From positions 1 through 37,195 of the forward strand of contig CAUJEF010000096.1 of the NCBI GenBank assembly GCA_963169515.1: a stretch of 37,195 bases of DNA, in the 5' to 3' direction. A program made the translations under genes and the position numbers. The notes under the pieces were generated by a model. It was not told the origin of the DNA and did no database searches. It saw only the letters and a program-made list of their open reading frames with translations. How positions within the stretch are numbered: the first letter of the stretch is position 1; every line of letters starts with the position of its first letter. Below are positions 1 through 37,195 of this stretch, in pieces. The stretch is from Bdellovibrionota bacterium (GTDB lineage Bacteria > Bdellovibrionota > Bdellovibrionia > Bdellovibrionales > JAEYZS01).

Positions 1-44
1 ATAGCTCCGCCCAATATTAAGGCGACAGTTTTTTTCATTTTCAT
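1..44 (-). CDS. 5' end of a probable secreted protein running off the window (MKMKKTVALILGGA...)
   Basis: ATG at 44 on the minus strand followed by a basic then hydrophobic signal-peptide-like stretch; same strand as the upstream 533-aa gene. Confidence 0.5.
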   Translation of the reverse strand, partial: MKMKKTVALILGGA

Positions 45-112
45 AGTGAGTTAGGCTACAGGAGCAGCCTTCGTAAGTACACGAATGGAACGGCGAGTTA
101 GTCCCTGTCGGC

Positions 113-1714
113 CTACCGTGTTCCCGTGCCGTACTTATGCAAAATAGGATCACGCATGAAGTCGCCTTTGAAAGCGTCACAAACAGAGTTGCTTTGGGAT
201 TGCGAGCAGCAGGCCCCATAGGCAGCGGCAGCGGCACTTTCGATTTCTTTGACGGCTTTGTTTCGCTCGTCACGCTCTTCTTCAGCTTTTTTGGCTTGGC
301 TTTCGGTGACATCTGCGAAAACAAGAAGGCTTTTTGGTTGGCCCGCGGCTTGTTCAAGCAGGCCGCTCATTTCTTCTTCCTCGTGATCGCTTTGTCCCGC
401 GACCTCGCCAATTTCTGCGGTGAGGACTCGAATTCTTTCATTACAAAGTGCTTGCTGTGACTGCGATTTTTGTACGGCGGCTTTCCAATCAGCGTAAAGG
501 GCCTGTTGGTTTTCCCGTGCGGCTTGGAGATCGGCTTGCAATTGATCATTTTGGCTTTTTTGCACAAGAGAAATTTGTGATTGGAGCTGTTTTTGTGCAT
601 CGTTTGCAAGCGTAAGTTTATTGTTAATATCTTGTATGATTACATTGGCATTTCGATAAGCTTGAAGCACCTTGTTTTTAGCGTTGGCAACACAAATTTT
701 GTATTGTGCCCGTGCATCAGCGATCGCGATCTGTTTTACAGATCGTGATGTCATTGAGCGCGCTTTGTGTTTTGCTTTTTCATAAGTGTCTCGGGCAGCT
801 TTGATCAATTGCGATTGACATTCAGACTCTGCATCTGCCTCAGTGCCTTGATATGCATTTCGCACTTTCAGGGCCTCTGTGGTGGATAGTGTTTTAATTT
901 GATTTTGCAATTGTGTCAGTTCTTGGGTCATCTTTAATAGTTCTGCGGCGGCCTTGGTTTGGCTGTTTTTAATTATATTCGGGATGCTATTTTGTACTTT
1001 TTGCAGCTCGGCCTGTTTTTCTCTGATTTCTTTTTGAATGTCTGCGCCGTCATTTGTGCAAGATTTCTTTTCGTCGTTAAGATCTTTTCGCAAATCACGC
1101 AGTCTTGATCGGATGTCTTTTTGATCGGAAGCCCTAGCTGCTAAATATGGACATTTTCTTATGGTTTCTTTTGCTTTGGATTTTAACTCGTCGCCTTCTT
1201 CTTCATAAACTTTTGCAAACTCTTCATCACAAGATTTTTCGTATGCTTTCAAGTCTTCGCTCAAATTGCAGGGTGCATGGTCGTTTGTTTGTGCCTTAAA
1301 CTCTTTGCAAAGCGCAATGCCTTCAGCCTTTCGTTTGTTGTATTCAGTTTTTGCCAGACTACAGGAGTCTTCATCTCCCATCCCTCGGCTTGCAACAGCC
1401 ATTAGCTCTCCGCAAGTTTTTGGGGGTTCTCGTCGCTGCCCGGTTTGTGGATTTACGGGAATGTTTGAGAGAGTGATTTTTTTGTCCTTGTTTATGGTCA
1501 CATTTCCCGAGGCATCTTTTTCGCTAGAGCAGTGGCGTGTAACCATCAAATTATAATAGTAATCTAGCTCGCTTTGATATACTCCCGGGTCTTGAGCGTA
1601 TATAGGATTTTGTGTCATCGCAGGCGAAGTGTTTGTTGATGTTGATTTTCCTGCAAGCGAAAATCCGGGAGCAAACAACGGAATCAATAAAACAAAGGCA
1701 AAACTATTTTTCAT
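113..1714 (-). CDS. Secreted coiled-coil, Cys-containing hypothetical protein (533 aa)
   Basis: Long ORF; N-terminal signal peptide; long Q/K/E/A-rich heptad stretches; scattered cysteines; no family recognised. Confidence 0.8.
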   Translation of the reverse strand: MKNSFAFVLLIPLFAPGFSLAGKSTSTNTSPAMTQNPIYAQDPGVYQSELDYYYNLMVTRHCSSEKDASGNVTINKDKKITLSNIPVNPQTGQRREPPKTCGELMAVASRGMGDEDSCSLAKTEYNKRKAEGIALCKEFKAQTNDHAPCNLSEDLKAYEKSCDEEFAKVYEEEGDELKSKAKETIRKCPYLAARASDQKDIRSRLRDLRKDLNDEKKSCTNDGADIQKEIREKQAELQKVQNSIPNIIKNSQTKAAAELLKMTQELTQLQNQIKTLSTTEALKVRNAYQGTEADAESECQSQLIKAARDTYEKAKHKARSMTSRSVKQIAIADARAQYKICVANAKNKVLQAYRNANVIIQDINNKLTLANDAQKQLQSQISLVQKSQNDQLQADLQAARENQQALYADWKAAVQKSQSQQALCNERIRVLTAEIGEVAGQSDHEEEEMSGLLEQAAGQPKSLLVFADVTESQAKKAEEERDERNKAVKEIESAAAAAYGACCSQSQSNSVCDAFKGDFMRDPILHKYGTGTR

Positions 1715-1744
1715 ACACCCTCACATAGGCTTCTACCGGTAATT

Positions 1745-1772
1745 TTATCGGCTCATTTTGGGCCATTCTTTA
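1745..1772 (-). promoter_or_regulatory. sigma28 (FliA)-type promoter
   Basis: Minus strand TAAA-N16-GCCGATAA about 30 nt upstream of the ATG at 1714; perfect -10 box, spacer 1 nt longer than the E. coli consensus. Confidence 0.7.
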
Positions 1773-1924
1773 AGTGTAACTATATAATTTTCTAGAGCAA
1801 TACATCGTTATCTGAAAGGACGTACCATAATGAAACAAGGGACAAAATTGACGTCAACTTTGTGGACACCCGACCAAAGTATTGCCTGAAAACAGGTATT
1901 TAGAGCGCTAAGTTCAATGTAGAG

Positions 1925-1940
1925 CGGCATCAGGCTTGCT
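1925..1940 (+). promoter_or_regulatory. sigma54 -24/-12 promoter
   Basis: CGGCATCAGGCTTGCT = GG-N10-GC with GGCA...TTGC, upstream of GAGG RBS and ATG 1962. Confidence 0.65.
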
Positions 1941-1961
1941 TTATTTATAGTTGAGGTAACT

Positions 1962-2288
1962 ATGCGTCCTTTAGCGCTTTTAACAGTGATTTTATGCATT
2001 CTGTGTTTTTTCGTAGTCAATATGGCTATGGGAGACGACACAATTGCAGATCAAACGATCACAGAAGATTGGTTTGTTAATGGCGATCCCGGCGACAAAG
2101 ACTATAACTATGATGACGTAGGGTTTGATGCTCTTGAATCAGATTCGTACCTTGCCGGTATTGATAAAGACGATCGCCAGCCTACGGCAAAGCCAGCTCC
2201 CCCAAAGCTCAGAAAAGAAAAAGAGAAAAAAGCGTTAAAGGACAAAAAAGAAATATATAACACCGACGTCGAAGATCCGCTCGGCTAA
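1962..2288 (+). CDS. Small exported protein with acidic middle and basic C-terminal region
   Basis: ORF with GAGG RBS and hydrophobic N-terminus. Confidence 0.7.
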   Translation: MRPLALLTVILCILCFFVVNMAMGDDTIADQTITEDWFVNGDPGDKDYNYDDVGFDALESDSYLAGIDKDDRQPTAKPAPPKLRKEKEKKALKDKKEIYNTDVEDPLG

Positions 2289-2346
2289 AGCCCAGTCTTC
2301 TGCCGACACCCTAATCATCCCATATTTTCTGATCTACAATTAAACC

Positions 2347-2826
2347 ATGAAATTAAAAAATATTGTTCCAGCAGTTGTTCTTATTTTAGCGACCTCTCTC
2401 GGCCTCGCCCAAGAACATCGCCCGAGGGATCGGAATGCGCGTGGACCGGGCCGGACCGACGGACCCGTGATAAACAGATGGAAAATAGAAGCCGAAAAAC
2501 TGGCCAAGCGTGACGTTCCCGCAGAAGAAAAGGCCACGTTGGAAAAATACCTAAATGGAGTAACCAATTGTGAATGGCAAAGGTTTGAACGAAAAAATGT
2601 CGACGATGATTCAACCAAAGAAATCTGCGTTGGCGTTGTGCGGTGTGATCATCCGGATTTATCAAGAATAGAATTTGAAGGCGTATTGTGCGACTCCACA
2701 GAATGTAAAGATGTAGCTACGTGTATGCAGGACTATGAAATCGCATCGTTTCGCAAGGTAATTCCTGCGACATCGGGGCGTGCCGACAAAATTTATTCAC
2801 CAAAAGAATCTAAGGGGAAGCAATGA
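2347..2826 (+). CDS. Secreted Cys-rich hypothetical protein
   Basis: Signal peptide ending GLA-Q; six cysteines in the C-terminal half; stop overlaps the next ATG. Confidence 0.75.
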   Translation: MKLKNIVPAVVLILATSLGLAQEHRPRDRNARGPGRTDGPVINRWKIEAEKLAKRDVPAEEKATLEKYLNGVTNCEWQRFERKNVDDDSTKEICVGVVRCDHPDLSRIEFEGVLCDSTECKDVATCMQDYEIASFRKVIPATSGRADKIYSPKESKGKQ

Positions 2827-3074
2827 TTCGTCTTATACTTATTTTGGGTTTTCTTTTTACGGTCAATGCATCGGCCGTGACCAATGGATATGTGCGCGTT
2901 GAAGGAGTCTTTATGGGCTACGACGAAAACACGGTAAAAATTGATACTGGAGCGCAAAAAGTTTTGGTCCCGCGAAGCGCGGTTTCAAAGATTGATGGAT
3001 TAGAGTCCGGAAAGTCGACAATAAGCACACGTGTTTTGCTGACTGAATTTGTGCGGGTAAATAAGGAAAACTAG
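2823..3074 (+). CDS. Small secreted beta-rich hypothetical protein
   Basis: ATGA overlap with the upstream gene; signal peptide ending ASA. Confidence 0.7.
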   Translation: MIRLILILGFLFTVNASAVTNGYVRVEGVFMGYDENTVKIDTGAQKVLVPRSAVSKIDGLESGKSTISTRVLLTEFVRVNKEN

Positions 3075-3286
3075 TAATACCACAAGTTTTGCAGCGACCA
3101 TAGCCCGCCAACAATAAGGCTAATTAGAGCCAAAAAACGATGGCTTTGGAATTGCACCATAAGTCCTTTTGGCAAGCGCTCTTCCCCCAGCCGAATAAGT
3201 GCGGGCATATTTAAAACAAATGTCGCGACAAGACCGTAAAGAAAAACAAAGTAAGGAAAGATTTTATCTAATTCCTGATATGTCAT
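3071..3286 (-). CDS. Small membrane protein with two TM helices
   Basis: Two hydrophobic segments; start taken at MTYQELDK (3286) rather than 3382. Confidence 0.65.
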   Translation of the reverse strand: MTYQELDKIFPYFVFLYGLVATFVLNMPALIRLGEERLPKGLMVQFQSHRFLALISLIVGGLWSLQNLWYY

Positions 3287-3460
3287 AAACTCTATTCGGT
3301 AAAAAAGATTTGCGATCAAGTCCAAGCCCTTTATGTCAAGTGAAATTAACGACAACCCCGTTCCAAATTGAGACAGGATCAATTATTTTCGAGACTTACA
3401 GTCTTCTCTCCCAGACCCAAAAAATATTTTTTTGTTTTTTCAACCCGGCTATAAAAAGTT

Positions 3461-3469
3461 TGATATACT
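3461..3469 (+). promoter_or_regulatory. Extended -10 sigma70 promoter of 6S RNA
   Basis: TGaTATACT about 10 nt upstream of the start of the closing stem. Confidence 0.6.
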
Positions 3470-3475
3470 AGTGGC

Positions 3476-3657
3476 CGAGGATTCGGTTGCTTGAGGACAG
3501 TGGTAAATAACCCTACAAGGATTACATAAGGGGGCGGTTCTTGGCGATGGTGAGCAAGCTCAGCGTGTACTGAGAAGCCTAAAGTTGTTATACTGCCTAC
3601 CACCTTAAAGAAAATGGGTTATGTATCGAGAGCTTCTTGTGACCGATCCATTTTTTT
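3476..3657 (+). ncRNA. ssrS: 6S RNA
   Basis: About 175-nt rod structure: closing stem GGAT(T)CGGTTGC/GTGACCGATCC, TAACCC/GGGTTA, A-rich central bubble, TAAGG..GGCGGT/ACTGCC..CCTTA, apical CTCAG/CTGAG hairpin, followed by a T7 tract; CCACCT...GGGTT 3' strand typical of 6S. Confidence 0.8.
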
Positions 3658-3737
3658 ATCTTAAATATCCGGAATTCGGATAATTTTTTCAGCATTAAAT
3701 TTGACTTCATCCATCTAAAAAAGTAGCTTTTCCCTCG

Positions 3738-5000
3738 ATGAATGACTTGCAGCTTCAAATGGATTTTACAGTTATGCCAGAGCCTTCTGACGAGCCAAAA
3801 AAGACTGCGCCAAAAATTCACACGGTCAGTCAGCTCAATCAAGCCATTCGTGATGAAATTGAAAGTGAATTTAAACTTGTTTGGGTCAAGGGTGAAATTT
3901 CAAACTTCAAACCCCATACATCCGGACATTTTTATTTTTCTTTGAAAGACGACAAAGCGCAAATTAGCGCGGTCATGTTTAAAGGTTTCAACGCACATTT
4001 AAAATTTAAACCGGAAAATGGTCTTGAGGTTTTGGTTCGCGGTAAAGTCACGGTATATCCGCCGCGCGGGCAATATCAAATTTTCTGCGAGGTCATGGAG
4101 CCCGTGGGCCTTGGGGCGCTCCAATTGCAGTTTGAACAACTCAAAGCAAAACTACAGGCAGAAGGCTTGTTCGATTCAAAACGAAAACGTCCGCTCCCTG
4201 CGCTTCCGCAGAGGGTGGCATTGGTTACCTCGCCAACAGGTGCGGCAATACGCGATATGCTTAATGTTTTAAGCCGTCGTTATCGTGGGCTTGAAATTAT
4301 GTTATTTGCGACCGCAGTCCAGGGCCAGTCAGCCCCAGAAGAAATCGTTTCCGCAATTGAGCTTGCAAATAAAATAGAAGGGTTTGACGTGATGATTATT
4401 GGTCGCGGAGGCGGGTCCATGGAAGATCTGTGGGCCTTCAACAACGAAAAGGTTGCGCGTGCAATCGCGGCTTCAAAAATCCCAACTGTTTCAGGCGTGG
4501 GACATGAAATTGACTTTACAATTGCGGATTTTGTTGCGGATTTGCGTGCGCCGACTCCGTCGGCGGCAGCGGAATTGATCGTAAAAAACGCGGCGGATTT
4601 GCAGGATAAGATTGGGAAAAACTTTGCAACACTGAAGCTTTGCATAAGTAAACGTCTTCAGCTTGAAACACAACACTTAAAAGCCTTACAAAAACAACTG
4701 GTTGATCCGAAAAAGAAATTGCAAGAACTTCAACAACGATGTGATGAGCTTTTTTCCCGCTTAGAAAATGTGGTGTTGAATATATTAGAAAGTTACAAAA
4801 CAAGGATCAATCACATGGGAGCGCTGCTAGACTCCTTTAGCCCGCTTAAGGTCATGGAGCGCGGGTATTCTATTGTTAAAAAAGAAAACAAAATTATTAA
4901 TACGATCAAAAAAATAAAAGAAAAAGATACGGTGACCATTTTATTCCGAGACGGAGAGGCTACCGCCCGAATTGAAAACAAAGGGGAAAAAGATGTTTGA
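3738..5000 (+). CDS. xseA: Exodeoxyribonuclease VII large subunit
   Basis: VWVKGEISNF..SGHFYFSLKD OB-fold, TSPTGAAIRD, GRGGGSMEDLWAFN, GHEIDFTIADFVADLRAPTPSAAAE. Confidence 0.98.
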   Translation: MNDLQLQMDFTVMPEPSDEPKKTAPKIHTVSQLNQAIRDEIESEFKLVWVKGEISNFKPHTSGHFYFSLKDDKAQISAVMFKGFNAHLKFKPENGLEVLVRGKVTVYPPRGQYQIFCEVMEPVGLGALQLQFEQLKAKLQAEGLFDSKRKRPLPALPQRVALVTSPTGAAIRDMLNVLSRRYRGLEIMLFATAVQGQSAPEEIVSAIELANKIEGFDVMIIGRGGGSMEDLWAFNNEKVARAIAASKIPTVSGVGHEIDFTIADFVADLRAPTPSAAAELIVKNAADLQDKIGKNFATLKLCISKRLQLETQHLKALQKQLVDPKKKLQELQQRCDELFSRLENVVLNILESYKTRINHMGALLDSFSPLKVMERGYSIVKKENKIINTIKKIKEKDTVTILFRDGEATARIENKGEKDV

Positions 5001-5214
5001 AAAAAAAATAAAACGACTGGAAGAGATTGTTCAGGCTATGGAGAGCGAAGACCTCGAGCTTGAAAAATCTTTGAATCTTTTTGAAGAAGGCGTTCGTTTG
5101 ACGAAAGAGTGTCAATCCCACCTGACACAAGCAGAACAAAAAGTACGTGTGCTGTTGGGCGTGGATACGAACGGGAATCCAATCACAAAAGATTTTAAGC
5201 CAAACGAGGCCTGA
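4993..5214 (+). CDS. xseB: Exodeoxyribonuclease VII small subunit
   Basis: FEKKIKRLEEIV..LEKSLNLFEEGVRL..C..L..AEQKV; start 4993 overlaps the end of xseA. Confidence 0.96.
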   Translation: MFEKKIKRLEEIVQAMESEDLELEKSLNLFEEGVRLTKECQSHLTQAEQKVRVLLGVDTNGNPITKDFKPNEA

Positions 5215-6065
5215 TGAGTGATTTTCAAAAGACATGGCAAAGCTATGTTGAAGCCCTGCAGTCGTATATGCGGCGGTATACGGAGGCATTAAAATCTAAT
5301 TCGGCCCCAGCATTGAAAAACTTGGTTTCTGCGATGGAATACTCAGCTTTAAATGGGGGCAAGCGGTTTCGTCCGGTTTTAGCATTGGCAACGGCGGACC
5401 TTTTGGGAGCGGCGTCAACGGTGGTTCTTCCATACGCTGCGGCAATCGAGTTCATTCATGCTTATTCGCTTATTCATGATGATTTGCCGGCCATGGATAA
5501 CGATGACGTTCGACGAAACCGGCCTTCAAACCACAAAGTTTATGGTGACGCCGTTGCGCTATTGGCTGGGGACGCGTTGCTAACAGAGGCCTTCGGGGTA
5601 GCAACTTTATCCACAGCAGAACCGCAAAGGGTTTTGCATGCGATCCAATACTTGTCCGAATCCTGTGGCGTTCGGGGGATGGTTGGCGGGCAGGCCATGG
5701 AACTCTACCCCAGGGAGCGGGAGCTTGAGCTCAATGAAATTTTGGAGGTTCACCGCGGCAAAACAGGAGCGCTTATACGGGCGGCAATTCTTGGAGCGGC
5801 CATGCTTGTCGGAGCAGATGAAAAAAAATTTGAAAATCTAAAAAAATATTCTGAGAGCTTAGGTCTTGCGTTTCAAGTCAAGGATGACATTTTAGATGCC
5901 GACAAAATGGAATCGAATAATTTCGTGCACTTTATGGGCCTTGAAAAGGCTAAAAAATACCTTGAAACCCTGACAGAAAACGGTCACTCATGCCTTATAG
6001 ATTTTGGGCAGAGGGCAGGTTTTCTAAAGGAAATTGCCTCTTATAATTTTAAACGCAATGAATAA
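5214..6065 (+). CDS. ispA: Polyprenyl (farnesyl/geranylgeranyl) diphosphate synthase
   Basis: GGKRFRP, SLIHDDLPAMDNDDVRR, GKTGAL, LGLAFQVKDDILD motifs. Confidence 0.95.
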   Translation: MSDFQKTWQSYVEALQSYMRRYTEALKSNSAPALKNLVSAMEYSALNGGKRFRPVLALATADLLGAASTVVLPYAAAIEFIHAYSLIHDDLPAMDNDDVRRNRPSNHKVYGDAVALLAGDALLTEAFGVATLSTAEPQRVLHAIQYLSESCGVRGMVGGQAMELYPRERELELNEILEVHRGKTGALIRAAILGAAMLVGADEKKFENLKKYSESLGLAFQVKDDILDADKMESNNFVHFMGLEKAKKYLETLTENGHSCLIDFGQRAGFLKEIASYNFKRNE

Positions 6066-6813
6066 GCGTGCGGATCAAATTTTGGTTGACCTGGGTCTTT
6101 TTGAATCTCGATCAAAAGCGCAATCAGCAATCGATGAGGGTCTGGTCTTTTTTCAAGGAAAAGTTATCGAGAAGCCAAGTACAAATATCGTTTCAGGTGC
6201 GCGAGCCCAAGATTTTGAGGTGCAGGCGGGCGCGGCCAACCGATTTGTTTCACGTGGGGGTTTAAAGCTCGAGGGTGCGCTGAAAACAATAAAATTAGAC
6301 GTAAGAAACTTTGAGGTTCTTGACGTGGGGATTTCAACGGGTGGGTTTACGGACTGTTTATTACAAGCAGGCGTTCGTTTCGTTGTTGGGGTGGACGTGG
6401 GAAGTGGGCAGATACACTCTAAAATATCAAAAAAACAGAACGTCGAGATTTTTGAAAATACTCATATTAAAGATTTTAAAGCGGATAGAAAATTTGATCT
6501 TGTTGTTGTGGATGTTTCATTCATTTCTTTGAGAAACGTGTTACCGTTTATAACACCAAGGATGAAAAGGCAGGGTCATCTTTTGGCGCTTGTAAAGCCG
6601 CAGTTTGAACTCGATGCGAAAAAATTAGGGAAGGGCGGCATCGTTAAAGATTCAACGCAATTTGAAAAAATAGAAAGTGATTTAAAAACATTTGTTCAAG
6701 AGTTAGAATTAACAGTCTTGGGCTATTTTGAAAGTCCGATTTCTGGAAAAGACGGCAATAAGGAGTTCTTCATCTATGCTTCGAAAAATCTTAACAACAA
6801 TCACTCTTCTTAG
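6058..6813 (+). CDS. tlyA: TlyA family rRNA 2'-O-methyltransferase
   Basis: S4 domain (RADQILV..GL.ESRSKA), FVSRGGLKL, LDVGISTGGFTD, DVSFISL, LVKPQFE, SPISGKDGNKEF; start at MNKRAD. Confidence 0.95.
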   Translation: MNKRADQILVDLGLFESRSKAQSAIDEGLVFFQGKVIEKPSTNIVSGARAQDFEVQAGAANRFVSRGGLKLEGALKTIKLDVRNFEVLDVGISTGGFTDCLLQAGVRFVVGVDVGSGQIHSKISKKQNVEIFENTHIKDFKADRKFDLVVVDVSFISLRNVLPFITPRMKRQGHLLALVKPQFELDAKKLGKGGIVKDSTQFEKIESDLKTFVQELELTVLGYFESPISGKDGNKEFFIYASKNLNNNHSS

Positions 6814-7672
6814 TTTGCTTGCAGGCTGCGCTACGGGTCGTCGTACAGGCGGCGAAACAGACACCGCCGAGCCAAACCAAGAATCTCCAGCATCCCAAGC
6901 CCAAACGGCTTGGTCAGTGCCGCCAAAGATAGGAATTATCCTTGGCCCAGGGGGGATGAAATCTTTTGCTCACATTGGGGTTTTGCGCGAGCTCGAAAGC
7001 GCGCGGATACCGATTAATATGATCGCGGGGATGGAGTGGGGGGCGCTTGTTGCGGGCACATATTCGTTAAAAAGAAAAGCAAACGATGTTGAATGGAAGC
7101 TTTTTAAAATTCCAAAAGATATTTTGCCACGCAAAGAATTTATGGGTCACAGGACGGAACCCACGTCAATGAATGATTTTACACCGTTTTTGGAAAATAC
7201 TTTTGGGAGTATGAATATTACGGATGGCGAAATTCCATTCATATGCCCGACCAAGTCGCTTACGAAATATGCGAGCCTGATTTTTCAAAGAAACAAATAT
7301 GTAGATGCTTTACAGCTGTGCTTGCCGTTTCCCCCACTCTTTAAACCGTATCAAAACTGGGTTGCAAACCCTTACAGTGTGAAGGCTCTGTCGGACGCGC
7401 TGAAGAAAGCTGGCATGGATTATGTTATTCTTGTGAATGTAACTCCTGGAATTCAAAGGCTAAATGATGACGCCTCAGCCGCCGAGTTTATTTTGTGGAA
7501 TCACGTTATGGATGAGATGAATGAGGGAAAAAATTACGTAAATTACGTTATAGACGTTAACATTCAAGACAAAAGCGTTCTCGACTTTGATTCTCGCCGA
7601 GAGTTTATTTCAATCGGTCAACAGTACGGAAAAATTGCTGCCCAAAGACTAGCGCGAATACTGGGGTTTTAG
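6776..7672 (+). CDS. Patatin-like lipoprotein, probably catalytically inactive
   Basis: Lipobox LLAGC; LGPGGMKSFAHIGVL oxyanion region; GMEWG in place of GxSxG. Confidence 0.8.
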   Translation: MLRKILTTITLLSLLAGCATGRRTGGETDTAEPNQESPASQAQTAWSVPPKIGIILGPGGMKSFAHIGVLRELESARIPINMIAGMEWGALVAGTYSLKRKANDVEWKLFKIPKDILPRKEFMGHRTEPTSMNDFTPFLENTFGSMNITDGEIPFICPTKSLTKYASLIFQRNKYVDALQLCLPFPPLFKPYQNWVANPYSVKALSDALKKAGMDYVILVNVTPGIQRLNDDASAAEFILWNHVMDEMNEGKNYVNYVIDVNIQDKSVLDFDSRREFISIGQQYGKIAAQRLARILGF

Positions 7673-7680
7673 TAAAAAAG

Positions 7681-7725
7681 GGTGCCAGGCACCGCCCGGC
7701 CGGTGGCCGGACGGTGCCTGGCACC
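7681..7725. repeat. REP doublet (REPIN-like)
   Basis: GGTGCCAGGCACC and GGTGCCTGGCACC in inverted orientation; 21-bp arms, one mismatch, 3-nt loop; same core flanks the RAYT gene. Confidence 0.85.
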
Positions 7726-7746
7726 AAATCCAAAGGATGCTGATTT

Positions 7747-9084
7747 ATGTCTAGAAAACCGCTTGTTCCCATCGAAATTTTTAAAAAACGTCGCGCAAAA
7801 CTTGCGTCTCAATTTAAAGGTGCTGCGCTAATTTTAACCGCAAACCCAGAATTTGAGCGTAACCATGATGCGGGTTATGAGTACCGTCAGGATACAAATT
7901 TCTTTTATATGACGGGCTTTGAAGAGCCGGAATCAGTATTTGTTTTCCGCCCTGGATGTAAGCCTGAAACAACATTGTTTGTTCGAAAAAGGGATCCCCT
8001 TCGTGAAACTTGGGATGGATTTCGATTTGGGCCTGAAGGCGCAAAAAAAGAGTTCGAAATGGACTCAACCCACGAAATTTCACAACTTTCGACGATATTG
8101 CCGGATTTATTAAAAGAGGTTGGACAAGTTTACTACCGCCTGCGAAAAGACGCGCACTGGGATCAAGAGATTATGAAGGCCATTGAGGAAAACAAAAAAA
8201 ACGAAGGCCGTAGTGGCAAGGGTCTTCTCGCGATACATGATCCGTCGGTGGTAATTGGGGAGGCGCGGCTAATTAAATCAGAAGAAGAAAAGCAATGGAT
8301 GCGGAAAGCCGGTGAAATTTCTGCAAATGCGCATGTCGAAGCGATGAAATTCGTAAGGCCAGGGGTGAACGAGCGCCATGTTCAGGGTGTTATTTACAAT
8401 TCGTTTTATCAACAGAATTCCCCACGGGTAGGTTACAACGCGATCGTGGCTTCTGGCGCGAATGCGTGTGTTTTGCACTATATTTTTAACGACCAAGAAT
8501 GTAAGGACGGCGATTTGCTGTTAATTGATGCCGGAGCCGAATACAATTACTACAGTGGCGATATAACAAGAACATTTCCTGTGAATGGAAAATACACAAC
8601 GGCACAAAAGCAAGTTTATGAAAAAGTTCTTTATGTACAAAAAGCCATTCTTAAAATGATTAAACCCGGGGTTTTATTCGAAGAGCTTCAAAACACGACA
8701 ATTGATATGCTTACAAATGCATTGATTGAATTAAAACTGCTCAAGGGAAAAAAGGAAGATCTGATAGCGAGCAAAGAATTTCGAAAATATTATATGCATG
8801 GCGTTTCGCATTGGTTGGGGATGGATGTCCATGATGCCGGTCTGTATCAGGTGGGTGGAAAATCACGAGCGCTCGAGCCCGGAATGTGTTTTACAGTCGA
8901 GCCAGGTCTTTATATACCGGCCGACGATGCGACCGCACCAAAAGAATTTAGAGGAATCGGCATCCGTATCGAAGACGATATCATTGTTACAGAGGATGGG
9001 TGTGAAATCCTAACCTCAAAAGTCCCAAAAGAAATTAACGAAATCGAAGCCCTAATGGGGTGCCAGGCACCCCCCGTCCGCTAA
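7747..9084 (+). CDS. pepP: Xaa-Pro aminopeptidase (aminopeptidase P)
   Basis: YRQDTNFFYMTGFEEP N-domain; LLIDAGAE..Y.GDITRTFP, HGVSHWLGMDVHD, TVEPGLY, GIGIRIEDD. Confidence 0.97.
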   Translation: MSRKPLVPIEIFKKRRAKLASQFKGAALILTANPEFERNHDAGYEYRQDTNFFYMTGFEEPESVFVFRPGCKPETTLFVRKRDPLRETWDGFRFGPEGAKKEFEMDSTHEISQLSTILPDLLKEVGQVYYRLRKDAHWDQEIMKAIEENKKNEGRSGKGLLAIHDPSVVIGEARLIKSEEEKQWMRKAGEISANAHVEAMKFVRPGVNERHVQGVIYNSFYQQNSPRVGYNAIVASGANACVLHYIFNDQECKDGDLLLIDAGAEYNYYSGDITRTFPVNGKYTTAQKQVYEKVLYVQKAILKMIKPGVLFEELQNTTIDMLTNALIELKLLKGKKEDLIASKEFRKYYMHGVSHWLGMDVHDAGLYQVGGKSRALEPGMCFTVEPGLYIPADDATAPKEFRGIGIRIEDDIIVTEDGCEILTSKVPKEINEIEALMGCQAPPVR

Positions 9085-9090
9085 TCGGAC
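9052..9090. repeat. REP element, left flank of RAYT
   Basis: CTAAT-GGGGTGCCAGGCACCCC palindrome followed by GTCCG-CTAAT-CGGAC hairpin; overlaps pepP 3' end. Confidence 0.85.
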
Positions 9091-9096
9091 GCGAAG

Positions 9097-9684
9097 TTAC
9101 TTCGGGGGCAGTCTGAATGCTTTTGAGAATTCCATTTGGGTATCTTCGTCTAAAGATAAATTTAGCCAGTCGAGATATTCCGTCCTTCTGCTAGGAATTA
9201 AGTGCCCAAATGGTGATGGCTCTATCTGGATACGGGAACTCAACAGTAAATGTTCGGCAAGGGTTGAATTTTTATAAGCTTCTGCCCGGGTTACAATTTT
9301 TGCATCAACAGGATTTCGATAAATATATTTGTGTGCGTTGTAATAATAATACTGATCAGAAATGACCTTCCATTTATACCGCCCCCCGAATACGTGATTT
9401 ATTCTCCCCGTATATTTATTTATTGCTTTGCTGATTTGTGTAAGAACAAAATGCATGGCTTCGCTGATGTTAGATCGTGGAGTAGTGCAAGTCAGATGAT
9501 AGTGGTTAGACATTAGAAGAAAACTATGAATTTTTAGAGCATAGTTTTTCTGGGCGAGCTGCAAGTTTTTGATGAATATTTCCCAGCAGATATCTTCGGG
9601 CAAGTAAAACCATTCCTTATTGTTCGACCGTCCGAAAATATGATATGGATTTGCATTATTCAAAATAATATGTCGTCTTCCCAT
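9097..9684 (-). CDS. REP-associated tyrosine transposase (RAYT, IS200/Y1 HUH superfamily)
   Basis: YHIFGRSNNK, LMSNHYH (HUH), HVFGGRY, YIYRNPVDA (catalytic Tyr region); flanked by inverted REPs; start taken at MGRRH. Confidence 0.92.
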   Translation of the reverse strand: MGRRHIILNNANPYHIFGRSNNKEWFYLPEDICWEIFIKNLQLAQKNYALKIHSFLLMSNHYHLTCTTPRSNISEAMHFVLTQISKAINKYTGRINHVFGGRYKWKVISDQYYYYNAHKYIYRNPVDAKIVTRAEAYKNSTLAEHLLLSSRIQIEPSPFGHLIPSRRTEYLDWLNLSLDEDTQMEFSKAFRLPPK

Positions 9685-9750
9685 ATGATTGGCATATGCA
9701 AGCGACCATACCAATCTATCTAGCATTATAATTGGTTTGGCAGACAAAGA

Positions 9751-9788
9751 GTCCGGTAGCCGGACAGGGGGTGCCTGGCACCCATTAG
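9751..9788. repeat. REP element, right flank of RAYT (inverted)
   Basis: GTCCGG-TAG-CCGGAC hairpin then GGGTGCCTGGCACCC-ATTAG; near reverse complement of 9052-9090. Confidence 0.85.
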
Positions 9789-10534
9789 CGGAAGCGGTGG
9801 ATGAGCCAGTTGTGTTTTTGGGCGTGTTCTTCGAGCAAGAGTTCGCTTTTGTATATTTTCATTTGGCTTGTGGCGGAAAGAACAGCAAGTTTTACGTGGG
9901 ATGAGCTGTCGATGAGCTCCAGGTCTCCAATAGTGTTGCCCGCAGCAACAATGGGGCGGACGCCATTTGTATGTTGCAACAGGGCGTCTGTCTTTCCCTT
10001 TCCATAGGTAATTGGACCGTCTTGGAGGTCGGTAACAATTCCATTTTCGATTTTCGTTGTAACACCCAAAACATTCTCAGCAGGTATTCCAAGCGGTTTT
10101 ACGGGCGCTTCGACGGCCCACTTTACCGAAGCCGTAACAACAATAATTTCAACCCCTTTAAATTGAAGATATTCGATCAAATTTTTTATAGATTCAAAAT
10201 AAGGATAATTTTTTTCCTGCAGAAAACATTGTTCAGCCCATTTTTTCACTTCAGAAATTTTTTTATTTTTGTGAATTTGCGCTAGCCATAGAAATGCATC
10301 TTCTGCACGGTTGGCTTTAATAGAATAAACATGGCCCCACGGGTCTTTAGGAAGGTCTAATAAATTGTTATCAATCTCGTAATCAAAAAACTTGTTTCCA
10401 GCGTCGTTGTCCCACAGAGTTCCGTCTGCGTCGAAAGCCGCATACCATGGCTCAGGTATTTCAGAAAGGGCGGTGTCTAGTCTGGACTTAATAAGATCCC
10501 AAGTTTTGTCAGAAAACTCTTTGAAATTTGTCAC
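9785..10534 (-). CDS. HAD-superfamily hydrolase (phosphoserine-phosphatase-like, subfamily IB)
   Basis: Motif I FDADGTLW, motif II VVTAS, motif III GK, motif IV GNTIGD; GTG start. Confidence 0.9.
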   Translation of the reverse strand: MTNFKEFSDKTWDLIKSRLDTALSEIPEPWYAAFDADGTLWDNDAGNKFFDYEIDNNLLDLPKDPWGHVYSIKANRAEDAFLWLAQIHKNKKISEVKKWAEQCFLQEKNYPYFESIKNLIEYLQFKGVEIIVVTASVKWAVEAPVKPLGIPAENVLGVTTKIENGIVTDLQDGPITYGKGKTDALLQHTNGVRPIVAAGNTIGDLELIDSSSHVKLAVLSATSQMKIYKSELLLEEHAQKHNWLIHRFR

Positions 10535-10570
10535 GAAATCATTATTGTAAACATTAACAAGAAAGACAAC

Positions 10571-12202
10571 GTGATGTTTGCGTTTGCTGACCGCAGTAAA
10601 AATATAGAAAAATTAAAAAGTGAGCACTTTGATCTCGTCATTATAGGCGGAGGCATTACTGGCGCCGGCGTAGCAAGGGATGCTGCAAGTCGGGGGATGA
10701 AGGTAGCCATTATTGACGCAAACGATTTCGCCTTCGGGACAAGCTCCAGATCGAGCAAATTAATTCATGGTGGAATTCGGTATTTAGAAAATTTTGAGTT
10801 TCATTTGGTCTATGAAGCACTTTCAGAGAGAAAGGTACTTTTTGAAATTGCCCCACACCTGGTTCATCCACTGCGATTTCTAATTCCGTTGTTTGACGGG
10901 GACCGCGTAGGGATGGGGCGAATGGGTGTTGGGATGTGGGCGTACGAGGCGCTTTCGCTATTTGAAGCTCCCCAGCTCCATGAGCGGCTTTCCAAAAACC
11001 GAACATTGGAGCGCATTTCTATTTTAAAACCAGAGGGTCTAAAAGGCTCTTACGTTTATTCGGATGCTTATATGGATGACGACCGTTTGGTTATGGAAAC
11101 TCTTCGATCAGCAGTGAAGCAGGGCGCAGTAGCTGTAAGTTTTGCCAAGGCAACGGGAGCGCGAATGAGCAACGGCAAAGTCGTGGGGCTAGAGTGTATA
11201 GACGTGATCGGTCAGAACACATTTGCTATTTCTGGGAAGCATTTTGTAAGCACGGTTGGTCCATGGACAGATATTGTTGGGCACTCAATTTTTAAAAATT
11301 GGAAACGGCAACTGCGCCCGAGCAAAGGGGTCCATATTACCCTTAATAAGGACCGTCTTCCGCTCAGTTGCGCAGTTGTAATGTCGACAGACAAAGATCA
11401 AAAACGAATTGTATTTGGAATTCCTCGACATGAAATGATTATTATAGGAACGACAGACACTGATTTTCAAGGCGACCCAGCAGATGTGCATACATCTAAA
11501 AACGATGTTGATTATCTGTTGGCGGTCGCACGGAATTATTTCCCAGGGGCAAATTTAAAACAAGAAGACATCATTGCATCGTATGCGGGCGTGCGTCCGC
11601 TGGTTGACGATGGGTCGACAACTGAAAGCAAAACAAGCCGCGAGCATTTAATTCTTACGGACGAGCGTAATGTGACTTTTGTTGCGGGGGGAAAGTACAC
11701 AACGTATCGACGAATGGCCCAACAAACGGTTGAGTTGTGCCTGCGGCACTTTTACAATACGGAAGATCGGGTTCGATTTGCGAGAAATCAAACAAAAAAT
11801 CCATTAAATCCGTTGGCATCAGCGCAGGCTCTAAGCGAGGCGCAGAAAGAGATCCCAAGAATTGCCCGGCATATGGGAGCCTCGGAAAAGGATGCCCAAG
11901 TCTTAATAGAGCGACATGGGCTTGAGGCGATCGAAATCGTAAACAAATATTTTTCTGCGGGGAAAACAATTTGGGAGCTAGAGGCGCAATTTGCAATGGA
12001 CGAAACTTGCTGTGGACGGATCATAGACTTTTACTTGCGGCGGGTACCTCTATTTTTATCCCAAAAAAATCATGGTTACGAGATGCTCGGAAAAATATCC
12101 AAGATATTTGCACAAAAATACTCCTGGTCTGATTCAGAAATCAGACAACAAATTCAAGCAGCGCAAGACTTTGAAAAGTTTGAAATGGGATGGAAAAATT
12201 AG
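10571..12202 (+). CDS. glpD: FAD-dependent glycerol-3-phosphate dehydrogenase/oxidase
   Basis: IIGGGITGAG, GTSSRSSKLIHGGIRYL, DDDRL, IGTTDT, YAGVRPL, GGKYTTYRRMA. Confidence 0.95.
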   Translation: MMFAFADRSKNIEKLKSEHFDLVIIGGGITGAGVARDAASRGMKVAIIDANDFAFGTSSRSSKLIHGGIRYLENFEFHLVYEALSERKVLFEIAPHLVHPLRFLIPLFDGDRVGMGRMGVGMWAYEALSLFEAPQLHERLSKNRTLERISILKPEGLKGSYVYSDAYMDDDRLVMETLRSAVKQGAVAVSFAKATGARMSNGKVVGLECIDVIGQNTFAISGKHFVSTVGPWTDIVGHSIFKNWKRQLRPSKGVHITLNKDRLPLSCAVVMSTDKDQKRIVFGIPRHEMIIIGTTDTDFQGDPADVHTSKNDVDYLLAVARNYFPGANLKQEDIIASYAGVRPLVDDGSTTESKTSREHLILTDERNVTFVAGGKYTTYRRMAQQTVELCLRHFYNTEDRVRFARNQTKNPLNPLASAQALSEAQKEIPRIARHMGASEKDAQVLIERHGLEAIEIVNKYFSAGKTIWELEAQFAMDETCCGRIIDFYLRRVPLFLSQKNHGYEMLGKISKIFAQKYSWSDSEIRQQIQAAQDFEKFEMGWKN

Positions 12203-12657
12203 GCCCGGCTTTTCAATTTTTGAATTAATGACGTCCATTTTGCAAGGCCAGTGATACCGTGCGCAGTTAAAAATTTGGCAAACTCTTTGCCCCCTTCTTT
12301 GGCAATCCCAAGATAACCATGCGTCAAAATGTTTGTGATCGATCCGACAATATTTATTTTTATACCACCCGCAAGGTACTGTTTTAAAATTTCAACGCCA
12401 AATTCACCAACAGAGTTCCCGCTGTATTTCGATAGAATATCAACGGCCTCTGGGGTTAGGGCAAAAACAATATCTGGTTTTTTTGCTTTTCGCTTTTCAA
12501 GTTTGGGATTTTTATTCGCTTTAAAAAAGGAGCACTCGAGTTTTTCGATCAATATACCAATTTCGATATCATCATTAAGGTGTTCAACAACTTTTTTGCT
12601 GATTTCTTTTTGTTCTAAAAAGTCGCGAACCTTGTTGAAGTAGCTTTCTTGGGTCAT
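12199..12657 (-). CDS. Hypothetical protein, possibly SCP2-like lipid-binding fold
   Basis: ORF with GGAGG RBS; KPDIVFALT..YLAGGIKINIVG loosely resembles SCP2 pattern (weak). Confidence 0.6.
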   Translation of the reverse strand: MTQESYFNKVRDFLEQKEISKKVVEHLNDDIEIGILIEKLECSFFKANKNPKLEKRKAKKPDIVFALTPEAVDILSKYSGNSVGEFGVEILKQYLAGGIKINIVGSITNILTHGYLGIAKEGGKEFAKFLTAHGITGLAKWTSLIQKLKSRA

Positions 12658-12858
12658 AAAATTGCCTCCGGCAATTTAGCTAAATAAATTATGATTCACT
12701 CTGTGGATCATTGCAGGAACAAGTAGGACTATACGCTCGAAGCAGAACGGATCTCAAACTTCAATTCAAAATTGGCGGAGCGCATCAGAAATTGAGTGAT
12801 TTGACTCTCAATCGTTACCGCGTAAACTCTTAAAATATAAGGCGAGTCAATCATTTAA

Positions 12859-13929
<1,071 letters not shown>

Positions 13930-13931
13930 CC

Positions 13932-14390
13932 ATGGAAAAGGTGCAGATTCGCTCTGTCGCTTCATTTTTCTTTTTTACGCTTCTTGATAGCAATTTGGCG
14001 TACAAGGCGACGTCGGACGCAATAAATATTTGTAATAAAGAGCTCAAACGCACTGATAAGCAGATTCTACCCAATTCTTTTTTAATTGAAACAAATTATA
14101 AGGTTTGGAAGCGATACAAAGATGTAAAGCCAAAGATGAATTGGGAAATTCGCGACATCCCAAACCCATTTGACATCCCAGAGGGCATTAACCTTTCCCC
14201 GTGGCGGCAATTTATAAAAGATGAACACACAAACGTGAGTTTGATTGTGGTTTGGTCGCGGCTTTTGGGATTTTCTGATAAAGATATTGCAGAGGGGATG
14301 GGTGTTTCTACGGGAACCGTTCGCTACCGTGCAGGCAAGGGGTTGAAGGCCTTGGCCGGAGAATTAAAGCCGGCGGTGACTGATGCGTAA
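13932..14390 (+). CDS. ECF sigma factor-like protein with region-4 HTH
   Basis: C-terminal GFSDKDIAEGMGVSTGTVRYR..KGLKAL; N-terminal region divergent; alternative TTG start at 13926. Confidence 0.65.
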   Translation: MEKVQIRSVASFFFFTLLDSNLAYKATSDAINICNKELKRTDKQILPNSFLIETNYKVWKRYKDVKPKMNWEIRDIPNPFDIPEGINLSPWRQFIKDEHTNVSLIVVWSRLLGFSDKDIAEGMGVSTGTVRYRAGKGLKALAGELKPAVTDA

Positions 14391-15300
14391 ACGCAATATG
14401 AGCGAATTCATGACAATTGAACTTTTGTACGATTACAAAATTGGCAAATTAGATTCAATTCGGGCAGAGGCGATAGAAGAAGGTTTGAAAAATTCTCCGT
14501 TGGCGCAGGCAGAGCTCACCAAGCTTGGGGTCGGCATTGAATATTGTGACATGCTGAAACGTATTGAAATTTCCGATGACTTGCTAAAGCGCTTACTCGA
14601 TCGTCCCACAACAAAGCAAAAAATTTTTCATTATATTGCATGGAAAAATATCCCCCAGGCCTTCAAGTGGGGTGTTGAGGCTCTAATTGTCGCTTTCGCA
14701 ATTACATTTTTTATTATAGAGTTCCCAAAGTTTTACACAGAAGACAGCGTAACAGAGTCTATCGTTGCTCAGACATTTCAACCCGCTCCGCTTACAGATT
14801 ATAATACTTTAAAGGATCAAATAGTCCCACAGCAGACAGGTGCCCCCGTGACAGAGCAAGGGGAAGACGACAATCAACCAGAAATTCCTTTTGAAACAGC
14901 CGACTTGCCTGCGGACACACCGGTCAATTCGGTGCCTGCGGTGGAAGATGTAAATGTTCCGACCACCGCGCAAGAGCAAGTAAAGCCAGATGTTCCGCGG
15001 TCGAAGGTGGTTCGCACGGGCTACATTTATCGAATCAGTTTTAAAAATGAGAATGCCTATGAGATTACCCCGGACCTAGTTGAAAAAATTATTTCCTTGG
15101 GAGGCAAGAAGGCAGGCCAGGTTGAGCTCGGGTGGAAAAAATCTAACGGGAGTTATTTTCACTTTGCAATTCCTGATACGAGCTATGATATGCTCATTGA
15201 CACGTTATCGAAATATGGATCTTTCAGCGTGGACAAGTCTGAACATCCACGCGTAATGCCGGACGGAGTTCTTCGATTTATCGTCTGGATTGAAAAGTAA
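14383..15300 (+). CDS. Single-pass membrane anti-sigma-like protein
   Basis: N-terminal ELLYDYKIGKL...IEEGLKNSPLAQAEL resembles a ZAS domain; one TM; Pro/acidic linker; C-terminal globular domain; overlaps upstream gene. Confidence 0.6.
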   Translation: MRKRNMSEFMTIELLYDYKIGKLDSIRAEAIEEGLKNSPLAQAELTKLGVGIEYCDMLKRIEISDDLLKRLLDRPTTKQKIFHYIAWKNIPQAFKWGVEALIVAFAITFFIIEFPKFYTEDSVTESIVAQTFQPAPLTDYNTLKDQIVPQQTGAPVTEQGEDDNQPEIPFETADLPADTPVNSVPAVEDVNVPTTAQEQVKPDVPRSKVVRTGYIYRISFKNENAYEITPDLVEKIISLGGKKAGQVELGWKKSNGSYFHFAIPDTSYDMLIDTLSKYGSFSVDKSEHPRVMPDGVLRFIVWIEK

Positions 15301-15306
15301 AAGCAC

Positions 15307-17211
15307 ATGGCAAAAACGCTGCGTCTTTTAACGCCGAAGAAATCTTTGCAGGCGCTTTTGGCCATGTGGTTTTTGTTGTTTTCAGTCGTTCCTGCGGCCT
15401 TTGTCACAGGATATTCGTTGGTACAATTTGAAGACGCTTTTAATAAAGAAATTCATCAAAGACTTGAAAGCAATTTTAGGGAACTGGATAAGACATTTAA
15501 AGATATCGAAGGGTATTTGTTAAATTACGGCAATCTTCATGCGACTGATGCTGATTTTGTATATAATATTTCAACGACCAACAACGCCAAAATTCGCCAT
15601 ATTGTGGAACAATGGATGCGAAACTATTCTGCGAGTCAAATTTCTACGTTTGATCGCGATGGAAAGCTTATTGTTGCCGTTGGGAAAAATGTCGATGGCG
15701 GGGTTGAAAGCATCCCTTCCCTTGAGCGGGGAGATGTATACCTGGCAAAAACATTGTTGGATAAATTTGAGAATCAAAACCAATTTATATTTCGAGATCT
15801 TCACCCGAAGAGAGGTTTAGAGCTTATCGTTTATTCAAAAGCAGTAATGGCTAATGGCCGTTTGGCAGGCTATTTAGAAGAAATTTTTTCTATAAACCAG
15901 AGCTACATCGAAACCCTAAAAAAGAGATTGGGGCTTGATATCGTCGTTTATAACGCGGAAATTGAACCCATCATTTCAACGCATGAAGATTTATTGTTTA
16001 CGCAAAAAAATCTTTTAAAGGATTCTTTTGCCAATGGGAAAAACAATTTTTTTGAAATTCCAACCCGGGGCAACTCATATGGACTTTACGTTAAGCCCTT
16101 GACGGATGACAAAACAGTATATTTGGGATTAGCAGCTCCACGTAATGAAATAAAAAAAGTGACATCCGGAATTAATAGGGCCGTGTTTAGCGTGATGGGT
16201 CTTGTAATTATCCTTATTATCATTGTCCTCTTCAGTGTTTCGAATGTAATTGTGCGACCATTAAAAAATTTAGTACGGGCTGCAAAAAAAATTGAGGATG
16301 GCGAAGTTGCTCAAGTGCCAATAGAAACAGAGACCGAGGTCGGCCTTTTGACGTTAAGTTTTAACAATATGTCCAGAAAAATTGCCCAAGCTCAAAAGGA
16401 ACTAAAAAATAAAATCGAAGAACTTGAAAGCGCAAACAAAGAAATCCAAGAGACCCAAGGACAGCTCATTCAGTCGGCGAAAATGGTAAGCCTCGGTCAA
16501 CTTGTGGCGGGTGTCGCACATGAATTAAATAACCCTATTGGGTTTATTTACTCTAATATGAATCATTTGAAAGAATATTCTGATAAGCTGGTGAAGCTTG
16601 TAGAAGTAGCAGAAAGAGACCCTAAAAATTTACATGAGGCAAAAAAGGAAGCAGATTATGACTATATCGTCGACGATCTGCCGAAGCTTATTAAATCTTG
16701 TGAAGACGGAGCCCGTCGCGTCCGAGACATCGTCGTAGACCTTAGAAACTTTTCGCGCGCAGACGAAGCCGACAAACAAGACTACTCGTTGGAAGAAGGC
16801 CTGGACAATACACTGAATTTGTTGGCGGGAGAGTACAAAAATAGAATTCAAATTCATAAAAATTATGCCGGTGTTCCTAAAATGAAGTGTTATGCCAATC
16901 AGATTAACCAGGCTTTAATGAACATTCTGGCCAATGCAATTCATGCAATAGACGGTCGTGGCGATATTTGGGTTACAACCAAAAGGACAAACAGTGAGGT
17001 TATGGTCAGCATCCGCGATAGCGGCAGGGGAATTCCAGAAAAGATTCGTGATAAAATTTTTGATCCATTTTTCACCACAAAGAATGTTGGCAAGGGGACA
17101 GGGCTTGGGCTCAGCATTACATACGGAATTATTCAACGCCATAATGGAGATATTGAAGTCAAATCGACAGAGGGGCAGGGGACAGAATTTATTATTCACT
17201 TCCCGATCTAG
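15307..17211 (+). CDS. Membrane sensor histidine kinase (periplasmic sensor, HAMP, HisKA, HATPase; NtrB-like)
   Basis: Two TMs, HAMP, H-box [10 protein letters not shown]-box [30 protein letters not shown]. Confidence 0.95.
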
Positions 17212-17641
17212 AATCAAGCACGTTCACTTTGTAACCCGCTTTTTCGGCTTCTTTTTTTAATTTTTGAATCAGCTGCTTTTTCTGAGCCTCGGTTTCAGCG
17301 TATTCCTGTTTTTCAGTTGAAACTTCGTCTTGGATATTAGCGGCGGGATCGTTCAGGGGTTTGTATATTTCTGTTTTTTGCTCCTTTGAAAAAGCATTTG
17401 GCTGTTGCTCAAGAATTACGCCATTTGAAGCAGCGGGATCCGTTTTTGGAACAGGGGGAAGGGGGATAACTTTTGCTTTTTTGCGGGCGTCGATAGCTGC
17501 CCGCTGCTTTTGAAGCTCTTGTTCCTTTGAAGTTTTAATAAGATGTTTATTCACAAGTTTATCTGCCTTTTTCTTTTCAGATTCTTCTGCAAAAGAAATA
17601 CTGGCGGCTATAACAATTAGAACAGCGACAAAGATTCTCAT
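17192..17641 (-). CDS. Secreted Lys/Glu-rich hypothetical protein
   Basis: Signal peptide ending SFA-EE; converges on the kinase with a 20-bp overlap. Confidence 0.75.
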   Translation of the reverse strand: MRIFVAVLIVIAASISFAEESEKKKADKLVNKHLIKTSKEQELQKQRAAIDARKKAKVIPLPPVPKTDPAASNGVILEQQPNAFSKEQKTEIYKPLNDPAANIQDEVSTEKQEYAETEAQKKQLIQKLKKEAEKAGYKVNVLDSRSGSE

Positions 17642-17649
17642 ATAGATAC

Positions 17650-17677
17650 GTATCGGTTAATCGCGCCCCTCGCTTAA
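17650..17677 (-). promoter_or_regulatory. sigma28-type promoter candidate
   Basis: TTAA(G)-N16-ACCGATAC, same spacing as 1745-1772, 8 nt before ATG 17641. Confidence 0.45.
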
Positions 17678-20600
17678 GAACATATTGGCCATTGTCTGGG
17701 CTTCAGCGGCAGATAATGCAGCCCTTTCTATGTTTTGTAAAGTTTGTCTAATTATAGCCTTGGAAATGATGCCTGTGTTGGCAGCAGAGTCAATGGTTGA
17801 ATGAATCAGGCTATCGTCATAGTGGAGGTAATATGGATTCTCTTGCTGGCCTTCAGCTTCTTCAGAAACACCAATGCCAAAGAGATAATTGAGATTTTCA
17901 ATGGCGTTTTTCAGTATTTCTCGTTCTAACTTTAGATCCTTAGAGTCTGCTTTGTGGGCAATCAAAAACAAAATATTTAGTTGGTCTAAAAGATCCTTTT
18001 TTGCCTGTAGATAGTTTTCTTTGCCAAGGAGATCGTTGCGCCGATATAAACTGTCATAGAGGGGCTCAAGGATGGCATCAAAATAAAATGTGACTTCTTC
18101 GCGAATTGCGGGCAACACGCCGAGAGGTATTTTAACTTTCAATCGACCCATCGCATTTCCAAGCATAATTGCATAAATCTTTTCGTTGTGTATGGCTTTG
18201 TCATGCAGCAGGGGATAATATTCCTTTTCCAGAATATCTGTTTTAAACTCTTTATAAGCGGCATCTAGTAGTTTTGCATATCGCGGCTCCATGGTTTGCT
18301 GCCACCATGTATCGAAATCCAGTTTTCCCAGAAAGCGACTGTCAAAATTTTGATAAATATAATCCATTATGCTCGCATAAGTTTTTCCATCGCTTTCAAA
18401 TGGATAATATAAACTGAGGGTGTCAATTTCTACACGGAAAGGAAATGGGTTATTTTCACGATAAATATAAGACATGGGAGCATCCATGTGGTAGTTGTGA
18501 ATCAGCTGCTGAAATGAATTTGGAACTTTTCGCTGGCAAATTTCTGGCGTTGAGGGGCCTTTGGTAATTCGCGGAAGATCCATTCGGCCTTTCCAGCCGC
18601 GGTCATCATAAATTGTTTTGTCAGGCAGTAAATTATCGTTTTTATCATTAAACCAGTCGTTATCGGGTCCACATACCATGCTTAAAAGCAAGTACTCAAT
18701 CATAGACTTTGTATCGCGGCCGTGGAAATGTTGATCCCTAGTTGAAGCATCGACGCCGTTTATTCTTAAGTAGACTTCATAGTCTTCTGCAAATGCGCCA
18801 CCAGGGCCGACAGGGGCGCCTGCGCTAAATAACTTAGATCTTTCGTCGTAACCATTGCCATACAGTGCCTGACGAACTTCTTCAAATATGCATCGGTTAT
18901 CTGGTCCGAGGTTTGATTGTGTACTGCTAAAATACTCGGTTTCTCGGCAAAGAGGTTCTAGCCGGAGCTGTTTATCCAGCCAGCCATCGACATTTGCTTT
19001 ATCGAATGGGGTTGCCGTTTGGTAATTTGCTATGACAGAAAACATGGTGTTTTCTAAAGCAACGCGAAGGGGGTTTTCTTCTCGTACTTTTTGCCCGCAG
19101 CGTTCTTGATATAAAGATGCCTCATAATTCAAATCAAATAATGCCTTTGCAACGTCTGATTGCTTTTTAGAACGAAAAGCGATTATGTATTCGTGCAGCT
19201 TTTGTATAGTTTTTGAATCAAGATTTTTTCGAATTCGCACTTCGTTTTCAAGGACTTGAGAAACTAATCCTACAATTTTGGGTTGCATTTTCATGGATAG
19301 AATTTGAGTTTCGTTCAGTTTTCCTTGCGTAAACTCTGCGTCTTTCAGGTAGTTCGAGCTTATTTTTTTGTAAGGCTCTGCTTGACTTGCTCGGCTCAGT
19401 TTTTGAATTTTATCTATCACAGGGGCGTCTGTGATATCTGGAGATAGCCTAAAGTAGGCATCCGTTTTTAAAAAGGGAAGCGTTTCGTATTTGTTTAAAT
19501 TTTTTTGGCTCCAATCAAAAAGACTATAAAACTGAGAGAACATTTTATTGTTTTTTTCTATAACAGGTAATTTAATGTTTAGCTGTCGTGCCTTCTGAAT
19601 TTGCCAAACAAGATCCCTATAGAAATTTTTTGCGGCAGAGTAACGGTTGACGAGCTCGTTGTAATAAATAACCCAATTTATAAATGCCTCACGGGTTCTC
19701 GCAGTGATTTTGTTGTGCCACATTTCTTGGTCCGCTCTAAACTTTTCGAGCTGTGATAAAATTTCTGTTCCCTGACAGTCCGGAGGAAGGGAGTATTTTG
19801 TCGTTAATCCATAATAAGGCAAACACGCCGAAAGTGTGCGCGTAAGTTTTCCATAATCGTGATCTAAAATACGGGCAGAAATAGTTTGTGCAGTGGCTGT
19901 TCCTATTCCAAGCTTGTAATCAACAACATCGTATAGCATGAAAAAAGCTGTCATTGCTCCGGAGATTCGGCCAAATCTTAAGATAAACTTTAGGGCCGTG
20001 CTGCCGCCCGTCCCTTTTGTTGTTTGAATCAGAAGGGTTTTGCTTAATTTGGTGTCCTTAAGCGCTTGATTGATCATTTCGACATCTTTTGCTGTGGCGG
20101 GAAGTGATGTTCCGCCTTTTAAAATGCGAATTTTATTTCTGAATTTGTTTTTCAAATTCTTTCCAACTTCAGAATTTTTTAAATCGTCATAGACCTGGGC
20201 GCCAGTGAAGAAAATCATACCTGTCCAAAATGTATTGTGCATATCTACGACGAACTGCTGTGCGGTCTCGGATTTTAGCCATTGATTGAAGTATCCATCT
20301 GCGCAGATACCTCCGAACTGCTTATATTCTATTGTTGAAATACGTTCTTTGTTGTACTGAATTTGATAACAAGCATAAGCAACATTTGAAAATCGGCCGA
20401 TCATTTGTGAAATTGCAACGGGAACCATAAAGAGCCCAGAAATTTTTGTACTGGCCCAAAGCAACTTTCCCGACCTACGTGCGAGATCGGACATACCCAC
20501 AGCATCAAACATATTCAAGCCAAGGGTCGAGCGCATAGCGCTGGCAGTTTTACCCATTTCGCCAAATTTTGCGTCATATTTCATTTGTAAATAATGAAAT

Positions 20601-21763
20601 GGAGCAAGTTGCGCGTATGTCGCGGGGTTAATTAACATCTCTCGCAGGCTGTCGAACACCCTTGGATTTGAGGGATATTCGGTCATAAATTTATTAATGT
20701 TTATAAGCGTGAGGGCAACGGCAAAGCCGGCCGAATTCATGCTGTAAACAGAGCCATGCTTTGCAAACCCATTTAACAGTCGTTCGACATAAGCAGTCTT
20801 TTCAGACGCGGTCATCCGCGGGTCGGGCTCTTGATTAAATTGCCAGCGCTGGTTTTTTCCTGCGCTACTTGAGCTTGGTTTTGATTTCACTAAAGACCTG
20901 TTATGTGCAATCGCCTGTGGAGGAGAAGGCTTTCCAGAATACATTTCCTCAATTAACTTTTTGGACTCGTCCGGATATTTTTTTATCAAACTTTCGAGAT
21001 AATTTATTTTTTGGGTGCTGTCTTCGAATTGCTTCAGTCGAGCGCCATTTTCATACTTGTATAACAAATAATCCATAAGAACCGAAAAACGTTCAATTAT
21101 AAGATCCGTTCTTCCGTTGGCGGTAAGAAAACCGCGGGCGCTTATTCCCTTGTCGGTTTGGGCTTTTAAGTTATCGAGTACGGCAATAGCATCTTTGTAA
21201 ATTTGATTTCTAAAGTCTGGGTTTTCACCAAAAAAAGTTTTTGCATTCAATTCGGGCTTAATGTTTGACGATTTTTGATTGTTTGCTTCCGTCTTTTTTG
21301 GATCAGATTTTTTTATCGATTCGCCTTGAATTCTTGCGTATTCTTTTTTTAGGGAATCAACATAGTTTAAAAGTTCGGTGAGCTGCTTCTTAGAATTAAG
21401 ATCCTTTATGGTCTTCCAAACATATACCCGTTGTGATTCGGGACTGCTATAAAGCCGAAAAGCTCCCCTTTTTGAACTATAAAAATAGCTTGAGAGGATG
21501 CTCGTGGTTCTTGATAGGATCCATCCTCCGTCTGAAAGAGTTCGGACACGCGCCTCAGATTCTTTTTTGCTTAAATTTTTAATATATTCTTTGATGGCGT
21601 TCGCGTTTGATTTGTAATCAGTACTTGTGCCCAAAAGGTCTGTTGCCTTCTTATTTGGATCCCCTGGGTATTCAATATACTCACCCAACACAGGATCAAG
21701 AGCCGAATGTGCAGAGGTACTAAAAAAAACTACGAATGCTAAGGCTGTAAATATACTTTTCAT
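17657..21763 (-). CDS. Large exported hypothetical protein (1368 aa)
   Basis: 4.1-kb ORF with signal peptide (AHS-A); several moderately hydrophobic internal helices; no family recognised. Confidence 0.85.
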   Translation of the reverse strand: MKSIFTALAFVVFFSTSAHSALDPVLGEYIEYPGDPNKKATDLLGTSTDYKSNANAIKEYIKNLSKKESEARVRTLSDGGWILSRTTSILSSYFYSSKRGAFRLYSSPESQRVYVWKTIKDLNSKKQLTELLNYVDSLKKEYARIQGESIKKSDPKKTEANNQKSSNIKPELNAKTFFGENPDFRNQIYKDAIAVLDNLKAQTDKGISARGFLTANGRTDLIIERFSVLMDYLLYKYENGARLKQFEDSTQKINYLESLIKKYPDESKKLIEEMYSGKPSPPQAIAHNRSLVKSKPSSSSAGKNQRWQFNQEPDPRMTASEKTAYVERLLNGFAKHGSVYSMNSAGFAVALTLININKFMTEYPSNPRVFDSLREMLINPATYAQLAPFHYLQMKYDAKFGEMGKTASAMRSTLGLNMFDAVGMSDLARRSGKLLWASTKISGLFMVPVAISQMIGRFSNVAYACYQIQYNKERISTIEYKQFGGICADGYFNQWLKSETAQQFVVDMHNTFWTGMIFFTGAQVYDDLKNSEVGKNLKNKFRNKIRILKGGTSLPATAKDVEMINQALKDTKLSKTLLIQTTKGTGGSTALKFILRFGRISGAMTAFFMLYDVVDYKLGIGTATAQTISARILDHDYGKLTRTLSACLPYYGLTTKYSLPPDCQGTEILSQLEKFRADQEMWHNKITARTREAFINWVIYYNELVNRYSAAKNFYRDLVWQIQKARQLNIKLPVIEKNNKMFSQFYSLFDWSQKNLNKYETLPFLKTDAYFRLSPDITDAPVIDKIQKLSRASQAEPYKKISSNYLKDAEFTQGKLNETQILSMKMQPKIVGLVSQVLENEVRIRKNLDSKTIQKLHEYIIAFRSKKQSDVAKALFDLNYEASLYQERCGQKVREENPLRVALENTMFSVIANYQTATPFDKANVDGWLDKQLRLEPLCRETEYFSSTQSNLGPDNRCIFEEVRQALYGNGYDERSKLFSAGAPVGPGGAFAEDYEVYLRINGVDASTRDQHFHGRDTKSMIEYLLLSMVCGPDNDWFNDKNDNLLPDKTIYDDRGWKGRMDLPRITKGPSTPEICQRKVPNSFQQLIHNYHMDAPMSYIYRENNPFPFRVEIDTLSLYYPFESDGKTYASIMDYIYQNFDSRFLGKLDFDTWWQQTMEPRYAKLLDAAYKEFKTDILEKEYYPLLHDKAIHNEKIYAIMLGNAMGRLKVKIPLGVLPAIREEVTFYFDAILEPLYDSLYRRNDLLGKENYLQAKKDLLDQLNILFLIAHKADSKDLKLEREILKNAIENLNYLFGIGVSEEAEGQQENPYYLHYDDSLIHSTIDSAANTGIISKAIIRQTLQNIERAALSAAEAQTMANMFLSEGRD

Positions 21764-21779
21764 CTCGAAATCTAATTAG

Positions 21780-21795
21780 AGCAATCCAAATGCCA
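21780..21795 (-). promoter_or_regulatory. sigma54 -24/-12 promoter
   Basis: TGGCATTTGGATTGCT, exact GG-N10-GC spacing, just upstream of ATG 21763. Confidence 0.7.
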
Positions 21796-21908
21796 TTTTT
21801 GATGTTTTAAAGAGAAGGTAAGTGGTTGTTTGGTTTAAAAAATACTTCTTTTTGAGGGCGGCTTATTTTGGGCAGACAATGTTTAAAGTGTAAACAAATT
21901 GTAAACAT

Positions 21909-21950
21909 AAAAAAACCTCGAATAGCAACAATTCGAGGTCTTTGTTTTTT
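21909..21950. terminator. Intrinsic terminator, possibly bidirectional
   Basis: ACCTCGAAT/ATTCGAGGT 9-bp stem flanked by A7 and T-rich tracts, just after the stop of the 222-aa gene. Confidence 0.75.
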
Positions 21951-21955
21951 AAAGA

Positions 21956-22624
21956 TTAAGCGCAATTTGCAATAAGTGCTGTGACAAATTGTTCAACGGT
22001 CAGTTTAGAGCGAGTGTCTTTCAAGTATTGTTGCACGGATGCCCTAATTGCTTCGGCTAAAATAGATCCTGAAATCGTTCCATCTTTACTTAAAGAATTT
22101 GTTTTTGATGCCATCACTTGAATGCGCGTGTTGAGAAGGCTTTGTAGACGAATAAATCCCTTTAGGTTCGAACCACCCCAACCAGATAGATTGCTGAGTT
22201 TTTCGCCAGAGGCAAGAACGTCCATGACTTGTTTTGCGGTTATATTGCTAACAACTGACGAGTTACACTCATCCGTGCAGCCCGCAGATAAAATAAGCGC
22301 GTAAACTCTGTTTGCAAGAAGAGTGGTTAGTTCTGGCTTTGATAAGCCTTGTGGAAGCTTTCCAGAGTTAAATGATTCGCTGATTCCTTTGAAGGCATTT
22401 TCAAGTGTTATTTCTGTAATTCGCCCGCTATTAACGGCTTCAGATAACGCCCTTGCAACTGTGATGTCGCCCTTAAGCGGTGTCTGGGCGGCCAAAGTTT
22501 CAATCGTGCTGAAACCTGGGATTTCAGTTACAGGTCGCGTTGCTGTTCGTCCACCAACGGCAAGTGCTGCTGATGATACGACTGATAGTGCTAGTAAGCT
22601 AGCAAGGAACCCTTTAGTTTTCAT
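21956..22624 (-). CDS. Secreted hypothetical protein (222 aa)
   Basis: AGGAG RBS, signal peptide ending ALA, own terminator. Confidence 0.8.
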   Translation of the reverse strand: MKTKGFLASLLALSVVSSAALAVGGRTATRPVTEIPGFSTIETLAAQTPLKGDITVARALSEAVNSGRITEITLENAFKGISESFNSGKLPQGLSKPELTTLLANRVYALILSAGCTDECNSSVVSNITAKQVMDVLASGEKLSNLSGWGGSNLKGFIRLQSLLNTRIQVMASKTNSLSKDGTISGSILAEAIRASVQQYLKDTRSKLTVEQFVTALIANCA

Positions 22625-22742
22625 GTTAACTCCTGGTCAAAGTTTCTTAACTTTTTATAATAAATCCGCTGACCTGCGATACATAAAACCCATTAAATGA
22701 ATTTTTTCTAGTACGGTAGACCAGCACAACGGGCGTTTAAAA

Positions 22743-22758
22743 TGCAAATCAAATGCCC
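22743..22758 (-). promoter_or_regulatory. sigma54 -24/-12 promoter
   Basis: GGGCATTTGATTTGCA, GG-N10-GC, nearly identical to 21780-21795. Confidence 0.6.
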
Positions 22759-23044
22759 AAATCAGCTGGGGGTAATTTTAAATAGGGCGGGTACGCAAGT
22801 GCATTTTGCGATATTGAAGGGGGGCTTTGTTGGGGCAAATTGACTTTTATTTAATCTAATCAATAGCTTATTCAGACGCCTGATCTTTTCTTAGCAGGGA
22901 CCCTTTTAGGCCAAAATATGCTTTCCTTAAGTCTGTGACAGGGAAAGCCATAAGCTATTAGAATCTTTGATTTTTTTTGTATTCGTTTCTAAAATAGAAG
23001 GCTCGTTAATAAAAATCCCAATAGGGGGCTTTGAGGAGCATTCA

Positions 23045-23632
23045 ATGAAATATTTTATCTTAGTTTTTTCAGCGCTTGTATTATCAAGTTGCGGACCAAA
23101 GGGTTTCGTAAAAGGGGAATATGACGACGTAGAAAATGAAAATTTAATGAACGATCAGTGGTCAGAAACCGATATGCAAAATGCTGTTAAGGCCTTGGTT
23201 GATAGCCTGATTCAGCATCAGTCTATAGCGGGTGCTTCACGTCCCCCACTTGTGATGGTAACCAAATTACAAAACAAAACGAGCGAGCACATAGATACTC
23301 AAAACATTATGGATATGATTCGCGTTGAGCTTACGAATAGAGGAAAAGTACAGTTCGTAGATAAAGAGGCCCGTGAAGATGTGGCGGATGAATATGATTA
23401 CCAGTCTTCTGGCATGGTGAATGAAAACACGAAAAAAGGTCCGGGGGGTCAGTTGGGCGCGGACTATATCTTAAACGGACGATTGGATTCGATCACTCAA
23501 GAAGTTGGAAACAAAAAAACCGTTTATTACAAACTGACGTTGAATCTTACGAATTTGAAAACAAACGTCATTGTTTGGACAAACTACAAACAACTGCGTA
23601 AGAAATTTAAAAAGCGTTCGGTTGATATTTGA
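23045..23632 (+). CDS. lpoB: Penicillin-binding protein activator LpoB-family lipoprotein
   Basis: GAGGAG RBS; lipobox LSSC; WSETD, NKTSEHIDT, GADYILNG, YYKLTLNLTNLKTNVIVW pattern. Confidence 0.85.
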   Translation: MKYFILVFSALVLSSCGPKGFVKGEYDDVENENLMNDQWSETDMQNAVKALVDSLIQHQSIAGASRPPLVMVTKLQNKTSEHIDTQNIMDMIRVELTNRGKVQFVDKEAREDVADEYDYQSSGMVNENTKKGPGGQLGADYILNGRLDSITQEVGNKKTVYYKLTLNLTNLKTNVIVWTNYKQLRKKFKKRSVDI

Positions 23633-24870
23633 TTAAAAAACAAAGACAAGCCGTGCGCTCAGTTCTTTTATTTCTTTTTTTATTCGCCTCAGGCTGTTCG
23701 ACATTTTCTAAAACCGCCAGCAAAACGAATCGGTTAATTTATCAGCGTGAATTTTTAAAGGCAGCAGAACAGTTAAGACCGCTCGCCGAGACAAATTCTG
23801 ACGATCAATTGGTGTATTTGCTTGAATATGGAACGGCTCTTCATTACGCGGGAAAGTATGGAGAGAGTAACCATGCGTTTTTAAGGGCCGACAAATTAAG
23901 TGAAATTCAAGATTATACTAGCCTGTCCCGAGAGGCCGGGTCCCTTTTGTTGAATGAAGGTATGGTCCAGTATAAGGGCGATGACTACGAAAAGGTTTTG
24001 ATCAATGCTTATTTGGCAATGAATTATTTGTTTTTGGGGGAGCTCGATGACGCCGTTGTGGAAGCCCGCCGCTTAAATGAAAAGCTTCGAAAATATAAAC
24101 AAGAGGCAAAAAGAAATTACCAGCAAAATGCATTTGCCCGATATCTTTCGGCGATGGCGTGGGAAGATCAAAGAAACTGGGACAGCGCCTACATCGATTA
24201 CAAAAATACGTATGATTTAACGGGTGGATTTAAGCTTTTAGAGCAAGATTTGATTCGGGCGGCAAAGCGTGCGAGTCGGTCAGAGGACTACTACAAATGG
24301 AAAAGTCAGTTTGGCCAAGATATAGAGCCGAGTTCTTTAAAACCGAACTATGGCGAAATCGTATTAATATATGAGCAAGGGAATGGGCCTCGCAAACAAC
24401 CTAATCCAGAATTTATTCGGGTCCCAAAACTGTATCCACAGCCAAGCCGCGGAACCCGCGCAAGGCTTTCCATCGACGGGATTGGGGAGTTTGACACAGG
24501 CCTTGTTTACAATATTGAAACCGTTGCGATCCAGACATTGGATGATGCGTATGCCGGTCTGATTGCAAAGCGAATGGCAGGCGTCGCGGCTAAAGCGGTC
24601 GTTGCGGACCAAGTTCGACAAAAAAATAAATTACTTGGAAACCTGCTTTGGATCGGTCTAAACCTAGCAGACCAGGCGGATCTGCGCCAATGGTCCACTC
24701 TTCCGGAAACTCTACAGGTGGCGCGGGCTTGGGTGCCTGCAGGGCACTATACAATTCGTGTCCGCACCTTCGATCATTTTGGCGAACCGACGGGTGAAGA
24801 TATGCCCCCACAGACTTTAAAGGTGTCGCCCAAAAGAAAAACATTTGTAAATTGGCGTTCATTTCAATAG
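23629..24870 (+). CDS. COG3014-like TPR lipoprotein
   Basis: Lipobox ASGC; Y.G.DYEKVLIN.Y.A.NY, A.VEARR, ADLRQWSTLP motifs; adjacent to lpoB. Confidence 0.8.
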   Translation: MIKKQRQAVRSVLLFLFLFASGCSTFSKTASKTNRLIYQREFLKAAEQLRPLAETNSDDQLVYLLEYGTALHYAGKYGESNHAFLRADKLSEIQDYTSLSREAGSLLLNEGMVQYKGDDYEKVLINAYLAMNYLFLGELDDAVVEARRLNEKLRKYKQEAKRNYQQNAFARYLSAMAWEDQRNWDSAYIDYKNTYDLTGGFKLLEQDLIRAAKRASRSEDYYKWKSQFGQDIEPSSLKPNYGEIVLIYEQGNGPRKQPNPEFIRVPKLYPQPSRGTRARLSIDGIGEFDTGLVYNIETVAIQTLDDAYAGLIAKRMAGVAAKAVVADQVRQKNKLLGNLLWIGLNLADQADLRQWSTLPETLQVARAWVPAGHYTIRVRTFDHFGEPTGEDMPPQTLKVSPKRKTFVNWRSFQ

Positions 24871-24877
24871 TCTAAAA

Positions 24878-27013
24878 ATGAATATGCCTCACTTGTACAT
24901 ACAGTTCCTGTGGCTTGCGATTTTGTACATTTCTGGTTGTGCAACCGGATACGCAAATAATCGTCCATTGACTCCAGATGAAAATGCTTGGCGAAAAACA
25001 TACCTTGAGGCTTCGGCAGCTCTTGAGTCTCAACCGAAGATAGCATGTAAAAAGTTTTTATCTCTTGCAGGATCAAGTCCGGCAGAGGGCCTATCGGAAC
25101 TCGTTAGCTTGCGAGTAATGCAGGCGTGTGGGTCATCAGAGGACCCACTGGCAATTGTTTCTAGAAATTGGCTCAAGGCTGAGGCCATGAAGCTCGGTTT
25201 TAAAACTATGAAGCAAGATTACAAGCGAGTGATCAGCTATCTAAAAACGGAAGAAGCTTTACCGCTGGGTGAAAATTTGCGTTTGGTTTATAAGGAGAAA
25301 AAGGCTCTTGCAAAGAAAGCCTTGGCGTGGGCAAAGGCGGCTAACGACAAGATTGCCGTTGACGAAATACTAAGACTTGCGCCGACGCTTTATATAGATG
25401 CAAACATCAAAGTTCCAGAGGACAAAGTATTAGAAATCGCAAATGATCTACGGACAGAGCGGAGGTTTTTAGAGGCGCGAGCCTATTACAAAAAATGGAT
25501 TGAACTGGCTCAAAAAAAGCTAGACACGACAGAAGACTACGATGAAAAACTGTTCGAGTACGCAAAAATTTATAGCGCAAAAATGGGCATACGCAATGTT
25601 TATAAGTTAGAAAACAACAAGCCACAATCTGTTGTAGAAACAGGTCGCCTTCGCAAATACTTTGAAGATGCTTACAAAAAAATCCCGGAGCCAGAAATAC
25701 TAAAATTTTATCATGATGCCGCCCTTCAATACGTGCGCGACCTTTGGACGGTTGAATCAACAGAGAAAGCCGAAGCCCAATTGGACAGGGCCATACAGTT
25801 TCTCGACGGAAAATATTCCTTGGCTCAAATGTATTGGCTAAAAGGACGAATTGCTCAAGAGAAACAAGAGTTCGAAAAGGCGTCAGAGTATTTTAAGGCC
25901 GGGCTTGGCCAATCTTCGGATAAAGAATTTACGATCGACCTTTCTTGGAATTATGCATGGAACGAATACAAGCTTTCACATTTTGAACACGTTGTTACAG
26001 AGCTGAACCGCCTTAAAGCCGAAGCCGAAAACCAAGCAAACTTTAGTGTTTATTTTAAAGCCACCCACTGGTTGGGGCGAGTTTATGAAAAGCTGGGTGA
26101 AAAGGGCAAAGCCATAAATGAATATGAAGACGGGGTGGAAAACAATACGTTCGGATACTACGGATTTTTGTCCTTCGTTCGAATGATCGAAATGAAAGAG
26201 CTGAGCCTTTCTGATTTGCCAATACACTTGGCGCCAGATGATAACCTGATCCATGACAAATTAAACACGGGCTATTGGTTAGCGTTGATCAATGAACACG
26301 ATGTCGTTTCAAGATATATTGTCGATTTTTGGTTACGGCTCGAGCAAAGCGAAAAAACATTACCAATTATCGAGTCTGTTTTGAATTTGTGTGACTTGGC
26401 ACAAACCTTTGAGCCAGGGCAAAGAATTATGGTTGAGCTTGACAATGCAACTCGCAAAAAACTGTTTGAAAAAAGCGCGCGGTGGTATTTTTCGACCCCA
26501 TATTTTGATGAGGTTGATAAACAGTCTGAGCGGTTTGGCGTTGATTATGAATATACATACGCGATCATGCGGCAAGAATCGTTATTCAATGAAAAAGCGC
26601 GGAGTGTTGCCGACGCGTTTGGGCTTTTGCAAATTTTGCCGCGGGTTGCAGAAATTGAATCTCCGCAAATCGGCGTCAATTACAAAAACCCAGAAGATTT
26701 ATACAAACCAGAGGTCAATATCCCACTGGGGGTTTTTTATCTGTCCAAGCAACGAAAGATTTTTGAAGGCTCGTGGGTTTTGACCGCCGCAAGCTACAAT
26801 GCCGGAGAGGCTGTTGTTAAAAACTGGATTGAGACGCGTTTTAACGGAAACACCCTGGAGTTTATGGAAGATATTCCTTATGCGGAGACACAAAACTATA
26901 CAAAACTGATCTTCAGAAATTATTCTTTCTACATTTTGCTCAATTCGACTTATGACAACCAAACAAAGCTCAATAAAATCGCTAATTATTTCAAGGTACC
27001 CACTCACTTTTAG
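24878..27013 (+). CDS. Slt-family lytic transglycosylase with TPR region, probable lipoprotein
   Basis: Lipobox ISGC; IMRQES (catalytic Glu), AFGLLQI, ASYNAG, IPYAETQNY. Confidence 0.93.
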   Translation: MNMPHLYIQFLWLAILYISGCATGYANNRPLTPDENAWRKTYLEASAALESQPKIACKKFLSLAGSSPAEGLSELVSLRVMQACGSSEDPLAIVSRNWLKAEAMKLGFKTMKQDYKRVISYLKTEEALPLGENLRLVYKEKKALAKKALAWAKAANDKIAVDEILRLAPTLYIDANIKVPEDKVLEIANDLRTERRFLEARAYYKKWIELAQKKLDTTEDYDEKLFEYAKIYSAKMGIRNVYKLENNKPQSVVETGRLRKYFEDAYKKIPEPEILKFYHDAALQYVRDLWTVESTEKAEAQLDRAIQFLDGKYSLAQMYWLKGRIAQEKQEFEKASEYFKAGLGQSSDKEFTIDLSWNYAWNEYKLSHFEHVVTELNRLKAEAENQANFSVYFKATHWLGRVYEKLGEKGKAINEYEDGVENNTFGYYGFLSFVRMIEMKELSLSDLPIHLAPDDNLIHDKLNTGYWLALINEHDVVSRYIVDFWLRLEQSEKTLPIIESVLNLCDLAQTFEPGQRIMVELDNATRKKLFEKSARWYFSTPYFDEVDKQSERFGVDYEYTYAIMRQESLFNEKARSVADAFGLLQILPRVAEIESPQIGVNYKNPEDLYKPEVNIPLGVFYLSKQRKIFEGSWVLTAASYNAGEAVVKNWIETRFNGNTLEFMEDIPYAETQNYTKLIFRNYSFYILLNSTYDNQTKLNKIANYFKVPTHF

Positions 27014-27069
27014 CGTAACGGCGCAGCAATTTATGCTGCGCCGTTACGCCAAAAGTGAGTGGGTACCTT
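26993..27069. repeat. Long inverted repeat (REPIN-like, may also terminate transcription)
   Basis: 36-bp arms with one mismatch and 5-nt loop; followed by T tract; overlaps last codons of the Slt gene. Confidence 0.85.
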
Positions 27070-27122
27070 TTTTCTTCCATATTTCATAGTCCTCGCATAG
27101 ACATCTTTTTTTAGGGGGGGAC

Positions 27123-29216
27123 ATGATTCAAAAGCTTTTTGCAACACTAACGATGTTTCTTTTCGCACTATCTTCGTCGGCAAGCGAGATAGCGCCCAAT
27201 CTCATAAAAGCAGGAAGTCCCAACTTAAAAAAGAAGCTTGGTAACAGCCCATTTGAAGTCACTACGGCAAAGCAAGTAAAATCCGTGGGGAGGTTTTCGT
27301 TTGATGGCGGAATAGCGGGTGAGGTTGTCGCTAAAAACCCAGAGTCGCTTATCTTGGGTTATCCAATGGACCTTTTAAAAAAAGAAAGCGTTTTTGGTGG
27401 GGTTATCACCAGAGTTTCCAACAAAGATAACGAAAATTTAGGCGGATTGAAACTTTCCGATTTAACACCAATACATATCAAAACAGACCTTGAAAAGGAT
27501 CCTTCAGGGGCTTTGTTTTTGGTTCTCAAAGGTTGCGCGATCAATTGCAACGAGAGCTCGCCCGATGAAATGTTAATTGGGTTTCCAGTCGTAAGTGTGG
27601 ATGAAATTAATAAACGCGTTTATGTGGATCTTGCACAAGTAGGTAAAGAGCTTGATATCGTTGGGATGCTTGGCGCAGCCGAATATTTTAATTTAGAACA
27701 CGTTCAATCGAACACCGTTGGCTTTGACTTTAGCAATAACACATTGATTTTTGACGTTGAGTCCCAATACAACATTGTTGGTAAAACAGAAGGGGACCTC
27801 AGGCCGCTTGATCAACAGAGCACAATGGTTGCGCGCTATTATTTAAAGCTGAACCCAAAAGAAACTCCGGGTTTTGAACCGCGAACCCCAACAAATGAGG
27901 TCGGGTTTTTCACAACATTTCGATCGGAAAAAGAAAAAATCACGCGGTTTCATGCAGCGGCGAATGAACCAATAAAATACTTTATTAAAAATGTGCCGAA
28001 AGAATACCAGGCGCCATTTGCAAAGTCGTTTGATGAATGGAATCGAACTTTCACAAGCGCAGTAGGCTTTGCGCCATTCGTATACGAGTTTGTGAATCTT
28101 GACGATGCGGATTCTGAAAAGCTTGTTGCTGGCGACATTCGTTATAATGTTGTCGAATGGGATTTAAACAACATTGCATCGTATGGTGGCCTTGGCCCGT
28201 CTATTGCGAACCAAGTAACAGGGCAGAACCTCTCTGCAAATGTATTGATCCAAGGTCCCACGATCGTTAAGTTATACAAACAATGGTTTGGGATCTCAAA
28301 CGACATGGATCGACCTCTGGTAGACACGCTCCATGCGCCATTAATAAAACATAAGATTTCGTTAGGTAAAAAATTGACCTTTCGAATACCGGCAGAAGAT
28401 CCCGCGTTTCAAGATGATCTTGCAAAAAAACTCGACTTCGAAAGAATTCCTGATGGATACACTTACGAACGCTATATGGAAGGGTATTTTCAAGAAATGC
28501 TGTCGCATGAGTTGGGTCACAACATTGGCCTTCGACACAATTTCCGCGGGAATTTAGGGTCAGATGACTCAATGACCGAAGGAAGTGTTTCGCGATCAAT
28601 CATGGAATACCTGGGGCGTGGGTTTCGCTACATTAACAGGATCGCGGCTTATGATGTGATGGCGATTTCATACGGCTATCTTGGGAAGGCGCCAACCGCA
28701 TCAAACTGGTTTTGTACCGACGAAAATGTTCCAAGTGAGAGCAATCTGCTGGGTTCGGCAGAGTGTTCAAGAGACGATGCTACATCTGACCCGATTTCGT
28801 ATTATCAAGATCGACTGACTCGGGCACGCGATCTTATTTCAAATCGCGGGTCTAGTGAGGAGCCTGTTTGGACTCAAGAAGACATATCAAGGGCATTCAA
28901 CGAAGCGGTCGCGGGCCTTGGTGTCTATGCAGCTTCTGCACCATTTACTGCAGATCAGTGGACTAATTTTTTTGGAAAATTGGATCGCCCTCAAGCTCAA
29001 GCAGACGTGCCTGATTATATGGCGGCAAAGATTGACGCTATTATTTGTGACCCCAGTTTAGCAGGCACAATTGCAGAAAAAGCCACACCAGCAGCCAAAG
29101 AAAAGACCGCGGCGAACATTAAAACATTCCAAGAGCAGGCGTCTAAGAAATTGTTAGGCTTTAACGGTCTCTGGGAAGTCTTTAATAAAAAGAACATCAC
29201 TTGCCTTGTGCAATGA
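27123..29216 (+). CDS. Secreted zinc-dependent metalloprotease (metzincin, DUF4953-like)
   Basis: Signal peptide; HELGHNIGLRHNF zinc motif; SIMEY Met-turn; YD..AI.YGY. Confidence 0.9.
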   Translation: MIQKLFATLTMFLFALSSSASEIAPNLIKAGSPNLKKKLGNSPFEVTTAKQVKSVGRFSFDGGIAGEVVAKNPESLILGYPMDLLKKESVFGGVITRVSNKDNENLGGLKLSDLTPIHIKTDLEKDPSGALFLVLKGCAINCNESSPDEMLIGFPVVSVDEINKRVYVDLAQVGKELDIVGMLGAAEYFNLEHVQSNTVGFDFSNNTLIFDVESQYNIVGKTEGDLRPLDQQSTMVARYYLKLNPKETPGFEPRTPTNEVGFFTTFRSEKEKITRFHAAANEPIKYFIKNVPKEYQAPFAKSFDEWNRTFTSAVGFAPFVYEFVNLDDADSEKLVAGDIRYNVVEWDLNNIASYGGLGPSIANQVTGQNLSANVLIQGPTIVKLYKQWFGISNDMDRPLVDTLHAPLIKHKISLGKKLTFRIPAEDPAFQDDLAKKLDFERIPDGYTYERYMEGYFQEMLSHELGHNIGLRHNFRGNLGSDDSMTEGSVSRSIMEYLGRGFRYINRIAAYDVMAISYGYLGKAPTASNWFCTDENVPSESNLLGSAECSRDDATSDPISYYQDRLTRARDLISNRGSSEEPVWTQEDISRAFNEAVAGLGVYAASAPFTADQWTNFFGKLDRPQAQADVPDYMAAKIDAIICDPSLAGTIAEKATPAAKEKTAANIKTFQEQASKKLLGFNGLWEVFNKKNITCLVQ

Positions 29217-29317
29217 GTAAGCATTTAAAAAAATTTTCCATGTCGTTGAAATCCATTGCCTTTGACATTGGATTTTGTATACGTTGCACCATGTTCACTT
29301 TAAGAGGGAGGACTTTA

Positions 29318-29917
29318 ATGTCTAAGTTACTTTTTTCGTTAGTATTCTCATTATCTTTTAATGTTTTTGCTCAAGACGTATTGGCGCCAGAATCAGTACT
29401 GTTGCCGATCGACGGCGCAACGGCGGAAGAAGAAACTCTTTTGTTTGAAGGCGCGTCGAGCGCAAGTTCTGTTTACGATCAAATGAAAGCGCTTTTTGCA
29501 AATGCAAAAGATAAACCTCTTGTTACAGATTTCGATAGAAAAGGTCCAACACAAAAGCGCATTTGTTTTGAAACAAGATCAATCGATCCACAGGTTCAAG
29601 AATTAACAGGCGTGCTTCGATACTCAAAAATAATTCCAGCGATTGAGGATGGCGACGGAGTTATCGTTCCCGAGCGTACAATTGAAAAGATTATGGTTGG
29701 CTTAGGGACAGACATCAGCGCATTTAATAACTGGGTTGAGCTACTGGATGACGGGAGACAATTGATTAGCGTGAATGCTCCTTCGTACAACACGCAGGCA
29801 ACTATTAAACATACCTTCAGAAAATCAGGCAAAAGAATTTACTTCCGTTCAGAAGGAAAATATGGCGATGTCAAAGTTGATTCTTACGGCATTTGCTATG
29901 TTCCGGTAACAGAGTAG
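29318..29917 (+). CDS. Secreted hypothetical protein
   Basis: GGGAGG RBS before ATG 29318; signal peptide ending VFA-Q. Confidence 0.75.
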   Translation: MSKLLFSLVFSLSFNVFAQDVLAPESVLLPIDGATAEEETLLFEGASSASSVYDQMKALFANAKDKPLVTDFDRKGPTQKRICFETRSIDPQVQELTGVLRYSKIIPAIEDGDGVIVPERTIEKIMVGLGTDISAFNNWVELLDDGRQLISVNAPSYNTQATIKHTFRKSGKRIYFRSEGKYGDVKVDSYGICYVPVTE

Positions 29918-29925
29918 GGGCTGCC

Positions 29926-30366
29926 ATGAAAACAAAATTACTTTTAATTTGTGGGCTTTTCGTATTGGCCGGCTGTGGAGAAAAGAATCAGCCCGCGGCG
30001 GGATCAAGTCTTCCTCCGTATCAAAAGCCAGATTTGTCAAATTGCACCCCAAACTACGAACTTACCATTAAGTACGATCAGTCGAACCTAGAGCACATTG
30101 GGGCGATAGCTTATTTTTCAACCCAGGTGGGCTATTACCCAGGCGAAACATTTTTTGAATTTCCAGTTAAAGGAAATAAAATTGGATCTTTCAAAGAGGC
30201 CGAGCGGGGACAAAAAATTTATGTTCGGGCAATTGCGTATGGCTTGAACGGCCGTGCGTATTCTCAAGAAAGCGTGCTCGAAGTGCTCACTTGCGAAGAA
30301 TTGAAAAAGAAAGTTGAAGCCGGCGAGCTTGTCGTTGACACGCACGAAGTGACTTTAAAATTCTAG
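29926..30366 (+). CDS. Hypothetical lipoprotein
   Basis: MKTKLLLICGLFVLAGC lipobox; beta-rich body. Confidence 0.75.
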   Translation: MKTKLLLICGLFVLAGCGEKNQPAAGSSLPPYQKPDLSNCTPNYELTIKYDQSNLEHIGAIAYFSTQVGYYPGETFFEFPVKGNKIGSFKEAERGQKIYVRAIAYGLNGRAYSQESVLEVLTCEELKKKVEAGELVVDTHEVTLKF

Positions 30367-30367
30367 T

Positions 30368-30382
30368 GTCTCAATTTGAGAC
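30368..30382. promoter_or_regulatory. Palindromic operator or enhancer site
   Basis: GTCTCAA-T-TTGAGAC perfect palindrome about 120 bp upstream of a sigma54-like motif. Confidence 0.5.
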
Positions 30383-30501
30383 GTTTGAGCGGCTGCGGAA
30401 CAACTTTTTGACGGCCGTTTAAGAATTTGTTTACATCGCTTTTGAAAATCTCATTGTGACTCGATTTTACGATCTAAGCATTTGATTTTAAGCCGAAAAC
30501 T

Positions 30502-30517
30502 TGGTTTTGGTCTTGCA
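30502..30517 (+). promoter_or_regulatory. sigma54-like promoter
   Basis: TGGTTTTGGTCTTGCA, GG-N10-GC, before ATG 30535. Confidence 0.5.
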
Positions 30518-30534
30518 TCTTCTACAGATAGGGG

Positions 30535-30825
30535 ATGCACATGAATTGCGTTGTAAAAGTATTGATATTCGTAATCAGTCTAAGCTCTATTGAATCTGTT
30601 GCAGCTTCATCAAAAAAGTTCCACAAAGCGAGCTATGTTGTGAAAAACTATCCCAAGTTACCCAAGAAAATGCCTAAGCTAAAAATGAAGCAAGAACGAA
30701 TTGTGAAGACAAAGCGGGCCAAGAACGCTGTTGTAGCCCAGCCACAAATAAGCCGAAAAATTTCTTCAGAAAACGTAAGCGCAATAAGCGATCCGGCCGC
30801 TTTAATTCAAGCCTTGGCGGAATAA
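30535..30825 (+). CDS. Small basic exported protein
   Basis: Hydrophobic N-terminus, Lys-rich body. Confidence 0.6.
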   Translation: MHMNCVVKVLIFVISLSSIESVAASSKKFHKASYVVKNYPKLPKKMPKLKMKQERIVKTKRAKNAVVAQPQISRKISSENVSAISDPAALIQALAE

Positions 30826-30875
30826 AGAATAAATAGGTTGCGTGAGGGGAAGACTAATTATACACGGTACGATCT

Positions 30876-31676
30876 ATGTATACCGTGCGGTCCAAGCTTC
30901 AATATTCAATAATGCACCTTCTTACGATATTCTTGGCGGGAGTGTTGCTTCTGCGTTTTTCAGAGGCATCGTCTCCAAAAGGTGAGAAGTCTATTATGGT
31001 TATGGCGGCGTCAAGCTTGACCAATGTGCTTCCCGAAGTGGCCGCTGCATGGAAATCTCAAGGTGGCTATGATGTTAAGTTTAATTTTGAGTCAACGTCT
31101 CGTTTGGCTCAACAAATCGTAGCTGGCGCGCCAGTCGATATTTTTTTCTCTGCTGATTCGGAGTGGATGTCCTATCTAGGGGGAAGGGGGATGATTAATA
31201 CGGCATCTCGCACGGCACTTCTGTCCAATCGCATTGTTCTTATTGTTTCTTCTGATTCGACGTTTGCCCCCTCTTCCCCTGGAGAAATCTCAAGTCCTCG
31301 TTTGAAACATCTGGCCCTTGCTGGGGAGTTCGTGCCTGCCGGAAAATTTGCTCGGGCGGCTTTGAAATCAGAAGGCGTTCTGGAAAAAGTGCAAGAAAAA
31401 ATAGTGAATGCAGATAATGTTCGGGCAGCCCTTCAATGGGTTGCCAAGAAGGAGGCCGAGGCTGGGATTGTGTTTCAGACGGACGCAAAAGTTGAACCCC
31501 GGGTTAAGGTTACCTTTGTTTTTCCTGAGGCGAGCCATCCAAAAATTGAATACCCGGTGGCGGTGGTCAAAGGCTCAAAAAATTCCGAAGCGGCCATACA
31601 ATTTTTGAAATTTTGCCAGGGGAATAAAGCAAAAAAAATTTTTGAGGCAGCGGGCTTTACCGTTTTGACTAAGTGA
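30876..31676 (+). CDS. modA: Molybdate ABC transporter substrate-binding protein
   Basis: AASSLT, STSRLAQQI..GAP.D.F.SAD, VPAGKFA, NVRAAL, GIVFQTDA, I.YP; exact start uncertain (30876 or 30912). Confidence 0.95.
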   Translation: MYTVRSKLQYSIMHLLTIFLAGVLLLRFSEASSPKGEKSIMVMAASSLTNVLPEVAAAWKSQGGYDVKFNFESTSRLAQQIVAGAPVDIFFSADSEWMSYLGGRGMINTASRTALLSNRIVLIVSSDSTFAPSSPGEISSPRLKHLALAGEFVPAGKFARAALKSEGVLEKVQEKIVNADNVRAALQWVAKKEAEAGIVFQTDAKVEPRVKVTFVFPEASHPKIEYPVAVVKGSKNSEAAIQFLKFCQGNKAKKIFEAAGFTVLTK

Positions 31677-32383
31677 TGCAAGGAGTAAGTCCGGCCCAGG
31701 CGATCGAGCTTTCTATTCAGGTAGGAATTTGGTGCGCAGTACTGGGGTTGCCGGTTGCTCTGGGCTTAGGATGGATACTTGCGCGCTATGAATTTCGTGG
31801 AAAAATGCTGGTCAATATGGTGGTGTTTGCCCCCCTTGTTGTTCCGCCTGTCGTGACAGGATTCCTCTTGCTAGAGGTTTTCGGCCGGGCGGCTCCGATT
31901 GGTCATTTTTTCGAGGAGCTCGGGCTTCCGTTTTCATTCTCTCTTGCTGGAGCGGTGCTGGCGTCTTTTGTTGTCGGGTTACCTTTTTATGTGATGGTTA
32001 TTCGATCTGCATTTGAATCTGTTGATCCTCGCCTTGAGGAGATAGCTTGGACACTGGGGGCCCCACCAAGGAAGACATTTTTTAGGGTCACGTTGCCACT
32101 TGCCTTGCCAGGGATAGCGGCGGGAGCCGTGCTTGCGTTTGCCCGTGCGCTGGGTGAATTTGGGGCGACCGTTATTTTGGCTGGCAATATGGAAGGCAAA
32201 ACGAGGACTATCGCTCTGGCGGTGTATACCCTTCTTGAATCACCCAATGGGATGGATGCAAGTCGCGTGCTTGTTGTAGCGAGCCTCTTCATTTCGTTTG
32301 CGGCGTTATTTGGGTATGAGGTTCTTCTGCGCTGGCATCGCCGTCGGCTTGAGTGGCGTCATGACTGGGGAAATGATGTTTAA
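31673..32383 (+). CDS. modB: Molybdate ABC transporter permease
   Basis: PLVVPPVVTGF.LL, LEEIA.TLGA (EAA loop), FARALGEFGAT. Confidence 0.95.
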   Translation: MMQGVSPAQAIELSIQVGIWCAVLGLPVALGLGWILARYEFRGKMLVNMVVFAPLVVPPVVTGFLLLEVFGRAAPIGHFFEELGLPFSFSLAGAVLASFVVGLPFYVMVIRSAFESVDPRLEEIAWTLGAPPRKTFFRVTLPLALPGIAAGAVLAFARALGEFGATVILAGNMEGKTRTIALAVYTLLESPNGMDASRVLVVASLFISFAALFGYEVLLRWHRRRLEWRHDWGNDV

Positions 32384-32993
32384 TGTGGACGTAGTGCTCA
32401 AGCGGGAGCGATTTCAGATCAACGCGAAAATGCGCTCAGACTCTTCGGCCATTGCGATTGTCGGTCCCTCTGGAGCAGGAAAATCCACATTTCTTCGAAT
32501 TTTAGCAGGGCTAGAAAGAAGATCAATCGGTCGCGTTTTGTTTGATGGTAAGATTTGGCAAGACAGTGAAAATGGCACCTTCGTGCATCCATGGCAACGC
32601 CGTCTCGGATATGTCCCTCAAGATAGCTTATTAATCCCGACAATGACGGTTTTTGAAAACCTTTGCTTTTCTGGGGCCGACATTGGCGAGGCAAAGATCA
32701 TTGCCGAGCGCCTTGCAATCACGTCTCTTTTGTATAGACGACCACGGATGCTTTCGGGCGGAGAAAAACAGAGGGTGTCATTGGGACGTGCGCTTTTGGC
32801 AAAGCCCCAAGTGCTTTTGCTTGATGAGCCTTTCTCTGCCCTTGATCGTGACTTGCGTACTCGCGTGGCAAAGGAGCTCGTCTTAATATGTCATGAACGC
32901 AGGTTGCCACTCATCCTTGTCAGCCATGATCAAAGAGATGTAATGTCTTTGGCGCAAGAGGTATGGACTTTTGAAAACGGATTATTAAAATAG
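32373..32993 (+). CDS. modC: Molybdate ABC transporter ATP-binding protein (short form)
   Basis: GPSGAGKST, LSGGEKQRV, LLLDEPF, VSHD; ends right after the ATPase domain. Confidence 0.92.
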   Translation: MMFNVDVVLKRERFQINAKMRSDSSAIAIVGPSGAGKSTFLRILAGLERRSIGRVLFDGKIWQDSENGTFVHPWQRRLGYVPQDSLLIPTMTVFENLCFSGADIGEAKIIAERLAITSLLYRRPRMLSGGEKQRVSLGRALLAKPQVLLLDEPFSALDRDLRTRVAKELVLICHERRLPLILVSHDQRDVMSLAQEVWTFENGLLK

Positions 32994-33042
32994 AATTCAT
33001 GCTCTCGGCTAATATTTTTGTTCTCATTGTTCTCGAAAAACT

Positions 33043-33597
33043 CTAAAAACCCACCAGAATTCCGATTCCAAATAAAATAAATAGCGCGCTTGCAATTCTA
33101 TGCACCAATTTCATTGGGGCCTTTTCGGTAAACTTATGACCGAAAAAAACAGCAAGTCCATCGGCAACAAGCATTCCCATTGTCGTGCCTACCGTGACCA
33201 TCACAGGAGCCGCAAATTTTGCTCCTAGCGCAACTGTTGCCAGCTGAGTTTTATCGCCCATTTCAGCAAAAAAGAAAGCCACTATCGTTGTTGAGAAGGG
33301 TCCCCAGCCGTGCTTATCCTGGTAGCCCTCGTCTTTATCCGGCATCAACATCCACAACCCAAAACCGATGAATGTTGCCGCTAATGTCCACTTCAATACC
33401 TCTGCAGAGACGTAGTAAGTAATAAATGTACCTACAGAGCTTGCAAGTGCATGGTTCAAAAGAGTGGCCACCAAAATTCCCAGCATTATCGGAACTGGTT
33501 TGCGAAATCGCGCCGCGAGCACAAGCGCGAGAAGCTGAGTTTTGTCACCCATCTCACTTACAAAAACTAAAAGAAACGAATTTATAATTGCTTCCAT
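33043..33597 (-). CDS. TMEM165/GDT1 (UPF0016) family Mn2+ exporter
   Basis: Two EMGDKTQL motifs; multiple TMs; upstream Mn riboswitch. Confidence 0.95.
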   Translation of the reverse strand: MEAIINSFLLVFVSEMGDKTQLLALVLAARFRKPVPIMLGILVATLLNHALASSVGTFITYYVSAEVLKWTLAATFIGFGLWMLMPDKDEGYQDKHGWGPFSTTIVAFFFAEMGDKTQLATVALGAKFAAPVMVTVGTTMGMLVADGLAVFFGHKFTEKAPMKLVHRIASALFILFGIGILVGF

Positions 33598-33599
33598 GG

Positions 33600-33805
33600 A
33601 AACCTCACTTGCTTTGCCGTGAGGTCGGAAGTCTTTGGTCCCAGAACGAACCTTTTAGACACAAGACGACACGGCGTTGTTAAAACACCAGTGCCAGTCT
33701 CGCCAAGAAAAGCTTTCGCTTTTCCAAATGTGCCGGGGTTTAAACCCAGTATGTCGACACATCATTCCGATAAAAAATCGGATCGACTACTCCCTAACAA
33801 TCAAA
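33600..33805 (-). ncRNA. yybP-ykoY manganese riboswitch with expression platform
   Basis: Minus strand AGGGAGTAG (33795-33787), GTCGACATAC (33758-33749), TTGGCGAGACT (33706-33696); ACCTCAC/GTGAGGT hairpin sequesters the RBS. Confidence 0.9.
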
Positions 33806-33842
33806 GGGTACGGCATTAGGAGCATCAGTCAAGTAGCAGGTG

Positions 33843-34051
33843 GTTCGAACATTATAGAAATTGGCGGAGAGGGCCGTAAAGTAGGCGAACTCTCTGCCGT
33901 GGTTATATTTGAGTTTGAGGTTTATCCCGAGCCGAAAATCCTGACAAAAGCTGAGCTAACGCATTTAATGCGTTTACATGGCACCACTGTTGCGGTGGCC
34001 AAATTCCTTGGCTGCAGCCAGCCCCACGTGTCCGAACGATTAAACGGCTAG
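33843..34051 (+). repeat. Junction repeat copy 1: attP-like site plus headless HTH-coding tail
   Basis: TGGCGGAGAGGG core inside GTTCG...CGAAC symmetry; about 190-bp direct repeat with 35943-36138. Confidence 0.8.
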
Positions 34052-34569
34052 TGCTTTACAAATCCTGGGCAGGTATTTACCCATGCCTCGTTGTTACTGA
34101 GACATTTTTTAGAATTACAAATAGTATCGAGGGTTAATGCTTCGTAATTTACTTTGTGACGACCCAGGGGGCCAAACTGAATAAGTGCTTTTTGCTCCTG
34201 GGTGTTTTGAACATTTTTGAGTTCGTCACGAGCGCAAATTTTTACTTGTGATCCTGATTGCAGTATTTTTTCAATTCTGTGCTCTTGAGAAGAGCAGGTG
34301 TCTTTATCCTGATGTGTTGATTGCATAATCTCCAACACTTCATTTTTATCATTTAAAATGTACATGAAATACTGATGTCTCCAATTATTTTCAGCTTCAG
34401 CATTAAAAAAAAGGCAATTCTGTCGGACACGATTTGAACTTACCTGAATGACATGAAGATCATCTGCTTTGGTATGAAATGTTTCGATATTAAAAACAGG
34501 GGCGGACTGGCATCCGGCAATAAAAAGATACAGCGATAGCACGATGAATCTATTTTTTAAGCGTCGCAT
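34048..34569 (-). CDS. Cys-rich hypothetical lipoprotein
   Basis: Lipobox IAGC; six further cysteines; overlaps upstream SLT-like gene by 20 bp. Confidence 0.8.
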   Translation of the reverse strand: MRRLKNRFIVLSLYLFIAGCQSAPVFNIETFHTKADDLHVIQVSSNRVRQNCLFFNAEAENNWRHQYFMYILNDKNEVLEIMQSTHQDKDTCSSQEHRIEKILQSGSQVKICARDELKNVQNTQEQKALIQFGPLGRHKVNYEALTLDTICNSKKCLSNNEAWVNTCPGFVKH

Positions 34570-35227
34570 AGGCCTCCCTATATTTTTTGAGTCCAGCCTT
34601 TTTATATTCTGAATCGCTTTTTAATAAACCTTTGTATTCTAAAATTATTTCTTCGTGGCTTGGAGTCCTCTTAAGTTTACTTGCGGCAGTTTCTTTCTTG
34701 CGATGTAGCCACCGAACTGCCATTGGTATCGAGATATTCGGATCTTTGAGATCTTTTTGTCGAATATCTTTGAAAATAAACTCTTTAGCTTCGCCTTTCG
34801 GATCTTGCAGGATTTTTAAGGTTTTCTTTGTGATTTGAGCGATGCCAACTGCAATTTTTCTATTTCCAAGAGGGTCCGGGTTAAAATCAGATTCGCTTGA
34901 GATAAGCGCTTTTACGACATCTGGATCGAGTGGCGGATCGGCATTAAATTTCTTGTTAAAATAATCCGTCCATACGGCGATGACTTCATCGTACTTATCA
35001 GCACTTTTATATTTTTCCGTTAATTTTCCTTTGGTGGGATACGCAATTCCCTTACGGTCATAACCTTTAAAGATGGCCGCAATTTCGCCAGCATCTAAAT
35101 ATGTGCCTTTCAAGCGCCGCAGATGACGATCTCTTATCGTGATTCCCGTTGGATTTTTCTCACTCACGGGAATATGCATGGGATGTTCCCGAACAGTCGT
35201 GACTTTTTTGCGAGGCCTTTTAGGCAT
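34550..35227 (-). CDS. Lysozyme-like (SLT-domain) protein without signal peptide
   Basis: DPDVVKALISSESDF (catalytic Glu motif), AVGIAQI, L.DP..SI..AVRWL. Confidence 0.75.
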   Translation of the reverse strand: MPKRPRKKVTTVREHPMHIPVSEKNPTGITIRDRHLRRLKGTYLDAGEIAAIFKGYDRKGIAYPTKGKLTEKYKSADKYDEVIAVWTDYFNKKFNADPPLDPDVVKALISSESDFNPDPLGNRKIAVGIAQITKKTLKILQDPKGEAKEFIFKDIRQKDLKDPNISIPMAVRWLHRKKETAASKLKRTPSHEEIILEYKGLLKSDSEYKKAGLKKYREAYATLKK

Positions 35228-35265
35228 AACTTCAATTTATCTTAAAATATGTGAGCGCCTCAAGA

Positions 35266-35571
35266 TTAATAGTGCGGAATCACTGCGAGAATAGTGAGCT
35301 GTTTCGGCTTTGGGCCGTAGGCCCATAGTATTCGATGAGCTTGTGGTGTGTTGTTCTGAACATATGAACTAAATACTTTCAATCTATATACTTTTTCGAA
35401 TGCCTCGATAGGGTGGGAGTTCAAGCCTGGGTGCATGGGGTTACGAGATAAACTGCCTAAAGCCTTTTTCAATTGTTTTTGAAGTCCAACGCGTCCGGCA
35501 TCAGCCATGATGGCTTTAACCTGGAGCTCCGATTCGGCAGTCATTCTCAACTCAAATGGACCGTGGCTCAC
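35266..35571 (-). CDS. RelE/ParE-superfamily-like toxin
   Basis: 101 aa; L.RNP.HPGLNSH, RILW, LTILAVIPH pattern; directly downstream of AbrB-like gene. Confidence 0.65.
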   Translation of the reverse strand: MSHGPFELRMTAESELQVKAIMADAGRVGLQKQLKKALGSLSRNPMHPGLNSHPIEAFEKVYRLKVFSSYVQNNTPQAHRILWAYGPKPKQLTILAVIPHY

Positions 35572-35574
35572 AGC

Positions 35575-35820
35575 CTAATCAATCCAATCTGGCGGCACTT
35601 TTTTTGTTAAGCCTTTATTGAAATCAGAGACTGACTTTTTTAAACTTTCAAGAACTTCAGCTTCCGCCAAAGTTACCTTTTTCTGTGGAACAAGATGGAG
35701 CGAGCCGTCTTTTAACGACTCAATGGCAAATGACCCAACGTCCTTGCGAAGCTCTTTGGGGAGAGTAATCCGGCCACGCTCATCTATTTCTACTGTTTTG
35801 TTTTTTTTTCTTGCACCCAT
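35575..35820 (-). CDS. AbrB/MazE/SpoVT-family antitoxin
   Basis: VEIDERGRITLPKELRK swapped-hairpin motif. Confidence 0.85.
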   Translation of the reverse strand: MGARKKNKTVEIDERGRITLPKELRKDVGSFAIESLKDGSLHLVPQKKVTLAEAEVLESLKKSVSDFNKGLTKKVPPDWID

Positions 35821-35826
35821 ATCGCT

Positions 35827-35855
35827 ATTATACCCATTTTCCCAATGTGGGTAAA
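35827..35855 (-). promoter_or_regulatory. sigma70 promoter with overlapping operator for the AbrB/RelE pair
   Basis: TTTACC-N17-TATAAT ending 6 nt before ATG; TACCCA/TGGGTA inverted repeat at 35831-35853. Confidence 0.65.
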
Positions 35856-35923
35856 TAGGAATTTGTGGCGTTCGCCTACTTTAGCAGCTGAATTCATCCA
35901 ACGTAGTGAAGTTTATGGCGTAT

Positions 35924-36138
35924 TTTAAAAATCTATCAAAACTGGCGGAGAGGGCCATAAAGTAGGCGAACTCTCTGCGTTAGTTATATTTGAGTTTGAG
36001 GCTTATCCTGAGTCGAAAATCCTGACGACCAATGAGTTAAAGCGTTTATTGCGCTTATACGGCACCACTGTAGCGGTAGCGAAGTTTCTTGGCTGCAGCC
36101 AATCGCATGTATCAGTGCGGTTAAATTCAAAAAATTAG
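35924..36138 (+). repeat. Junction repeat copy 2: att-like site plus headless HTH-coding tail
   Basis: TGGCGGAGAGGGCCATAAAGTAGGCGAAC; colinear without indels with copy 1; in-frame stop at 35926-35928 and no ATG. Confidence 0.8.
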
Positions 36139-36140
36139 CC

Positions 36141-36170
36141 TTGCGCATTTGTAATTTATAAGTTACAAAT
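36141..36170 (+). promoter_or_regulatory. sigma70 promoter with palindromic operator for the toxin-antitoxin pair
   Basis: TTGCGC-N17-TACAAA; 24-bp palindrome ATTTGTAA(T)TTA/TAA(G)TTACAAAT at 36147-36170. Confidence 0.7.
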
Positions 36171-36175
36171 AGATT

Positions 36176-36520
36176 GTGGAAGTTAAGCCGAAGACTCTTG
36201 TCATCTATGAAACCGCAAATGGCAAAGAGCCATTCAATGAATGGCTTAATAGCCTTAAAGATAAACGAGTCAAGGCAACGGTCGATGCAAGGTTGATTCG
36301 GGTTCGTAAAGGCAATCTTGGTCTATGCCGCTCGCTGGGCGAGGGGCTATGGGAGTTGAAATTCGATCTCGGACCAGGCTTTCGAATTTACTTTGGGCAG
36401 CACGGAGATTCGATTGTCGTATTGCTGCATGGTGGAGATAAGAAAACCCAATCGCGGGACATTGAAACCGCAAAAACATATTGGCTAGATTACCTGAAAG
36501 ATCAGGGAGTAAAGCTGTAG
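36176..36520 (+). CDS. RelE/HigB-like addiction module toxin (HI1419-upstream type)
   Basis: GKEPF.EWL.SLKD, RL.R...GNLG, GLWELK.D.GPGFRIYFG, LLHGGDKKTQSRDI; GTG start. Confidence 0.92.
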   Translation: MEVKPKTLVIYETANGKEPFNEWLNSLKDKRVKATVDARLIRVRKGNLGLCRSLGEGLWELKFDLGPGFRIYFGQHGDSIVVLLHGGDKKTQSRDIETAKTYWLDYLKDQGVKL

Positions 36521-36531
36521 GAGTTTTAAAT

Positions 36532-36840
36532 ATGGCTCGTAATATGAAAAAATACGAAGATGATCTTTCTGCTCGTCTTAAAGATCAGGAATACGCCGTT
36601 GAATATTTAAATGCCGTTTTAGAAGATGCTGGCGATGATCAGCAAGAGCGTTTCTTGGTAGCTCTAAAAGATGTGGCTAAAGCCCACGGTGTCACGAGCG
36701 TTGCCCACGATTCAAATGTGGCGCGTGAGGCGCTGTATCGTGTTCTTTCAGACAAGGGCAACCCAGAGCTTGCAACGCTGCTTTCAGTTTTGTCGGCGCT
36801 CGGGCTTAAGCTTAGAATTGACTCGGGCAAGGCCTCTTAA
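36532..36840 (+). CDS. HigA-like HTH addiction module antidote (HI1420 type)
   Basis: AGGAG RBS; A.EYL...LE, FL.AL.DVAKA.G...VA, REALYR.LS.KGNP...TL. Confidence 0.92.
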   Translation: MARNMKKYEDDLSARLKDQEYAVEYLNAVLEDAGDDQQERFLVALKDVAKAHGVTSVAHDSNVAREALYRVLSDKGNPELATLLSVLSALGLKLRIDSGKAS

Positions 36841-37001
36841 AACGAATGCCGCTTACCGTGCGGCCCTTGCTTCTGCTATAGAGTGACAAGTCTCGCTCTA
36901 CCCATGTGAAAAATTCGTAAATTTCGCGTCAATGCCATTATAAGTGGTTTAAACACTGGCATGTTAATTTCAATAGACGATCTCCAAAACCAGGAGCCGT
37001 T

Positions 37002-37121
37002 ATGTCCAAATTAATGAAAATTAGCATTCTTTTGTTTTGCACAGTTGCCGTAGCTGACCTGCCCCCACGGTTTGTACCAGTACAATTAGTCTTTTCATCA
37101 AGCAACATGTATTTTCCCTGA
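37002..37121 (+). other. Short 39-aa ORF with signal-peptide-like start; small protein or truncated gene
   Basis: AGGAG RBS; MSKLMKISILLFCTVAVA; near-sigma54 motif TGGCATGTTAATTTCA at 36957-36972. Confidence 0.3.
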
Positions 37122-37195
37122 TGTAAAAGTTAATGGTGCTGGTGGTTTATAATTCAATGAGCTGTGCGGTCTGACATGATTGTAATGCTTCTTCC

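Follow-up and report, generated by a model that had tools for sequence, protein, structure and literature searches.

What do the short cores that recur near the end of this Bdellovibrionota contig mark? The window, the whole 37,195-nt stretch of DNA analysed here, was at first interpreted as an integron-like array in which a core at 30815, 33862 and 35943 separated cassettes that a large serine recombinase (LSR) had captured in trans; the stated alternative was that eroded genomic islands had become stacked there. Here, we report that two of these three repeats, those at 33862 and 35943, are genuine junctions of small mobile islands that lie at a serine tRNA gene. We consider it likely that an array of such islands, inserted at the 3' end of tRNA-Ser(GGA) by an LSR whose attP lies inside its own gene, has its far end in the window, and that the repeats are detached tails of that gene.

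Two cores, one tRNA-Ser gene and an adjoining LSR

A search of the whole window found the exact 12-mer TGGCGGAGAGGG on the + strand at 33862 and 35943 and nowhere else (Table 1). The 2.38-Mb assembly contains three copies, the third being the 3' end of tRNA-Ser(GGA) (C47:2067), a single-copy gene whose 3' end is the reverse complement of TGGCGGAGAGGG. This exact match bears out the suggested derivation of the cores from a tRNA-Ser 3' end; moreover, the predicted minus-strand tRNA-Ser ending in CCCTCTCCGCCA and the predicted LSR were both found, adjoining each other, on contig C47. The target is thus a tRNA gene and not the 3' end of ssrA; the tmRNA gene sits on another contig, C170. Copies of the 12-nt target core at the tRNA and at both tails bound the element, and each of the two cores in the window lies at the start of a direct repeat of 192 nt, whose copies (33853-34044 and 35934-36125) share 81% identity at a distance of 2081 nt.

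The preliminary description was correct for two of its three cores. At 30815 only seven of the 12 core bases match, and this 7-mer falls on the last codons and stop of an ORF (30535-30825). TGGCGGA occurs 10 times in the window versus 4.56 expected, a count of at least 10 being reached in 3 of 100 shuffles. The site has no P' motif within three mismatches, no tail homology and no breakpoint in a comparison with a related strain (run X7), and we rejected it as a third junction. The modABC genes beyond it have a GC content of 0.48-0.53, above their surroundings and the genome (0.425); ModA has matches in only 2 of 30 relatives, both weak (22-24% identity), and the block is common to the X7 strain at high identity. 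We regard modABC as an accessory operon, its status as a cassette being only putative.

Table 1. Positions of the features discussed in the text
Feature	Position	Strand	Remarks
TGGCGGA 7-mer, claimed third junction	30815..30821	+	judged chance
modABC operon	30876..32993	+	Pfam and NCBIfam matches; accessory
GDT1-family cation exporter	33043-33597	-	PF01169, E 1.5e-45
Manganese riboswitch match	33705-33807	-	RF00080, 39.1 bits, E 1.9e-8; gathering score of 45 not reached
Degenerate P-type half-site left of junction 1	33839..33861	+	GGTTCG at P-arm spacing; codes ...GGSNIIEI in LSR frame
Junction 1 core	33862..33873	+	identical to reverse complement of tRNA-Ser(GGA) 3' end
Tail 1, probable detached 3' end of LSR gene	33863..34051	+	62 codons and stop; C47 LSR frame across core
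P' half-site motif TAAAGTAGGCGAAC, junction 1	33877..33890	+	motif class shared with related tails
173-aa lipoprotein-like ORF, E1 cargo	34048..34569	-	weak lipid-attachment motif only, E 0.068
225-aa SLT-domain (lytic transglycosylase) ORF, E1 cargo	34550..35227	-	PF01464, E 8.1e-9
101-aa ORF and 81-aa AbrB/MazE-like ORF, putative toxin-antitoxin pair	35266..35820	-	PF04014 and TIGR01439
Displaced P-arm motif GTTCGCCTACTTTA of E1	35870..35883	+	exact reverse complement of P' motif (inverted repeats)
Junction 2 core	35943..35954	+	exact TGGCGGAGAGGG
Tail 2, probable detached 3' end of LSR gene	35944..36138	+	frame; repeat with tail 1
P' half-site motif, junction 2	35958..35971	+	motif search
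RelE/ParE-family toxin, E2 cargo	36176-36520	+	PF05973; TIGR02683, E 1.8e-33
HI1420-type antidote, E2 cargo	36532-36840	+	PF21716; TIGR02684, E 7.6e-21
Insertion-sequence end, terminal repeat TGACCTGCCCCC...	37055..37195	+	ends contig; repeats elsewhere in assembly

The recombinase on C47 (ORF 475-2166, 563 aa) carries all three LSR domains: the Resolvase catalytic domain (PF00239, E 8.9e-33), the Recombinase domain (PF07508, E 4.9e-16) and the zinc ribbon (PF13408, Zn_ribbon_recom, E 3e-9). Its domains are those of serine recombinases only, with no tyrosine-recombinase fold. CcrB is its best NCBIfam match (E 6.7e-46), but 157 bits is far below the family cut-off of 900 and the enzyme is therefore not a CcrB member. 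This LSR is the only one of its family in the assembly, which also contains two tails and a single tRNA-Ser(GGA). The LSR ORF adjoins the tRNA gene, crosses the core, which it reads as GGC GGA GAG GG., and then runs antisense through the whole tRNA; its frame equals that of both window repeats.

LSR attachment sites span approximately 40-50 bp, with imperfect inverted half-sites around a central crossover. By a hand count, the P arm on C47 and the P' arm in the window are inverted copies (11/14) lying 20 nt apart, with their centre inside the core; a motif resembling them also occurs in the tRNA T-arm, where its distance from the centre is 5 nt shorter. Comparison with the P arms of C47 and of related loci shows junction 1 to have a left arm of the P and not the B type; the B arms of single elements are instead tRNA terminator hairpins. 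On this sequence evidence, the junctions appear to be the interior of a recombinase gene, consisting of the core, a P' half-site and approximately 60 C-terminal codons, and not free-standing capture sites.

We propose that LSRs of this family carry attP within their own gene, with ~60 codons still to come before the stop, such that the P half-site, the ~12-bp core common with the tRNA and the P' half-site would all be coding sequence. Integration would then cut the gene and detach its tail, because both arms and the core lie within it. The body of the LSR would stay beside the tRNA, reading on antisense through it, and the last 62 codons, a helix-turn-helix (HTH)-like domain, would land at the far end of the element, directly after the core copy. 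We read each 192-nt repeat as an LSR tail of ~60 residues, a helix-turn-helix domain cut off by integration; as detached tails, the repeats at 33862 and 35943 would each mark the distal end of one element.

Islands without a recombinase and their counterparts in a related strain

The gene content named in the preliminary description was largely recovered: modA, modB and modC, an exporter of the GDT1 family preceded by a sub-gathering manganese riboswitch match, a lipoprotein-like ORF, an SLT-domain ORF, an AbrB/MazE-like ORF (PF04014, E 5.8e-5, slightly under cut-off; TIGR01439 match), and a toxin of RelE/ParE type paired with an HI1420-type antidote. The exception was the 'RelE' beside the AbrB/MazE-like ORF, a 101-aa ORF that matched no family even at E up to 5. 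As had been stated, no recombinase family is represented among the ORFs between 30535 and 37195, and no IntI-type integrase was found there; the associated enzyme on C47 is a serine recombinase.

The first block, E1 (33862-35942), retains the P-arm motif GTTCGCCTACTTTA, which in our reading of the alignment would match the C47 P arm if ~54 nt (about 35884-35937) were an insertion. A missing recombinase together with a P arm disrupted by ~54 nt points to an eroded island. In the island-array explanation that we consider likely, E1 is a non-autonomous remnant that has lost its LSR.

The second block, E2 (35943 onward), most probably extends through the insertion sequence (IS) that ends the contig and on to C47, with its LSR and tRNA. 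The 141 nt of 37055..37195 recur at the ends of C97 (100%) and inside C102 (97%), and the opposite IS end lies at C47:143-1. From its terminal repeat and an OrfA-like N-terminus we take this IS to be IS3-like. The flanks of the two IS ends (that of the window, contig C96, and that on C47) have no matching target duplication. Beyond the link from E2 to C47, we infer the order of insertion, the position of the crossover and any function of the tails.

The comparison with run X7 was made from assembled Logan contigs, which drop rare forms. The X7 contig shows 16 listed differences from the window over 30400-33947, then 22 within 33948-34058, and leaves homology at 34738. A further copy of core plus P' is present on it, as is a tail piece, both spaced differently from those in the window. 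Different small cassettes follow on the right of junction 1, and their spacings of ~1.5 and ~1.7 kb are too short for a 1.7-kb LSR gene; the first is a strongly diverged E1 homologue, with divergence far above that of the flanking chromosome. The change of cassette content between the strains coincides with the first core, and there is no breakpoint at 30815. Simple vertical erosion would not predict the cassette divergence at junction 1.

Might these be cassettes in the integron sense? Integrons employ the tyrosine recombinase IntI, folded single-stranded attC sites, promoterless co-oriented cassettes and an attI/Pc platform, and large integron arrays contain toxin-antitoxin (TA) modules. What the two share is a layout in which recombination sites set short units apart, and the presence of TA modules. 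Applied to the window, recombinase-less cassettes of core, P' and tail would be captured, excised and reshuffled in trans by a single LSR and stabilised by TA modules. This would suit E1, bounded by two cores yet lacking a recombinase, and X7, whose flank has only 16 listed differences in 3.5 kb yet is followed by different small cassettes; furthermore, in the cited passages of McMurdie et al. (2011, PMC3146451), cis-mobilisable islands without integration modules are proposed for analogous ssrA arrays. However, the P arm of E1 is split by ~54 nt and that of junction 1 is degenerate, and intact recombination sites are thus lacking. Each of the 15 related loci with a tail holds a single tail, and neither an excised circle, nor an empty attB, nor an E1-deletion joint was seen in the assembled contigs, from which rare forms are dropped. 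The genes, with their own promoter-like sites, lie on both strands (E1 genes on -, E2 genes on +), the site at 30815 fails as a junction, and the array has no tyrosine recombinase, attC, co-oriented promoterless cassettes or attI/Pc, its junctions being coding sequence with LSR half-sites. We therefore consider an integron-like capture system unlikely. The eroded-island alternative fits better, given the junctions within LSR-gene sequence, the absence of a recombinase and the disrupted P arm in E1, and genes on both strands. Nevertheless, it leaves unaccounted for that near-identical strains differ in their recombinase-less cassettes. As far as is known, canonical LSRs recombine only attP with attB, and if this holds here the origin of a tandem array is likewise unaccounted for.

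The tail as part of the recombinase gene

Next, we considered the tails themselves. Tails 1 and 2 differ at 8, 8 and 21 sites in codon positions 1, 2 and 3, respectively, and their dN/dS of 0.16 indicates purifying selection. In a structure model, the C-terminal 35 residues of tail 1 form three predicted, HTH-like helices.

The arrangement on C47 recurs in related Bdellovibrionota. In 72 of 79 related genome loci the sequence leaves room past the LSR, and a minus-strand tRNA (Leu, Ala, Arg, Met, Gly, Asp, Val or Phe) stands at the LSR end in 49 of these. Codon position 3 is taken by the T of TGG in 47 of the 49 LSR/tRNA junctions, and the tRNA-crossing ORF stays open for >900 nt in 44. In the other 23 of the 72 loci the LSR end showed no tRNA; the ends of these ORFs vary, and this tail is absent from all of them. 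In the 15 loci with a tail, the P' motif class follows the core in all 15, in the same codon phase as the LSR (15/15). Eleven loci hold both ends, with a core-to-tRNA distance of 3441-7418 nt; cores of 7-8 nt are present at both ends in five loci, and TGG-anchored junctions in 15. This LSR, tRNA and tail architecture, as judged by sequence, is thus family-wide, recurring in dozens of loci. Of 37 metagenome loci, only 5 have a small resolvase after the tail.

Body and tail also occur as one reading frame. A single ORF (L077:7389-8069) matches the LSR N-terminus at residues 5-74 (E 2e-20) and the tail at residues 176-221 (E 6e-8), and this uninterrupted LSR-plus-tail ORF sits at a tandem junction. 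In protein libraries, a recombinase-like protein of 483 aa (P0141) ends in the tail, and P0129 fuses the last LSR motif to it. Against the proposal, the YPEPK tail motif was found in none of the 120 nearest LSR homologues; P0103 and P0044 have no more than an extension loosely resembling the tail (BLASTP E 1.6).

Alternatively, the 192-nt repeats could be an independent small HTH gene, encoding a regulator, excisionase or directionality factor, that is present at one end of the elements and merely overlaps the attachment site, outside the recombinase. The predicted C-terminal three-helix bundle does resemble a generic DNA-binding HTH, gene callers annotate most tail homologues as proteins of 44-156 aa, and some in-frame upstream start exists in 7 of 15 related tails, as does an in-frame GTG at 33899 in tail 1. 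By contrast, tail 2 has an in-frame stop five codons ahead of the core and no ATG, GTG or TTG before it, and 8 of the 15 related tails also lack a start there. Similarity among the 56 homologues begins exactly at the core, their N-terminal extensions being mutually unrelated. Together with the LSR phase of all 15 tails and the existence of single LSR-plus-tail ORFs, these observations make an independent gene quite improbable. A chance similarity or simple local duplication, unrelated to site-specific recombination, would suit a family with only two copies in the window, as such families often arise by chance, but has a negligible probability with the third genomic copy at a tRNA end beside an LSR and the same architecture in dozens of loci.

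Precedents and implications

An attP inside an integrase gene is known from myxophage Mx8, where integration at a tRNA locus turns intP into intX and changes the C-terminus; this bacterial case resembles ours, except that Mx8 uses a tyrosine recombinase and is a phage, not a mini-island. The closest precedent in the literature cited here is the ssrA islands of Dehalococcoides, whose CcrB-like serine recombinase, DsiB, has an ORF that in every case runs across the att site before reaching its stop; its gene was suggested to be complete perhaps only on the circle or beside an adjacent island (McMurdie et al., 2011, PMC3146451). As far as these passages describe them, both systems place the LSR at the t(m)RNA-proximal end with its ORF 3' end overlapping att, stack islands in tandem between direct repeats of an RNA-gene 3' end, and include islands without an integration module. 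Unlike them, our elements target tRNA genes in another host phylum, are far smaller, at 3.4-7.4 kb, and do not carry the six-gene module (DsiB, DsiA, RecF-like, ParB, Mom and a large protein; PMC3146451), no domains of which were found in E1, in E2 or beside the C47 LSR. Relative to the cited passages, what is new is that the detached piece is a conserved, selected HTH-like domain of 60 residues.

Archaeal viruses and plasmids have 'suicidal' tyrosine integrases of the SSV1 type (PMC8371274, PMC7253208), which likewise have attP in the integrase ORF and are split by integration at a tRNA, a design termed exclusive to archaea in the cited review. In both cases gene remnants mark the element ends; those integrases are tyrosine recombinases split well inside the gene, whereas here a serine recombinase would lose only its last tenth. 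Composite staphylococcal SCC islands (CcrAB/CcrC) are described as LSR-driven elements stacked at one site, with recombinase-less pseudo-elements between site repeats (PMC3146451). They share with our array the tandem LSR elements at a single site, and the C47 LSR has CcrB as its best NCBIfam match; their target is rlmH and not a tRNA. We know of no split recombinase gene in SCC islands.

If attP does lie inside the LSR gene, recombination would rewrite the recombinase: a circle or tandem junction would encode an LSR with a C-terminal HTH domain, and an integrated copy one that ends in tRNA-antisense residues. A more speculative and rather doubtful extension is that these two isoforms differ in directionality or regulation and act as a built-in sensor of the integration state, perhaps with a conserved small ORF coupled to the LSR start, and that tail-first, recombinase-less cassettes are exchanged in trans. 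Were such exchange to take place at the junctions, the locus would be a serine-recombinase counterpart of a cassette array.

Two exact junctions and a recombinase gene at tRNA-Ser(GGA)

The preliminary description placed a recurring core at 30815, 33862 and 35943, an observation that proved two-thirds right. An exact search returned the 12-mer TGGCGGAGAGGG on the forward strand at the latter two positions (junctions 1 and 2), and no third copy in the window. At 30815, the first seven core bases alone match, and they overlap the final codons and stop of an ORF (30535–30825). With 7 of 12 core bases, a common 7-mer (10 copies in the window versus 4.56 expected, and at least that count in 3 of 100 shuffles) and neither a tail nor the P' half-site to the right of the core (at up to three mismatches), a third junction there was not borne out. 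We also rejected, as unsupported, the reading of 30815 as an eroded junction: there is a loose by-eye resemblance (TAAA at the right offset), and no strain breakpoint falls at the site.

Both exact cores open a 192-nt direct repeat, the copies of which lie 2081 nt apart, are 81% identical and have a single mismatch across their first 37 bases. Each contains a 14-nt motif that also recurs as an exact reverse complement. ARAGORN predicted no tRNA gene in the window. A sigma-70-like promoter match (10/12) lies across junction 1, with its -35 within P' sequence and its -10 within the P-like arm to the left of the core, upstream of the manganese riboswitch and GDT1 gene; such matches in this region are no more numerous than chance.

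Coordinates of features in the window and on contig C47 of the same assembly
Feature	Location	Strand	Description
Core, junctions 1 and 2	33862; 35943	+	exact 12-mer
192-nt repeats (tails 1 and 2)	33853-34044; 35934-36125		direct repeat opened by the core
14-nt motif TAAAGTAGGCGAAC	33877; 35958		inside the 192-nt repeat
Reverse complement of 14-nt motif	35870		exact
Promoter match	33851-33880	-	sigma-70-like
Block E1	33862-35942	cargo -, tail 1 +	lipoprotein-like and SLT genes, putative TA pair
Block E2	from 35943		tail 2, RelE/ParE-type pair, small signal-peptide ORF
IS3-like insertion sequence, partial	37055-37195; C97:1-141; C102:869-1009; C47:1-143		breaks at least four contigs
6S/SsrS RNA gene	3481-3649	+	63.8 bits
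Small ORF	C47:338-478	+	46 aa, stop overlaps LSR start codon
LSR	C47:475-2166		563 aa, adjoins tRNA-Ser(GGA); Resolvase, Recombinase and zinc-ribbon domains
tRNA-Ser(GGA)	C47:2067-2156	-	ARAGORN; terminates in the reverse complement of the core 12-mer

The assembly (173 contigs, 2.38 Mb, 96% complete; the window is all of contig C96) carries 30 tRNA and tmRNA genes by ARAGORN, including three tRNA-Ser genes. Genome-wide, the core 12-mer has three copies, namely the end of tRNA-Ser(GGA) and the two junctions. The minus-strand tRNA-Ser with a core-matching end and the large serine recombinase (LSR) that had been predicted were both found, side by side on C47, and the attribution of the junctions to a tRNA-Ser and a serine recombinase was therefore right. 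The LSR ORF has no stop before the tRNA; it continues through the core, in the frame GGC GGA GAG GG., and then antisense across the whole tRNA gene. By census, the assembly has a single LSR of this family, a pair of tails and a single tRNA-Ser(GGA) gene. The 46-aa ORF that precedes the LSR has no Pfam match. Of 70 related loci, 52 have an ORF of at least 30 aa that ends no more than 12 nt from the LSR start. The small ORF is a candidate for a partner protein or a directionality factor.

A recombinase gene probably split at its attachment site

Both window repeats are open in exactly the core frame of the C47 LSR. Upstream of the core of tail 2, an in-frame stop lies five codons away, with no ATG, GTG or TTG between. 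The two tails differ at 8, 8 and 21 sites in codon positions 1, 2 and 3 (dN/dS 0.16), and this bias, together with the low ratio, indicates that the tail frame is under purifying selection. Exhaustive searching of proteins with tail 1 as query returned 56 matches at E ≤0.001, nearly all of them ORFs of 44–156 aa in which homology starts at the core-encoded residues, with N-terminal extensions that are mutually unrelated. Two library proteins join the parts: P0141 is recombinase-like (483 aa) with a tail at its C-terminal end, and P0129 fuses the last conserved LSR motif to a tail. The tail motif occurs in none of the 120 nearest LSR homologues, among which P0103 and P0044 have extensions that resemble the tail loosely and no more.

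The tails matched no Pfam or NCBIfam family. An AlphaFold2 model from 28 aligned tails (mean pLDDT 76.8) comprises a first half of low confidence and three helices at residues 36–68 (block-mean pLDDT 84–95). Compared with the PDB by Foldseek, the tail reached E ≤0.001 with no entry (best E 0.69); generic DNA-binding HTH domains fill the top rows.

We propose that attP sits within the LSR gene itself. Integration would then cut off the last 62 LSR codons, and these would come to lie at the distal end of the element with a copy of the core before them. On this reading, the many 'hypothetical' HTH ORFs of 50–110 aa and the odd LSR C-termini are the two halves of one gene.

The same arrangement recurs across the family. 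Among 8000 candidates scored, 1324 matched the LSR at E ≤0.001, mostly named Bdellovibrionales MAG proteins, and their C-termini often read as tRNA antisense. LSR alignment fetched 79 genome loci, 72 of them with room past the LSR, and a minus-strand tRNA lies at the LSR end in 49 of these 72 (Leu 26, Ala 6, Arg 4, Ser 3, Met 3, Gly 2, Asp 2, Val 2, Phe 1). At 47 of these 49 junctions, the crossing ORF reads the T of the terminal TGG as the third base of a codon, and at 44 its open stretch exceeds 900 nt. The remaining 23 loci showed no tRNA there; the ends of their ORFs differ from one another, and none has this tail. Tail homologues share the strand of the LSR in 15 loci, with the core TGG in one codon phase in all 15 and the start codon upstream of the core missing in eight. 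Eleven loci hold both ends, with a core-to-tRNA distance of 3441–7418 nt. The P arm left of the tRNA junction (GGTTCG..TACT..) and the P' arm right of the tail core (..AGTAG.CGAAC) are mutually inverted copies, and both are coding; in single elements, the outer (B) arm is the tRNA terminator hairpin.

At one related locus (L077:7389-8069), a single 226-codon ORF spans the P-core-P' junction. Its residues 5–74 correspond to the LSR N-terminus (E 2e-20) and residues 176–221 to the tail (E 6e-8), which is direct evidence that LSR and tail share one reading frame. Tail alignment found a further set of 37 metagenome loci, in which all 23 pattern-matched tails have the core-plus-P' junction in an identical phase. 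Within Bdellovibrionota, a large group of related serine integrases targets tRNA 3' ends via a site in the integrase gene itself.

In five of the 37 metagenome loci (L139, L141, L147, L150 and L171), a small resolvase-like gene, which matches the catalytic domain of the LSR at ~30% identity and has no counterpart in the window, follows right after the tail stop; it recalls a second recombinase of the DsiA/CcrA type. One of these contigs, L150 (LSR 78% identical), shows, at 1886 and 14298, a P arm and core leading into decayed remains of a tRNA, as well as an isolated C-terminal LSR fragment. Decayed arrays therefore recur in the tRNA-Ser subfamily.

Cassette blocks, strain variation and flanking genes

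No ORF between 30535 and 37195 has a recombinase family match. The gene calls of the preliminary description largely held (modABC, a GDT1-family exporter, lipoprotein-like and SLT genes, a RelE/ParE-type toxin with an HI1420-type antidote); of its AbrB/RelE call, an AbrB/MazE-like ORF stands, and the neighbouring 101-aa ORF has no family match. The manganese riboswitch match before the exporter is sub-threshold. E1 lacks an LSR, and its P-arm motif at 35870 lies ~54 nt away from the inner arm in a comparison with C47; we read E1 as a probable remnant. To the left of junction 1, the arm carries GGTTCG at P-type spacing and encodes a degenerate copy of the last LSR motif, which argues that an older LSR end was formerly there.

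At the right edge, the insertion sequence cuts the signal-peptide ORF (start 37003) at 37054. The window-side end also occurs on C97 and C102, and the opposite end type is at C47:143-1. If C96 and C47 are joined via the insertion sequence, the ORF would remain open across the joint. The simplest layout would make E2 the sum of 35943–37054, the insertion sequence and C47:144-2066, ~3 kb without the insertion sequence; this link is an inference because the insertion-sequence flanks of C96 and C47 have no matching target duplication. An empty-site comparison found the flanking genes common to 0 of 30 GTDB relatives, and the original attB flank was not recovered because G000 is the sole genome of its genus in that set. 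A metagenome scan with the 697-aa flank protein as query gave no relative.

Part of 30400–37195 occurs in 20 public runs from 15 studies, and we compared four of them, from four studies. Three have the same arrangement, on short contigs with at least 99% identity; one X5 contig spans junction 1 and one X8 contig spans junction 2. The fourth, X7, contains a 12,057-nt contig of a related strain, with 16 listed differences from the window over 30400–33947 and then 22 within 33948–34058; 80 more are unlisted and lie beyond 34058 if the listing is positional. Homology stops at 34738, followed by 691 other bases, a second core with P' and, 1723 bases further, a piece of tail. To the right of junction 1, X7 thus has different, short cassettes, arithmetically ~1.5 and ~1.7 kb from core to core, the first of which is a strongly diverged E1 homologue. 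The content changes within 86 nt of the first core, and the expectation that strain breakpoints coincide with cores was accordingly borne out at junction 1. These differing cassettes are also the main observation left unexplained by simple erosion. We found no excision or deletion joints in the contigs of the four runs, a form of data that drops rare variants.

The modABC–GDT1 block has no tie to a junction at 30815, and the X7 strain keeps the block with no breakpoint there. The G+C content of modABC is 0.48–0.53 versus 0.425 for the genome, modABC has no orthologue in the 30 relatives, and ModA has weak matches in two of them and nothing better, which suggests that modABC was horizontally acquired. 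GDT1 shares 88% identity with a gene from a different family versus 49–52% with homologues in its own. Composition and similarity together point to a horizontal acquisition of modABC and GDT1 that would be independent of the islands. The idea of GDT1 as island cargo gained no support: in the relative G022, of another family, the 88%-identical gene lies 12 kb from tRNA-Ser(GGA), outside an 8.6-kb island (G022:C7 ~2204-10919). That island lies at tRNA-Ser(GGA), with an 18-nt repeat of the tRNA end at its borders. Its genes encode a distantly related serine recombinase, whose frame crosses the tRNA in antisense, together with a small resolvase and a methylase accompanying a MamI-type restriction enzyme. 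Elsewhere in the window, the 6S/SsrS RNA gene is the only Rfam match above gathering score.

Relation to known systems

Small LSR islands stand in tandem at this locus, and their junctions are split recombinase-gene ends; the integron analogy drawn earlier is unsupported. Among known systems, the nearest parallel is the Dehalococcoides islands specific to ssrA. As PMC3146451 describes them, these are tandem and bounded by ssrA 3'-end repeats, with a CcrB-like serine recombinase adjoining ssrA; fifteen lack integration modules. In every case, according to its authors, dsiB extends over the att site, and the gene is complete perhaps only on the circle or next to a neighbouring island (PMC3146451). 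By contrast, the elements here target tRNA genes rather than ssrA, belong to another host phylum, are small without the six-gene module, and detach a conserved, selected HTH-like domain. Split integrases of the SSV type, called exclusive to archaea in a review (PMC8371274), have the split-gene logic in common, although they are tyrosine recombinases, unlike the LSR here. A Riemerella phage has a tyrosine integrase split at the 5' end, in tRNA-Ser (PMC12169736). In the literature searched, which covered few subscription journals, we found no description of this Bdellovibrionota LSR family or of a tRNA-targeting split LSR. Mx8 intP/intX and the composite SCC islands are further comparison systems.

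The 3' ends of tRNA genes are usually regarded as targets of tyrosine integrases, and known serine integrases, which are widespread genome-engineering tools, require a separate directionality factor. For annotation, the tails pinpoint where islands end; in mechanistic terms, the proposed placement of attP inside the gene offers a testable route to directionality control. For evolution, the locus illustrates how TA-carrying, recombinase-less cassette arrays can accumulate beside a tRNA gene and vary between near-identical strains.

Follow-up and report, generated by a model that had tools for sequence, protein, structure and literature searches.

Serine integrases are valued in genome engineering for their strict directionality, which normally depends on a separate directionality factor. 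In the Islander paper, serine integrases are described as not known to target tRNA genes. Integrase genes that carry their own attachment site have been described for tyrosine recombinases. In myxophage Mx8 (IntP/IntX), attP lies within int, and integration yields a recombinant gene whose 3' end is new, together with altered properties of the integrase (PMC6070905). In the SSV-type "suicidal" integrases of archaea, the att site lies inside the integrase gene, which is split on integration (PMC8371274; PMC7253208), and the first of these papers describes such enzymes as exclusive to archaea (PMC8371274).

Here we describe a locus at the end of a stretch of 37,195 nucleotides from a Bdellovibrionota bacterium (contig CAUJEF010000096.1; hereafter the window). 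From position 33862 to its end, the window is very probably the left part of a tandem array of small integrative elements, which a large serine recombinase (LSR) inserted into the 3' end of a tRNA-Ser(GGA) gene, with attP inside the LSR reading frame. The part of the array within the window consists of two tandem elements, element 1 (33862-35942, 2.08 kb) and element 2 (from 35943 onward). Each begins with the same core followed by a start-less coding tail (Table 1). Element 1 has no recombinase gene and its tail is intact. Its 101-aa ORF is a candidate toxin partner solely from its position after the AbrB/MazE-type gene. At junction 1, the left arm resembles the final codons of the recombinase described below, translating as VAGGSNIIEIGGEG compared with IVGSHTIKVGGEG in that enzyme. 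At junction 2, the left arm contains CTATCAAA, which matches the arm on the recombinase side exactly, but it has lost the distal GTTCG motif. The crossover dinucleotide is predicted to be the GG at 33866-33867, from a symmetry centre calculated from the motif positions. An integron gene-cassette array was considered and rejected: instead of attC hairpins, the repeats are coding tails with the 3' end of a tRNA at their start, and the recombinase is a serine enzyme.

Table 1 Features of the array within the window
Feature	Position	Strand	Basis and remarks
Left arm of junction 1, remnant of P-type half-site	33825..33861	+	GTTCG 33843-33847, 19 nt ahead of TGG
Core 1, TGGCGGAGAGGG	33862..33873	+	Reverse complement of tRNA-Ser 3' end (CCA, discriminator, acceptor strand)
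Tail 1, 62 codons and TAG	33863..34051	+	P' half-site CGAAC 33886-33890, conserved VVIFEFEVYPEPK linker, predicted three-helix HTH-like domain
Element 1 cargo, 173-aa predicted lipoprotein	34048..34569	-	ORF; weak lipid-attachment motif below cut-off
Element 1 cargo, 225-aa protein with lytic transglycosylase (SLT) domain	34550..35227	-	PF01464, E 8.1e-9, above cut-off
Element 1 cargo, 101-aa ORF	35266..35571	-	No family match (Pfam, NCBIfam)
Element 1 cargo, 81-aa AbrB/MazE-type antitoxin-like protein	35575..35820	-	PF04014 E 5.8e-5 and TIGR01439 E 1.3e-5, both below cut-off
Element 1 right end, junction 2 left arm	35924..35942	+	Inner part of P-type arm
Core 2, TGGCGGAGAGGG	35943..35954	+	Alignment, motif positions
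Tail 2, 64 codons and TAG	35944..36138	+	P' half-site CGAAC 35967-35971
Element 2 cargo, RelE/ParE-family (HigB/Gp49-like) toxin	36176..36520	+	TIGR02683 E 1.8e-33, above cut-off; PF05973
Element 2 cargo, HI1420-type antidote (HTH antitoxin)	36532..36840	+	PF21716 E 6e-21; TIGR02684
C-terminus of IS3-type orfB	37055..37195	-	ORF 37098-37193; last 141 nt of the window recur on contigs C97 and C102

Repeat search and alignment place the two tails in an ungapped direct repeat of 192 nt (about 190; 33853-34044 and 35934-36125) with 81% identity, and these are the only two tail copies in the whole genome. Translation and ungapped alignment agree with the earlier note, made from the sequence alone, that both copies encode a common peptide pattern free of indels. 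That note had counted 16 synonymous and 13 non-synonymous codon differences. We found 16 and 12 over 61 codons, and the 62nd codon (G/S) raises the second figure to 13. The single nucleotide change it had reported within the first 11 codons was found again on recounting, at offset 13. The 61 codons contain 34 nucleotide differences, 20 of them in third positions (permutation p ~0.0008), and dN/dS between the two tails is 0.146 (Nei-Gojobori). Carried across homologues, as the note had suggested, the comparison of the window tails with eight relatives gave dN/dS values of 0.08-0.33; for codons 13-60 alone the range was 0.08-0.30 (pairs with computable dS). The tail is under purifying selection.

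Direct repeats flanking a 1.9-kb cargo block could also arise from a segmental duplication, or represent the ends of one element inserted in a small HTH gene, with no relation to a serine recombinase. We give this reading hardly any credence, as it is already contradicted: the divergence of the copies, 19%, follows a coding pattern, each begins with the tRNA-Ser 3' end, the same tail lies beside tRNA-Ser or tRNA-Leu and LSR genes in other genomes, and we found no complete HTH gene standing alone with a start of its own.

The tails lack a conserved start codon of their own. In copy 2 an in-frame TAA precedes the match by five codons, that frame has no ATG, GTG or TTG before codon 41, and an internal GTG in copy 1 is absent from copy 2; therefore no start is common to both, and on this point, as on the TAA, translation bears out what had been noted. 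Across 67 tail copies we found no conserved start, and the sequences upstream of the core are mutually unrelated. More than 100 open codons precede the core in only two of the 67 copies, neither of them LSR-like.

The genome contains a single LSR gene, located outside the window at positions 475-2166 of contig C47. Its N-terminus reads ...YIRVSTEEQ, and a serine recombinase catalytic domain spans residues 5-158 (PF00239, E 8.9e-33), followed by Recombinase (PF07508, E 4.9e-16) and Zn_ribbon (PF13408, E 3e-9) domains, the last two above their cut-offs. The nearest NCBIfam models are CcrB and XisF, with scores far below the equivalog cut-offs. An intact tRNA-Ser(GGA) gene lies at C47:2067-2156, antisense to the LSR frame and overlapped by the LSR gene. 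The 12 nt that begin the antisense tRNA at C47:2067 are identical to the cores in the window. The LSR frame crosses them, so that the protein ends in ...KVGGEG followed by tRNA-antisense residues, and both window tails open with GGEG on the same 12 nt. The first sequence on C47 is the N-terminus of an IS3-like orfA on the minus strand, and the window ends with the C-terminus of a minus-strand orfB, so that an IS3-type element plausibly bridges the two, an adjacency drawn across a repeated IS. The assembly would then have been broken by the IS at the window end. The remainder of element 2 and the LSR gene would lie on C47, and element 2 would comprise the LSR, an inserted IS and a toxin-antitoxin pair of the HigB/HigA type.

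These relations suggest a mechanism. The LSR gene would close the array on its right-hand side, reading outward over the attachment core. In the chromosomal state the final 28 residues of the enzyme come from the antisense tRNA, giving a protein of 563 aa. In an excised circle, the frame would instead cross attP into the left-end tail, giving about 593-595 aa, and the added tail would contribute a flexible linker plus an HTH-like domain of three helices. Insertion into the tRNA-Ser gene would thus cut off a small domain, and excision would restore it.

The same organization was found in other genomes. In eight elements (L066, L068, L076, L077, L079, L095, L075, L065), all from Bdellovibrio-type genomes, the tail is followed by 1.4-4.4 kb of cargo, then an LSR gene, then a tRNA-Ser or tRNA-Leu gene on the opposite strand. 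We determined the phase of the core, partly by hand, for this genome and for seven other complete elements (G000, L060, L066, L068, L075, L076, L077 and L095); L065, with a frameshift within the tail, and L079, whose left end is off the contig, were set aside. In all eight evaluable elements the T of TGG is the third base of its codon in LSR and tail alike, and the LSR frame passes the core with the tail in phase. LSR identity among these in-phase elements has fallen to 47-73%, and their tRNA targets differ. The earlier note had proposed that the att site lies inside a recombinase gene whose C-terminus is swapped, and the core-crossing frame of the C47 enzyme, the phase agreement and the in-frame fusions described below all support this. 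The homologues are also linked to recombinase genes and lack a conserved start of their own, contrary to the outcome that the note had set against its proposal.

The att sites are dyad-symmetric. GTTCG was found at -19 in all eight LSR-side arms, and CGAAC or TGAAC at +19 in all ten tRNA arms. Of the 13 tail arms, 12 have CGAAC at +24, and the remaining one, in L060, has AGAAC. The GTTCG/CGAAC motif is thus 5 bp nearer the centre in the tRNA arm, where it falls in the T-loop, than in the element arms. A 5-bp offset between attP and attB has been described for LSR sites (PMC11722253), and the arms here follow that rule. The tRNA T-loop (GGTTCGAAT) would act as a B'-type half-site, and the element arms present its GTTCG motif 5 bp farther from the centre, in the manner of LSR attP arms.

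Three natural in-frame fusions of an LSR to the tail were found. One, in G006:C140 (L006/L020), joins the C-terminal half of an LSR to the tail. The protein P0020 (483 aa) carries the tail at residues 418-476 and is related to the C47 LSR at E 1e-9, and P0013 reads ...GSHTIKFGGEN... No longer proteins carrying the tail were retrieved in a search limited by shared words, which makes this weak evidence. Such fusions are rare; one is in a truncated pseudogene and two are in partial proteins.

The earlier note had remarked that the C-terminal part of the tail looks like an HTH. A structure model is consistent with this in fold, predicting three helices over residues 30-62 (pLDDT >90), so that in the modelled tail a flexible linker leads into an HTH-like domain of three helices. 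Assignment to a known family is less firm: neither Pfam nor NCBIfam gave a match to the two tails of the window, family members match HTH_50 (10 of 36) and P22_Cro (7 of 36) only below the Pfam cut-offs, and the best Foldseek hit had an E-value of 0.5, with local matches to HTH structures at 0.9-1.4 Å over 30-33 residues. A PDB profile match to 8vd6 (E 9.9e-10) was rejected, since it summed over five weak repeats of a protein described as a designed repeat protein. In the AF2 model of P0020, helices 251-298 and 303-338 form a long coiled coil, and the HTH is undocked and makes no contact with the enzyme body, to which it is joined by a linker of about 50 residues with pLDDT <50; the model offers no hint of a mechanism.

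The weak Cro-type and HTH_50 matches raise the alternative that, once integrated, the element makes the tails as separate small proteins, by read-through or from an unconventional start, that these act as Cro-like regulators at its left end, and that the fusion to the LSR is incidental. The tail lies where many elements keep a regulator, and gene callers annotated 46 of 56 matches in a representative library as proteins of at most 131 aa. We nevertheless regard this as improbable, as the 67 copies share neither a start nor upstream sequence, the TAA closes the frame of copy 2 just upstream, conservation starts exactly at the tRNA-derived core, the phase agrees with that of the recombinase in all eight evaluable elements, and in-frame fusions exist.

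A second alternative accepts the layout and denies it regulatory meaning: attP would simply overlap the gene's 3' end, the tail would be an ordinary C-terminal extension of no consequence to the enzyme, dispensable, and its loss on integration would be neutral. LSR C-terminal extensions vary and are often dispensable, and the undocked HTH of the P0020 model, away from the enzyme body on a low-confidence linker, is in keeping with this. An extension that could be dispensed with should decay, however, so that purifying selection on the tail, and a phase kept in every evaluable element despite the divergence of the LSRs and the change of tRNA targets, count against it. We consider this reading possible, though on balance unlikely.

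The reading we favour is that the tail may modulate the activity or directionality of the enzyme, or regulate element genes, only while the element is free. In a more specific version, which we put forward tentatively and think rather doubtful, the HTH tail would be a built-in directionality device: the full-length enzyme, made from the circle only, would be integration-proficient, and the tail-less chromosomal form would differ in its preference. The full-length enzyme might perhaps repress or activate element genes through the HTH, and the tail-less enzyme might excise without a separate directionality factor, or be silent. If this is correct, what follows the core in the integrase gene would tell the element which topological state it is in, and the system would be a serine-recombinase analogue of Mx8 IntP/IntX, targeting class II tRNA genes by T-loop mimicry.

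We also searched for traces of mobility. Logan contigs from four runs of four studies have the same integrated arrangement and span junction 1 (records 2 and 12) and junction 2 (records 7 and 30). No circle joint, empty site or loss of element 1 was found in these contigs; contigs drop rare forms, so this result says nothing on excision. The left arm of junction 1 is P-type, not B-type, so that there is no canonical attL at the left end of the array, and the array may not excise. Among the 29 relatives whose tRNA-Ser(GGA) locus was fetched, several loci are unoccupied, with a terminator abutting the tRNA, and the LSR is absent from all 29. In two family members there is a GDT1 gene and no tRNA nearby. 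An inverted second attP was also considered and rejected, as no copy of the tail lies on the minus strand of the window. A search of viral contigs for the tail gave one 12-residue chance match, so nothing points to a phage.

How does this locus compare with known systems? Islands at tRNA genes with tandem accretion include derivatives that lack a recombinase, such as CIME-like elements, and element 1 likewise has none of its own. With the LSRs of Listeria A118 (LI Int), SPbeta (SprA), phiC31 and Bxb1, the C47 enzyme shares the order of Resolvase, Recombinase and Zn-ribbon domains. The dyad symmetry of the att sites and the 5-bp P/B offset are also common to them, and the long coiled coil is predicted in the homologue P0020. 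What sets the locus apart is its target, a tRNA-Ser or tRNA-Leu gene at the 3' end and T-loop, the position of attP within the frame of the enzyme itself, and an extra C-terminal HTH-like domain that would be present in the attP state only. Our literature search, which left most subscription journals outside its reach, found no serine integrase with attP in its own gene or with a tRNA gene as target. Like Islander-type islands, the array has an intact tRNA at one end, a displaced tRNA 3' fragment at the other, and tandem elements, a signature (tRNA at C47:2067-2156, fragments at 33862 and 35943, LSR between) that holds only if the contig link holds. It differs from those islands in the shortness of the fragment, just 12 nt, in having a serine recombinase, and in the conserved coding tail that follows each fragment. 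The two tyrosine-recombinase systems differ in kind. The Mx8 enzyme belongs to a phage, whereas the present serine recombinase is that of non-viral elements of 3-6 kb, and what is swapped off is a discrete HTH-like domain. SSV-type genes are cut into two inactive parts, whereas at this locus the body of the enzyme, catalytic and DNA-binding, is left whole and the tail alone is exchanged. The system works like the Mx8 and SSV-type systems but, with its serine chemistry, is not a member of their families.

If our reading is correct, a C-terminal domain attached and removed by the enzyme's own reaction would be a new mode of control for serine integrases. The family brings tRNA genes, by way of the T-loop, to serine integrases, and these are conserved landing sites in many bacteria. 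It also accounts for start-less orphan ORFs that are now annotated as small hypothetical proteins.

The only long direct repeat of the window, found by a repeat search of contig C96 taken in full (the genome comprises 2.38 Mb in 173 contigs and is 96% complete), pairs 33853-34044 with 35934-36125 over 192 nt, ungapped and at 81% identity. The earlier note had described here two start-less coding tails under constraint, and every particular of that observation was borne out. In the frame it proposed, both copies encode GGEG[R/H]KVGELSA.VIFEFE.YPE.KILT..EL..L.RL.GTTVAVAKFLGCSQ.HVS.RLN. Over 61 codons they differ at 34 nucleotides, of which 20 are third positions (p ~0.0008 by permutation); 16 codons changed synonymously and 12 non-synonymously, for a dN/dS of 0.146. 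Comparison of the two frames revealed no common start codon, and copy 2 carries an in-frame TAA five codons 5' of the match. Codons 1-11 contain a single nucleotide difference because they form the predicted P' half-site.

Up to ~33807 the window holds ordinary chromosomal genes. The island junction lies only ~55 nt upstream of a riboswitch-like leader, so the promoter of the GDT1 exporter may now sit within element-derived DNA. Four minus-strand genes separate the copies (a lipoprotein, an SLT-domain protein, an unassigned ORF of 101 aa and an AbrB/MazE-type antitoxin), and a RelE/ParE-family toxin with an HI1420-type antidote follows 3' of copy 2. Elsewhere in the window, the palindromes and the 216-aa ORF listed in the table resemble REP elements with a RAYT transposase, and the inverted repeat forms a very strong hairpin that is presumably a terminator.

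Features of the window outside the tail repeat
Feature	Position	Strand	Remark
6S RNA (SsrS)	3481-3649	+	63.8 bits, above gathering score
GC-rich palindromic repeats (GGGTGCCAGGCACC...)	7677-7725, 9058-9091, 9751-9786		direct and inverted copies
ORF, 216 aa	9097-9747	-	flanked by the palindromes; weak IS200-like Y1 transposase match
Inverted repeat, 36 nt	26993-27069		97% complementary, 5-nt loop; directly 3' of the gene for a 711-aa SLT/TPR protein
GDT1-family cation exporter (GDT1/UPF0016)	33043-33597	-	last of the chromosomal genes
Manganese (yybP-ykoY) riboswitch-like leader	33705-33807	-	E 1.9e-8, below Rfam gathering score; precedes GDT1 gene

No recombinase gene is present in the 37,195 nt of the window. 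The genome's one gene with a Recombinase domain, a large serine recombinase (LSR) with the order Resolvase, Recombinase, Zn-ribbon, lies on another contig (C47:475-2166). ARAGORN placed a tRNA-Ser(GGA) at C47:2067-2156 on the opposite strand, so the recombinase frame crosses the entire tRNA antisense, and the protein ends in ...IVGSHTIKVGGEG followed by 28 residues translated from the tRNA antisense. The antisense tRNA opens with TGGCGGAGAGGG, 12 nt that are the reverse complement of the tRNA CCA end and acceptor strand; both tails open with precisely this sequence. This core is read in one phase, GGC-GGA-GAG-GG, in the LSR and in both tails; recombination there would therefore produce an in-frame fusion of recombinase body and tail, and by arithmetic the predicted enzyme would be ~593-595 aa long, versus 563 aa. 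Core, phase and the natural fusions described below thus support the earlier proposal that the att site lies inside a recombinase gene whose C-terminus is exchanged, with the amendment that this gene is not in the window. The window closes with the C-terminal part of an rve transposase, a minus-strand IS3-type orfB, and the last 141 nt of the window recur on two other contigs. At the start of C47 lies the N-terminus of an IS3-like orfA, also on the minus strand, that runs off the contig. We infer that one IS copy would bridge the two contigs in the right order and orientation; no other arrangement would bring the single LSR of this genome together with the two tails, the only ones it has. The genome also matches the resolvase domain at C75:2045-2458 (minus strand); interrupted by single TGA and TAG codons, this second match probably represents the pseudogene of a small serine recombinase.

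The sequences around the cores have a regular geometry, with positions counted from the T of TGG. GTTCG stands at -19 in all eight LSR-side arms and CGAAC at +24 in 12 of 13 tail arms (AGAAC in L060, a related locus); thus the element arms mirror each other around a centre at +4/+5, which is GG in Ser-type elements (33866-33867 in copy 1). All ten tRNA arms carry CGAAC or TGAAC, the T-loop, at +19, 5 bp nearer the centre than in element arms. According to the available text of PMC11722253, attP-type and attB-type half-sites of serine integrases differ by just such a 5-bp offset, which independently supports the cores and arms as predicted LSR att sites. The protein motifs VGS on the LSR side and KVGE on the tail side are conserved because the two motif copies encode them. 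The L060 recombinase, the closest relative of the C47 enzyme (73% identity), reads into no recognisable tRNA (16000-16060); ARAGORN found none 3' of its core, where the CGAAC motif stands at the P'-type distance (+24), and this site may be degraded or secondary.

Within the window the elements form a tandem array. The left side of junction 2 (35943) has kept 8 nt of a P-type arm, its inner part (CTATCAAA, identical to C47), and has lost the distal motif; from this remnant, element 1 (33862-35942, 2081 nt) looks like an element that lost its recombinase gene by deletion. At junction 1 the P-type left arm is complete, with GTTCG at 33843-33847, and adjoins the riboswitch leader. We infer that this arm is left from a still older element, in which case the array would have no canonical attL at its left edge. 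No circle, empty site or loss of element 1 was seen in the contigs of four runs, although contigs miss rare forms.

Relatives of the tail occur in 12 of 60 related genomes searched, at 27 loci of a species-representative collection (24 in Bdellovibrio-, Bacteriovorax- or Oligoflexia-type MAGs, three labelled only broadly) and at a further 37 loci in metagenomes; the viral contigs searched gave a single chance match. Tail, cargo, same-strand LSR and opposite-strand tRNA-Ser or tRNA-Leu stand together at L066, L068, L076, L077, L079, L095, L075 and L065, and recombinase-less versions or tandem arrays at L019, L072, L073 and L081. The T of TGG falls at codon position 3 in both LSR and tail in 8/8 elements readable at both ends (the present genome, G000, and L060, L066, L068, L075, L076, L077 and L095); these elements use different tRNAs, and their LSRs have diverged to 47-73% identity. 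L065, with a frameshift in its decayed tail, and L079, cut by a contig end, fall outside this count. As the earlier note's proposal requires, the tail has no conserved start of its own and is linked to recombinase genes: sequence 5' of the core is unrelated across 67 copies, and an open frame of more than 100 codons occurs there in just two, neither with LSR similarity. Natural in-frame fusions also exist. In a related genome (G006:C140) the C-terminal half of an LSR continues into the tail, the divergent LSR P0020 (E 1e-9 to the C47 enzyme) carries the tail at residues 418-476, and P0013 is a partial fusion. Such proteins are expected from excised forms or from internal junctions of tandem arrays.

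A sister group sits at tRNA-Leu genes with anticodons TAG, TAA, CAA, GAG and CAG (L068, L076, L077, L079, L075, L071, L106 and L083), with the core TGGTGC/TGGTGG and tails beginning GA[QE]V.EVDE rather than GGEG.KVGE. With both Ser and Leu elements found, the family seems specialised on long-arm (class II) tRNAs. At L059, L062, L087, L088, L095, L097, L119 and L020 a gene for a small resolvase/invertase-type serine recombinase follows the tail stop within ~30-90 nt on the same strand, and the reading frame behind the tail at L003/L058 is of this kind too; the L020 protein (224 aa) matches Resolvase above cut-off and falls just short of the HTH_7 cut-off (21.3 vs 23.8 bits, E 2.9e-4). In the free circle this gene would lie directly 3' of the LSR-tail gene in an operon-like arrangement formed only on excision. 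Both window elements lack it.

In the AlphaFold2 model of the tail protein, built on a 36-sequence family alignment, the N-terminal half has low confidence and residues 30-62 form three helices with pLDDT >90. In the model of the natural fusion P0020 the LSR body is normal, including its long coiled coil; after it come ~50 residues with pLDDT <50 and, at the end, the three-helix unit of the tail, out of contact with the LSR body. Pfam matches are all below cut-off (HTH_50 in 10/36 family members, P22_Cro in 7/36), and Foldseek gave no E below 0.5, its best local superpositions being HTH domains. The family's most conserved stretch is FE.EAYPEPK.L (residues ~15-28; 33905-33946 and 35986-36027), with E24 and L28 invariant and P25 and K26 almost invariant; it belongs neither to the predicted att arm nor to the helices and is modelled at low confidence. 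Against relatives, the HTH part (codons 13-60) has a dN/dS of 0.08-0.30 where dS is computable, and on these values the HTH-like domain is used as protein.

Beyond the observed layout, phase, geometry, selection and fusions, the enzyme made from the chromosomal copy would lack the HTH and that made from the free circle would carry it. A functional switch by tail loss and gain is plausible, and our best guess is that activity, directionality or gene regulation changes with the state of the element. The main rival is a neutral overlap of attP with the gene end, the swap having no functional effect. In the available text of a review (PMC6070905), the Mx8 integrase acquires a new 3' end and changed properties on integration, and on that precedent we favour the state-dependent change.

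The available text of the Islander paper states that tRNA genes are not known as targets of serine integrases, and our literature search, with incomplete coverage, yielded no account of a serine integrase whose own gene contains attP. The C47 enzyme is a member of the LSRs by domain content and site geometry. It works in the manner of Mx8 IntP/IntX (PMC6070905) and of archaeal SSV-type integrases (PMC8371274, likewise in its available text), in which the att site is also inside the integrase gene, but both belong to tyrosine-recombinase families, of which the C47 enzyme is not a member.
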